Source of the DNA: Macrostomum lignano
Taxonomy: Eukaryota
Assembly (NCBI GenBank): GCA_002269645.1
Contig: NIVC01000293.1
Span: 372,001-436,000, forward strand
DNA: 64,000 bases
Direction: 5' to 3'
The first letter of the stretch is position 1. The number at the start of each line of letters is the position of its first letter. Position numbers and translations under genes: made by a program. This document shows, piece after piece, positions 1-64,000 of this stretch. Under the pieces are notes generated by a model. The model was not told the origin of the DNA and made no database searches. It was given only the letters and a program-made list of their open reading frames with translations.

Positions 1-956
1 AATTAAAAAATAGTGCATAAAAATACTTTGCATACCATTATGTCATCTTTAAGTCATTAATTTGCAAAAATTAAAGAAACATTTAAATTCCACATGGCCA
101 CGTGGAACCCACGTGGAATCCATGAATCATTTTTCACTGGGTTATCCCTAGGAAAAGCGTCTAGCGAATTTGCCTAAGCTAGTTCGTCTAGGAAAAGCAT
201 CTAGGAATCTAGCCTTTGCTCGAAGCCAAGCAGGCGGTCTCGGATCGAGAATGAGATCGTCTCCTGAACGAGGATGGTCTCTTCGGGCCCTCACCTATTC
301 TGTATTTATACTAAAATTCGGGGGTCTCAGGGCCAATGGGAAGCTCAGAGGCAGTTTCGTGGCAGATCCCATGGCAGTTCCGTGGACTACCCGGAGCCAG
401 GAGCGATCTTGGAGATGTCCATAAGACATCTGCCTCATCATGCAGCCTCCGCATGGCCTGCTGGTACACTGCTTGCATGTTGCGGCATGCAAGGAGTGCA
501 CCAAGACCCCACGAGAGCCTACCCCGGGCGGAGAGCTATGCTCTCACTCCCGCTGACTAAATAAGCCTGTACTAAGGGAGAAATGTCCCACTGACTAATG
601 TTTCTATTTTTAGCCCATTGCAGACTGCGCCAGGGGGAGAGGGGGAGAGAGTTTCTCTCCCTGTCCCGCGACAGCTGCACATCTGAGCCTGCACAAGGAA
701 GAGGGGGAAAGGACAGCCCTATGCCCAGCTCCCACTGCTGCAGCCCAAGCACTAACTGACTACGGGGGGATCCCAGGAGCAGCCTATGCTAGCTATGCTG
801 GATCACCACACAACCCTTTGCAGTCCAAGTTTTATGCATCATCAACAATGAGCAGCGAAATGCGCTACCCTTAGATTCGATGGAATGGACCACATCCGGG
901 TTCAATATGGTATCACTACCCGCCTGCGAGCTGCATCGCTGAACAAGTGTTTTAAA

Positions 957-1243
957 TGTTGTGCATTGAGAGAATGCCTCCTATCAACGCGCGCATTGAT
1001 GTACTACTATTACGAGTAATTCTCTTACTGACTCTCTCGTTCCCTTCAAGTTTCGCTTTTTGTCTATGTCCTATCTCTCTACAGGCATTCGTATATTTTA
1101 GAGCACCGCTCTCTTGTTTGTTTCCTAAAAGCATGTTTGAGCCTTAAGGCAATATAGAAAACAATAAAGTGCATCAACATTAACGCTGCTCTAAGTCTTT
1201 GGAGAAGAGTCCACGTTCTGACGACAGTGCATGAGCCACTTCA
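957..1243 (+). repeat. 5' LTR (287 bp)
   Basis: Near-identical to 5544-5809; starts TGTTG, ends TTCA; contains AATAAA. Confidence 0.95.
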
Positions 1244-4200
1244 ATGGCGTCGCGACTGAACGAGTTGCAACTCGAGAAACCCGAGCGGGCTCTGACCTGG
1301 CTGAAGGCTTTCCAGGCGTTGGCCCGTGCGAAAGGCTGGAAGGATGAAGGCAACGATTTTGCAATTGCGAACAATTTCCTGGCTACATGTGGCCTCAGTG
1401 CCTTTGAGAAATTAGAAAGCCTGGTGGCTCCAAAAAAATCGAGACTTTGAAGTTTGCGGATCTAGAAAAAGCACTTCTCTCGTATCTCCGACCGAAGGAG
1501 AAACTGACTGTTGCGGAACGCACGCGGTTTTTTCATGTGCGTCAGCGGCCTGATGAAACGGTTTGCGATTTTCTCTCGCGCCTTCGCACTGCGGCCACGG
1601 ACTGCAAGTTTGACGAATTGCGGTCTTGTGCAAGTCCTGCCGAGGAGCTGATTCGACTGGCTTTGATTTCGGGAATGCGAGATCATCGGACTCAACAGCG
1701 TATTTTAGAAACAATGCAAACTGACGACATGTCAATTGAAGACATTGGGGATTTTGTCCGCAACCAGGAGCAAGTGGCTGCTTTTATTGTCTCTACCGGT
1801 GCGGATGCCAATAGCGTTCAATCTAACAGTGCTACTGCCTCTACGAGCATTTCCTCTGCAGCTACGGATGCTGGCACATTGCATTATTCCCAGGCCAGCC
1901 ACACAAAGAAATCAGATGGCTATAAACGTGTTGTTACGGACTGCAGGTTCTGTGGGAAATCACACCCGCAAGGCAAGTGCCCGGCATTTGGTAAGACATG
2001 CACGAAATGTTCCAAAAGAAATCACTTTAGTGCAGTTTGTCGCTCACAACCATCAAAATCCGTGCACAACGTTTCCGAGACTGAGACCTCTGCAGACGAG
2101 GGTGCCACCCTCCCATCAATGGATGTCTTGCATCTCTCCGATTCACATTCGGTTAATTCCGTAGATATCGTTACCGAAAATCTCCTTATCAACGGCCGTC
2201 ATATCGCCATGCAGATTGATACGGGAGCCTCTGTGTCCGTTCTTTCCAGTACCCTCTGGGAATCGCTTGGCCGACCCACGCTTCAGAAGTGCACTCGCCG
2301 ACTAGAAGCCTACGACGGTCATGCTCTTAAAGCGCTCGGCAAACTGTGCACCACCGTTGAGATGAATGGTCGCCTCAATCCCGCTGAACTCATGGTAATT
2401 GTAACAGGTAGGATTTTGTGTCCATCCTGCCTGCACCTTCTGCTCACGTCGGATAACAAAGAATTGAACTCGAAGCACGGTTTTCTGGGCCCAGGCTGCT
2501 GCGGCCTACAGCCCAGCCGAGGCAATGGCCATGCCTTTAGGCCCGCAGATGCGGGCGGGAGAAAGTGAAGCGAGCGCCTCCACTGTCTCTCCTTTTATTT
2601 AAAAACACTGCAGAACATGCGCGTGGGAACGTAAACTCTTATAGGCTACATAGAACAAAATGCGAATTACGCGGCAAGTTTTAGGTGCAGCCGTCCTTTG
2701 CAAATATGACTGCATTCTATGCAGCTCATAGTAATATCCTCCTCTAAGAAATACAGGCTTCTCGGCCGAGATCTGCTTGAGTCAGAGAGACTATTCCATG
2801 TGTCTGTGCCTACATCTGCGACTGCGCCGCAGATAGTTGCGCCTCTTCCGACGATCAAAGGAGTTAAGGCCACGATGGAACTTGTTGCTGGAGCGAAGCC
2901 TCGTTTTTGCCGTGCCCGAGCTGTGCCAATTGCTCGTGAGTCTCAAGTGAATGCGGAACTGGACCGGCTGCAACAGCTCGGCGTAATTGAGCCTATCGAT
3001 GGTCCAGTAGAGAATGCGTCTCCAGTTGTTTGGGTCACAAAAAAAGACGGCACTTTAAGGATGTGTGCGGACTACAAGGTTCATGTTAATTCCAAAATAA
3101 AATCAGATTCTTATCCTATCCCAAACATCGAGGGGATGTTCGCTAAACTAAAGAACGCCAAAAGGTTTGCCAGCATTGACCTACGATCAGCGTATTGGCA
3201 GATTGAGTTAGATGAGGCGGCTCGTGATCTGTCCGTGATAAATACCTCACGTGGTCTGTACAGGGTGAATCGATTGCAAATGGGTATGAAGAACGCCTCT
3301 TTCATTTTTCAGCGCACAATGGAGGCTATTCTATCCGACTTGAAAGGGCTGCTGATTTACCAAGATGACATTCTTGTATTCGCCGATAACCATGACTCCT
3401 TGCAGAAGCGTCTGATGGCAGTCAAGAAACGCTTGGAGGAGAAGCGCGTTACCATCAACGAGGCTAAGTGCATTGACTACTGTGACGAGATTTCTTTCCT
3501 AGGCTTCAAGATCTCCGCCGCTGGCATTCAACCTGATGATCGCCTCGTTGAAAAGGTTTGCCAAATCGCTACGCCCGCAAACAAGCAAGAGGTATCGCAG
3601 TTTCTGGGTCTCGTCAACTTTTGCGGCCGACTAATCCCAAAATAATCCCAAATTTCACCGCTAAAACACGCGCGTTAAACAATCTTCGCAAGGCTAGCAC
3701 AGCGTTTGTCTGGGATTCCCGTTGCTCTGAGGAATTTGAAAATCTGAAGCGTGAGATTAGCTCCGCTCCTGTCATAAGGCCGTACAGTTTAGAGAAACCA
3801 GTCACTTTGACTACCGATGCCTCCAAAGGTGCCGTGGCTGGCGTACTCACGCAGGAAGGACATCCCATCATCTATGTTTCGAGAACGTTATCAAAAGCTG
3901 AGGAAAACTACTCAAACATTGAGCGCGAGGCGCTTGCAGTTTTCTGGGCAATCAATCGCCTTAGACAATACCTCCTAGGAAGAAATTTTACTATCCAGAC
4001 AGATCATCAGCCGCTACTTCGCCTCTTTGGTGGCGAGGTGCCCACGCACACCTCGGCTAGAATTGGTCGCTGGGCGCTTGCGCTTATGCAGTATGACTTC
4101 CAAATTCAATATGTTAGTGGTCCTCAAATTCCCCATGCCGACGCACTATCCCGCCTGCGTTTCACTAAAGCGTCGCCCGATCCAAAGGAAATTTCTGATG

Positions 4201-5381
4201 CGATCAACTGCGTGGTATTCGAAACCTCAACCATTGACTCTAAGCGTATACTGGCGGAGATGGATTCTGACCCTCTTGTTCAGAAGATAATTCAGCGCGT
4301 GCGCTCTGGAGACTGGTCGAAGTGCTCTCAGGCGGAATCCCCATTCAAAAAAGTCGCGGATCGCCTCACTATGGAAACTGGCCTGCTATTCAAGCAGAGA
4401 CGCATCTTTATTCCGCCTCGCCTACGTCTCGAAGCCTTTAACACTATTCACAACACGCACTTGGGCGCGCAAGCCTCTTACAATCTACTAGCCTCATCGT
4501 GTTGGTGGCCTGGGATGCGGCTTGATGTTGAACAATTTGTGCGTCGATGTTCTGGATGCAATCAGCTACGACCGCGACTGCTCAAAGAAAGAGACACTTG
4601 GCCAGCATCTACTTTTCCTTTCCAGCGGATCCACATCGATTGGGCGTATGTAAAGGACATTGGAAATATCCTAATTGTCGTCGATACGTTTTCAGGATGG
4701 ATAGAAGCTTTTCCGTCGCGTGACAGATCAGGAGATAGCGTTGTTCGGTCCCTAATTACCGTATTTTCTCGATTTGGTGTACCCGAACTACTTGTGTCGG
4801 ACAACGCACCTGAGTTTACTGGTGATCCCCTATCCTCATTCCTACGCGCCAACGGCGTTCGGAAATTGGAGTCACCTCCGTACTACCCTCAGGCAAATGG
4901 ATCGGCGGAGCGGGCAGTTCGTACTGTCAAGACGGCGTTGAGAGCGTGGACCGAGCGCGTCACCCACATGGAGTTTCTCCGCTTCCTTCAGAAGGTACTT
5001 TTCCACCATCGCAATTCGTCCATGTCCCGAGGTAAATGCCCGGCGGAATTGGTCTTTGGCAGACGACTGCGCGTGCCCGTAGTTTCACCTTTCGTTCAGG
5101 GGGAGACGGTCCACTACAAACCACATGAATCGTCGTCAGGCACCCCCGCGACCTTTGTGATGACTGCAGGCAGGAACACGGCGTGGGTTCTCGCTGACAG
5201 TCGGTTGCAGTTAGCTAGCACTAATCAGCTGGCGCCTCAAAACCAGCCTTCAGACGCCGATGACGATGATGAAGATGCTGTTCCCACATCCAATGCAGAC
5301 GTGCCGCCCGATGACCAACAGCAGGCCCAACTGAGACGAAGTTTGCGAGACCGTCGACCTCCCGAGAGATTCACCCTATAG
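1244..5381 (+). pseudogene. Gypsy gag-pol polyprotein broken by three lesions
   Basis: ORF pieces 1244-1450, 1447-2399, 2736-3645 and 3558-5381. Lesions: one missing A in the A7 run at 1432-1438; a 336-bp insertion including its TSD at 2400-2735; an 11-bp duplication (taatcccaaa) near 3632-3652. Confidence 0.93.
2400..2730. mobile_element. 331-bp solo-LTR-like insertion in the Gypsy protease
   Basis: Flanked by a GTAAT duplication (2395-2399, 2731-2735); begins TGTAACA and ends CATA. Removing it restores AELMVISSSKKYRLLGRD in frame. Confidence 0.75.
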
Positions 5382-5543
5382 CATTCTCATGAGTTGCAGT
5401 GAACAATAACTACCTTGCCTGTTAACAATGAACTGTATAAGATATGTTTTCCCACTCTAAAAGTTACTCATGAAATTTTATACTTTATTGATATAACCCA
5501 TACATATAGGTCATGGTTGTAAGCAGCTTCTGAAGAAGGGGCA

Positions 5544-5809
5544 TGTTTTGCATTGAGAGAATGCCTCCTATCAACGCGCGCATTGATGTACTACTATTAA
5601 TTCTCTTACTGACTCTCTCGTTCCCTTCAAGTTTCGCTTTTTGTCTATGTCCTATCTTTCTACAGGCATTCGTATATTTTTGTTTGTTTCCTAAAAGCAT
5701 GTTTGAGCCTTAAGGCAATATAGAAAACAATAAAGTGCATCAACATTAACGCTGCCCTAAGTCTTTGGAGAAGAGTCCACGTTCTGACGACAGTGCATGA
5801 GCCACTTCA
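5544..5809 (+). repeat. 3' LTR (266 bp)
   Basis: Copy of the 5' LTR with two short deletions (7 and 14 bp) and about 3 substitutions. Confidence 0.95.
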
Positions 5810-6209
5810 TTAAACTTTCGCTCACCTGTGACTGCACGTACCTTGGTGCCATCGTGAAATGAGGAATCTGCGTGCAGCAGTGGTTTGGAAAAATCTAAAG
5901 ACCATGTACAAGCTTATAGAAGGCTAAACTGACATTATCACACTAATAAAATTCAAAAACCTAATTTTCTTTCCTTTTGCTGTTTTTCACTAGTTTCATA
6001 TTGTTTCACTATAGTTTAATACTATGAAACTACATGGAACTAGTTTAGTTTCACTTGTTTAACTAGTTTGGTTTCACTAGTTTCACATTCCTTTTGCTGT
6101 ATTTTATTCCTTCACAGCTTTGATATGTATTAGAATACTTGCCTTTTTATGTCTATCTTTGTCTCAATTGCAATGTACAGAATATTGCTTGAACGTTTCC
6201 TGAATGATC

Positions 6210-9200
6210 CGTTCTTATTGCTCCTAGCAGTGAGAAGGACGCTCAGCAGCTGCTCCAGTGGCTGCCGACTGTCTCCTTGGATGCTGACTTCGGCAGAGCC
6301 CTTTTTCTTCGCGAAGGCCTGCGTCCAAAGATAATACCCTACGTGGTTTTTGTCCCTGCAAAGAGCACCGCAGCTGGACCAGACATAATCCGCCGGGTCC
6401 TACAGCATCTGAATCCCGACCTCCCTGCTAGTGGACTGGTGTATCACCAATGTCCGCAGGGGTAAGTCAATTTTCCTCGGCCTTTCAAACGCTTGGGCGA
6501 GTCGGTACCCTAACGGATCCTCCTTCCAGCTGGGTGCCCTCAAGCTCAAGATGCGCCGAGGAAAGTCTGCCAAAGGTAAGGCTACTGCCAACCCCGGCAT
6601 CTCCGGCAAGAGCGGGGCGCAGTCTGATGTCCAAGGAAAGGCGCAAGCCGACCCCAAAGCCGAAGCTGCGTCTCGCCCCTCTGCTAGCAGCAATTCGGCG
6701 ACCGTGGTGACGGCTCCGGCCAAGCCCCGGGAACCGAACCTGCCAGACGGAGGAGTTGAGGATGAGGCCGGATCTTCGGAGTCCGAGCTCTCCTCGGCCA
6801 CCCTGGTGGGGTCTGAAGGCAAGGATGCAGATGAAGAAGCTTCTTCTATCCTGTTATCGGAGCCCAAGGGCTCTGCTGGGGGGGGGGGCTGGTGGGGGTG
6901 AGGAGGCCATGGACGTCGACCAACTCCCATCTCCGAGTTAAGCCCCCAACGGCCTGAGACGAGGACGATTTGCTGCGGGGTTCTAGCCAGCTATTGCATT
7001 TAATACAGTATGACTAAGCTCCACGCTGCCAAAGAGCGAAATTCTGTCTGCAAAAGAATTTACAGCATTGTCGGCTGATTTTCCATGCAAGAATGGCATT
7101 CTTGCACTCTTTTGCGTGCAGGAATGGATGTCTATGGTAAAATCTCACTGAAAAAGCATTAGGCGCAGAAATGCATTCCTGCACGGTTTTGTGCATTCCT
7201 GCACGATGAATCATCCGACAATGGAATTCCTTCACGTTCACTCGTGCGTGAAGGACATCGTGCACTCGTGCGCTAGCGCGCACTCGTGCAGATGTCATTC
7301 CCGCACTCGTGACCGTGCAGGAATATATCATTGCTGTCGGATTTCCATCCTCTAAATATTTGTACTTTCGGTTTTGCAATTCAGCCTTGTGCTTTTCAGT
7401 TAGCCGACTCCCTTCGTCTACCATGCTCTTCCCCACAGACAATCTCAACCGTTAATTCACCATAGATAGTTCAACTAACCTGTTTATTATTGTTAGTATA
7501 AATACGACTTCAACCCGCGGCTGAGATTGCCCCGAATTCTGCCCGCTATTCAATTATACCTCGTATTAGCTCGTATTAGTCCATTCGACAATTGCATATC
7601 TGCGTCAGTAAATCTGATGAAGATTACTGAGCTGTACAGGCCAGGCCTCATCCTGATCCAGGAACCCTGGATGCGCAGCGGTAAGCTGCCCAACGTTCCT
7701 TCTGGCTACTCTGATTTTTGTGTTTGGCCCGGGGAACAGCCGCCCTAGAGCGGCTATCCTCGCTGCCAGCCATCTCCAGGCTTGGCTGAGGACTGATCTT
7801 TCAGATGGAGACCTCTGTGTCATCCAATCTAATCATCTCTCTCCGCGTATGTGTCTCGTTGCTTCGATTTATATTCCAGGCGACAGAGACCCTACACCTG
7901 AGAGTCTACTGCGCCTTGCCCAGTACTGCGAGTCCCAGAACGCTGAGCTGTGCTTGGGGGGCGACCTCAACGCACACCATAAGCACTGGGGCAGCAAAGA
8001 CACCAATACTAGGGGGGAGGAGCTTCTGGCCCTTATCTCTAATACAAACCTCATGCTCTGCAACCGCGGTAGCACTCCTACCTTTAACAATGGCAGATGG
8101 AATGCGGTCCTCGATGCCACACTCGTTACCCCAATACTCTTTGACAGAGTTGAGGAGTGGAGAGTCTGGTCTGAGGAGCCCTCCCTGTCTGACCACTGCT
8201 TTATCGCATTTGACATTGCGGACACTAAACCCCAGTCCTCGATTACTTGGAGGCGTAATATCCGCAACACGGATTGGGCGGCCTATAAGGCTACCCTTGA
8301 TCTGCACCTGCAGGAACTCACGGACTTACGTCCATTTGAGACCTGCGAGGATGTGGACCATACGCTGAGACGCTGACAGGTTGCATTATTGCAGCCGTTG
8401 AAGCGGCCTGCCCTGTCCGTGCCTACAAAGGCACGACCTCGGCGCCCTGGTGGAACCCGGAGCTGGGGAAACAGGCGGAAACCCAAAAGCCTTCACCGCC
8501 GTGCCATGAAGACGGGAAACCCGGAGGACATGGAGCTTTTCCGGCAAGCCTCCCGCAACTTCAAATCTGAAGTGCGCAAGGCCAAGGAATGTAAATGGCG
8601 CCAGTTCTGCAATGAGTCTGATCAAGACAGACCTTACTTTTAGGCTTGTCAAGGCCCTTACAATGGACGAATGTCCAAATTAGCCATGATCAGAAAAGAT
8701 GATGGCTCTCTTACTGAAAACCCTGAAGAAGTGCTTCAACATATGCTCAGCACATTCTTCCCGAGGGTACCCACTGCTAGATCGGAACCCAACCATTCGA
8801 TGGATGGAGCCACCCTAGCGACGGGCATTATCACTGAAGACTTGATCGCTCGCAAAACCTTCAAGCCTTTCAAATCTCATGGACCTGATGGTATCTACCC
8901 TGTTCTTCTTTGTGAAGCAGCCAAGATACCCTCGTTCTTGAGACTTACCCGCAATCTCATGCGGGCCTCTATCCAGCTGGGGGGATACGTTCCCAAGTGC
9001 TGGCCCGAAGCTCGGGTAGTCTTCATTCCCAAACCTTGGAAGGGTGACTACAAGAGCGTCAAGGCACTCAGGCCAATTAGCTTAACATCAGCAATGCTTA
9101 AGCTCACTGAGAGGCGGCTGGTTTCATGCGAGCTCACAGCGATGCCCCTCAGCAATAATCAGTACGCCTTCCGTACCGGGAGGTCGACTGATAGCACCCT

Positions 9201-10760
9201 GCATGCGATAGTCGAGAAGATTAAACGGGCGGTACTGGGTGACGGACGACGGTTACGCCCTGGCTCTTTCTCTCGACATTGTTGGCGCCTTCGACAACGT
9301 CATTTTTGAAGCGTTTCAGAGGGCCCTTCAAAATCGCAAAGCTCATGCTACTCTCATACGGTGGATCATGTACGTGATGTCCACCCGTATGGTCACTGCC
9401 CAACTCCTAGGGCAAACTGCCTCCGCCAGAGTCTGTAAGGGTGGACCCCAAGGCGGAGTCCTCACCAAGACGCTCTTTTGGGAGAGCAGTCATGGACGCT
9501 CTTCTGGGCGACTCCCGACCTTATTCCGTCTTCAAAGTCGGGTATGCTGACGATGTCACTGCCATTGTGGCAGGGCCGTCCCCCAGCACGCTCAGGGATC
9601 TGATGCAGAGCTCTATCCGCAAAACAGAATTCTGGGCCAATGACAATTGTTTGGAACTCTCTGAGCCCAAAACTGTTGCTATTATATTCACCAGCAGAAT
9701 ACGCTGGAACATACGACCTCTGCAGTCATACGGCAGAGATATTGCCTTCGCGCACCAGACCAGATGTCTCGGGGTCATACTTGACCACCGGCTCAACTGG
9801 TCCTCCCACGTGAAAGCAAAAGTCAGGCGTGCCTCAGCCATTCTGGCCCAGCTCCGACAAGTAGATCAACTCCATGGTCTTCCAAAATGAAGACTGAAGC
9901 ACTGCAGAGCTTCTCGCCACTGGCGTAACCGGTAGGAACATCATTTTCCATTCGGACAGCCAAGCTGCCTTGCACGCCATCAGTGGCTGTAGTACCGATT
10001 CTGCTACAGTCCTCGACTGTATCAAACTCCTCAACATGTTGGGCTCCACCAACAAAATCACCCCTAAGTGGGTTCCGGGGCATGTGGGGATCCGAGGAAA
10101 TGAGTTGACTGACGCCCTAGCGAAAGTTGGTATCTCCGGCTCCTCTCTCGTGCCTGAACCCATTGTCCCGATCCCCGGCTGCGTCATCGTCTCGCGCATC
10201 AAAACGTGGATCAGAACTCAGCACCACTCGACTTATGCGAACTGCACTACCTGCAGGCAATCAAGAGGCGCTGTCCCTCAGCCCTCTCACTAGCTTCGGA
10301 AGCTCCTCCTGCGTCTCTCGCGTAGAGACATTCGGGCTGCCACCATGACCCTCTCAGGCCACGGCTGCTTCTCCAGGCACCAGTACCTGCAGGGCAACTC
10401 CATCTGCAGTTTTTGCAACTCAGGTGACGAAACCGCTGAGCACTTCGTCAGCATCTGTCCCGACTTTACGCGAGCCAGACTCACTTACCTCGGGCTACAT
10501 ACATCTATTACTGAAGCGTGCAAACCCAAAAAACTTTAATCAGCCCATGCGCTACCTCCGGGCCACCCGCAGGGCTGAACTCTCCTTTCTAGAGAGCACC
10601 ATAGCTGGCTGGCGACACAGGGGGACCTCCCTGGGCGGCGCCAACCCTCCGTTCATAGCGATGCGTCGGCTGTTCAGGGATTGCGGAATGGGCGTCCGCG
10701 CCTTCCCGCTGTGTCCCTCTCCGGGGCAGCCCTGCAGCTAAGTCAGTTAAGTCAAGTTCT
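6210..10760 (+). mobile_element. 5'-truncated, degenerate non-LTR retrotransposon (R1/LOA-like, with RNase H)
   Basis: ORF1 remnant 6210-6940. APE (LIQEPW, GDLNAH, SDH) about 7590-8230. RT (RPISLT, YADD) about 8670-9800. Partial RNase H (DSQAAL, WVPGHVGIRGNELTD) about 9900-10130. C-terminal CCHC (CSFC...HFVSIC). AAGTC-like tail. TSD TGAATGATC at 6201-6209 and 10761-10769. Many frameshifts. Confidence 0.9.
7003..7585. other. About 580-bp unrelated insert at the LINE ORF1/ORF2 junction
   Basis: Separates the start of the endonuclease (..cagctattgcat | aattgcatatct..NCISASVNL). Contains four CACTCGTG motifs and tandem CTCGTATTAG. No clear TIR or TSD found. Confidence 0.4.
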
Positions 10761-12534
10761 TGAATGATCAATTAACCAATTTTTAACGCTCTCCCAAAGA
10801 CAAGCCAATTACTTGGAATGCTTTGAAACCCTCTTTTGCATGAACAATTAAAGTGTTCAAATCTTTTCAAAATACCCGTTTTTTGCCCTCGCAACTCGAA
10901 AGCATTAAAATTTTAATGAGGATGGCATGCGCGGCTAGATTTACGGAATGACTAAAAATAGTGCTTCATTACTATAACGAGCTTAATTTACTAAACATTC
11001 AAAGTTCGACTTATGATCGCAGACAGTAAATTATTTGTACTTTCCCAATTGGAAAGCTTGGTTTATCTACGTAAATATACGTAGATTTTTTTAACGTAAA
11101 TTTTACGTGAATGTTGTTCGTGGGTATTACGTATAATTTTCGTGTTCCATGGATATATATAACAAACAACTTTTAACTAAAATTTGCTCCACAGTATTTT
11201 ATTTTTGAATATTGTCTGCATATTTGAACAGGTTCATCATATACTTTCGCGAAGGTCTACTCTTTGAGCAGAAGCGTAAAGGCAGCAATAACGATTGTGG
11301 TCAATGATTTGCCTTATGCAATTAGTGTTTTATTAAATTAGATTAAGTGTTTCTTTTAATGGGATAATTCACAATTTTTTTCCTGAGCATACAACAAAAA
11401 ATTAGAGTTATATTTGTTTTAACGTGTTGTTTTAAAATCTAAATTTCAAACTGATTTACTCTTCCATTCGCGTTCGCGCCCAGGCCGGAAACATGCATGG
11501 ACTGGACTAAACATGGAAGTGTTTAGTTAGTGAGAGGTGGATTAATTAACACATGTAAACGTAACTCCAATTGCGAATTACTCTAATAGTTACAGTGTAT
11601 AATGGTGATAAGATTTCTTGTCGCTGTTGTTTGATTTCACGACTATAACATGCAGTTAAAAGTCTCACTGTCTCTGGCTGATTTTGATTGCTAGTCATAC
11701 TCATAAACACATTGTGAAACCGTTTGGCCCCAATAATTTAAACTGGAATCTGCAGATCTGTTGTATTGCATTAAGTTCTAGAACAGATGGTTACTTACAT
11801 CTCCTCCTTCTTATCCTTCTATTTACACAGGCCTACAAATTTTACTTGAAATGCTGAAATCTCAGACATTGACAATGTCAATATTTAGCTATTGAGTAGG
11901 TCTATTGGCCTATATGTAGCTGTTGACCTATTGTTTCACCAGACTACTAGCTTAGCTAATAACTAGAATTGTTGGTCAATTGTATTGTACTTATATATTT
12001 TATTTTTGCTAGTTGCTAACTATAGTATAATAACTTTTTATGCTTTTGCCAAGATTTGGTTGTGGGTGGTAGACTGGTAGGTAGCAAAATATTTTCCTTT
12101 TTTATAATGATATTTATTGCTAGGTTCGACATTTATTGCTAATTTATTGCTAATTGACATTTATTGCTAATTTATAATGAACCAGATCATTAAATTTACC
12201 ATTCTACCAATGTTAATAGGCTAAATAAACAAAATTTTTAAATAAAGTTTAAAATAAATATATCTTATAGTTTTGCTTTATTGGCAAAGACTAGATAGCC
12301 TTGCTGATTATTCTTATATTATAACTAAAGTAATAAAAAAGTCTTATATATAAATAATACCTATTGCTGCGTATTGCACTAGAGCATCCTCTAACACATT
12401 AATCTGCCATAGTTATTCTGTGGTACTGAGAAATATAATTTTAACTTTAATTATGAATATTTTAAATTTTGATATTTACTTTTACCCTATTAATTTATTT
12501 TACAATTTCTCTTTCTTTCAGTAATATCATATCT

Positions 12535-14568
12535 ATGGTTCCTAATAACCAAAAAAAACATGAACGAAATGTTAAAAAACTTATGAAAAAGATTATTCAT
12601 AGCAAATATCAAGTAAGAACAGCAAGGTCTAATTCTAATTGTTTGGAATCAGCATCAACTGAATTAGAGGCATCTTTGTTCTTAGAGGCTTGTTCAACTG
12701 ATGGACCAAATCTTCAATCTAGATCTAACAGTTCTGAAATTATAGATCAGATAGATCAAAGTTCAATTGCAAGCAGTACATCTATTGATGTTTGGCCAGA
12801 AGCAAGCTCTACTAGTGAAAATAGTATTCCTGATGATAGCATAAATCAATTTATTAAACAATGGGTAATCAAATTCAACATTCCTATCTATAGTCTAGAT
12901 GTACTACTACCACGGCTACAAGAGAAATATCCTACTTTACCCAAGTGTGGTAAAACACTTTTGAAAGCAAATCTTCCTCAGCCAATTATCCAGGCTATTT
13001 CAACTGGCCAAATAGCATACTTTGGTCTGAGGTGTTTTCTTAACAATAAGGACTTTTCCTTCTGTAATCAGGCTGATTTGGTTGTTTTTGTTGATGGTTT
13101 CTCACTTGCTAAGTCTTCAACTTCATCTTGCTGGGCAGTCTTAGGACTATTAGGATCTAATGAAACACCTTTTGTCATTGCTATCTATCAAGGACATGTA
13201 AAACCAACAGCTTCAGAATTGATGTCACCTTTAATTAATGAAATCAATGAGCTTATGTCAGACCCAAGTCAAACACGTTTAAATTTGAAGTATATTCTGG
13301 CTGATACACCTGCTCGAGCACTTATCAAGTGTATTAAAGGACATACTGCTTTTTATTCCTGTGATCGTTGCGTTATCCGTGGACAAAGAGTTGAAGGTCG
13401 AATTGTGTTTGATGACTTTTCTGTAGTGCCACTTAGAAGTAACCAGTCTTTTCGTTCAAAGATTGATCATCATCATCATTCAGGAACATCTCCACTATTG
13501 GCTCTTGCAACATTCAACATGATATCTCAGCTTCCCTATGACTTCATGCATTTACTTTGCCTTGGAGTAGTTAAGCGCATGATTTCTTTTTGGCATTGTG
13601 GTCCACTTGGAATTTCTAGACTGACTAGTAGGGCTCGAGTAGCAATCTCAGAGAGGCTAGAGTTAATACGGACATTTATGCCTTCTGAGTTCAACAGAAA
13701 GACTAGACCTCTTGCCCAGTATAAATTATGGAAAGCAACTGAGTTTCGTACTTTCTTGTTGTACACTGGAATATGTGCATTAAAGAATAACTGGATTCCA
13801 CGTCAAATTTTTCGGAACTTCTGTCTACTTTTCATTATTGCTCGAATTATGTGCTCTAGTAGTATTGAAGGGCATAGGAAGAACATGGTTGCTCGTCTTA
13901 TTAGAGTTTATTTACGAAGTTGCAAGCAAAGTTATTCTAGAATCTTCTTAGTTTATAATTTGCATGCACTGCTGCATCTTCCAGATGATTGTGAGTTATA
14001 TGGTTGTCTTGACTCTTTTAGTGCTTTTCGGTTTGAAAATGCTCTTGGCTTCTTGAGGCGGCGTGTTAGAAGTGGTAACTTGCCATTCATGCAGCTTGTA
14101 AACCGAATTAGAGAAGTAACACAAGTTACAACTGTAAATCTGCAAGGCTCTCAACAGAAAAACATTGAATTTTTTGAAAAAGTGAGTGACTGCCTTCCAA
14201 GAAACATTGCACTGCAAATTGATTTCCAACCAATTTTTTTTGCCCAAGCTAAATTTCAAGGACTGCAACTATCTGTCAAACATCAGAGAGACAGCTATTT
14301 TAGTTTTAATGGTGTAGCTACTAAGCTATCAAAGATTTTTACTCGAGCTGATTGTTCATCCATCTATGTCATTGCAAGATGCTTCAAACAAAAAGAAGAC
14401 TATTTTAATTTTCCATGCAATAGCAAGTCACTTGGAATTTTCATTGCCTCAAAGCTCTCAGATACTTTTGTAATGTTTGAGCTTACAGATCCAGTTACAA
14501 AGCTTTTTGCTATGCCTCTTGGTGAGGATTATGACGAGGAGTCAGTGCTCATTGTTCCAATGATTTAG
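12535..14568 (+). CDS. EnSpm/CACTA-type transposase (open, about 677 aa)
   Basis: Motifs DGF, LADTPARA...GH..FYSCDRC, DFMHLLCLGVVKR, WKATEFRTFLLY, YNLHALLHL, SAFRFEN. ATG at 12535 follows an acceptor tttcag at 12521. Confidence 0.9.
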   Translation: MVPNNQKKHERNVKKLMKKIIHSKYQVRTARSNSNCLESASTELEASLFLEACSTDGPNLQSRSNSSEIIDQIDQSSIASSTSIDVWPEASSTSENSIPDDSINQFIKQWVIKFNIPIYSLDVLLPRLQEKYPTLPKCGKTLLKANLPQPIIQAISTGQIAYFGLRCFLNNKDFSFCNQADLVVFVDGFSLAKSSTSSCWAVLGLLGSNETPFVIAIYQGHVKPTASELMSPLINEINELMSDPSQTRLNLKYILADTPARALIKCIKGHTAFYSCDRCVIRGQRVEGRIVFDDFSVVPLRSNQSFRSKIDHHHHSGTSPLLALATFNMISQLPYDFMHLLCLGVVKRMISFWHCGPLGISRLTSRARVAISERLELIRTFMPSEFNRKTRPLAQYKLWKATEFRTFLLYTGICALKNNWIPRQIFRNFCLLFIIARIMCSSSIEGHRKNMVARLIRVYLRSCKQSYSRIFLVYNLHALLHLPDDCELYGCLDSFSAFRFENALGFLRRRVRSGNLPFMQLVNRIREVTQVTTVNLQGSQQKNIEFFEKVSDCLPRNIALQIDFQPIFFAQAKFQGLQLSVKHQRDSYFSFNGVATKLSKIFTRADCSSIYVIARCFKQKEDYFNFPCNSKSLGIFIASKLSDTFVMFELTDPVTKLFAMPLGEDYDEESVLIVPMI

Positions 14569-15134
14569 CTGGAACAGCTAGGATTACAAGCTTAACTAGG
14601 TAAATGTTTTTCAAGATATATTATTAATTCATTTGAAATATAATTCCTGAAATATACTTGAAATACTTGAAGATTTCTCTGATTTCGATAATCATTCCAA
14701 TCCCAAGTAAAAAGATTGTTACTCTTATTACACCACTTTCAGATGCATTCGAGCAACCAGGCTTTCACAATAGTCGAGTTTCTGGAGGACAAGTCAGTTG
14801 ATTATGTACCATCGATTTGGCTATTAGCTTCGGACAGTGTTGCCTACCCCACTTCGCAATCAACTAGTCGAGTCGCCTCTTTACGTTCAAAAATGGAAAA
14901 GCCTACAGCTACACTTGAGCCACTATGGCTGCGGTTTGCGCTAGGCTTGCCTTGAGCAAACCGGCTTTAGTGCCCAAGCGCGCTGCGTCTGTGGTGCGCC
15001 CCCCCCCGCCGCGTGTGTACGTTCTGTGTTGTTTAGGTGGGCGCCCACCCCTCCGCCGGCGGGGGGGGGGTATTTTACTCCAGCCGCGCTGCTGAGTTGG
15101 CAGTGTTTTCGCGCAGTTCTTTTTTTGAACTCTA

Positions 15135-15330
15135 ATGCCAATCGCTGAATCATGGCTAGCACTGACACTGTCAAGTCACTGCGCGATTGCGTTGATGTCC
15201 TTACGGCATGGTTTGAGTGTGCGAGCCTTTCATGTGCCGGGAGAGTTTCAAATTCTCGCCGATGCAGCGTCTCGGTTGCACGAGCGCAGTCAGTTGATTA
15301 ATTTTTTATTTCGCTGCTATGGCAACTTGT
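15135..15330 (+). pseudogene. C-terminal remnant of DIRS-type RNase H
   Basis: HGLSVRAFHVPGEFQILADAASR resembles the H(I/V)PG..N..AD.LSR end of DIRS RNase H. It abuts A1, implying deletion of gag and RT. Confidence 0.65.
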
Positions 15331-16387
15331 GCCCGTTTGCTTTGCAATCAATGCATCGACATGCTTTCTGCCCTGCCTCTGCCCACTTTCTTCATTTTCA
15401 GGCCGTCCAGCTGCGCCAGACTCTCTCAGCCGCCGGGCCGCGTCGCTGCTAGGCGTCTCTTATGCACCACGGTCAAGGCAGGCGGTGGCAAGGCACATCC
15501 GTGAGTGGCTAGCTTACTGCAAGCAGACCCGCTGCAGTCCTGTATCCTGTCCGCTGAACAGCCTGCTCGACTACCTGGCCAGCCTAGTCGGGACGCGTTT
15601 GCGTGCGTACGGCAGCGTTGCTTCTGTCGCCAGCTCGCTGTCCGTTTGGTTTCGCATCAACTCTGCACCAGACCTGACGAAGCATGCCGCCACGACTCTC
15701 CTCCTGCGAGGCGCCAAGCGAGAGCTGGGACTTCGGGTGTCGAGAAAACGACCAGTATCGCCGCTCATGTTGTCGGAGATTCATCAGCGAGTCAGTCGTT
15801 CTGATGGGCTTCAGCTGGCATGCTGGGCAGTCACCATCTGCTGTTGGTGGGGCATGCTCCGAAAATCCAGCGTGCTGCCGACTTCGGGAAAAGGTCCGGC
15901 ACGTGTGCGCTGCGCTGACATCTTTCGACACCCGCGAGGTCTGATCTTGCGCCTGGAGCAAGGGAAGACTCTCCAGTTCAAAGAGCGGGTGCACCAGGTG
16001 CTTCTACCAAGGCTAGTGAGGCGGACGTCGCTGTGCCCGGTGTTAGCAATCGAGCAGCACGCAAGATTCAATAATCTGCAATCGGCTGATGCGCCTCTGT
16101 TCACTTATCGCGACGCCGGAGGCAACCAGCGGCTGCTGACGGGCAGGCAGCTCGATCGCTTCCTAGCGGACAAGCTAGGGGCTGCGGGCTTCAGGCGTGA
16201 GCACTTCTCAGCCCACAGCCTCCGCCGTGGCGGCGCGACCTGGGCCTCGGTGTTGGGTGTGCCGGTGCCCGACATCATGCGGATCGGTGACTGGAAGAGC
16301 GACTCAGTGCAGCGGTATCTCCCGCAGTCGCAGCAGGGCTTCGCAGCTTCCGTCGTGTTTGCTAGAGGTGTGGGATCCCTCGTTTGA
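15329..16387 (+). CDS. Tyrosine recombinase (DIRS/Ngaro type), intact
   Basis: Catalytic residues in order: R (MLRKSSV), K (QGKT), HSLRRGGAT, GDWKSDSVQRY. N-terminal SAM-like core-binding region (YAPRSRQAVARHIREWLAYC). Confidence 0.92.
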   Translation: MPVCFAINASTCFLPCLCPLSSFSGRPAAPDSLSRRAASLLGVSYAPRSRQAVARHIREWLAYCKQTRCSPVSCPLNSLLDYLASLVGTRLRAYGSVASVASSLSVWFRINSAPDLTKHAATTLLLRGAKRELGLRVSRKRPVSPLMLSEIHQRVSRSDGLQLACWAVTICCWWGMLRKSSVLPTSGKGPARVRCADIFRHPRGLILRLEQGKTLQFKERVHQVLLPRLVRRTSLCPVLAIEQHARFNNLQSADAPLFTYRDAGGNQRLLTGRQLDRFLADKLGAAGFRREHFSAHSLRRGGATWASVLGVPVPDIMRIGDWKSDSVQRYLPQSQQGFAASVVFARGVGSLV

Positions 16388-17218
16388 CGTTGGCATCAGC
16401 TTTTCGATGTTCCGTTTCCTTCTATGTTTTTTTTTTTCTTTCGCGCGCTTTCCCGTTCTTGCTTTGGCTTTGGAGGCCTCGTTACTGCTTTCGCTTTCGC
16501 CAACATCGCGTATTCGTGTTTTGCTTTGGGGCACTAAGGCTGCGGTTTGCGCTAGGCTTGCCTTGAGCAAACCGGCTTTAGTGCCCAAGCGCGCTGCGTC
16601 TGTGGTGCGCCCCCCCCCGCCGCGTGTGTACGTTCTGTGTTGTTTAGGTGGGCGCCCACCCCTCCGCCGGCGGGGGGGGGGGTATTTTACTCCAGCCGCG
16701 CTGCTGAGTTGGCAGTGTTTTCGCGCAGTTCTTTTTTTTCTTCTTCTTTTATCCTTATTCTTTTAATCATTAAAATATAAATAAAGAGGCCTCGTTACTG
16801 CTTTCGCTTTCGCCAACATCGCGTATTCGTGTTTTGCTTTGGGGCACTAAGGCGTTCATGCTCTATTAGAGTCTTAGGTATGGCATCAACTGAACGAAAA
16901 GCACGCGAAAAGCTAAAGAAGCTAGAAGCTGCTGCTGCTGCGGGCGAGGATACACCTGGTCTGGAGACTACTGACTCAGAAGCACCTAGGCAAAGAAAAC
17001 CAGTTCATCGACTTATCGATATGGAACCAACACAGAAAAAGCGTAAGAAGAATAAATATGTATCAAGTGATGACGAGTCGTCGAAGTCTAAATCCGATTC
17101 GGAGACTGAATCCGAAACTGATATGCTGCAGCAAGAGGACGTTGGTGATATTGGCTCGCTATTTTCGCTCCATGGTTGTTCTGCCAGTGCCAGTTCGCAT
17201 CGACAAGATGACGAGACG

Positions 17219-17680
17219 TCTGCTGCTAGCGTCGCTAGCTCAAATCCATCAACAGCTGGACAGTCTGCAAGCGCCTACAACTCGGTTCAACGACAGAAGC
17301 AAGCATCTGCTGCTAGCTTCGCTAGCTCAAATCACTCAGCAGTTGGACAGTCTGCAAGCGCCTGCAACTCGGTTCAACGACAGAAGCAAGCATCTGCTGC
17401 TAGTGCTAGCGTCGCTAGCTCAAATCACTCAGCAGCTGGACGGTCTGCAAGCGCCTACAACTCGGTTCAACGACAGAAGCAAGCATCTGCTGCTAGTGCT
17501 AGCGTCGCTAGCTCAAATCACTCAGCAGCTGGACGGTCTGCAAGCGCCTACAACTCTGTTCAACGACAGAAGCAAGCATCTGCTGCTAGTGCTAGCGTCG
17601 CTAGCTCAAATCACTCAGCAGCTGGACGGTCTGCAAGCGCCTGCAGCTCGGTTCAACGACAAGAAACAGCCGCTAGCATG
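17219..17680 (+). repeat. Coding tandem repeat (5 units of 87-93 bp) in CACTA ORF2
   Basis: Units start at 17219, 17306, 17393, 17486 and 17579 and encode SAAS(AS)VASSNHSAAGRSASAYNSVQRQKQA. Confidence 0.9.
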
Positions 17681-20398
17681 AATTTCTCTGGTCGGTCGGT
17701 GTAAGTGCGGGCCTGGGTGATTTCAATGTATAATCCAAACCACTAAAATATTCGCTTTTGAAAGCTTAATTGTCATGCTCTTTAACCTCATCCATTCAGT
17801 CCTGCTACACCGGTACAATCGGCAGCTGGCTGCTCGCTTGAATACACCAGTGATGATGACGACACCATTGGACCAGGCCCACTGGACAGTCATTTGACTC
17901 CAAGCCCATCGCGACGGGCGGATAATGCTGCTCCATTGGGTACAAGTTTTTTGTCGCAATTTTGCGCAGAGGAAAACTTTCGTTACACGGGAGATGACGA
18001 GACGACTTTAATGCGTTTAGTTTGCTCCACATTTTCTTTAGCGAAGGAAAATAACCAGCTGCTAAAACAACTGGCGGCTAGTCGTCAAATGCCCCAGCTT
18101 GCAAAGCTAAATTTGCCCTTTGTGCTGCCAGTAAGCACAAAGGACGAATTGGATCAGCTGGAACAGTACTTAAGGATTCCTAAACAATCAACCATGCTGG
18201 CCTCCTATATCGGCTGCATGGTTTCTGATTCTCAGCGCAAAGCCGTTTTTATGTTAATGCCAAAGTTTATCACTACGCAATTGGCTGCGTCTTTTAATTA
18301 CGAAGGCAAAAGAGGTGGAAAGGCTGCCTTCAAGGATTTTGCTAACACAATTTCCTTGGTTAGGCGACTGGTAGCCCAGGGTAGCAAGTCGGGCAAGTGC
18401 GAATCAAATATAGTTAAAACAGCCATTGCCGACTGGCTCCGTCAGGCGCCTGCCCGCCTTAAGGCGACCTAGCTGGCTCCCTTGCACTAGTTCTTATTTG
18501 TTTGTTGAAACTTGAAAGCTAGTAGTTATAGAGATCCACAATCCGCGACGGAATTATTTCAGTCAGTTGCATTTTAGTCTTATATGCAGAAGTAACTACA
18601 CATGGTGAAGAAATCAGTGGTATACAATCAATCCATGCAGTTAGTAGTTACTTATTTACTTAAAAGTATAAAAAACATCTCCAAATCACAAAATAGCGTA
18701 AGATAGGTCACTTTCCACCTATTACCTACCCTACCCAACTCAATTACCTAGACCTAGAGCTACTCCTAAATTAGTTCTACCCATTAAAAAAATTATTTGG
18801 GGGATATAAACTACAATGCTAGAAATCTTCAATCTAGGAAAATAATTTTCACGAGCACTTTAGGAATAATTGATTGCTCCTTTGCCTTTGAGATTTGACT
18901 TGCTTTTTAGACTAATCCACTACTAATGGTAGCTAATCTACAACAGTTACAAATATATTCAAGATATGAGTAGAAAGGCAATTTTCTAAATAGAATCCTC
19001 GTGCCGAGCCCGTAATGTTACTTTTGCCTCTTCCGTTTCTCTTCCTACCTTAATTCTTGCAGATGCCACCTGCTCTAAAAGCGTGCCGTTTCTCTTCCTG
19101 CCTTGAATCTTGCAAATTTGAATTCAGCCTTTAACTTTTTCTTGTGTCTTTTCTCAATATTTATTTTCGCTCCTATTTTTTAATTAAGTAATCTTTTTTG
19201 CATGCTGAAATTAGGTGCAAACATTGCAGTCTTTACTTTTTCATGTTCTATAGTTTTGTATACTTGGGTGTTATATATATATTTCATAATGCCAATAATA
19301 AAACATACTATGGGTGCGACTTGAAACAGAACGGTAAAAAATACCGTTAATTCAGTCAAATGTAGTGAAGAAACATATAATTAAGAGTATATTTTAATCT
19401 TCGCGTTCTGTGTTCCATTACTTAATTACTATTTAAGAAAAATTAAACTGTAAATTGCTTGCCCGAAGAAGTTAAGTGGTGAGAAAAATATGCACCAATG
19501 GTTTGTGGCTTAAAATCTAATTAGAACCTGACGATTATATTACTATACGAGCTAATTAAGCTGTTTTAGGACGTTAATCTCCTGCGTAGATAATACGTAC
19601 ATTATTCGTAAAATCAGATACGTAGATTTAAAGCATTTTCACGCGACACTTTCAACGTGAAATCTACGTAAAATATCTACGTATATTCTACCAAAGTTTT
19701 GTTGATATTTAACGTAATTTTAACGTAAATTTTGCGTAACTTTTCCAGTTGGGTTAGCCTAAGAAGTCATGTCACACTTTCAGTCATGTTGCTTTTTACG
19801 CTCAGACTATCAAACCGCTAGAGAGTAGTTTTGCAAAACAAAGTCAAGTGGACCATGGTATCTGCCCCAAATCGTCAAAAATTGTTTATGGTCCATACCG
19901 GTAGCACAGGTACAAGCCCAGCATTGAATTTAAGTAAGACATAATACACGCAGAGCAGTTAAAGTCAGAAAAGCCTTTTCCGCCGTTCAACTGGAGCTGT
20001 ATAGTCCACCAGACTACGACCGTACCGTACATGTACAGGATTTCGTTCCATGGATCCAGGCAAAGAATTTTGGATGGCATCGCGGTTTCCAAGAGTGCAG
20101 CCTATAGTTGGAGTCTGCGATATTGACCACAAATATGGTCTAACAGATGTAGTTTTGACTTTTTAGATTACATATATACACAGATTTTGACTTTTGCACT
20201 CGGATGAAAAAAGTTCATGAGTGCTGAAAATTAATGGGCGATGTGAACTTTATAGCGCCCCTGCAGTTTTCACAGTGTTCAGTTTTTTATACTTGAAATT
20301 TTCGTTAAACAAATTAAACAAACGGGTCTATGAATTTTGCTAACCAAAGTCTGGAAGCCGAATATGCTAAATGTATTGTACTTAGCTCACCTATCTAT

Positions 20399-20560
20399 GA
20401 TCCTCGGCCCGGATCACGTGGCCCTCCAGTTGAAGTCGCCGCCGGCGCTGGATGATGGACTGGCGCTGCAGCTTGGCCCAATCGTACAGGGCCTCGCGGT
20501 CATGACGCTCTCGTCAGCTCGAAAGGCCGCACGGAGCAGCCTGAGTGCGTCAAGTTTAAC
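20399..20560 (-). pseudogene. Short RTE-clade LINE 3' ORF fragment
   Basis: Minus-strand translation across a frameshift gives LDALRLLRAAF...EALYDWAKLQRQSIIQRRRRLQLEGHVIRAE, resembling the RRRRLxxAGHxxR motif of RTE ORFs. Confidence 0.5.
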
Positions 20561-22454
20561 TGACGCTCCAGCTGTAGGTTGTGATTGTGAGCCAGCTGGA
20601 CGAGAATGATGCGACACTCCAGGGGGGCTTCAGAGTTCGGGAGCTCATCGTGCTCATCTGGTATGAGATTGGCCTCGTGGTCCCCGGTGCCACTCGGCAC
20701 CTGTCTGGAACGGCATTTCTACCGCAAACGTGTCATAGCTTTCTTCATGCCGCTGTATAATCGTTGTCGACGTCAGAAAAATGCACACACTGCAGTACTA
20801 CATGTATATCCCTACAATCCCATCCTTGCGAATGCATGGCTCCGCGATGTCCAAGTCGATTTCCAGCATTTTGACTCCGTCTTTCCGCTATTAGGCGCAT
20901 TCGCACAGCGACAGCTGCCATGTCCGTTAGAGATTGCGTCGAATTGTAAACGTATGGATGCCAATTGCCTGCACAGCAGCACTTTTGGAGCTATACTCCA
21001 TGCCAGTCTGGTTAACTGCACGAAGTGTTAAGTTGCTCCATGGCACATTTAGCATGGCTATACTAGCAGAAATATCCGCCACATGTTCCAGTCCTTGATT
21101 TAAGTATCCCTAAGTAAGCTCTTGAATATTTCTAGATTTAGTCGTTACATGTATATCATTTTAACATGCAATATTGATGGGTTTCGACCTTCGGGCTCCT
21201 TGTTAGGGAAGCCTTCGGGCCTCAGGCTCAGAAATAAATCAATTAGAGACCTGGCCCCCCACTCCTGTCAGATGGTCAGCCCCATGGTAGCTTGATCGTG
21301 TGGCGAGCAGTCTAGGTCCTATAGCTAAGAGAGGGACAGCGAGAGACGAGCAGGGAGAATTTTGAAAGTAGAAATTAGCTAATCCGCAGATCAACTAACT
21401 TGCTGCCACCAGCCCGTGCGCCCTGGCTCACCACACCGGGACTCTCGAAATCGGGCTTCCGACTAGAAGGGGCTTTGCACTTACCTGCCAACTAGTGTCT
21501 TTTTGCTGTCAATCTCGAAGTCATAGCCGATGATAAGGGACACTGCTGGGACTAGATCGCGTTGGCCATGCAGGTACAGAGGGGACTTGTGCAGGGGATT
21601 CTTGCGGTGGCGAGTCTATGGGGTAGCTACATGTACTATTACATTGCTAAATACGAAGATATGTACTTTTAGCCTTCAACGCGCCAACTAGCCTCTCATA
21701 GCGCTGATGATAGGCTAACTCGAACTTCAGAGACCGCATGATTCATTTACCCGAGCCGCTTGGCTACCCTAGAGTGCACAAAGTACATCTCTGGCGCCGA
21801 TTCTGCACTTTTGGCAGTTTTGCTCACTGATTTGTTAGATTGGTCGACTGAGAACTGCCTTGCCATTGGTCCACTGTGACCGGCGCCTACTAGCTTAGCT
21901 ACTCATCTGAGCCATCGGCGAACAAAGAAATAAAGCCGACAAAGATAACTGTTAGATTTAACCTTCTCCTTAGTTCACTTCACACTTTAGATTGAATTGG
22001 AGTCTTAGACTACTAGCAGTATTGTTGAATGATTCCTGCCTCAGCAACAGCACTACTGAACAAAATGAGCAAAAGTGTGCGCCTAATTCAGCTACTGCAA
22101 CAGGGGGCAGAAAAGGGATCACCCAATCAAGCAAGTCTAGGTAGCCTCTCACCCAACCAATCAGAAACTCAACAGCCGGAGACCAGGTATTCCACAGTGA
22201 CCGAATCGGCTCGATGCTCTGCAGCTGTAGACTCGGGATGATGCTGTCACAATCTTCGCTGTTAGCTAGCAGGTGATGCTCTTAACTGGATGTTCGCTGC
22301 TGTCGACCGGGGGACTCGTCCTTGATGATGATGGGGGAAGTTGCAATCCGGGGATCAAGAAACGACGGTCGTGCTCCGGGAACCAGAAGTTGCGCGCTGG
22401 GCCCGAGCCAAAGTAAGAAGAAGTAGTTGTGTCCGAGCGGGCCAAAAACTCCGG

Positions 22455-22585
22455 TTTAAATAGCCGCCAACTGGACCGCAGTTTGTTATAACGGAACACG
22501 TCGATTCTGATTGGCTGAGCCGTTTTGTTAAAATGAGCGCCGAATTTTCTGATTGGCTAAGCTCGTTGCTACCCAGAATCACGTG
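22455..22585 (-). promoter_or_regulatory. Pol II promoter-like module: E-box, two CCAAT boxes, TATA
   Basis: On the minus strand: CACGTG (22580-22585), AGCCAATCAG twice (CCAAT at 22552-22556 and 22510-22514), then TATTTAAA (22455-22462). Confidence 0.5.
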
Positions 22586-24037
22586 ACCGAGAAATCCTAT
22601 CAGTTCCCACAGGGTCGTAAAAAGATGACAGGTGCGGCCATAAATCACTCAAAATCGCAACAAAATGATTTATGACTTTTCGCGTAGGATTGACAGAAAT
22701 GAATGAAAAAATATACATTAGAAAGCTCTTATTAAATAGAAAGTGAAGATAATGAAGAGAAATCGCTAATCGCTAATCCCAAGGTACTTTTAGGGGTAAA
22801 ACGCATAGCTGTCAAAGCTGTCACACGCTTGAGTGAATCCGAACAATAGGCTCTGACCTCATAAATCTTGATGGCCTGTCAAAATGATGAGAAAAAAGCT
22901 ACCGCCCGCATCCTCTCAGACCATCTGGCGCCCGCTTCAACACTGAGTGAGGCGCAGGTGGCTGTCAGATCAGCTTCGAAAGCGATGATTTATGACCCAA
23001 AAAGCTGCGCCTATGTTATTATGACTACTAGTATGGCCAGACATTATATCTAGTATAGATTCTATGAAAATTCGCAGAAAAAGGATAAAAATGCCCACTG
23101 CCCACTGTTAGTAGGCAAGTAAGTTTAGAGCCCATGTGCTAGCGCGGGATTTGGGAAAAAGTGCGTCCTCATCAATATCACCCCCTTAACTTTTTTGTAC
23201 AGCTACGAATGGATGGCATCAAAATGAGTATTTTAATTTTAGAAATTTTCACGATAAATTATTCATTCTAAATGTTTGTAGTTATTCTTATTCCTGCAAC
23301 AACGCTTTATTATAGAGCATAGCTACATGTACGCGGAATGTCAATAGCAAAAACGATATAAATTTCCATCCTAATTTCTATAAATTTCTATAAATGTAAA
23401 TACCCTCGCAAATCAAACGATTGTAACATTGCACTCTATACATTACACTCTATTTTATGAATCACTATCGATACCAAGAACAACCACCGTCACGCCTCAT
23501 TTATTCAATTCGTTTACTATACTACGTTACCCAGATCTATAATTAATCTTTTAGATGCGACTAACCCGTGATTAAAAAGAAGACAATTTGTTTAACAAAT
23601 ATTTAAGCAAATAAAGAAGTAAACTGAGCCTAAAAACAGAAGCATACTATTTTCTGCTTTGTAAGTACATTTATTGTTATTTGAAAAACATACAGGAATG
23701 CATTTATTATTGTACAATAATTCAAATTTAAATATCTTTAATATGGATCGCGATATAATTATCGTAATCAAAGTAACCTCGCAATTAAAGCTATACCTCG
23801 TAATTCATACTCTTTTTTGTAATAATATTTATTATTATTATTTATATTGTATTAATTTATTTGTGTTAATATTTATACTCGTTGTTAGTTGTTAGTCGTC
23901 ACTTTTCGTCCAAAAATACCGTAAAAATTCTGGCGCGCTTTCAAATACTTTATCTTTTACAATAACTCTTGTAAAATAAGAGTTAATGAGTAAAATATGT
24001 TTATGTAAAATAAGTTAATGCAAGCAAAACAAAGTTT

Positions 24038-25087
24038 ATGCAGGGCAGTACCAGACAAAAAAATGACACAGAAAGTTTTGCTACAAAAATAATCTACGAC
24101 AACCAAGAAATAGAGGAAGTAAATGAATTTAAATACCTGGGAATTATTTTTGAACCAAAAAACAGCTTTAAAAAATGTATTGAACATCAAACTAAGCAGG
24201 GTTATTCAGCTATGTTTTCCCTACTCCACAAGGTAAAAAATACGTCCCTGGACATCACACTCATCCGCAGACTATTCGACGCGCTTGTCACCCCCGTTAT
24301 CACGTACGGCTGTGAGCTCTGGGGCCCTCTGGCTACCATTTCTGAAACAAAAGCTATTGATAACATTCAGCTGAAATTCTACAAATATCTCCTCAATCTA
24401 CCAAAATTTGCTAGCAACAGTGTGATATCATCAGAACTTGAGCTTACTCCAATCTCCCAACGAATTGCTAAAACCTATCTTACCTACTGGCTGAAGATTA
24501 GACATCAAAAACTTTGCCAAACGACACTAGAAATTTTCTACTCAAACACCAGCCAAAAAAATCCATGGAAAACAAATATACTAAAGAAACTGGAAAGTAT
24601 AGACTTAAAAGCACTAACTGAAGATAAACTTTCCCAAAGCTTTAATAACGAGAAATACCTAGTGAAAAAGCACCTCAAGATACACAGAGAAAGAGAACTT
24701 AGCCAAAAGCTAGAGAATCAGCAACATATTAAACTCTATAAAAACGCCTATCTCTACAAAAAAATCTGCAGGCCTGACCTTTCAGATTACTTTCCATGCA
24801 CTTTTAGAAACAAAAAATTCCTAACAACCCTCCTAAAACTGAAATGCGAAATTACACCCAACATTTTCTCTCATGAACCATGTAGACTGTGTGGAGCGAG
24901 AAATGGTTCCGATATCCTACACTACTTGACCGAATGTCCACAAACCGAAAAGTTCAGAAAAAAATACTTCTGTCAGTACCTCCTAAATGACAAGCAAGTA
25001 CACAAGTTAGGATATGCTACAAATGAAAAAAGAGTCAGAAAAGAGCTCACTGGTGTAGCTAAAATAGATGAAGTCATGAATAGCTAA
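24038..25087 (+). pseudogene. 5'-truncated LINE (CR1/L2-group-like): RT thumb and C-terminus
   Basis: EVNEFKYLGIIF, LFDALVTPVITYGCELWG and C-terminal CRLC...HYLTECP. No YADD core is present. Confidence 0.8.
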
Positions 25088-25464
25088 AACAGTTATGCAA
25101 ACTGAAACAGACATATCAGCAGTGAAATAAATCCGCCTTTCCCATTTTTAATTTCCTACTTAATTAGCACTTAATTAGTATTTAATTAGTTTCCTATCTA
25201 ATACCTATTTAAATCGTCGTCATTCGCTTAACGTAAAGTCCCTTCGAAGTTCGTTTTTGTTCATTTTTCTTTCGTTTTTACTTTTATTAACTGCAATACT
25301 TTTTTTAACTCCTTGCTTTTTCTTTCGCTTCGTTAGTCGTCCAAGTATCGTTAATAACTTTTCCGCGTTCTTTCAAATACCATTTTGCAAAACCCGTACT
25401 AATCATAATTAAATAACTAGTGCTAAAATATTGTCTCCTATTCCTGAAGCAATCTTAAATACAT

Positions 25465-25800
25465 AGAAATATATTGGCCAAACAGGCTTCTTGCCTGAGC
25501 CAACTTACTACTACTACTACTAAAAAAACTCTAAGTCTAACTCTTACTACTACTAACTCGCGGCAAATCGTCTTTATAAACTTCTATTTCGAAAACTTTT
25601 CCAAATACATAGCTCTATAATATATTGGCCAAACAGGCGAATTGCCTGAGCCAAATTCTCTTACTACTACTATTGCGTCAACTCGTCAAATCGTCGTCAA
25701 ATCGTCTTAATAAACTTCACATAGCTCTTTAATATATTGGCCAAACAGGCTAATCGCCTGAGCCAAATTCTTACTACTACTACTACTACTACTACTAAAA
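25465..25800 (+). repeat. Three copies of ATATTGGCCAAACAGGC..GCCTGAGCCAA followed by (TAC)n
   Basis: Copies near 25470, 25622 and 25734, each followed by a TAC microsatellite; probable LINE 3' terminus units. Confidence 0.7.
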
Positions 25801-27479
25801 AAGATATAATTAATAAATAATAAGTAATAATACCACCAGTCATATAATATCCTATATACTAATAATACACTAAATATAGTAGGAATACTGATCGGATCGG
25901 TCACTAGTGTGCCACCAGCGCAAGGCCCTGCAAATTGTCTGTTTATGATTACTGTTACTGATGGACGATTGGCCGATTGAATCGGTAGAACTGACTCACA
26001 CATTTAGCCGATTTAGGTTACCCACCAATCTCACTATCCAAGCGGAAGTGGCCAAGCCCAGGCCCCGGCCTGGGGTGTAGTGTAGTGGCATAACAATATT
26101 TTTTTCGCCAGATAATTGGTTCTCTACAGTCTGTGGTCTGCACTCACGTGACTCACTCTTGTCTCTGATCTCTCTAGGCCCCTAACTCAGATTGTTTATT
26201 AATCTTGATGCTGCAAAAATTTTTTGCTAGGCCCCTAGGCCCTGGTTTGAATTTTTATAACAATTTAATGAAGACTACTGTAACTGTAACTTAACTGCAC
26301 TTATTATATGGTTTGGATTATGTAAAATTTATTTACATATTTCTAATTCAAGTTATTCTCAATATAGATTTAAGTAGGCCTAATACCTAGTGTAGGCTAG
26401 GCCCATCCCATCTTATTTATTATTATCTACAAAATTGTAGCTGACTATCCTTTATGCCCTAGGCCTACACCTAAATTGATGATTAGGGGGTCTAGAGTCT
26501 AGACTGATTGCTAGGTGCCTAGGTCTAGGCATTTTTTAAATTTATCATCTAGTACTATGCCTAATGCCTATAATATTTCATAAATGTTATCACAATGTAT
26601 GTCTATATCTCATTATATAGCCATGCATTGGCCTTGCACAACAAAAGTAGGGCCTAGCCGCCTAGGCATGTTCAGTTGGCATGTATCACTCCTAAGAAAA
26701 TAGCCTACATATATACCTGGCATGCACCTTAATAGAATCATGCAGAAAATTTATTGTGAAATAGAAAAAAGGATGAAAAAGGGTTTATTTTAAGCATAAA
26801 CTTCAAGCTTTCTAGGTTTTTAAAGCTTATAATTAAGCATTTAATTATAAATAAATCTTTGTATATATTGATTTTTTACTGTGAAAAGTATTGTCAAACA
26901 AACAGAGAAATAGGCCTAAACCAAATTATTTGCTAAAAAAGTTTATTATGCAGTTCAAAAAAAGTCATTTATTGTCACAATATTAAAAAGTCATTTATTG
27001 TCGCAATACCAGTGTAATTTTGAAAATGGGCATGCACTCTATTTTTTGGCATGCATTTGTAAGTATTCAATTTTTGTTTAAGTATACACTAAGTGTGATC
27101 TAGACTATGGCATTGACACAATGTTTTTGTTGTATTTTATATGTTGGAATATATATTGATATATGCTAAAATGGTAAGTAAAATACCCTTGTTATATGCT
27201 GGGAAATCCTAGCATAAAAGTCACCTTCCAAACTATAGAATAGGCTTAGTGCTGTCTGTATAAGCCTATTTATTATTTATAAAAAGGCAATTATTATGTC
27301 TAGTGACCATGGTTTAATTAGTGAATAACTAGACAAATAAATAACAATTAATAGTATTATTATATTATTAACAATTATTATAAATCTTAGCAAAATAAAT
27401 GCATGCATGATGCAATCAGCTGAGTGGCTATATAGGTACACTTGCCTTTCTGAACTAAAAATACTATAGTAGGCTTGTG

Positions 27480-30035
27480 CCTAACAGCTTTTACCTAGTA
27501 CCTCAAAGGCTACATCAAAGCCTTGCCCTGCCATCAAGTATAGCCTACATCAATAGGGAGTGTTAGCAAAGCTGTTTGGAAAGATAGCCTTGTGAAACAG
27601 AAAAGCATTTAGACTAGCAATGTTCAAGGATTTCATTTGATCCATCTGGTCTGTGCCATAGCACCCTTGATTGCATTGTAGTTGCGGATGACCTATGGCT
27701 TCTAGGCTAGATATGCTAAAATGTCTAGACTGTTATGCTGCAATGACAGAATCAGCACTAGCTTATTTGTCTTGGCCTTATATGCAACCAACTGAATTTT
27801 GTCCTCTTCCATATAAGCAAATTCAGTTGAGTGAAGCTTCCTATATTGGCAGGTTCATATCTACAGCGAAACCTCTTGGAAATATGCTTACATGCTGCCT
27901 AGAAAAGTAAGGTTCCAGTGCTGATGACTTTATGCCAGGCTAAGTGAGTAGAAAAAATTGTCTACCATGATCCTTATGCCTGATCCTTGTAGGCTTTCAG
28001 CCAATTTTAACACCATATGCTTACGGCTCATTCCATATAAGCATGGTCGTAACATGACAGGTTATTTTTACTTATAAAATGAAATCTAATAATAGAATAT
28101 ACTAAACCAATATTTTAAATGAAAGATTATTTTGTCTAGAATATATTTATAGAGTTTCATATAGATATCATCATTAGTATAGATGCTATTAAACCTTAAA
28201 TGACACTTATGGTTGTAACGACAGGATTTTTGACATATAGAAACTAAAAGGTAAAAGTCTTATAACATTTTTCATTTTTGATATTTTGCAATACATTTTT
28301 AAAATTTGACTAAGAACATTTTTAGAAATCATACTCTTTTATTAGAATATATAAACTCAAAAGGCAACAAAGATACAAAAGAAAAGGCAGCCTTATGGTC
28401 GTAACATTATGGTCGTAACATATTTTTTTCTGTCAATTCAGTAACTTTGAGGTACTAATACATTAAAAATATAATAGATTATTTGGTCACCAATGCTTTT
28501 ATCTGATGATGCAAGTACTATACTTTTATCTATAGTTTGTTTCAACCTTCAAAAGCTTTCTATTTGTTTTTAAAAGGTACAAAATCTTAATGATGTCTTT
28601 TGCTTCGAAAAATGTCCAAATTTTTACAAAAATGACTTTTTGCCAATTGATAACATACTAATCCAACATTTTACCATTCCTTTATTCTTAGATTGTATAT
28701 ATTGCACAATATAAACATTTGGTAAAAAAATAGGCTAATTAGGCAATGGCAAGCAAAAATATTGACTTTTTTCTATTTTCCAAATATGTCTATCTTATAT
28801 GGAATGAGCCTTACTAAGACTGACCTCTTAATACTTTTTACATCTAGCATATATCTCCAGGTTCTAGCAATAGGTGGTGGCTACATTGTTCAGGCACTAG
28901 AACTTGAGACCATACTTTGCCAGCTTCATTAGCATGTATTGGATATACTGGCAGTGGCCTCAGTAAGGAAATAGTTGTTCATTAGCTGTCATTGCTCCAG
29001 ATGGAACATAGCACTTCTGGGAGTTGCTCACAAATCTATCAAGTAGGAGGCAAATAGTTGCAATCTTGTCTCTTAGCAGCCGTGCTTCCCTTGTTACTCA
29101 GTTGTCAAAACAAAGGAAATGGAGAAGCCTCTTGAAGCGAGACAAGCCTATTGTCTCAGAGAATATCTTTCACATATAGTACTTGCTCCAAGGCTCCTCA
29201 ATGCTCTCCATATTGCCCTTGAATGTACTGCAGAAGATGCAAAGACTAAATGTAGCCATATATCTTATTTCATGTTTCTCAATTTGTTTTGCCAATGGTG
29301 TCTATCTATCATGTCAGTGTCAAACAGGAGTTTGAAGGCAGACTCTTAATAATGCAGTCTTGCTGCAGCAAATTGCATTATGCTAGGCTGGAGATGCAGA
29401 ATGTTGGCTGCTAGCCTCTGCCCAACTTTTGGCAATGAATTTGTGTTCTAGGCCTGACTGCTTGGGCTTGTGTAGCAATGTGGCATATATCTGGCCTGTG
29501 CTGCAGGTTCTGGTGACTCCATCCTGGAAGAGTCACTAGATAAGCTTCCAGGAACACCATGAAGCTCCACCTCAAGCTTTGCCTTCTCAATGTCAGACAG
29601 AGCTTCTTCTTGGCCAGACTTTTCTAAGTCAACATGTGCATCAGGAATGCTAACGTCTTGAGAAAGAATTGTCTGTGGCGCATGAGATTTGGCTTCCCGC
29701 ATTGGTTTGGCCATCCTTGTCACAGTGTAGAAGTGGCACTACAGCGTCAGAAATTTTTTTTGTCAAAGCTGACATAGTCAAAAGTAATAATTTTTGGTTT
29801 GCAATGGTCTTTAAATATGCTGGTCATATATACTTGGAAAGCAGAAATCAGAAACCAAATAAGCTTAATTATTCAAGCTTCTGTACATGACAGATAGTTA
29901 TTAATTTATATGCATAGAAAGACCCTAAAATTTGTAATTCTCCAAGAAAATTATTTAGCTAATGCATGCCATTATACTATGGATGATTGCTTATTGCTCA
30001 GTGGGGTCCAATGGACCCCATTTATTGTTTGATGG
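27480..30035 (-). pseudogene. Decayed piggyBac transposon and transposase
   Basis: Minus strand 29200-28880 reads ETIGLSRFKRLLHFLCFDN*...RDKIATI...CYVPSGAMTANEQLFPY*GHCQYIQYMLMKLAKYGLKF*; DNFFYSLSLA near 27960. Palindromic GGGGTCCAATGGACCCC near the probable 5' end (30003-30019). The left boundary is uncertain. Confidence 0.85.
28025..28810. mobile_element. MITE, 786 bp, 17-bp TIR GGCTCATTCCATATAAG, 4-bp TSD TTAC
   Basis: TTAC at 28021-28024 and 28811-28814. Internal TGGTCGTAACA repeats; AT-rich non-coding body; inserted in the piggyBac ORF. Confidence 0.88.
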
Positions 30036-30578
30036 TTGATATAATGTAATTAATAAGTTTTTGTATAATTTTGATTCTATACCTATAATAGTTATGTACT
30101 AGACAAAAAATTAAATAAGGATATTAGTTATTACATAGGTAATATTCAATAGTTCTAATATATTTTGCTTCAAAAAAGACATTTAAAAGGATATTTCTCT
30201 CTTCTCTTCTGCTCTTTCTCTTCTCTTTATTTTTTCTTCTTTCTCCACTCCTCTTTCATCCTTTCTCTTCTCCTCTCCTTTCCTCTCCTCTCCTTTCCTC
30301 TCCTCTTTTCACTGGCCTGCAATCATGCACAAAGGGTAAAGTTCTATACTTGGCCATTTGGGTCAAAATATAGTCAACTGCTGATCTAGACGCATATATG
30401 CATGGGCCCATCTGCAACCCCTGATAAATCTGACAAATATCTAGACTAGACAAATAACTTGGCATACAGTTGTAGATATCTAGCTCATTTTAATAACCAT
30501 TTGCTACACTAAGTGTTCATAGTCAATCAGATATTTTTTTGTTTTTTTTTCAGGTACAACAATAGCAATAATAACTAG

Positions 30579-33055
30579 ATGAGCTTTTCACTGCACATAT
30601 TGGGTCGTACAAATACTGTGTTTGCCAGAAGTACTATTAAAAGCTGCATCAACGCTAACAGTTTCGGCTTAAAATCTCTATTTAGAAGCATGAGCTCGCA
30701 AAAGAAAGTGGCTGTGGTAAGTGCTATATAAAATATTTTATCTAGTATAAATATTAATAATTCACACAAATTTGTGATTTATTTTTTTAGGTTCTGTCTG
30801 GATGTGGTGTCTATGATGGCACTGAAGTACACGAGGCATCTTCGTGAGTTCATTGTTTTCTCTTGAAAAGTACATCACCTGTGACCATCCATAACTTCAG
30901 CTCATACTTGAATTCAACACTGTTATTTCAGCTGCCTTGTACACCTAAGCCGCGAGGGTTCAGCCGTGTCAATGTTTGCACCAGACATTGACCAGATGCA
31001 CGTTATTAATCATCTGAATGGCGATGTTATGTCGGAGAAACGGTTGGTGACTATTTTGTGTGCTTGTAAATTTTTTTGGTATTTGTTTTAAAGTAATTTT
31101 TAGGATCTCTTGTGTGCTTAATGAAGATTCAGAATCCGTTCATTGATGGAGATTCAGAATCCGTTGATTGATGGAGATTCAGAATCCAGTGATTAATGGG
31201 AATTCAGAATCCGTTGATTGATGGAGATTCAGAATCCCTTGATTGATGGAGATTCAGAATACTTTGATTGATGGGGATTCAGAATCCGTTTATTGATGGG
31301 GATTCAGAATCCCTGGATTGATGGGGATTCAGAATCCGTTGATTGATGGGGGATTCAGAATACTTTGATTGATAGGGATTCAGAATACTTTGGTTGATGG
31401 AGATTCACAATCCCTTGATTGATGGGGATTCAGAATCCCTTGATTGATGGGGATTCAGAATCCGTTGATTGATGGAGATTCACAATCCGTTGATTGATGG
31501 AGATTCAGAATCCCTTGATTGATGGAGATTCAGAATCCATTGATTGATGGAGATTCAGAATCCGTTGATTGATGGAGATTCAGAATCCAGTGATTAATGG
31601 GAATTCAGAATCCGTTGATTGATGGAGATTCAGAATCCCTTGATTGATGGAGATTCAGAATCCGTTGATTGATGGAGATTCAGAATCCGTTGATTGATGG
31701 AGATTCAGAATCCGTTGATTGATGGGGATTCAGAATCCGTTGATTGATGGAGATTCAGAATCCGTTGATTGATGGAGATTCAGAATCCCTTGATTGATGG
31801 AGATTCAGAATCCATTGATTGATGGGGATTTAGAATACTTTGGTTCATGGAGATTCAGAATCCGTTCATTGATGGAGATTCAGAATCCGTTGATTGATGG
31901 AGATTCAGAATCCGTTGATTGATGGAGATTCAGAATCCGTTGATTGATGGGGATTCAGAATCCGTTGATTGATGGAGATTCAGAATCCGTTGATTGATGG
32001 AGATTCAGAATCCGTTTATTGATGGAGATTCAGAATCCGTTGATTGATGGAGATTCAGAATCCATTGATTGATGGAGATTCAGAATCCGTTGATTGATAG
32101 GGATTCAGAATCCGTTGATTGATGGGGATTCAGAATCCGTTGATTGATGGGGATTCAGAATCCGTTGATTGATGGGGATTCAGAATCCATTGATTGATGG
32201 AGATTCAGAATCCGTTGATTGATGGGATTCAAAATCCGTTGATTGATGGGGATTCAGAAAACCTGATTGATGGAGATTCAGAATCCGTTGATTGATGGGG
32301 ATTCAGAATCCGTTGATTAATGGAGATTCAGAATCCATTGATTGATGGAGATTCAGAAAACCTGATTGATGGAGATTCAGAATCCGTTGATTGATGGGGA
32401 TTCAGAATCCGTTGATTAATGGAGATTCAGAATCCGTTGATTGATGGAGATTCAGAATCCGTTGATTGATGGGGATTCAGAATCCGTTCATTGATGGAGA
32501 TTCAGAATCCGTTCATTGATGGAGATTCAGAATCCCTTGATTGATGGAGATTCAAAATCCGTTCATTGATAGAGATTCAGAATCCCTTGATTGATGGGGA
32601 TTCAGAATACTTTGATTGATGGGGATTCAGAATCCGTTGATTGATAGGGATTCAGAATCCCTGGGTTGATGGGGATTCAGAATCCGTTGATTGATGGGGA
32701 TTCAGAATCCCTTGATTGATGGGGATTCAGAATCCGTTGATTGATGGGGATTCAGAATCCGTTGATTGATGGGGATTCAGAATCCATTGATTGATGGAGA
32801 TTCAGAATCCGTTGATTGATGGGGATTCAAAATCCGTTGATTGATGGGGATTCAGAATCCGTTGATTGATGGAGATTCAGAATCCGTTGATTGATGGAGA
32901 TTTAAAATCCGTTGATTGATGGGGATTCAGAATCCATTGATTGATGGAGATTCAGAATCCGTTGATTGATGGAGATTTAAAATACCTGATTGATTGATTG
33001 ATTGATTGATTGATGGGGATTTAGAATCCGTTGATTGATGGGGATTTAAAATACC

Positions 33056-33087
<32 letters not shown>

Positions 33088-34470
33088 GGGGACTTAGAAT
33101 CCGTTGATTGATGGAGATTTAAAATACCTGATTGATTGATTGATTGATTGATTGATGGGGATTTAGAATCCGTTGATTGATGGGGATTTAGAATCCGTTG
33201 ATTGATGGGGATTCAGAATCCCTGATTGATTGATTGATTGATTGATGGGGATTCAGAATACCTGATTGATTGATTGATTGATGGGGATTTTAGATTCCCT
33301 GATTCAATGATGGATAATTGATTCTCAGAATCCCTCGTACCCTGCCCAGCAACGTGCTGATCGAGTCTGCCCGAATCGCCCGCGGCAAGGCTGCGCCTCT
33401 GTCGCAACTGCGCGCCTCAGATTTCGACGCCATCATTTTTCCCGGCGGTTTCGGCGCAGCTAAAAATCTTTGCGATTTTGCCGTCAGCGGCAAGGACTGC
33501 ACGGTGCAAGCGGATGCCGCCAGGGTCATTGGCGAGTTTAATAAGGCCGGGAAACCTGTCGGTCTGTGCTGCATTGCTCCCGTGCTGGCTGCTAAATTGC
33601 TGCCAGGCTGTCAGGTGAGCTCAGACTTTTTTCATTTTATCTCATCTCATTGCTTCATGCTTATGCGGTTCTATTTATCTCAGCATCTGCTCTCATCTCA
33701 GCATCTGCTCTCATTTCACGCTCTGATCTTATCTCGCGCTCTGATCTCATCTATCTTACGCTCTGAGCTGATCTGATCTCACACTCTAATCTCGCCTCAC
33801 GCTTTTATCTCATCTCACGCTCTTATCTCATTTCACGCTCTTATCTCATCTCACGCTCTTATCTCATCTCGCGCTCTTATCTCATCTCACGTTCTAATCT
33901 CATCTCACCTCACGCTCTGATATTATCTCATGCTCTGGTTTTTTCTCACGCTCTAGTCTTATCTCATCTCACGCCCTGATTTCATCCCAAGCTCTGAAAT
34001 TATCTCACAATCTGTTCTAATCTCATCATCTGCTCTCATCTCACGCTCTGCTCTCATCTCACGCTCTGCTCTCATCTCACGCTCTGCTCTCATCTCACGT
34101 TCTGCTCTCATCTCACGCTCTGCTCTCATCTCACCATTTGCTTTTATCTCAATCTGGTCTCATCTTACAATTTGTCCTCATCCCACTATCTGTTCTAATC
34201 TCACCGTCTGCTCTCATCTCACCCCGCCTAAATCTCGACCAGGTAACCATGGGCTCCGAGTCAGAAGAGGGCGGCCTCTGGCCTCACGCCGGAGCTACCC
34301 AGGCCATCGGGCCGCTCGGTGGCCAACACGTAATCCGCGGGGTCACCGAGTGCCTCGTTGACGACGCTAAAAAAGTGGTTACCACGCCCGCGTTCATGTG
34401 CGAAGCTCCGCTGCATCAGATCTACGAAGGAGTCGGCGCGTTGGTTCGAGAAGTGCTGCGTCTGGCCTAG
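30579..34470 (+). CDS. GATD3: ES1/GATD3 family protein (DJ-1/class I glutamine amidotransferase-like, mitochondrial)
   Basis: Exons 30579-30716, 30791-30843, 30932-31042, 33350-33614 and 34243-34470 join in phase via GT-AG. Product: [62 protein letters not shown]-terminal presequence-like peptide. Confidence 0.95.
31126..33301 (+). repeat. 25-bp minisatellite (GATTCAGAATCCGTTGATTGATGGR) filling GATD3 intron 3
   Basis: About 2.2 kb of tandem units with (GATT)n expansions at the 3' end. Confidence 0.97.
33660..34225 (+). repeat. TCTCATCTCACGCTC-type minisatellite, GATD3 intron 4
   Basis: Degenerate pyrimidine-rich units of about 19 bp. Confidence 0.9.
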
Positions 34471-34969
34471 AGATTTGATTGATTCGTAATCATCTAGAAT
34501 CACGTAGCGTTTGCCCGTGTTTCCTTTGCTGTTTAATTCAATTTGTCCAACTTAACTCTCTCTACATACCCGCCTAAATTTACCCTCCAGCCATTTACCC
34601 TCCAGTCATTTACCCTCCCGTCATTTCATCCTTCTAAACAGGTACCGGTAATTTTTAAGAAGCCAACAATTAGACTTTGTTTTTTTTCTTCTAAATTGTC
34701 ATATATTTAGAATGCTTTTTGAAAAAACCGTAAAAATAAATCTAGGTCATCCATTATCTGCTGATAGTGTTTGGATTAGTAATTACGAAAATCAATTATC
34801 TTAATAAATTTTTTTCGAAGTCAGCTTTTAGTAGTACTTAAATGAAAGTTTTAAGTAGTTCAACTGCATTTGATTAATGTTCCAAGTTCGTTCTTGAGAT
34901 AGCTAAGGAAAGTTTTTCGGGTGGCTAAGTTTATTAATTAAGATTTTTTGAATAGCTAGGGGATAGGAT

Positions 34970-35835
34970 ATTATTGGGGAAATTATTCAGATAGCTAGAG
35001 GTACTAATTGGGAATTTTATTCAGATAGCTAGGGGTATTAATGGGGAATTTATTCAGATAGCTACGGGTATTAATGAGGAATTTGTTCAGATAGCTAGGG
35101 TTATTAATGGGGAGTTTATTCCGATAGCCAGGGGTATTAATGAGGAATTTGTTCAGATAGCTAGGGTTATTAATGGGGAATTTATTCCGATGACTAGGGG
35201 TATTAACGTGGAAGTTTGTTAAGATAGCTAGGGGTATTAATGGGGAATTTATTCAGATAGCCAGGGGTTTTAAGAAGGAATTTGTTCAGATAGCTAGGGG
35301 TATTAATGGGGAGTTAATTTCGATGACTAGGGGTATTAATGGGGAATTTATTCAGATAGCAGGGGTTTTAAGAAGGAATTTGTTCAGATAGCTAGGGGTA
35401 TTAATGGGGAATTTATTCAGATAGCAGGGGTTTTAAGAAGGAATTTGTTCAGATAGCTAGGGGTATTAATGGGGAATTTATTCAGATAGCAGGGGTTTTA
35501 AGAAGGAATTTGTTCAGATAGCTAGGGGTATTAATGGGGAATTTATTCAGATAGCCAGGGGTATTAATAAGGAATTTTTTCAGATAGCTAGGGGTATTAA
35601 TGGGGAATTTATTCAGATAGCCAGGGGTATTAATGAGGAATTTGTTCAGATAGCTAGGGGTATTAATGGGGAATTTATTCAGATAGCCAGGGGTATTAAT
35701 GAGGAATTTGTTCAGATAGCCAGGGTATTAATGAGGAATTTGTTCAGATAGCTAGGGGTATTAATGGTTAATTTATTCAGATAGCCGAGGGTATTGATGA
35801 GGAGTTTATTCCGATGGCTAGGGGTATTAATGTGG
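34970..35835 (+). repeat. About 33-bp minisatellite (GATAGCTAGGGGTATTAATGGGGAATTTATTCA) between GATD3 and the receptor gene
   Basis: Tandem units with alternating variants. Confidence 0.95.
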
Positions 35836-35946
35836 AATTCATAAAGTTTCACCCGTTCTAATGTAAATTTTACAATTGCTTTCTCTACACATGGTTATTC
35901 TATTAATAATTTTCAGCGCAAAAAATGAATGTATAAAAAATGAAAA

Positions 35947-38900
35947 ATGAACCAACTTGGCGTTGCAATCACAGTTCTTGCTGTTCTGTCGTCAGGCACC
36001 ACTGATGAAGCGCCTTCTACCCAAAGTCCCAGCAGCGCCGCCTCTTCTACAGTCAGTTTACTGTGTCGCTGCAATGACCACAATCACTGCCAACCATTGT
36101 CAGCAAATCTGACTGTTCCACCAGCCCCTACTACTGTTAGTAGCAATCAAAGCAGCACGAATAGCCTAGCAACTGATGTTGATGTTAGAAATTTGTTAAT
36201 ATGCAAAGCACGCGGTGCCAGGCCTCATTGTTACGCGTCGAAGCATTTGGTTGGCAGTCAAATTGTAGTTCAGTACGGTTGCTTAGCCAAGGATAGCAAC
36301 GTATTGCAGTGCATCGGTACCTCAGCTGGTGTACACTCGACTCCCAGAGCTCTGCAGTGCTGCAACAGTAGCAATCTGTGCAATTTGTACTTTAATCCTC
36401 GCCTACCGGATGGACTGTCGCCTTTGCCATCGTCTAAGCCGCCTTCGTTTACCACGGGAACCAATAGTGATGACAATAAAGGTCAATTAGCAATAGGTTC
36501 CGGGTCGGCACTCACTATGATTGCTCTGGTGTCAGTCAGTGTAGCATTCGTCATTGTACTTTTAACAGCGGCTTTGTACTTTATCGTTCGCCGTCTAAGA
36601 CGAAAATGTCGCGGCGGCGGCGGCGGCGGTGGCAAGTCATTGACAACTACAGACATGATGGAGCTGAGACCCATTGGTCAGCATGGAGATCAGCACACGG
36701 TGACAACTCCTCTGACTAATGTTGACAGCCAGCAGGAGCCAATGACTCAGAGTTTGTACAGTCCGCCTGGTCTGGAGTTCAGCAGCGGCAGTGGCAGCGG
36801 TGTCCCCAAAATTGTACAGCGGACCATTGCTAAAGAGGTGAATTGGATTGCAGTCATCTGATCTGGTCTCCTCTCTGATCTCTAATATCTCTCTCTATCT
36901 TTCTAATCTCCCCTCAGATCTCTAATCTCCTGATCTCTTCTTCTGATCTCTAATCTCCCCCTTGGTTTCTGTAATCTCACCCTTCTGATCACTAATCTCC
37001 CCCTTTGGTTTTTGTAATCTCCCTCTTCTGATCTCTAATCTCCCCTTTGGTTTTTGTAATCTCACCCTTCTGATCTCTTATCTCCCCCTTTGGTTTTTGT
37101 AATCTCACCCTTCTGATCTCTTATCTCCCCCTTTGGTTTTTGTAATCTCACCCTTCTGATCTCTTATCTCCCCCTTTGGTTTTTGTAATCTCACCCTTCT
37201 GATCTCTTATCTCTTTGAGTTCTGTAATCTCACCCTCTGGTCTCTAATCTCCCCTTTTGGTTTCTGTAATCTCTAATCTCCCCTCTTATCTCTCTTTATC
37301 TCTCTCTCAGATTTTCCTATCTATCTAAACCTACTTTCTCACCTTAGTCTATAATTTCGCTTTAATTATCCCCTCATCCTTTTCCCTGATCTATTAAATA
37401 TATATATCTCACCTCTAATCTTCATCTGATGTTCTGTCTAATATAAGTGACACAAGACCTTGATATTTTTTCCTACTTAAAATTCAGGTGTGCCATCTTC
37501 AAGCCGTTGGCCGGGGCCGTTTTGGCGAAGTTTGGCGCGGCGAATGGCGCCACGAAGACGTGGCAGTGAAGGTGTTCTACTCAACCGAGGAGGCCAGCTG
37601 GGCCAGAGAGTCGTCAATCTATGAGCAGTGCCTCATGCGACACGAGAATGTTCTGGCGTTTCTGGCCTCCGACATCTGCGGCACCGGAGGCTGGACTCAG
37701 ATGGTGCTCATCACTGAGTATCATCCGCTTGGCTCTTTGCACGATTTCTTAAGCCAGCAGCCCGTGCTGACGCTCGGCAACACGATTCGACTGCTGTTCT
37801 CCGCTGCCAAGGGTCTGGCATTTCTGCACACTGAGATCTGCGGCAGCCCCGGCAAGCCCGCACTGGCGCACAGGGATATCAAGAGCAGGAATATACTGGT
37901 GAAGACTGGTGGCGTCTGCTGCATTGCCGATCTGGGCCTGGCTGTGCGATACTCTAGGTGAGCTGCTGGAGTCTTGCGGTTTCTCATTGGGGAGAGAGCC
38001 TCAGTTGCTGCGGGATACTAGCCTCCCAGATCCTCAGTTGCTGTGGGATACTAGCCTCCCAGATCCTCAGTTGCTGTGGGATACTAGCCTCCCAGATCCT
38101 CAGTTGCTGTGGGATACTAGCCTCCCAGATCCTCAGTTGCTGTGGGATACTAGCCTCCCAGATCCTCAGTTGCTGTGGGATACTAGCCTCCCAGATCCTC
38201 AGTTGCTGTGGGATACTAGCCTCCCAGATCCTCAGTTGCTGTGGGATACTAGCCTCCCAGATCCTCAGTTGCTGTGGCACTAGCCTCCCAGATCCTCAGT
38301 TGCTGGGATACTAGCCTCCCAGATCCTCAGGTTGCTGTGGGATACTAGCCCCCCAGATACTTGCTGGGCCAGCCTCCCAGATCCTCAGTTGCTGGGCCAG
38401 CCTCCCAGATCCTCAGTTGCTGGGCCAGCCTCCCAGATCCTCAGTTTCTGGGCCAGCCTCCCAGATCCTCAGTTGCTGGGCCAGCCTCCCAGATCCTCAG
38501 TTGCTGGGCCAGCCTCCCAGATCCTCAGTTGCTAGGCCAGCCTCCCAGATCCTCAGTTTCTGGGCCAGCCTCCCAGATCCTCAGTTGCTGGGCCAGCCTC
38601 CCAGATCCTCAGTTGCTGTGGCACTAGCCTCCCAGATCCTCAGTTGCTGTGGGATACTAGCCTCCCAGATCCTCAGTTGCTGTGGCACTAGCCTCCCAGA
38701 TCCTCAGTTGCTGGGATACTAGCCTCCCAGATCCTCAGGTTGCTGTGGGATACTAGCCCCCCAGATACTTGCTGGGCCAGCCTCCCAGATCCTCAGTTGC
38801 TGGGCCAGCCTCCCAGATCCTCAGTTGCTGGGCCAGCCTCCCAGATCCTCAGTTTCTGGGCCAGCCTCCCAGATCCTCAGTTGCTGGGCCAGCCTCATAG

Positions 38901-40221
38901 ATCCTCAGTTGCTGGGCCAGCCTCCCAGATCCTCAGTTGCTAGGCCAGCCTCCCAGATCCTCAGTTTCTGGGCCAGCCTCCCAGATCCTCAGTTGCTGGG
39001 CCAGCCTCCCAGATCCTCAGTTGCTGTGGCACTAGCCTCCCAGATCCTCAGTTGCTGGGATACTAGCCTCCCAGATCCTCAGGTTGCTGTGGGATACTAG
39101 CCTCCCAGATACTTGCTGGGCCAGCCTCCCAGATCCTCAGTTGCTGGGCCAGCCTCCCAGATCCTCAGTTGCTGGGCCAGCCTCCCAGATCCTCAGTTTC
39201 TGGGCCAGCCTCCCAGATCCTCAGTTGCTAGGCCAGCCTCCCAGATCCTCAGTTGCTAGGCCAGCCTCCCAGATCCTCAGTTTCTGGGCCAGCCTCCCAG
39301 ATCCTCAGTTGCTGGGCCAGCCTCCCAGATCCTCAGTTGCTGTGGCACTAGCCTCCCAGATCCTCAGTTGCTGGGATACTAGCCTCCCAGATCCTCAGGT
39401 TGCTGTGGGATACTAGCCTCCCAGATACTTGCTGGGCCAGCCTCCCAGATCCTCAGTTGCTGGGCCAGCCTCCCAGATCCTCAGTTGCTGGGCCAGCCTC
39501 CCAGATCCTCAGTTTCTGGGCCAGCCTCCCAGATCCTCAGTTGCTGGGCCAGCCTCCCAGATCCTCAGTTTCTGGGCCAGCCTCCCAGATCCTCAGTTGC
39601 TGGGCCAGCCTCCCAGATCCTCAGTTGCTGGGCCAGCCTCCCAGATCCGCAGTTGCTGGGCCAACCACCCAGATCCTCAGTTGCTGGGCAGACAGCCTCC
39701 CAGATCCTCAGTTGCTGGGCCAGTCAGTTACTCTCCATCACACCCCACCCCGCAGCATCAACGGCATGATCGACCCTTCGCCGCCTCTGGTCCAAGGCAC
39801 CAAGCGCTACTTCGCTCCTGAGATCCTGGACTCGAGCCTGGACACCCGCTGCTTCGAGTCTCTGACCCAGGCTGACATGTACGCATTTGCGCTGGTAGTG
39901 TGGGAGACTCTGCTGCGCTGCCGTCTCCCAGACTCCGATCCCGTGCCCTATCGGCTGCCATTCAGTGAGCACGCTCCCAACGACCCGTCTGTCGAGCTGA
40001 TGCAATCTCTAGTCTGCGAACAGGCACTCAGGCCGACCGTGTGCCAGCACTGGCTGACGAGTTCCTACTCATCAGCTGTTGTTGAAATGATGACCGAATG
40101 CTGGCAGCACAGGGCCAGCGCTCGGCTGACCTCCCTTCGGGTGAAGAAATGCCTTCGGGATTTGGACGAGTCGTTTCGTCGAAGTGATGTACAAGGAGCT
40201 GAGGCTGATGGCAATTGTTAG
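35947..40221 (+). CDS. TGF-beta family type I receptor Ser/Thr kinase, BMPR1/ALK3/6/Tkv-like
   Basis: Exons 35947-36837, 37488-37957 and 39756-40221, in phase. Signal peptide, Cys-rich ectodomain ending [11 protein letters not shown] helix, GS box [37 protein letters not shown]45 loop [12 protein letters not shown] and [11 protein letters not shown] resemble ALK3/6. Confidence 0.93.
36870..37300 (+). repeat. About 45-bp pyrimidine-rich minisatellite, receptor intron 1
   Basis: TGTAATCTCACCCTTCTGATCTCTTATCTCCCCCTTTGGTTTT units. Confidence 0.9.
37995..39722 (+). repeat. 28/33-bp minisatellite with higher-order structure, receptor intron 2
   Basis: CCTCCCAGATCCTCAGTTGCTG(TGGGATACTAG/GGCCAG) units. 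Confidence 0.97.
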
Positions 40222-40339
40222 GTTTTAATTAGCTTTAATAGTTATCATTTGACTCGGTGCTAGATGGATATAGATCCTAATTCACCGCTGTTTAGGTCAT
40301 TGTATTCTTTAATTCCAAAATCCCTACATCCCAAATCCC

Positions 40340-40800
40340 CATTTTTGAATCTCAAATCCCCTTTCTCAAAATCCCAGATCCTCATTATCAATATCAAAGA
40401 ACCCCATTATCAAAGTCCCAGATCCCATCCTTCGAATCCCAGATCCCCATTATCAATATCAAAGATCCCCATTATTAAAATCCCCAGATCTCAAAACTCC
40501 AGATCAACGTTATCAAAATCCCAGATCCTCATTATCAAAATCCCAGATCCTCATTATCAAAATCCCAGATCTCCACTCTCAAAATCCCAGATCCTCATTA
40601 TCAAAATCCCAGATCCTCATTATCAAAATCCCAGATCTCCACTCTCAAAATCCCAGATCCTCATTATCAAAATCCCAGATCCTCATTATCAAAATCCCAG
40701 ATCCTCATTATCAAAATCCCAGATCTCCACTCTCAAAATCTCAGATCCACATCCTCAAAATCCCAGATCCCCATCCTCAAAGTCCCAGATCCCAATTCTA
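40340..40800 (+). repeat. AAAATCCCAGATCCTCATTATC minisatellite after the receptor stop codon
   Basis: Tandem units of about 22 bp. Confidence 0.9.
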
Positions 40801-41459
40801 TTCTAGTCTAATCCCCTAAACGATCTCAAGTCCTAAACACCATGGTTGCCTTTGTAGTAAAAGTGCATATTTTGTTATGTATTAATAATTGTTTTATTAA
40901 CTGTAGTAAGAATTGCACAGCGCACTTGCCTTGCTCCGGTTACAAAGTTAATCTTAGTTTTCCAGCTGTGCCCTTTTTCAATTATTTATGTTTAATTTCT
41001 TCAAATACACATCTTTCAACTTCACAATGACTGTAGACTAAATTACGAAAAAATATATAATTCTTTTATTCTACTTCAAGTAGCGAAAATGTTTATTTTA
41101 TGCCGAACTTGTTATTACTGCTTGATTTTTACTACTAATGCAATACTTATATTACACTTTCTCCTGCATATTGTGCATTAATGTTAACTTGAGCAGGTTT
41201 TTAAATTAAATATTTAACTGCGGCCTTTCACTGATTATTAGGCAACTGTTTTGTACATAATTGTCTTCTTTTATTCAATGTTTTTATTAAGTTCTGTTTT
41301 TATATCTAAACTGCTTATAATGATGTATCTATATGCTTTTGTTTGTATCACCTGCAGATGCCACCGCCTTAATAATATATGACATATATCCATATATACT
41401 CATTTTTATCGATTTTAAAATAGACTTGGAATTTTTTATTGTGGTCAAAGCTGGGGTCA

Positions 41460-42560
41460 TTTTAAGGTCAAGTAATCGAAGGCCAAATGTTAACTGAAGG
41501 TCAAAGAATCATGGCTTAAGGTCGCATAAAGTCAATTGGAGTTACAGTTTGAGGTCTTATGAAGGTCAGGGGGTTGTAGGGTTTGGAAGGAAGGGGTTGT
41601 AGCCTAGTGGTCAGAGCGTCGGACTCTCAACTGGAAGGTTGTTGGTTCGATTCTTGACCCACTGGAACAATTTGTGTCCTTAAGCAAGACACTTAACTCT
41701 GCATTGCTTCAGCAGTTCACCCAGCCATGGGTGCCAACATTAGCTGGGTAATTGAGGGTGTGTAGCGACCCCCCCCCCCAGGCCTTGGACTGAACAGCCG
41801 TACGCAGCTTTCAGATGCGCTGCGCAATAGCTGCGGCTGAGCTGTCGGTTGCTCATCTGCCCATTAGGGCAGGTGCAATCAATTATTATTATTATGAAGG
41901 TCAAAGAATCGCAGCTTAGGGTCATGTGAAGGTTAAACAATTGCAGGTTAACGTTGTATGAAGGTCAAAGAATCACAGTTTAAGGTCATATAAAAGTCAA
42001 ACAATCATAACTTAGGGTCTTATGAAGGTCAAGCAATCATAGCTTAGGGTCATGTGAAGGTCAAACAATCATTGCTTAGGGTCTTATGAAGGTCAAGCAA
42101 TCATAGCTTAGGGTCATGTAAAGGTCAAACAACCGCAGTTTAAGGTTGTATGAAGGTCAAAGAATCACAGGTTAAGTTCATATGAAGGTCAAACAATCAT
42201 AGCTTAGGGTCATATGAAGGTCAAGCAATTATAGCTTAGGGTCATGTAAAGGTCAAACAATCACAGCTCACAGGACTGAAGCAGCACATGACTGCTTGAG
42301 TCATGTGAAGGTCAAACAATCGCAGGTTAAGGTTGTATGAAGGTCTAAGAATCACAGGTTAAGGTCATATAAGGGTCAAACAATCATAGCTTAGGGTCTT
42401 ATGAAAGTCAAACAATCATAGCTTAGGGTCATGTGAAGGTCAGAGAATCACTGGTTAAGGTCATGTGAAGGTTAAAGAATCACTGGTTAAGGTCTTTATA
42501 AAAGTCAATGAGTCACAGCTCTGGGTCATATGAAGGTCAAAAATTACAATTTATGGTCGT
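41460..42560 (+). repeat. About 32-bp minisatellite (AAGGTCAAACAATCATAGCTTAGGGTCATGTG) upstream of ATG5, interrupted by the SINE
   Basis: Units lie on both sides of the SINE. Confidence 0.9.
41569..41891 (+). mobile_element. tRNA-derived SINE
   Basis: A box TAGCCTAGTGG, B box GGTTCGATTC, CORE-like TGTGTCCTTAAGCAAGACACTTAAC and (ATT)n tail. Possible 12-bp TSD TTATGAAGGTCA (41557-41568, 41892-41903). Homologous to 57725-57986 and 45350-45462. Confidence 0.9.
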
Positions 42561-42604
42561 ATAAGGGTCACACGCCATCCTGCACCCCCGCCAACGCCCC
42601 GCAG

Positions 42605-44070
42605 ACGACCCCGGACTCTATTCAACGCCAGGTGTGGGACGGCAAGCTGCCTGTCTGTTTCGTTCTGCCCGAAGACCCAGACGTGCCGCCGCTCTACTCG
42701 CTGGTGCCTCGAGTCGGCTACTTCCCCGCTCTGCTGGACCGGCTCCGGGCGCACCTGTCGCGGCACGCCGGAATTGACGAGGACTCCCCAGGTGCTCAAC
42801 AGCTTTGGCTTCGCAGCGCCGGTCGTCCACTTCGCTGGCACCTACCAGTCGGCCTCCTGTACGATTTGGAACGACCGAAACCTCCTCCGTTGCCATGGGA
42901 AGTGGAGATTCGAACTCGCGACTTTCCAACTGACGAACTAGTATCGTTCGGACCTAATAACAGTTTGGAATCGTATTTTCTGTATTGCCTCAAGGAGGCG
43001 GACGCTTTGAAGCACCGGGCTCGGGTGATTAACGAGATGGGCGAGCGGGAGCATCGCCAGCTTTGGCAGGGTCTGCTGAATGATCAGTTCGATCAGTTCT
43101 CAGTTGTCAACCGGAAATTGATGGAAGGCGAAGCCAAGTACTTGCCGTTTCGTATCTATCAGCAGGGAGCCGATGGTAAGCGTGGGGAGAAGTGTCCTAA
43201 ATTAATCCTAAGTATCGCTTCTTTAATCTCCATGCTACTGAGAATCGCCTTTTAATCTCACCTGAGAATCGCCCTGCCTAAAATCTCATCTCAGAATCGC
43301 CCTGCCTAAGATCTCACCTGAGAATCGCCTTTCCTAAAATCTCACCTGAGAATCGCTTTTTAAACTCACCCGAGAATCGCCCTGTCTAAAATCTCACCTG
43401 AGAATCGCTCTGTCTAAAATCTCACCTGGGAATCGCTGTCTAAAATCTCACCTGGGAATCGCCCTGCCTAAAATCTCACCGGAGAATCGCCTTTCCTAAA
43501 ATCTCACCTGAGAATCGCCTTTTAAACTCACCCGAGAATCGCCTTGCCTAAAATCTCACCTGAGAATCGCCTTTTAAACTCACCCGGAAATCGCCTTGCC
43601 TAAAATCTCACCTGAGAATCGCTCTGCCTAAAATCTCACCTGAGAATCGCTCTGCCTCAAATCTCCTTTAAGAATCGCCCTGCCTAAAATCTCACCTGAG
43701 AATCGCTCTGCCTCAAATCTCCTTTAAGAATCGCCCTGCCTAAAATCTCACCTGAGAATCGCCTTTAACTCTCTGCCATCCCGCAGGCGGCCTGTCTGTT
43801 CTGCAGTGCCTGGCCAAGCCTCACCGTGAAGACTCAACTCCGTTGACCTTATCGGACCTATTAAGAATTTGTCTGCCAAATTTCACCGATCCGGTCACAT
43901 TGGCAACGCACGGCGTCTCGTTGCCAATGGAGACGCCGTTGGCTTGGGCCTACGATAAGCTGGCTTATCCCGATAATTTCTTACACCTGGTGCTGCAGCC
44001 CGGCAGGTGCAACAGCGCCGGCGATGGCGAGAGCTCCGCTATGCAGCTTGACAGCTCAAGCGAATCCTGA
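42605..44070 (+). CDS. ATG5: Autophagy protein 5; initiator Met not identified in the genomic sequence
   Basis: Exons 42605-43175 and 43787-44070 (phase 1). QVWDGKLPVCF, PRVGYF, PLRWHLPVGLLYD, KEADALKH (conjugation Lys), YLPFRIY, ETPLAWAYDKLAYPDNFLHL. Confidence 0.95.
43245..43765 (+). repeat. About 28-bp minisatellite (AAAATCTCACCTGAGAATCGCCCTGCCT), ATG5 intron
   Basis: Tandem units fill the intron. Confidence 0.95.
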
Positions 44071-44139
44071 CTGTGATATGATATGATTGATAGTCGATTA
44101 TTGGGGGTTTCCTGTGTACATTTGGGTGTGTTGCTATGC

Positions 44140-44760
44140 TATTGCTGTGTACATTTTATGTGTACACTGAGGCTTGTATGTACATTTGGGTGTACACTTA
44201 GGCTTGTATGTACATTTGGGTGTACACTGTGGCTTTTATGTACATTTGGGTGTACACTGAGGCTTGTATGTACATTTTGGTGTACACTGAGGCTTGTATG
44301 TACATTTGGGTGTACACTGTGGCTTTTATGTACATTTGGGTGTACACTGAGGCTTGTATGTACATTTGGGTGTACACTGTGGCTTGTATGTACATTTGGG
44401 TGTACACTGAGGCTTGTATGTACATTTGGGTGTAACACTGAGGCTTGTATGTACATTTGGGTGTACACTGTGGCTTGTATGTACATTTGGGTGTACACTG
44501 AGGCTTGTATGTACATTTGGGTGTAACACTGAGGCTTGTATGTACATTTGGGTGTACACTGAGGCTTGTGTGTACATTTAGGTGTACACTGAGGCTTGTG
44601 TGTACATTTAGGTGTACACTGAGGCTTGTGTGTACATTTGGGTGTACATCTTGGCTTGTACGTACATGAGGGTGTACATTAAGGCCTGTATATGTACGTT
44701 TGAGTGTACATAAAGGCTTGGTTGTACATTTCAGTATATTTTAAAGCTAATGTGTACATT
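44140..44760 (+). repeat. 30-bp minisatellite (TGTACACTGAGGCTTGTATGTACATTTGGG) after the ATG5 stop
   Basis: Tandem units. Confidence 0.95.
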
Positions 44761-45349
44761 TGGTTGCAAATTAAAGTTTGTATGTACGATAAGGTATTGC
44801 AGCCTTTGCAGACTTATTAGCATTGAAATTTAACGTCATCCAGACAGTCACTTGAGTGTTCGTGTGTAAATACCTGTGTCTGTGTGTGTGTGTGTCGTTT
44901 TTGCTTACGTTTATTCTGTTCTCCTGTCGGTCTGTCCGCTATAAACGCCGCAAATATTAGATGTTGTTCAGTATATTTTGTCAATTGTCCACGATTGTTG
45001 AACTTCAATTTATAAAATATTTTTTAGCATGCATAGCACTTAAATTGGTGTCTTTCCAATCAATTTTGTAATTATATATATATAATGTACAGTACTGAAT
45101 AGTGTTGTGTACTGCTATGATTTTCCAGGAACCCCTGTCTATGTCAGCTACTCGCATGATATGATAAACAGTTTCATTGAAGTAAAAGATACAATCATTT
45201 TAATTATGAAGCGTTTAGTAGCCTAATAAACGATAATAAATTATTATCATTATAAATACTGTTTGTACACACAAACTCTTCATAAAAATGTTTTTAATTA
45301 ATTTATTTATTTATCAATAATATGCTGACAGTCTACTAAAAACTTCAGG

Positions 45350-45462
45350 GGTTCTAGTCTTGCTCAAGGGCACAAATTGTTCCAGTGGGATCGGGATCGA
45401 ACCCCACCCCCCCCCCCACCTTCTATTCGTGAGTCTGGCGCTCTAACAGGCTGCAACCCCTG
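45350..45462 (-). mobile_element. 5' fragment of the same tRNA-SINE
   Basis: gtcttgctcaagggcacaaattgttccagtggg...ggctgcaacccc matches the 57890-57986 segment. Confidence 0.75.
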
Positions 45463-46408
45463 AAAACATTACAATATTCGTCATAAAACAGTTAAAACAC
45501 AAAATTCGTTGTTTAATTTCTGGTCGTGAACGAACAGTTGTTATTACGACCCATAATTTATTTTTTTTGTTACTATAGGAGTCAAATTTATTATACAGAA
45601 TATCAGATAGTGAAGTATCGTTTTATACTTTTACTAATAAGGTACATATATGTATAAGTACGCTATGAATGAAGCCGCAGAACAAGACGAAAAAACGCTT
45701 TTTTGTTATATTTATTTACCTGTATTGGCTTGAATTTGCAGTGGAAAAACTGCCCCCCAGGTTGAGATGTTCCATCGGTCCCAAGCACTCCTGTAACTTT
45801 AGAGTCCCCTACAACTTTAAAGACACCTTAACAACCCACCCGTTAAAACCAAGAAACTTACATTAGCATAGACACAACTTAAACCTCAGACTCCCCTTAA
45901 GCCCTGTCCGGACACCACTAAACCATCTTAGTTTCTTAAAACCATCTAAAACCCCCCGGACACACCCCTAAAAACACTCGGAGACCCTTAAAACCCCTCG
46001 GACATCCCTTCTAATCCCCAACAACAACAACAACAACAAAATACGCTGTCATGATGGTAAAAGAATCTAATTCTAATCCCCGGACACCCCTGAAACCCCT
46101 CGGACACCCTAAAAAAGCTTTAGACACCCCAAAAGTTTATAACCAGGCTATAAAAATTAAATCCAACCTAAACTGCTTTACGATGGCCGAATTGAACCAC
46201 TAACAGAGGTGAATAAAAGTACAAAACAAGGACAAAAACGCAGAGCTAATTTTGTTTTTTTTTGACAATAGAGAGCTGACAGAACCTTATTTAATAAGAT
46301 CATTTGATATTTTAGAAAAACACGTACTACATATAGTACTATTGAGATTCAGTAGTCTGGACGATTCTATTATCTTAATTTTTATGTAGCAGACGAATAC
46401 AGGTGCAA

Positions 46409-48395
46409 TTAATTCTGCTGCTCCGGCCGCTGCTGCTGCTGCTGCTGAGCCGCAGTCGATAGTTGCAGCAAAGTAGAAGAGGAACCAGCGTTGGTACAGT
46501 TCGGTATTTGATTGGTCTGTCTGCTGCTTGAGATCGCAGACTCCAGGTAGCCTGAAAAAATCAAGTGTTGACCTAACTGGTGAATATCATTATAGCATCT
46601 GCTGTTTTCGAATTGCTGTGTTGTCGTAACTCACAAAGGCGCAGAGAGTTGTACATACTAGTCTATGAGCCGCTCTACACCCCGTGTGAGCGTGTGTATG
46701 ATCAGTGCCAATTCAAGACTACTTACATGTACAATGTAAGTAGAAGGTCAAGAAACAAATTTTCTTAGAAAATGTTGTTATTGCTCTCGATAGGAGGCAG
46801 ACCCAATGTTCATCTTCTGATATGCTGTTTTTTATAGCTCTATTGATATTCATAACGTTTTTTGTTTAGAGGATTAGGATTCTATGTTGATTTCTTCAGT
46901 GGCGTAGCTAAGGGGCCCAATCGCCTGGGGGGGTGGGGTTGGGCGCGGCGGATACCAAAAACCAGGAGGCAATTGAGTGCCTGCGGCGCCAAAATGAGTG
47001 CCTGCGGCGCCAAAATGAGTGCCTGCGGTGCTAAAATGAGTGCCTGTGGCGCTAAAATGGTGGCTGCAGCGCTAACATGAGTGCCTGCGGCGCCAAAATG
47101 AGTGCCTGAGGCGCTAGAATGAGTGCCTGCAACGCCAAAATGAGTGCCTGCGGTGCTAAAATGAGTGCCTGTGGCGCTAAAATGGTGGCTGCAGCGCTAA
47201 CATGAGTGCCTTCGGCGCCAAAATGAGTGCCTGCGGCGCCAAAATGAGTGCCTGCGGCGCCAAAATGAGTGCCTGCGGCGCTAAAATGAGTGCCTGCGGC
47301 GCCAAAATGAGTGCCTGCGGCGCTAAAATGAGTGCCTGCGGCGCCAAATTAGTGCCTGCGGCGCCAAAATGAGTGCCTGCGGCGCCAAAATGAGTGCCTG
47401 CGGCGCTAAAATGAGTGCCTGCGGCGCCAAAATGAGTGCCTGCGGTGCTAAAATGAGTGCCTGCGGCGCCAAAATGAGTGCCTGCGGCGCTAAATGAGTG
47501 CCTGCGGCGCCAAAATGAGTGCCTGTGGAGCTAAAATGAGTACCTGCGGTGCTAAAATGAGTGCCTGCGGCGCCAAAATGAGTGCCTGCGGTGCTAAAAT
47601 GAGTGCCTGCGGCGCCAAAATGAGTGCTTGCGGCGCTAAATGAGTGCCTGCGGCGCCAAAATGAGTGCCTGCGGCGCTAAAATGAGTGCCTGCAGCGCCA
47701 AATGAGTGCCTGCGGCGCCAAAATGAGTGCCTGTGGCGCCAAAATGAGTGCTTGCGGCGCCAAAAGTGGCAATGGCATAAGGCATGGCCAGTCAGGCCAA
47801 CCCGGCCCCCCCAATTGAAATTCCTGGCTACGCCACTGGATTTCTTGATACATGTAAGTCCTTGATGAGTGCGCACAGTATTGGTGCGCTTGTATGTGTC
47901 CTCATGAGTGGGAGGAATAGGGGCAGTTAATGACTCAAAATGACACTTTCGGCGACTGACTCAAGTCCGACAGGGCCACACAAGTTTAAATGCGTGTATA
48001 GGCGTACAACTAGCCAATCGGGCTAAAGCTGATAATGATTGACTTACCGAAGTTCAACTGCAACTGAGGAGCTGTGGAACCCGGCACACTGACTGAGCCA
48101 GCAGCTGCTGCTGGTGCTCCTCCCCCAACTACCAGCTTCGATGATGCGTTCCGTGGCACAACGAATGGCACTGTTGATCCAGACGCTGGCGTCAACAATG
48201 ACGCTGTGGTCAGCAGGGGCTGATTCTGTCCAGTTGCATTCGGCGCAGGTGTCTTGACTACCGTCTTCAACTGTGGCGGCAGCGAATTCGAGGACAGCAG
48301 CTCGGGAGAGGAACCGTCAGATGAGGCCGGTGACATGCTCTGACAGGACTCTGGCGAAGGAGCGGTTGCGGACTAACTAATTGACTAACTAAATG

Positions 48396-48426
<31 letters not shown>

Positions 48427-48431
48427 GACTG

Positions 48432-48466
<35 letters not shown>

Positions 48467-48503
48467 GACTGACTAACTAACTAACTAACTAACTAACTGA
48501 CTG

Positions 48504-48554
<51 letters not shown>

Positions 48555-48559
48555 GACTG

Positions 48560-48631
<72 letters not shown>

Positions 48632-51600
48632 GCTAACTAACTAACTGAGCAGCCAAAGTCACTCACCAACTGGCCTATCGCCGCCTTCTACTCCATTACA
48701 ATTGACGCAGAACTGCAGAGCAGCCGGCAGCGGCCCGGTCAAACCCCGTTTGATCTCTTCCGCCGCTAATCGACGCAGCTCCAGGTGCGACTGGTCGCTG
48801 AAGAATGCGGAACCTGGCGTGACCATGATGTTGAGCTGCGGCTGCTGCGGCTGTGGCGCAGGGCTGCCCTCCAGATCGGATGTAGCGGAGTCTGAGCATA
48901 GGGTTTTGAATAATTTTAGCTTTTAGGGAAAGTAGCTGGCTAGGTTTACAGAAATTAATCAGGAGTTTTGGAGGGGGTGGGGTCTGGACAGAAAAAAAAG
49001 AATTTTACTCACATCCATTCAGCCCGAGCTCTGCCAGCATGCCCCCGCTGCCGTCCGGGGTGTCCAGTCCAAGCCCGCGGATTGTGCCGTCCTTGAGCGC
49101 TTCAGCAACTGCTAACTCGTCCATTAGAGAGACGGAGCAGGTGTTGATCAGGTAAAAACCTGAAAGGAATTTAAGCAGAGATTACTCAGAGATCACTCAG
49201 GGATCACTCAGAGATCACCCAGAGATCACTCAGAGATCACTCAGAGATCACTCAGAGATCACTCGGAGATCACTCAGAGATCACTCAGAGATCACTCGGA
49301 GATCACTCAGAGATCACTCAGAGATCACTCAGAGATCACTTAGAGATCACTCAGCGTTAACTCAGAGATCACTCAGAGATCACACTGAAATGATTAAGAT
49401 GTCAATGAAGTCAGAGAGAAGTCTAAAAGGTCAGGTGACCCCCCTCCCTCCCGACTCACCTGTCTTCTTGGCGCACTCCCGAATCAGGCGCCGGCTCAGC
49501 AGACCGCGGTTGGCTGCGGTGGGCGGGCAGTGAAGGCTGAGGCAGTCTGCCGCGGCCAGCAGGCCCTCCAAACTGTCGGCGCGGCTGACGCCGAGGCCGC
49601 GGTCAGCGCCATCGGGTAGGTTGGGATCGAATGCCACCACTTCGAAGCCGAAGGCCTTGGCGCGAAGAGCAACGGCAGTGCCAACACGTCCTGTCGATAT
49701 TCGGGACGGTTGCTGGCTCACTCATGTGCTCATGACCTCATGAAATCACTCATTACCTCACCCATCATGTACTCAATAATAAACTCACTCATGAACTCAG
49801 TCAACACCTCACTCATGAACTCACTCAACACCTCACTCATGACCTCACTCATGAACTCACTCATGAACTCAGTCATAAACTCACTCATGAACTCAGTCAA
49901 CACCCCACTCATAAACTCAGTCATGAACTCACCCAACACCTCACTCATGAACTCACTCATGAACTCACTCATGAACTCACTCATGAACTCACTCATGAAC
50001 TCACTCATGAACTCACTCATGAACTCACTCATGAACTCACTCATGAACTCACTCATGAACTCACTCATGAACTCACTCATGAACTCACTCATGAACTCAC
50101 TCATGAACTCACTCATGAACTCACTCATGAACTCACTCATGAACTCACTCATGAACTCACTCATGAACTCACTCATGAACTCACTCATGAACTCACTCAT
50201 GAACTCACTCATGAACTCACTCATGAACTCAGTCAACACCTCACTCATAAACTCACTCAACACCTCGCGCAACAATCATGCCTCCAATTTGAATGCCATT
50301 GAATTGCGAATTCAAAACATTAAATTTTCAAACAAGCTCATTTTAACAACTGCCTTAGAGACACCGTCTTTATTCAATAAGCCGCTTGTAAAATGCAATT
50401 TCTTTAATAAAAATATTCGACTACGATTCAGATAAATGAGATTATTTACCACGAGGTCAGATCTGATGGGTTTGTTAGCCAGCAATAATCCTTGAGGATC
50501 AGTTTACTGATCTGATGAAATGAAATCCCTTTTTTCCAGCATTAAAGGGGATTGGAGCCATCAAACTGTGATTTGACAAAATCTAAATTTCTAACAAGAG
50601 GCTTAGAAGCCTTTGTAATTCAGTGTTTTTGAGTGAGGTTATCCGGGTTCGGTTCAATGATTCTGAATTGATTTTGATAGCCAAGTTGAAGCCTTTTCGA
50701 GGGATTGAGAAGAGATAGAGTGTGGATAGAGAGGGGATAGAGGGGATAGAGAGGGGATAGAGAAGGGATAGAGAGGATAGAGAGGGGATAGAGAGGAGAT
50801 AGATAGTGGATAGAGAGGAGATAGAGAGGGGATAGAGAGGGGATAGAGAGGGGATAGAGAGGAGATAGATAGCGGATAGAGAGGGGATAGAGAGGAGATA
50901 AAGAGGAGATAGAGAGGAGATAGAAGCGGATAGAGAGGGGATAGAGAAGGGATAGAGAGGATAGAGAGGGGATAGAGAGGAGATAGATAGCGGATAGAGA
51001 GGGGATAGAGAGGAGATAAAGAGGAGATAGAGAGTGGATAGAGAGGGGATAGAGAGGAGAGCATGGAGTGGAAATGGGTTGAATACAGGGAGGCAGAGCT
51101 GCAGTGAACACAGAACTAAAATTAGATCAAAGGATTTTGCGTAAGGCCACCATGCACGCACACAGTAAAAAGCAGGAAATAATTAATTGTTTCGAAAAAA
51201 CGCCCAGACCAGGATGGTGATTCCGTCTTTTGAGTCGGTGGTCTTGCATCCTTTCAAACCTGCGTCCTCTGGATGAGCCCTCGGACTGGCTCATGCAATT
51301 AGCAACACGAAATTGGCAATCTTGGACTCATGCGAGCGCGTGAGACCACGAAATGATTCGAGCTGTGATTTGGCCAATAGAAATTTGGTCCATGCATGCA
51401 GCTGGTTCTGCCTGGGGCCAGACAGACAGATAGATAAATATAGAAATTGGGCTATGTTATCAGACGCTGGCTGGTTGCTCCTAGTCTAACCTAATTAATT
51501 CTGCTTCCGATGTATACCAAGTTCGTGTCGAGAGGATCCTGTTTATAAGCTCTATGCAAGCATTTCCAGTCTCAGTGGTTGAAACTCATCAATCATTTTG

Positions 51601-54600
51601 GTTTTACTTGAATTCACCTTCAGAATGCCGCCAGTTTTTCGAGTTGGCGTGGGTGTAAAATGTTGGTTGTGTAGTCGGGTGAGCAGGTGTTGACTAGAGA
51701 CTGCAGGGAGATTGAAGGGAGATTGAAAGGAAGTTGAAGGGAGTTTGAGGCGAGACTGAAAGGAGATTGAAGGGAGATTGAAGGGAGATTGAAGGGAAGT
51801 TGAAGGGAGTTTGAGGCGAGAATGAAAGGAGATTGAAGGGAGATTGAAGGGAGATTGAAGGGAAGTTGAAGGGAGTTTGAGGCGAGAATGAAAGGAGCTT
51901 GAAGGGAGATTGAAGGGAGATTGAAGGGAAATTGAAGGAAGATCGAAGGGAGATTGAAGTGAGATTGAAGGGAGATTGAAAGGAGATTGAAGGGAGATTG
52001 AAGGGAGTTTAAATATTCATACGACACAGCAAAATATAACTAAAAATGATTTTAAAGAGCATTAAAACAAAATTAATTTCCTGCCATCCCGGCAGCAGAT
52101 CACCGAGCTCACCAAAGCCGACAATGCCCAGAGTCTGACCTCGGATTCGAGTGGCTCCCTGGGCCAGCTCGGCCAGTCTGTCGATGCTGATTGGCCAGCC
52201 AGATTCGGAGCCAAGCTCGGCCACGGCACTGGCGGCGATTCGAGCCGTTCTTCGGTAGAGGTTGAGCACCAGGCTGATGGTGGAGTCTGCGGTCTCTTCT
52301 ACGCAGGCCCCGGAAATGCTGGACACCCAAATTCCTGCGGGATGAAACGCGAGCGTTGGATGTTTTACATGCTGACCTGTTAGCTTTACAAATTCACGGG
52401 TTCACGGGTTCACTGGTTCACGGGTTCACTGTTTCACGGGTTCACTGGTTCATGGGTTCACTGGTTCACGGGTTCACTGATTCACGGGTTCACTGGTTCA
52501 CGGGTTAACTGGTTCACAGTTTCACAGATTCACAGATTCACAGGTTCATAAGTTCACGAATTCACTTGTTTACAAATTTACAGATTCACAGGATCACAGG
52601 TTCACAGGTTCATAGGTTCACGGCTTCACAGGTTCACCGGTTCACAGATTCACAGATTCACAGGTTCCCGAATTTACACGTTCACATGTTCACAGGTTCA
52701 CAGATTAGCAGATTCACGGGTTAACAGATTCACAGATTCACAGATTTACAGATTCACAAGTTCACAGATTCACAGATTCACAAGTTCACAGATTCACAGA
52801 TTCACAGATTCACAGATTCACAGATTCACAGATTCACCGGTTCATAAGTTCACGAATTCACATGTTCACAGGTTAGCAGATTCACGGGTTCACCGATTCA
52901 TGTGGGTTCACAGTTTTACGGATTCACAGATTCAATGATTTACAGATTCACAGGTTCGCAGATTCACAGGCTCATAAGTTCAGAGATTCACAGGTTCATT
53001 AAGTTCAGAGATTCACAGGCCCACAGATTAACATGTTCAATGATTCACAAATTTACAGATTCACAGATTTACGAGTTTGCAGATTCACAGGTTCCCATGC
53101 AGGTTCATAGTTCGGCTGACGACTTAATATATGCCCAGTTGCATGGATTCATGTGTTCACAAATTCACATCTTTGCATATTCACCAATTCATAGATTTCC
53201 ATATTATAGCAGAAATCAGAATGTGTGTCGAATCCGCAGAATTTCTTACAAAGAAATTTTCCGGCTTTGAATAACGAAAGCCAGAATTGGTCGACAATAA
53301 AATGGGACAATTTCATGCCAGAATTTTAAGATTTAAACAAAAAATGACAATGGTGCCCATTCAAATCTGGTGAAAATCTGTAAAGCACCGGTCCAGATAA
53401 TTTAATTTAATCTTCATTCATTACCCAGGGTGGGGCAGCCGGTAGGGGCTTTTGGCTATAGTTTCTGAGAAAATCTGCGGGTGCCAGCATGGAGATTGCA
53501 AGAGGAGCCAGGGAGGCCCAGAGACAGCCTGGAGTGGCACCTGGGAGTAGGAATGGCGCCTCACTTTATGGGGATGGCGCCTCACTTTATGGGGATGGCG
53601 CCTCACTTTATGGGGATGGCGCCTCACTTTATGGGGATAGCGCCTCACTTTATGGGGGTGGCGCCTCATTTTATGGGGTAGGCGCCTTACTTTATAAGGG
53701 TGGCGCCTCACTTTACGAGAGCGGCGCCTCATTTTAATGGAGTGGCGCCTCACTTTACGAGAGAGGTGCCTCATTTTACGAGAGAGGTGCCTCATTTTCA
53801 GAGGCTGCGCCTCATTTTCCGGGGTGGCGCCTCATTTTCCGGGGGTGGCGCCTCATTTTATGGGGGTGGCGCCTCATTTTATGGGGGTGGCGCCTCATTT
53901 TCCGAGGGTGGCGCCTCATTCTATGGGGGTGGCGCCTCATTTTATGGGGGTGACGCCTCATTTGATACAATTTTATGCCAAAATTTGAAAGGCTGCAATG
54001 CCAGCCTACAGGGGGTAGGGACATTGTCCGGGATTAGGGCCAGAATTGGCTCTCCAGATACTGGCTTTCAAACCCCTTGGCGAAGATTATGACTCGGCCA
54101 TTTAAGAGATTGCGTACGGGCGAACTCCCCCCCCCGAAGCTAATTAGCAACCCCTATGGTCTTTCTCCTTCCGTCTCTTCTTTGTGAGAGACGGGGGTCC
54201 AGTCTGTTCATATTTTAATTTGCTTAAAAATCACTCCCTTCATCTCTCGTCTCCCATGTGTGGCTGCTGCCCGCTGGCTTTAGACTAAAAGACCGTCTTC
54301 AAATTGATGAGTTAGATACAAATTTTCTGTCACATTCAATGCTGATTATATTTGCTTTATTTTTATGATTTTTAATGTAACATTTAAATACATTTTAGCG
54401 CGGTTTAGGTACACGATGCATGGTCGAGATTGTGGGATTCGAAGATAACAGAATCTCTCAGCTCCACAGATCCCCAGATCCCTCAGATTTCCCAGATCCC
54501 CATATCCTCAGATCCCCATATCCTCAGATCCCCAGATCCCCAAATACCCAGATCCCCCAGATTTCCCAGATTTGCAGATCCCCGGATCCCTAGATCCCCA

Positions 54601-57600
54601 GATCCTCAGATTTCCCAGATTCCCAGATCCTCCGATCCCCAGATCCCGCAGATTTCCCAGATCCCCAGATCCCCAGATCCCCAGATCCCTCAGATTTCCC
54701 AGATTCGCAGATCCCCAGATCCCCAGATCTCCAGATCCCTCAGATTTCCCAGATTTGCAGATCCCCAGATCCCTAGATCCCCAGATCCTCAGATCCCCAG
54801 ATCCCCAGATCCTTCAGATTTCCCAGATTCCCAGAACCTCCGATCCCCCGATCGGGCAGATTTCCCAGATTCTTAGATCCCTAGATCCCCAGATCCCCAG
54901 ATCCCCAGATCCCCAGATCCCCAGATCCCCAGATCCCCAGATCCCCAGATCCCCAGATCCCCAGATCCTTCAGATTTCCCAGATCCCCAGATCCCCAGAT
55001 CCTCAGATTTCTCAGATTCCTAGATCCCCAGATCCCTCAGGTTTTTCAAATTCCCAGATCCCCAGATTCCTCAGATTTTTCAAATCCCTAGATTCCCAGT
55101 TCCCCTGATCCCTCAGATTTTTTAGATCCTCAGATCCCCAGATCCCTCAGGTTTTTCAAATCTCCAGATCCCCAGATCCCCAGATCCCCAGATCCCTAGA
55201 TCCCCAGATCCCCAGATCCCCAGATTTCCCAGATCTCCAGATTTTCCAGATCGCCACATCTCCATATCCCCACATCCCCCACATCCTCAGATCCTTAGAT
55301 CCCTTAAGTCTTCAGATTCCTCAGATCCCCACATTCTAATCCCAGCTCACCCAAGCGCCTGGCAGCAGGCAGGTCGATGTTGTCACAGCCGGGTCCCAGC
55401 TGCACCAGCAGCCGCAGCCGCTTGAACTGGGCCAGCTCGGACCTGCCGAGTCGAATCGTGGACCACATGATGGCCACTGTGGCTTCGTTCAGCACCTGAG
55501 AAGGAGTAGGGGGTGCAAGAGGTTTGAGAAGAGTGAACAGAGGTTGAGTAATGGTGAATAACTCACCGCATTTTGCAAACATTGAATTCCACAAATTGCC
55601 TCGCCTGATTTTACCGTTTATATTTAAACTAACTAATATACGTATAGAGAGAAAATAGAAGTTAAAGCTGTACCTCACCATTAGTTCATTATTTCATAAA
55701 TTCATAGATTCGCATATTAATTTATTCACATAAGATAATGTGTGAGTTCACCTTAAGAAATAAGGGAGAGGAGAGAAGAGAAGAGAGAAGAGAGAAGAGA
55801 GATGAGGGGGAAGAGAGAAGAGATGAGAGAGAAGAGAAAAACGAAAAGAGATAAGAGAGAAGAGAGAGGAGAGAAGAGAGAAGAGAAGAGAGATTGAGAG
55901 AAAAGAGATGAGAGAGAAGAGAGAGGAGAGAAAAACGAAAAGAGATGAGAGAGAGAAGAGATGAGAGAGAAGAGAGAAGAGAAGTGAGATGAGGGAGAAG
56001 AGAGAAGAGAAGAGAGATGAGAGAAAAACGAAAAGAGATGAGAGAGAGAAGAGAGAGGAGAGAAGAGAGAAGAGAAGAGAGATGAGGGAGAAGAGAGAAG
56101 AGAGAAAAGAAGAGAGATGAGAGAAAAGAGATGAGAGAGAAGAGGAAAAAGAAAAGAGATGAAAGAGAAGAGAGAGGAGAGAAGAGAGAAGAGAAGAGAG
56201 ATGAGGGAGAAGAGAGAATAGAGAAGAGATGAGAGAGAAGAGAGTAGAGAAAAGAGAGAAGAGATGGAGAGAAGAGAGAAGAGATGAGGGAGAAGAGAGA
56301 AGAGAGAAGAGATGAGTGAAAAGAGAGAAGAGAGAAGAGATGAGAGAGAAGATATCAGAGAGCTGAGAAGAGACACAAGCCACGATCAGTCCGCATTGCC
56401 ATCGTGAAGTTTCAAACGAAGTTCACGCGGGCCGGAGTTGCCGACCCCGTGACTGAAACACCAATGAAATTCTCTCCAAACCTTCTCGTGAACCTCGGCA
56501 ACGCTCAGGGCATCACAGAACGCCACCGTGGCCAGGTCTCTCAACACAGGCATTTCAATGCTGCAGTCCCTGCCGTCGAGAAGGGCCACCAGCGGCCGAG
56601 TTGGCTGCATCTGCTCCTGGTTGGAGAACGGCAATGCACCACTGCAGAGTCCGCTGCCAATGACCACCGGCACCAGAGTGCAGCTGGCGCCTGCGGATTC
56701 GAGTGATAATTTCTGTGTTTTATCATCGATTTAATACTAGCCCATTAGTTTATAAACTAATGCTGTCTGCCTAATTAGGCTAATATGATTGGATTTTTAT
56801 GGTAGTTTTATGGGTTTGAGGCCTAAATCTCTGGGTTTGAGGCTTTATTCTATGGGTTTAAAGCCTAATGCTATGGTTTTGACGCCTAATTCTATGTGTT
56901 TGACGCCTAATTCTATGTGTTTGACGCCTAATTCTATGAGTTTGAGGCCTAATTCTATGTGTTTGACGCCTAATTCTATGGGTTTGACGCCTAATTCTAT
57001 GGGTTTGACGCCTAGTTTTATGGGTTTAAAGCCTAATTCTATGGGTTTGACGCCTAATTCTATGGGTTTGACGCCTAATTCTATGGGTTTGACGCCTAAT
57101 TCTATGGGTTTGACGCCTAATTTTATGGGTTTGACGCCTAATTCTATGGGTTTGACGCCTAATTCTATGGGTTTGACGCCTAGTTCTATGGGTTTGACGC
57201 CTAATTCTATGGGTTTGAAGCCTAGTTCTATGGTTTTGACGCCAAATTTTATGGGTTTGACGCCTAATTCTATGGGTTTGACGCCTAATTCTATGGGTTT
57301 GACGCCTAGTTCTATGGGTTTGACGCCTAATTCTATGGGTTTGAAGCCTAGTTCTATGGTTTTGACGCCTAATTCTATGGGTTTGAAGCCTAATTCTATG
57401 GGTTTGACGCCTAATTTTTTATATTTTGCCTAATTTATACACTAAAATCTGTGAGGCTCCTTTCCAACTATACAAATAATTGCGACAATAATTTTCTATA
57501 CTGGCTGCTTATCTTTTGAATATTTTATTGGGGTCAATCTTGCTGTCATGCTCTTAAGTGCTTATAATCACAGTTACCCGCGTATAAATGATAATTAACG

Positions 57601-59876
57601 AATAAAATGTTTAAAAAAATTGCTCCGAGATACAGAGAGTTTAAACTTGGTACCTTCCATACAATAGAATATTATTAGTTATCATAATCATAATTGACTA
57701 CACCTAACCTAACAGCCAGCCCTGCAACCGACAGCTCAGCCGCAGCTATTGCGCGGCGCATCTGAAGGCTGCGTACGGCTGTTCAGTCCAACGACTGGGG
57801 GGGGGGTCGCCACACACCCTCAATTACCCCAGCTAATGCTGGCACCCATTTTACAGCTGGATGAAGCAAAAAAATTCAGAGTTAACTGTCTTGCTCAAGG
57901 GCGCAAATTGTTCCGGTGGGATCGAGAATCGAACCCCCGACCTTTCAGCCGTGAGTCCGACGCTCTGACCACTAGGCTACAACCCCATAGGCTACAACCC
58001 TCTAGGCTACAACCCCCATAGGCTACAACCCTCTAGGCTACAACCCCCTAGGCTACAACCCCATAGGCTACAACCCCATAGGCTACAACCCTCTAGGCTA
58101 CAACCCCTAGACTACAACCCCCTAGGCTACAACCCCCTAGGCTACAACCCTCTAGGCTACAACCCCCTAGGCTACAACCCCATAGGCTACAACCCCCTAG
58201 GCTACAACCCCCTAGGCTACAACCCTCTAGGCTACAACCCTCTAGGCTACAACCCCCTAGGCTACAACCCCATAGGCTACAACCCCATAGGCTACAACCC
58301 TCTAGGCTACAACCCCCTAGACTACAACCCCATAGGCTACAACCCCATAGGCTACAACCCCATAGGCTACAACCCTCTAGGCTACAACCCCATAGGCTAC
58401 AACCCCATAGGCTACAACCCCATAGGCTACAACCCTCTAGGCTACAACCCCTAGACTACAACCCCCTAGGCTACAACCCCCTAGGCTACAACCCTCGAGG
58501 CTACAACCCCCTAGGCTACAACCCCATAGGCTACAACCCCATAGGCTACAACCCTCTAGGCTACAACCCCCTAGGCTACAACCCCATAGGCTACAACCCT
58601 CTAGGCTACAACCCCTAGACTACAACCCCCTAGGCTACAACCCCCTAGACTACAACCCTCTAGGCTACAACCCCTAGACTGCAACCCCCTAGGCTACAAC
58701 CCCCTAGGCTACAACCGCCTGGACTACAACCCCTAGGCTACAACCTCTAGGCTACAACCCCATAGGCTACAACCCTCTAGGCTACAACCCCCTAGGCTAC
58801 AACCCCATAGGCTACAACCCTCTAGGCTACAACCCCTAGGCTACAACCCCTAGACTACAACCCCCTAGGCTACAACCCCCTAGGCTACAACCCTCGAGGC
58901 TACAACCCCCTAGGCTACAACCCCATAGGCTACAACCCCATAGGCTACAACCCTCTAGGCTACAACCCCCTAGGCTACAACCCCATAGGCTACAACCCTC
59001 TAGGCTACAACCCCTAGACTACAACCCCCTAGGCTACAACCCCCTAGACTACAACCCTCTAGGCTACAACCCCTAGACTGTAACCCCCTAGGCTACAACC
59101 CCCTAGGCTACAACCGCCTGGACTACAACCCCTAGGCTACAACCTCTAGGCTACAACCCCATAGGCTACAACCCTCTAGGCTACAACCCCCTAGGCTACA
59201 ACCCCATAGGCTACAACCCTCTAGGCTACAACCCCTAGGCTACAACCCCCTAGACTACAACCCCCTAGACTACAACCCCCTAGGCTACAACCCCCTAGAC
59301 TACAACCCTCTAGGCTACAACCCCTAGACTGCAACCCCCTAGGCTACAACCCCCTAGGCTACAACCGCCTGGACTACAACCCCTAGGCTACAACCTCTAG
59401 GCTACAACACCTAGGTGGCAATAGCACAGAAAAAATAAACACAATAGAAACTATACGATAGACCATCGGGCTACGAGATAAGGTTTTTTAAATGAAAAAT
59501 CAACTTGGCAATATTAATAGGCCTCACTATTCGGGTGAGAATAAGTTGCTGAGCTGAGCCAGGTCTGTGCAACTTCTGGAATCTGCTGAGGCTGCTGAGG
59601 CTGAGGCTCTTCGACAGAATTCAACGCTTGCGCATCCAAAGCCAGCTGAGAATTTTGCTGCAATTTCTTCTTTTTTGACTTCTTTATCTGTTGCTTTTGT
59701 TGTTGTTGCTTTTGTTGCTGTTGCTGCTGCAGCTGCTGAACCCGAGATCGCTTTGCCGCCGGCTGCTTGTCGCTAGGAAGGTCGATGCGAACTGGCTGGT
59801 CAACTGCGGGGTCCGCGACCGGGATGTCGCCTTCACGTTTCTCGCCATCGTGAAAATGGCCGCTGCACACGCGGAG
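46409..59876 (-). CDS. CtBP: THAP-domain C-terminal-binding protein (CtBP), 5'-incomplete
   Basis: Minus-strand exons 59876-59528, 56690-56482, 55495-55351, 52334-52113, 49690-49460, 49159-49013, 48891-48667, 48350-48048 and 46551-46409 join in phase via [21 protein letters not shown]...[28 protein letters not shown]. The first exon seen is [19 protein letters not shown] (THAP C-terminal half). Confidence 0.92.
46897..47838. mobile_element. hAT-type MITE carrying a 21-bp minisatellite
   Basis: TIR CAGTGGCGTAGC / GCTACGCCACTG. 8-bp TSD GATTTCTT (46889-46896, 47839-47846). Interior (AAAATGAGTGCCTGCGGCGCC)n at about 46970-47760. Confidence 0.92.
48372..48646 (+). repeat. (CTAA)n microsatellite in a CtBP intron
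   Basis: Direct reading. Confidence 0.97.
49185..49385 (+). repeat. 11-bp (ACTCAGAGATC)n in a CtBP intron
   Basis: Direct reading. Confidence 0.95.
49720..52010 (+). repeat. Three distinct arrays in one CtBP intron: (ATGAACTCACTC)n 49720-50270, (GATAGAGAGGR)n 50705-51060, (GGGAGATTGAA)n 51700-52010
   Basis: Direct reading. Confidence 0.95.
52395..55330 (+). repeat. Three arrays in one CtBP intron: (TTCACAGAT/TTCACGGGT-like)n 52395-53110, 21-bp GGCGCCTCATTTTATGGGGGT 53560-53960, (GATCCCCA)n 54465-55330
   Basis: Direct reading. Confidence 0.93.
55765..56370 (+). repeat. GA-rich low-complexity array in a CtBP intron
   Basis: gagaagagaagaga units. Confidence 0.95.
56790..57420 (+). repeat. 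21-bp minisatellite (TCTATGGGTTTGACGCCTAAT)n
   Basis: Direct reading. Confidence 0.95.
57725..57986 (-). mobile_element. tRNA-derived SINE (second near-complete copy)
   Basis: Reverse-complement homology to 41593-41860, including the A and B boxes. Confidence 0.9.
57973..59410 (+). repeat. 14-15-bp minisatellite (TAGGCTACAACCCC)n contiguous with the SINE 5' end
   Basis: The unit is the reverse complement of the first bases of the SINE head (GGGGTTGTAGCCTA). Confidence 0.95.
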
Positions 59877-59894
59877 CTGATGGGTGCGAATAGG

Positions 59895-60460
59895 GTATTT
59901 TCTATGATTAGAATGGGGGTATTTTCTATGATTAGAATGGGGTATTTTCTATGATTAGAATGGGGTATTTTCTATGATTAGAATGGGGGTATTTTCTACG
60001 ATTGGAATGGGGTATTTTCTATAATTGGAATGGGGTATTTTCTATGATTAGAATGGGGTATTTTCTATGATTAAGATAAGGTATTTTCTGTGATTAGAAT
60101 GGGGTATTTTCTATGATTAGAATGGGGGTATTTTCTACGATTGGAATGGGGTATTTTCTATAATTGGAATGGGGTATTTTCTATGATTAGAATGGGGTAT
60201 TTTCTATGATTAAGATAAGGTATTTTCTGTGATTAGAATGGGGTATTTTCTATGATTAAAATGGGGTATTTTCTATGATTAGAATGGGGTATTTCCTATG
60301 ATTTGAATGGGGGTATTTTTTATGATTAGAATGGGGTATTTTCTATAATTAAGATAAGGTATTTTCTGAAATTAGAATGGGGGTATTTTCTATGATTAGA
60401 ATGGGGTATTTTCTATGATTAGAATGGGGTATTTTCTGCGATTAAGATGGGGTATTTCCT
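59895..60460 (+). repeat. 22-23-bp minisatellite (ATTTTCTATGATTAGAATGGGGT)n
   Basis: Directly upstream, in transcript sense, of the THAP exon acceptor. Confidence 0.95.
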
Positions 60461-60788
60461 GTGATTAGGAAAGAAAAGAAACTGCAAAAGAAGAAAAACA
60501 CAGCGCACATGAACATTAAGCTGAATCCTGTTTTACTCAAGGCCTGTTTAACACACCATTTCTATAATCTCGAACGGCTACAAAAAATCTCGTACTCTGA
60601 AGTACAGCCGCTCCTGATGAAGCATCACCTGCTCCCCATCTTCATCTCTCTATCCTCTGCTTGCTGCCTTTTTCTCCTTTGGCCCCGTCTGCTTCTTTTG
60701 AGGTCCGCACAGGCTGGGTGAAGCAGCTCAGCTGCCTTTCGGATTTGGTGGGTTGTCGCCTGCGTGCGACTCAGCCATGAGGGCCAAC

Positions 60789-61712
60789 CAGGGGCGTCGC
60801 CATGGATTTTATGGTGGGGGGACAAAGCCACGAATTCTACATGTACATGACTAAATTCCTACATGTACATTCTTTTCAGAATCGGTGTTGTCAGCGCTCA
60901 GTTTAGCGCCGCAGGCACTCATTTTAGCGCCGCAGGCACTCATTTTAGCACCGCAGGCACTCATTTTAGCACCGCAGGCACTCATTTTAGCGCCGCAGGC
61001 ACTCATTTCATGGTTTTTTTAGAACGATCCATCGTTGCTAACTCCAAGATCTAGTTCGGGTGTACTTGGCTGGTCTCAAGATCCATATATTGGCTTTCAA
61101 CATGCGAGATAGATTTTTTGTAAGCCAGGAACACACGAATATAAGGCAGGTACGTGTTATGCTTGTGTTCTCAAAGCTCGAAAATGCACACAGAGGCTCC
61201 TCCCCGAGGCCAGGGAGTACTGGGTGAAACAGTATCTGGAGCGGTGGTCGTAGTTTCCCCTTTAATCAACAACTTTACAGCTGTAGCTTGCCTTTGTTGT
61301 AGGGTAATTTTATTGTACAGTTTGGCGCGCTCGTGCTGAGGAGTCAGAAAACCGAGCGCCTCAGGCACTCATTTTAGCTCACTTTGTAACCCGTAATGGA
61401 AATCAATAAATTTGCTTCAGGGTGACAAAATATAGTACCTGCGGCGCTAAAATGAGTGCCTGCGGTGCTAAAATGAGTGCCTGCGGCGCTAAAATGAGTG
61501 CCTGCGGTGCTAAAATGAGTGCCTGCGGCGCTAAAATGAGTGCCTGCGGTGCTAAAATGAGTGCCTGCGGCGCTAAAATGAGTGCCTGCGGCGCTAAAAT
61601 GAGTGCCTGCGGCGCTAAAATGAGTGCCTGCGGCGCTAAAATGAGTGCCTGCGGCGCTAAAATGAGCGCCTGCCCTGCGGCGCTAAAATGAGTGCCTGCC
61701 CTGCGGCGCTAA
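60789..61712. mobile_element. Probable hAT-MITE relative with oppositely oriented 21-bp arrays
   Basis: Starts CAGGGGCGTCGCC. Arrays at about 60890-61005 (GCAGGCACTCATTTTAGCGCC) and about 61435-61712 (opposite orientation), same unit as in 46897-47838. Right TIR and TSD not found. Confidence 0.55.
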
Positions 61713-62439
61713 ACTCTCTGTGCTCAAGGAGTCAGCAGAATGGGCGGCCGACCGAGGTCGTTGAGAAGATGCTCTTGAGAAGATTATTGTTATGAATTTG
61801 ACATTTAAAAAAAATTCTGACATAATTAACCGAAGCAAAATTGAAGCTCATCGAAGACTGCTCGGTTTTCTTTGCCCCAGATCTCTCAGCTTGAGTTGTC
61901 CATATCGGGATGGGGAGGTTGGGCGGATATTACGGGGCTCGGAGGAGCAGAGACAGAGAGAGAGAGACAAAAATGACCGAGCCCTGTGATTAACATCTAG
62001 CCAGAGCATTTTGGGGGGCAGGGAGCAGGTGTGCGGGGAAGAGCAGAGAGGCAAGCTCGGCTGAGGATGGAAATGACTGGGGGAGGATTAGCCATGAAGA
62101 CAGGGGAACACACTGTAGCAATTCAAAGGAGCTGACGGCTTCTGGTTTCGTGTTTCTGGCTCTCCTACCTCCCGAGAATTTTCTGCTTTCACCGTCCATG
62201 GCTTTGCGCTGCCGTTCTCCGCTACCAAATCTAATCCTAGCGTAGGGTTCACTCGGAGAGAGCTGGGATATTCTATAGTAGAGAGCAAAGGTAAAACTAT
62301 GGGAAATAGGCATTTATTGTAGTGTTCGAGTTAATTTGGAAAATATTATTGACGTAAACTCTATTGTAAATACACAAGCTTAAAAAATTAAATTAGATAT
62401 AGTAAATTAGATCAGATTAGATAGATAGAGTTTCTATAG

Positions 62440-63110
62440 TTTCCTAGAAACAGTGTGTAGGTTGGGGTAGGTTCAAAGAGTAGTGAGTTTCTTAGAAATA
62501 ATTTGTAGATTTGGGTAGGTTCAAAGAGTAGTGAGTTTCTTATAAATAATTTGTAGGTTGGGGTAGGTTCAAAGAGTAGTGAGTTTCTTAGAAATAATTT
62601 GTAGGTTGGGGTAGGTTCAAAGAGTAGTGAGTTTCTTAGAAATAATTTGTAGGTTGGGGTAGGTTCAAAGAGTAGTGAGTTTCTTAGAAATAATTTGTAG
62701 GTTGGGGTAGGTTCAAAGAGTAGTAAGTTTCTTAGAAATAATTTGTAGGTTGGGGTAGGTTCAAAGAGTAGTGAGTTTCTTAGAAACAATTTGTAGATTG
62801 GGGTAGGTTCAAGGAGTAGAGAGTTTCTTAGAAATAATTTGTAGATTGGGCTGGGTTCAATGAGTAGAGAGTTTCTTAGAAACAGTGTGTAGGTTGGGCT
62901 GGGTTCAAGGAGTAGAGAGTTTCTTAGAAACAGTGTGTAGGTTGGGCTGGGTTCAATGAGTAGAGAGTTTCTTAGAAATAATTTGTAGATTGGGGTAGGT
63001 TCAATGAGTGGAGAGTTTCTTAGAAACAGTGTGTAGGGTGGGGTAGGTTCAATGAGTGGAGAGTTTCTTAGAAACAGTGTGTAGGGTGGGGTAGGTTCAA
63101 GGAGTAGAGA
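62440..63110 (+). repeat. 48-bp minisatellite
   Basis: AGGTTGGGGTAGGTTCAAAGAGTAGTGAGTTTCTTAGAAATAATTTGT units. Confidence 0.95.
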
Positions 63111-63334
63111 ATTTCTTTGAAAAATAAATATAATGCTCAAGCATTAAGACTGGAGACACTGAAATTGTCTTGACATTGACAGCAGCACTTGATGCTGTAA
63201 CACAGGCGTGCTATAAATATAGGGGTGCAGACTTATGGCACCTCAGTGGATTGATGACATCTGAGTGCCAGAAATAGATGTGCAATTGTTTTGTGATTGG
63301 TTTGGCATGATAAAACTTGATTAGACTAGATTGT

Positions 63335-64000
63335 AAAGCAATGAGACTAGACTCACATAGACATGTCTCTAGTGAGACTAAATTCATATAGACACAGAGA
63401 TACTTTAGATCCATATTGACACAGTGAGACTAGATCCAATATTGACACAGTGAGACTAGATCCATATTGACACAGTGAGACTAGATCCAATATTGACACA
63501 GTGAGACTAGATCCAATATTGACACAGTGAGACTAGATCCAATGTTGACACAGTGAGACTAGATCCAATATTGACACAGTGAGACTAGATCCAATATTGA
63601 CACAGTGAGACTAGATCCAATATTGACACAGTGAGACTAGATCCAATATTGACACAGTGAGACTAGATCCAATATTGACACAGTGAAATTAGATCCAATA
63701 TAGATCACAGTAAGACTGGATCCATAAAGACACAGTGAGATTAGACCCATATAGACACAGTGAGACTAGATCCAATAAAAACATAGTGAGATTAGATCCT
63801 TATAGACACGGTGAGGCTGGATCAAATATAGACACAGTGAGATTTGATCCAATATAGACACAGTGAAACTAGATCAAATATAGACACAATGAGACTAGAT
63901 CCAATATAGACACAATGAGACTAGATCCAATATAGACACAATGAGACTAGATACTAATAGACACAGTGAGATTAGATCCTTATAGACACGGTGAGACTAG
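63335..64000 (+). repeat. 26-bp minisatellite running off the window end
   Basis: GTGAGACTAGATCCAATATTGACACA units. Confidence 0.95.

What the first reader, a model, noticed from the sequence alone, without database searches (positions are those of the whole stretch)
14921..16860. Recombinase-only mini-Ngaro inserted at a look-alike of its own att site; exact excision would switch the CACTA ORF2 back on
Seen: the layout is A1-RH remnant-intact YR-B1-A2-B2. Left junction cactatGGC|tgcgg; right junction cactaaGGC|gttca; internal B1/A2 junction cactaaGGCtgcgg. The empty site CACTATGGC therefore matches the element junction CACTAAGGC at 8/9 positions. Recombination between the two GGC cores would give a circle whose junction equals B1/A2 and would restore ...LEPLWRSCSIRVLG... 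in the host ORF2. Established: DIRS-order Ngaro/PAT elements have split direct repeats and integrate circles with a tyrosine recombinase. Inference: an RT-less, YR-intact derivative could be mobilised in trans, move as a DNA circle (Crypton-like), or act as a reversible switch or hyperparasite of the CACTA family.
Basis: partly seen in the sequence, partly recalled or inferred. Interest (0 to 1): 0.78.

Follow-up and report, generated by a model that had tools for sequence, protein, structure and literature searches.

The report
Deleted Ngaro retrotransposon inside a DNA transposon
A young 1.9-kb flatworm (Macrostomum lignano) Ngaro retrotransposon has lost its gag-like gene and reverse transcriptase but kept its tyrosine recombinase; it sits, without a target duplication, in a gene of a DNA transposon at a site resembling its own end, which fits the known integration model and is not a new kind of system.

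Summary

**Structure.** The layout is A1 - 11-codon ORF1 stub - RNase H tail - intact Cre-like tyrosine recombinase (YR) - B1|A2 - spacer with AATAAA - B2.

**Empty site.** The window is Macrostomum lignano (GCA_002269645.1). Four paralogous copies of the 8.7-kb host transposon carry exactly the predicted empty site, ...GAGCCACTATGGC|GTTCATG..., with ORF2 open across it.

**Integration.** There is no target-site duplication. One GGC is shared, and B2 joined to A1 equals B1|A2 exactly.

**Target similarity.** The target matches the B terminus at 12 of 15 positions. Only 2 of 124,124 positions in the emptied window match as well. The A side shows no similarity.

**Fit to the known model.** This matches the published DIRS-order model, in which a circle junction recombines with a genomic trinucleotide and leaves no duplication.

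**What is not supported or not testable:**
- Multicopy status of the RT-less form could not be tested here.
- Movement as a DNA circle and a "reversible switch" have no evidence for them.
- The host belongs to the EnSpm/CACTA superfamily only by distant homology. Its termini are CCCAAYTGG, not CACTA.

**Verdict:** a new member of a known kind, of moderate interest.

The parts
11044..19753 (+). Host DNA transposon, 8.7 kb without the insert. It has imperfect TIRs of about 13 bp (CCCAATTGGAAAG / CCCAACTGGAAAAG). Transposase ORF is 12469-14568. ORF2 starts at 14743. A DUF4806 exon lies at 17894-18472.
   Evidence: Boundaries come from four paralogous copies with different flanks. Transposase homologues carry PF02992 or PF13960. 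DUF4806 hit.
14915..14929 (+). Target half-site in host ORF2: TTGAGCCACTATGGC, which matches the last 15 nt of B (TTGGGGCACTAAGGC) at 12/15. The GGC is the shared core.
14930..15126 (+). A1 repeat (197 nt), ending in a T-run. It contains the inner inverted repeat CGGTTTGC/GCAAACCG and an inverted copy of GGGCACTAA at 14967-14975.
15127..15184 (+). 5' leader plus the ORF1 (gag-like, SAP-type) start. ATG at 15152 reads MASTDTVKSLR. An upstream ATG at 15135 is in the pol frame. The deletion breakpoint lies at about 15183 +/- 3.
   Evidence: The ORF1 N-termini of L002 (MSEGPSQSVKDLRTAL) and L009 start 17-25 nt after A. The similarity is weak and rests mainly on position.
15183..15452 (+). C-terminal RNase H tail of pol (...AFHVPGEFQILADAASR...FLHFQ), equivalent to pol residues about 501-590. 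ORF1 remainder, RT and most of RH (about 2.5 kb) are missing.
15302..15308 (+). T_TTT_TTA heptamer in the pol frame, at the point where the -1 (YR) frame opens after the TAA at 15299-15301. Candidate frameshift site; evidence is weak.
   Evidence: The heptamer is not conserved in L001 or L002, and no downstream structure was found.
15302..16387 (+). Tyrosine recombinase reading frame (listed ORF 15329-16387, 352 aa). It has no in-frame ATG near its start and lies in the -1 frame relative to pol, as in relatives. All catalytic residues are present.
16473..16540 (+). B1 repeat (68 nt), ending GGGGCACTAAGGC.
16529..16586 (+). Long imperfect palindrome (hairpin) spanning the B1|A2 junction. It is complete only when B is joined to A.
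   Evidence: -24.6 kcal/mol, z -4.25, 0 of 200 shuffles fold as well. GGGCACTAA occurs exactly 4 times in the window, all inside the element.
16541..16738 (+). A2 repeat (198 nt).
16739..16785 (+). AT-rich spacer between A2 and B2, with AATAAA at 16780-16785 abutting B2. Likely polyadenylation signal (inference).
   Evidence: sequence.
16786..16853 (+). B2 repeat (68 nt). The right end of the element is ...CACTAAGGC|gttcat.
14743..17704 (+). Host ORF2 exon 1 (14743-14929 plus 16854-17704), split after codon W of LEPLW by the insert. It contains a 93-nt tandem repeat at 17224-17661.

Best explanation
This is a recently inserted, internally deleted, non-autonomous copy of a Ngaro-type tyrosine-recombinase retrotransposon of Macrostomum lignano. 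A roughly 2.5-kb deletion joins ORF1 codon 11 to the C-terminal tail of RNase H. It removes the gag-like ORF1, RT and most of RH. It leaves all cis repeats (A1, B1|A2, B2) and the YR gene.

The element entered as a closed circle whose B|A junction recombined with a genomic site sharing the GGC core and a 12/15 match to the B terminus. The recombinase was its own or that of a full-length helper. The site lies in exon 1 of ORF2 of a young EnSpm/CACTA-superfamily DNA transposon. No target duplication was made.

Shown:
- the anatomy of the element;
- the empty site;
- the absence of a TSD;
- the non-random target similarity;
- homology of the remnants to RT-bearing relatives.

Inferred:
- the circular intermediate and YR catalysis, taken from the published DIRS-order model;
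- that the deletion predates integration, for example by template switching during reverse transcription;
- that RT was supplied in trans.
For: - Split direct repeats A1-[...]-B1A2-B2 are present, and B2+A1 equals B1A2.
- Four paralogous empty sites show precise insertion without a TSD and a single shared GGC.
- 12/15 identity to the B end is reached by only 2 of 124,124 positions, and by only 2 of about 1769 GGC sites.
- The YR is full length with all catalytic residues.
- The nearest relatives are ORF1(SAP)-RT/RH-YR elements with no methyltransferase. In L002 and L001 the YR lies in the -1 frame relative to pol, as in the window. L009 has the same gene order, with its own start codon for the YR.
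- The RH tail and the ORF1 start abut at about 15183.
- The repeats are identical, so the insertion is young.
- Published model: recombination between the 3-bp circle junction and an identical genomic sequence, with no TSD (PMC3266345; PMC7192593).
- Multi-copy deletion variants of Ngaro, and Ngaro nesting inside other mobile elements, are already described in Cafeteria (PMC8547959).
Against: - No full-length parent and no second copy could be retrieved. The M. lignano genome is not searchable at the DNA level with these tools, and neither the YR nor a matching pol is annotated. Deletion before integration is therefore not distinguished from deletion in situ.
- The YR has no conventional start codon. 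Its expression needs frameshifting or readthrough, and only a non-conserved slippery heptamer supports that.
- Target selection rests on a single insertion.
- The circular intermediate is itself contested for DIRS-1, where mostly linear single-stranded cDNA was detected (PMC7192593).
Confidence: 0.8

Rival explanations
1. The RT-less, YR-only form is an amplified non-autonomous family. Many copies would share the same ORF1/RH breakpoint. They would be mobilised by RT in trans or by their own YR, with a CACTA(A/T)GGC-like target preference.
For: All cis repeats and the YR are intact and the repeats are identical. Target similarity is non-random. Multi-copy 5'-deleted Ngaro variants exist in Cafeteria (PMC8547959), and SIRE is a non-autonomous VIPER derivative (PMC6681497).
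Against: No second copy was found in the 64-kb window or in about 110 kb of other M. lignano loci. Four paralogous host copies with the identical 15-nt target are unoccupied. An intact ORF in a very young copy says nothing about selection.
Confidence: 0.25
2. The element now moves as double-stranded DNA only. YR-mediated excision would give a circle that re-integrates (Crypton-like), so it could act as a reversible switch of the host transposon's ORF2.
For: Simple Cre-like recombinases are reversible. The left and right junctions each retain a half-site, and precise excision would restore ORF2. The coding content is YR only.
Against: - There is no evidence of excision. The empty sites seen are paralogues with different flanks, not alleles.
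- The structure is the canonical retrotransposition product.
- The nearest YR relatives are RT-linked, not Cryptons.
- The YR lacks its own start codon.
- Restoring an ORF is true of any precise excision and is not evidence of a switch.
Confidence: 0.05
3. A full-length Ngaro inserted here, and the 2.5-kb internal deletion happened afterwards in situ. On this reading it is a dead, single-copy remnant.
For: It is single-copy as far as could be seen. The breakpoint is a simple junction with no filler.
Against: The insertion is very young: there are 0 substitutions in 265 nt of paired repeats. A later deletion sparing every cis element and the whole YR would have had to follow quickly. Deletions arising during reverse transcription are common in retroelements (general knowledge).
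Confidence: 0.2

Closest known systems
Ngaro superfamily of tyrosine-recombinase retrotransposons (order DIRS), e.g. DrNgaro1 and the Cafeteria burkhardae Ngaro types 1-4
   Same: - Same A1-[ORFs]-B1A2B2 split direct repeats.
- Cre-like YR downstream of RT/RH, with no methyltransferase.
- GC-rich insert in AT-rich DNA.
- Nesting inside another mobile element.
- Existence of internally or 5'-deleted variants (PMC8547959, PMC4157794).
   Different: - This copy lacks RT, most of RH and ORF1.
- The target resembles 12/15 nt of the B terminus, not only a trinucleotide.
- The B|A junction lies inside a long palindrome.
DIRS1-like integration model (3-bp circle junction recombines with an identical genomic trinucleotide, no TSD)
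   Same: One GGC at the internal junction, one GGC at each end of the integrated copy, and a single GGC in the empty site, with no duplication (PMC3266345, PMC7192593).
   Different: DIRS1 has inverted terminal repeats plus an ICR, and mostly NTT trinucleotides. Here the repeats are direct and the core is the GC-rich GGC.
SIRE / VIPER (non-autonomous derivative of a YR retrotransposon in Trypanosoma cruzi)
   Same: It is a non-autonomous derivative of a split-direct-repeat YR retroelement (PMC6681497).
   Different: SIRE corresponds to the A2-B2 region only and encodes nothing. This element keeps a complete YR gene and all four repeats.
Crypton DNA transposons
   Same: The coding capacity is reduced to a tyrosine recombinase. 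Insertion occurs at a site sharing a short sequence with the element, without a true TSD (PMC3212892, PMC13465315).
   Different: Cryptons have no long terminal or split repeats and no RH remnant. The relatives of this YR are RT-linked Ngaro-type elements, and no DUF3504 match was found.

Membership tests
Ngaro (order DIRS) | Split direct repeats in the order A1-[ORFs]-B1A2-B2 | tested here: met
   A1 and A2 are 197/198 nt and differ by 1 indel. B1 and B2 are 68 nt and 100% identical. B1 abuts A2.
Ngaro (order DIRS) | Encodes a tyrosine recombinase with the R..K..HxxR..W/H..Y catalytic set | tested here: met
   Aligned to Cre over residues 56-331. R178, K213, H296, R299, W322 and Y330 are invariant among 19 relatives. 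The Pfam PF00589 match for this protein alone is below threshold (E 1e-3).
Ngaro (order DIRS) | Encodes RT/RNase H upstream of the YR | tested here: not met
   Only the last roughly 75-90 residues of RH remain. Relatives L002, L001 and L009 have RT/RH directly upstream of the YR. This copy is therefore a deletion derivative, not an autonomous member.
Ngaro (order DIRS) | No methyltransferase domain between RH and YR (distinguishes Ngaro from DIRS1 and PAT) | tested here: met
   The RH tail runs directly into the overlapping YR frame in the window, L002 and L009.
Ngaro (order DIRS) | Integration without a target-site duplication, at a short sequence shared with the circle junction | tested here: met
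   Four paralogous empty sites. A single GGC in the empty site is also found at the internal junction.
Ngaro (order DIRS) | Retrotransposition through an RNA and circular cDNA intermediate | not testable with these tools
   Needs RNA or cDNA data, or a retrotransposition assay.
Crypton | YR is the only transposition gene, with no RT remnant and no long terminal or split repeats (only 4-6 bp direct repeats) | tested here: not met
   An RH remnant and 197-nt and 68-nt split repeats are present.
Crypton | YR groups with Crypton YRs (e.g. DUF3504 for CryptonA) | tested here: not met
   No DUF3504 match. The closest homologues are linked to RT/RH. A formal phylogeny with reference Cryptons was not done.
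EnSpm/CACTA (CMC) superfamily, for the host element | Transposase homologous to Tnp2 / Transposase_21 | tested here: inconclusive
   The 699-aa protein itself has no Pfam hit. Several homologues at 28-33% identity carry PF02992 or PF13960.
EnSpm/CACTA (CMC) superfamily, for the host element | CACTA termini and a 3-bp TSD | tested here: not met
   The termini are CCCAATTGG...CCAGTTGGG. Flanking repeats are 2 bp in 4 of 5 copies and 3 bp in one. From my own knowledge, CCC termini with 2-bp TSDs occur in the Mirage-like branch of CMC; this was not checked.

The most novel reading that the evidence does not exclude
The RT-less form is a self-sufficient, multicopy YR element that has dropped reverse transcription. 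It would move as a DNA circle using its palindromic B|A junction as an att site. That would be a retrotransposon caught turning into a Crypton-like DNA transposon, with sequence-directed targeting of an EnSpm-superfamily transposon gene.
Probability: 0.07. Interest if true: 0.8.

Novelty: new member of a known kind. Interest (0 to 1): 0.35.

Why it matters
This locus gives an unusually clean natural demonstration of DIRS-order integration. The evidence is a filled site, four exact empty paralogues, no duplication and one shared trinucleotide.

It adds two details that are not part of the standard description:
- The homology between target and element extends to 12 of 15 nt, on the B side only.
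- The B|A junction sits inside a long palindrome that exists only when B is joined to A.

Both details give concrete candidates for the recombinase's recognition site, which has never been defined experimentally for any eukaryotic YR retrotransposon.

The recombinase-only derivative would matter more if it proved to be a family. It would then bear on how YR retrotransposons and YR-only DNA transposons (Cryptons) are related. As a single copy, it is an ordinary deletion derivative.

Tried and rejected
**1. Copy number and parent.**
- The YR search found nothing above 56% identity and no self-hit.
- A pol profile that included the window's RH tail found no M. lignano protein.
- The family is therefore unannotated. 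The flatworm genome is not in any DNA collection offered, so copy number and parent could not be determined.

**2. Metagenome scan for relatives with flanks.** It returned 80 loci, all at 41% identity or less (most near 30%). Contigs collapse or end inside the repeats, so no target sites could be read.

**3. Programmed -1 frameshift for YR expression.** A canonical T_TTT_TTA lies exactly where the YR frame opens. It is absent from L001 and L002, and no stimulatory structure follows it. It is kept only as a weak lead.

**4. Spliced-RNA origin of the deletion.** This is not testable without the parent. The abutting ORF1 and RH homologies fit a simple deletion.

**5. Known RNA families.** Nothing was found (one chance hit far below threshold).

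**6. Literal CACTA identity of the host.** Rejected on the termini.

**7. A symmetric Cre/lox-like core.** Two inverted arms 6-8 bp apart around GGC were sought. Only 5 of 9 positions match on the A side and none match in the target, so this is not convincing.
Full report
**What is there**

- A1 (14930-15126) and A2 (16541-16738) are identical except for one extra G in a homopolymer run.
- B1 (16473-16540) and B2 (16786-16853) are identical.
- B1 abuts A2.
- A 47-nt AT-rich spacer separates A2 from B2. It ends in AATAAA (16780-16785), directly against B2.

The insert is therefore 14930-16853, 1924 bp. No other copy of any part of the element exists in the 64-kb window.

**Coding content**

The only long intact ORF is 15329-16387 (352 aa).
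- It aligns almost end to end with Cre recombinase (query 56-331; PDB E about 3e-3).
- It gives a sub-threshold PF00589 match.
- It has 83 homologues in the protein collection, many with a precomputed PF00589 domain.
- In an alignment of 19 relatives, the catalytic residues R178, K213, H296, R299, W322 and Y330 are invariant and all present in the window protein.

Two of the closest relatives sit on contigs that also encode RT.
- L002 (Logan, 47% YR identity) carries ORF1 with a SAP domain, then RT/RH (661 aa), then the YR.
- L001 (JGI, 56% identity) has RT/RH upstream of the YR.

Window 15183-15413 aligns to residues 501-576 of the L002 pol and to the equivalent part of L001. This region includes the terminal RNase H motif AFHVPG..ADA.SR. 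The "RH remnant" is therefore real.

In addition, the ATG at 15152 opens MASTDTVKSLRD. This resembles the ORF1 N-termini of L002 (MSEGPSQSVKDLRTAL) and of a second M. lignano Ngaro, L009, and lies at the same short distance after A. The ORF1 similarity ends where the RH similarity begins, at about 15183. The element is thus a simple internal deletion of roughly 2.5 kb that joins ORF1 codon 11 to the RH tail. The ORF1 part of this argument is weak and rests mainly on position.

**How the recombinase could be made**

In the window, L001 and L002, the YR frame has no nearby ATG and lies in the -1 frame relative to pol, opening at the same place. In the window:
- the frame opens immediately after a TAA at 15299-15301;
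- a canonical T_TTT_TTA heptamer in the pol frame occupies 15302-15308.

The heptamer is not conserved in the relatives, and no stimulatory structure follows it. Frameshifting is only a lead. The ORF1 ATG at 15152 is also in the YR frame, separated from it by that single TAA. "Intact YR" is therefore true of the ORF, but its expression is unproven.

**Provenance and the empty site**

The host transposase ORF (12469-14568) has a 100% match in the collection. Its contig is Macrostomum lignano GCA_002269645.1 NIVC01000293.1. Its 90% cluster holds four other M. lignano proteins. I fetched their loci (L005-L008).
- All four are copies of the same 8.7-kb element (window 11044-19753), 99.2-99.8% identical, at different genomic places.
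- All four lack the insert and read ...GAGCCACTATGGC|GTTCATGCTC....
- In all four, the reading frame ...LEPLWRSCSIRVLGMASTERK... is open across the site.

The empty site has one GGC. The filled site has GGC on the host side of A1 and GGC as the last three bases of B2. The internal B1|A2 junction has one GGC. There is no target-site duplication, and B2 joined to A1 reproduces B1|A2 exactly over 60 nt.

**Is the target a look-alike of the element's junction?**

Yes, on one side.
- The 15 nt left of the crossover (TTGAGCCACTATGGC) match the last 15 nt of B (TTGGGGCACTAAGGC) at 12 positions.
- In the emptied window, only 2 of 124,124 positions on both strands reach 12/15, and 22 reach 8/9.
- Among about 1769 GGC sites, only 2 reach 12/15.
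- Allowing for my choice among about ten motif lengths, the result remains near 1e-4.
- The A side shows no similarity (1/6, 2/10).

All four empty paralogues carry the identical 15-mer and are unoccupied. The site is permissive, but it is not a hotspot that fills up.

**Junction structure**

The B|A junction lies inside a long imperfect palindrome.
- The B end plus the first 10 nt of A pair with A positions about 27-46 (-24.6 kcal/mol, z -4.25).
- The 9-mer GGGCACTAA occurs exactly four times in the window, all in the element. Two are at the B ends on the + strand and two are inverted inside A1 and A2.
- At the integrated left end the host sequence replaces the outer arm, and the long hairpin is lost.
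- A different M. lignano Ngaro family (L009) also has a strong hairpin at the start of A (z -5.35).

Whether this palindrome is the recombinase's site or a replication structure cannot be told from sequence.

**Comparison with what is known**

- The A1-[ORFs]-B1A2B2 arrangement, a Cre-like YR downstream of RT/RH and the absence of a methyltransferase define Ngaro (PMC8547959, PMC4157794, PMC13465315).
- The published integration model for the order is recombination between the 3-bp circle junction and an identical genomic sequence, without a TSD. It leaves the trinucleotide at both ends (PMC3266345, PMC7192593). This is exactly what the locus shows.
- Ngaro elements nested preferentially in other mobile elements, multi-copy deletion variants and solo AB repeats are described in Cafeteria (PMC8547959).
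- A non-autonomous derivative of VIPER (SIRE) is known (PMC6681497).
- Cryptons share the YR-only coding content and microhomology with the target. They lack long repeats, and their YRs are not the relatives found here (PMC3212892).

**The host element**

- The transposase has no Pfam hit itself. Homologues at about 30% identity carry Transposase_21 or DUF4218 domains, and some are fused to DUF4806. Assignment to the EnSpm/CACTA (CMC) superfamily is reasonable.
- The termini are CCCAATTGGAAAG / CCCAACTGGAAAAG, with 2-bp flanking repeats in four of five copies. They are not CACTA.
- The "CACTA" inside the att-like core is a coincidence of letters.

**What could not be settled**

- Neither the YR nor a matching pol of this family is annotated in M. 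lignano.
- No DNA collection available here holds the flatworm genome. Copy number, the full-length parent and a target-site logo are out of reach.
- A metagenome scan returned only distant relatives, on contigs that end in the repeats.
- The claims that the RT-less form is a family, moves as DNA or serves as a switch remain untested. Nothing seen favours them over a one-off deletion derivative.

**Verdict**

This is a new member of a known kind: a deletion derivative of a Ngaro retrotransposon that integrated by the known site-specific route. Its moderately interesting details are the one-sided 12/15 target homology and the palindromic junction.

Noticed in passing
L009:6860-11542 (M. lignano NIVC01000342.1): A full-length Ngaro of a different family. 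It has a SAP-type ORF1 from 7126, pol at 8579-10104, an annotated YR at 10001-11041, and A1/A2 96-98% identical. A 41-nt segment (gccattccttgtcttgcc...ggtttaa) occurs three times: at the left end, at the internal junction, and (38/41) right after B2. Either the split repeats overlap in this family, or the element sits next to a look-alike of its own junction.
   Followed up: partly
window 1447-5381: Ty3/gypsy-type LTR retrotransposon genes (gag / aspartyl protease, RT, RNase H, integrase) in three consecutive ORFs.
   Followed up: no
window 9970-10540: ORFs with a non-LTR-type RNase H signature (GHVGIRGNELTDALAK), just upstream of the host transposon's left end at 11044.
   Followed up: no
window 35947-40221 and 42530-43255: Cellular genes downstream of the TE cluster. 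One is a TGF-beta type I receptor-like gene (activin receptor domain, GS motif, kinase). The other is ATG5. The only other 12/15 match to the Ngaro B end in the window lies at 43448 on the minus strand, near ATG5.
   Followed up: no
window 16937-18472 (L004 14409-15944): Only in the Ngaro-bearing copy is the downstream part of ORF2 annotated as a gene. The model (478 aa, 5'-partial, with DUF4806) starts 83 nt after the Ngaro end. The four empty paralogues have no ORF2 gene model. This could be an annotation accident, or it could hint at transcription reading out of the insert.
   Followed up: no
window 17224-17661: A 93-nt tandem repeat (4.8 copies, 93% matches) inside host ORF2, encoding a serine/alanine-rich repeat. 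Copy number differs between paralogues; L005 has an extra unit.
   Followed up: no
window 14919-14929: The target core GCCACTATGGC is itself a small palindrome (GCCA-CTA-TGGC).
   Followed up: no
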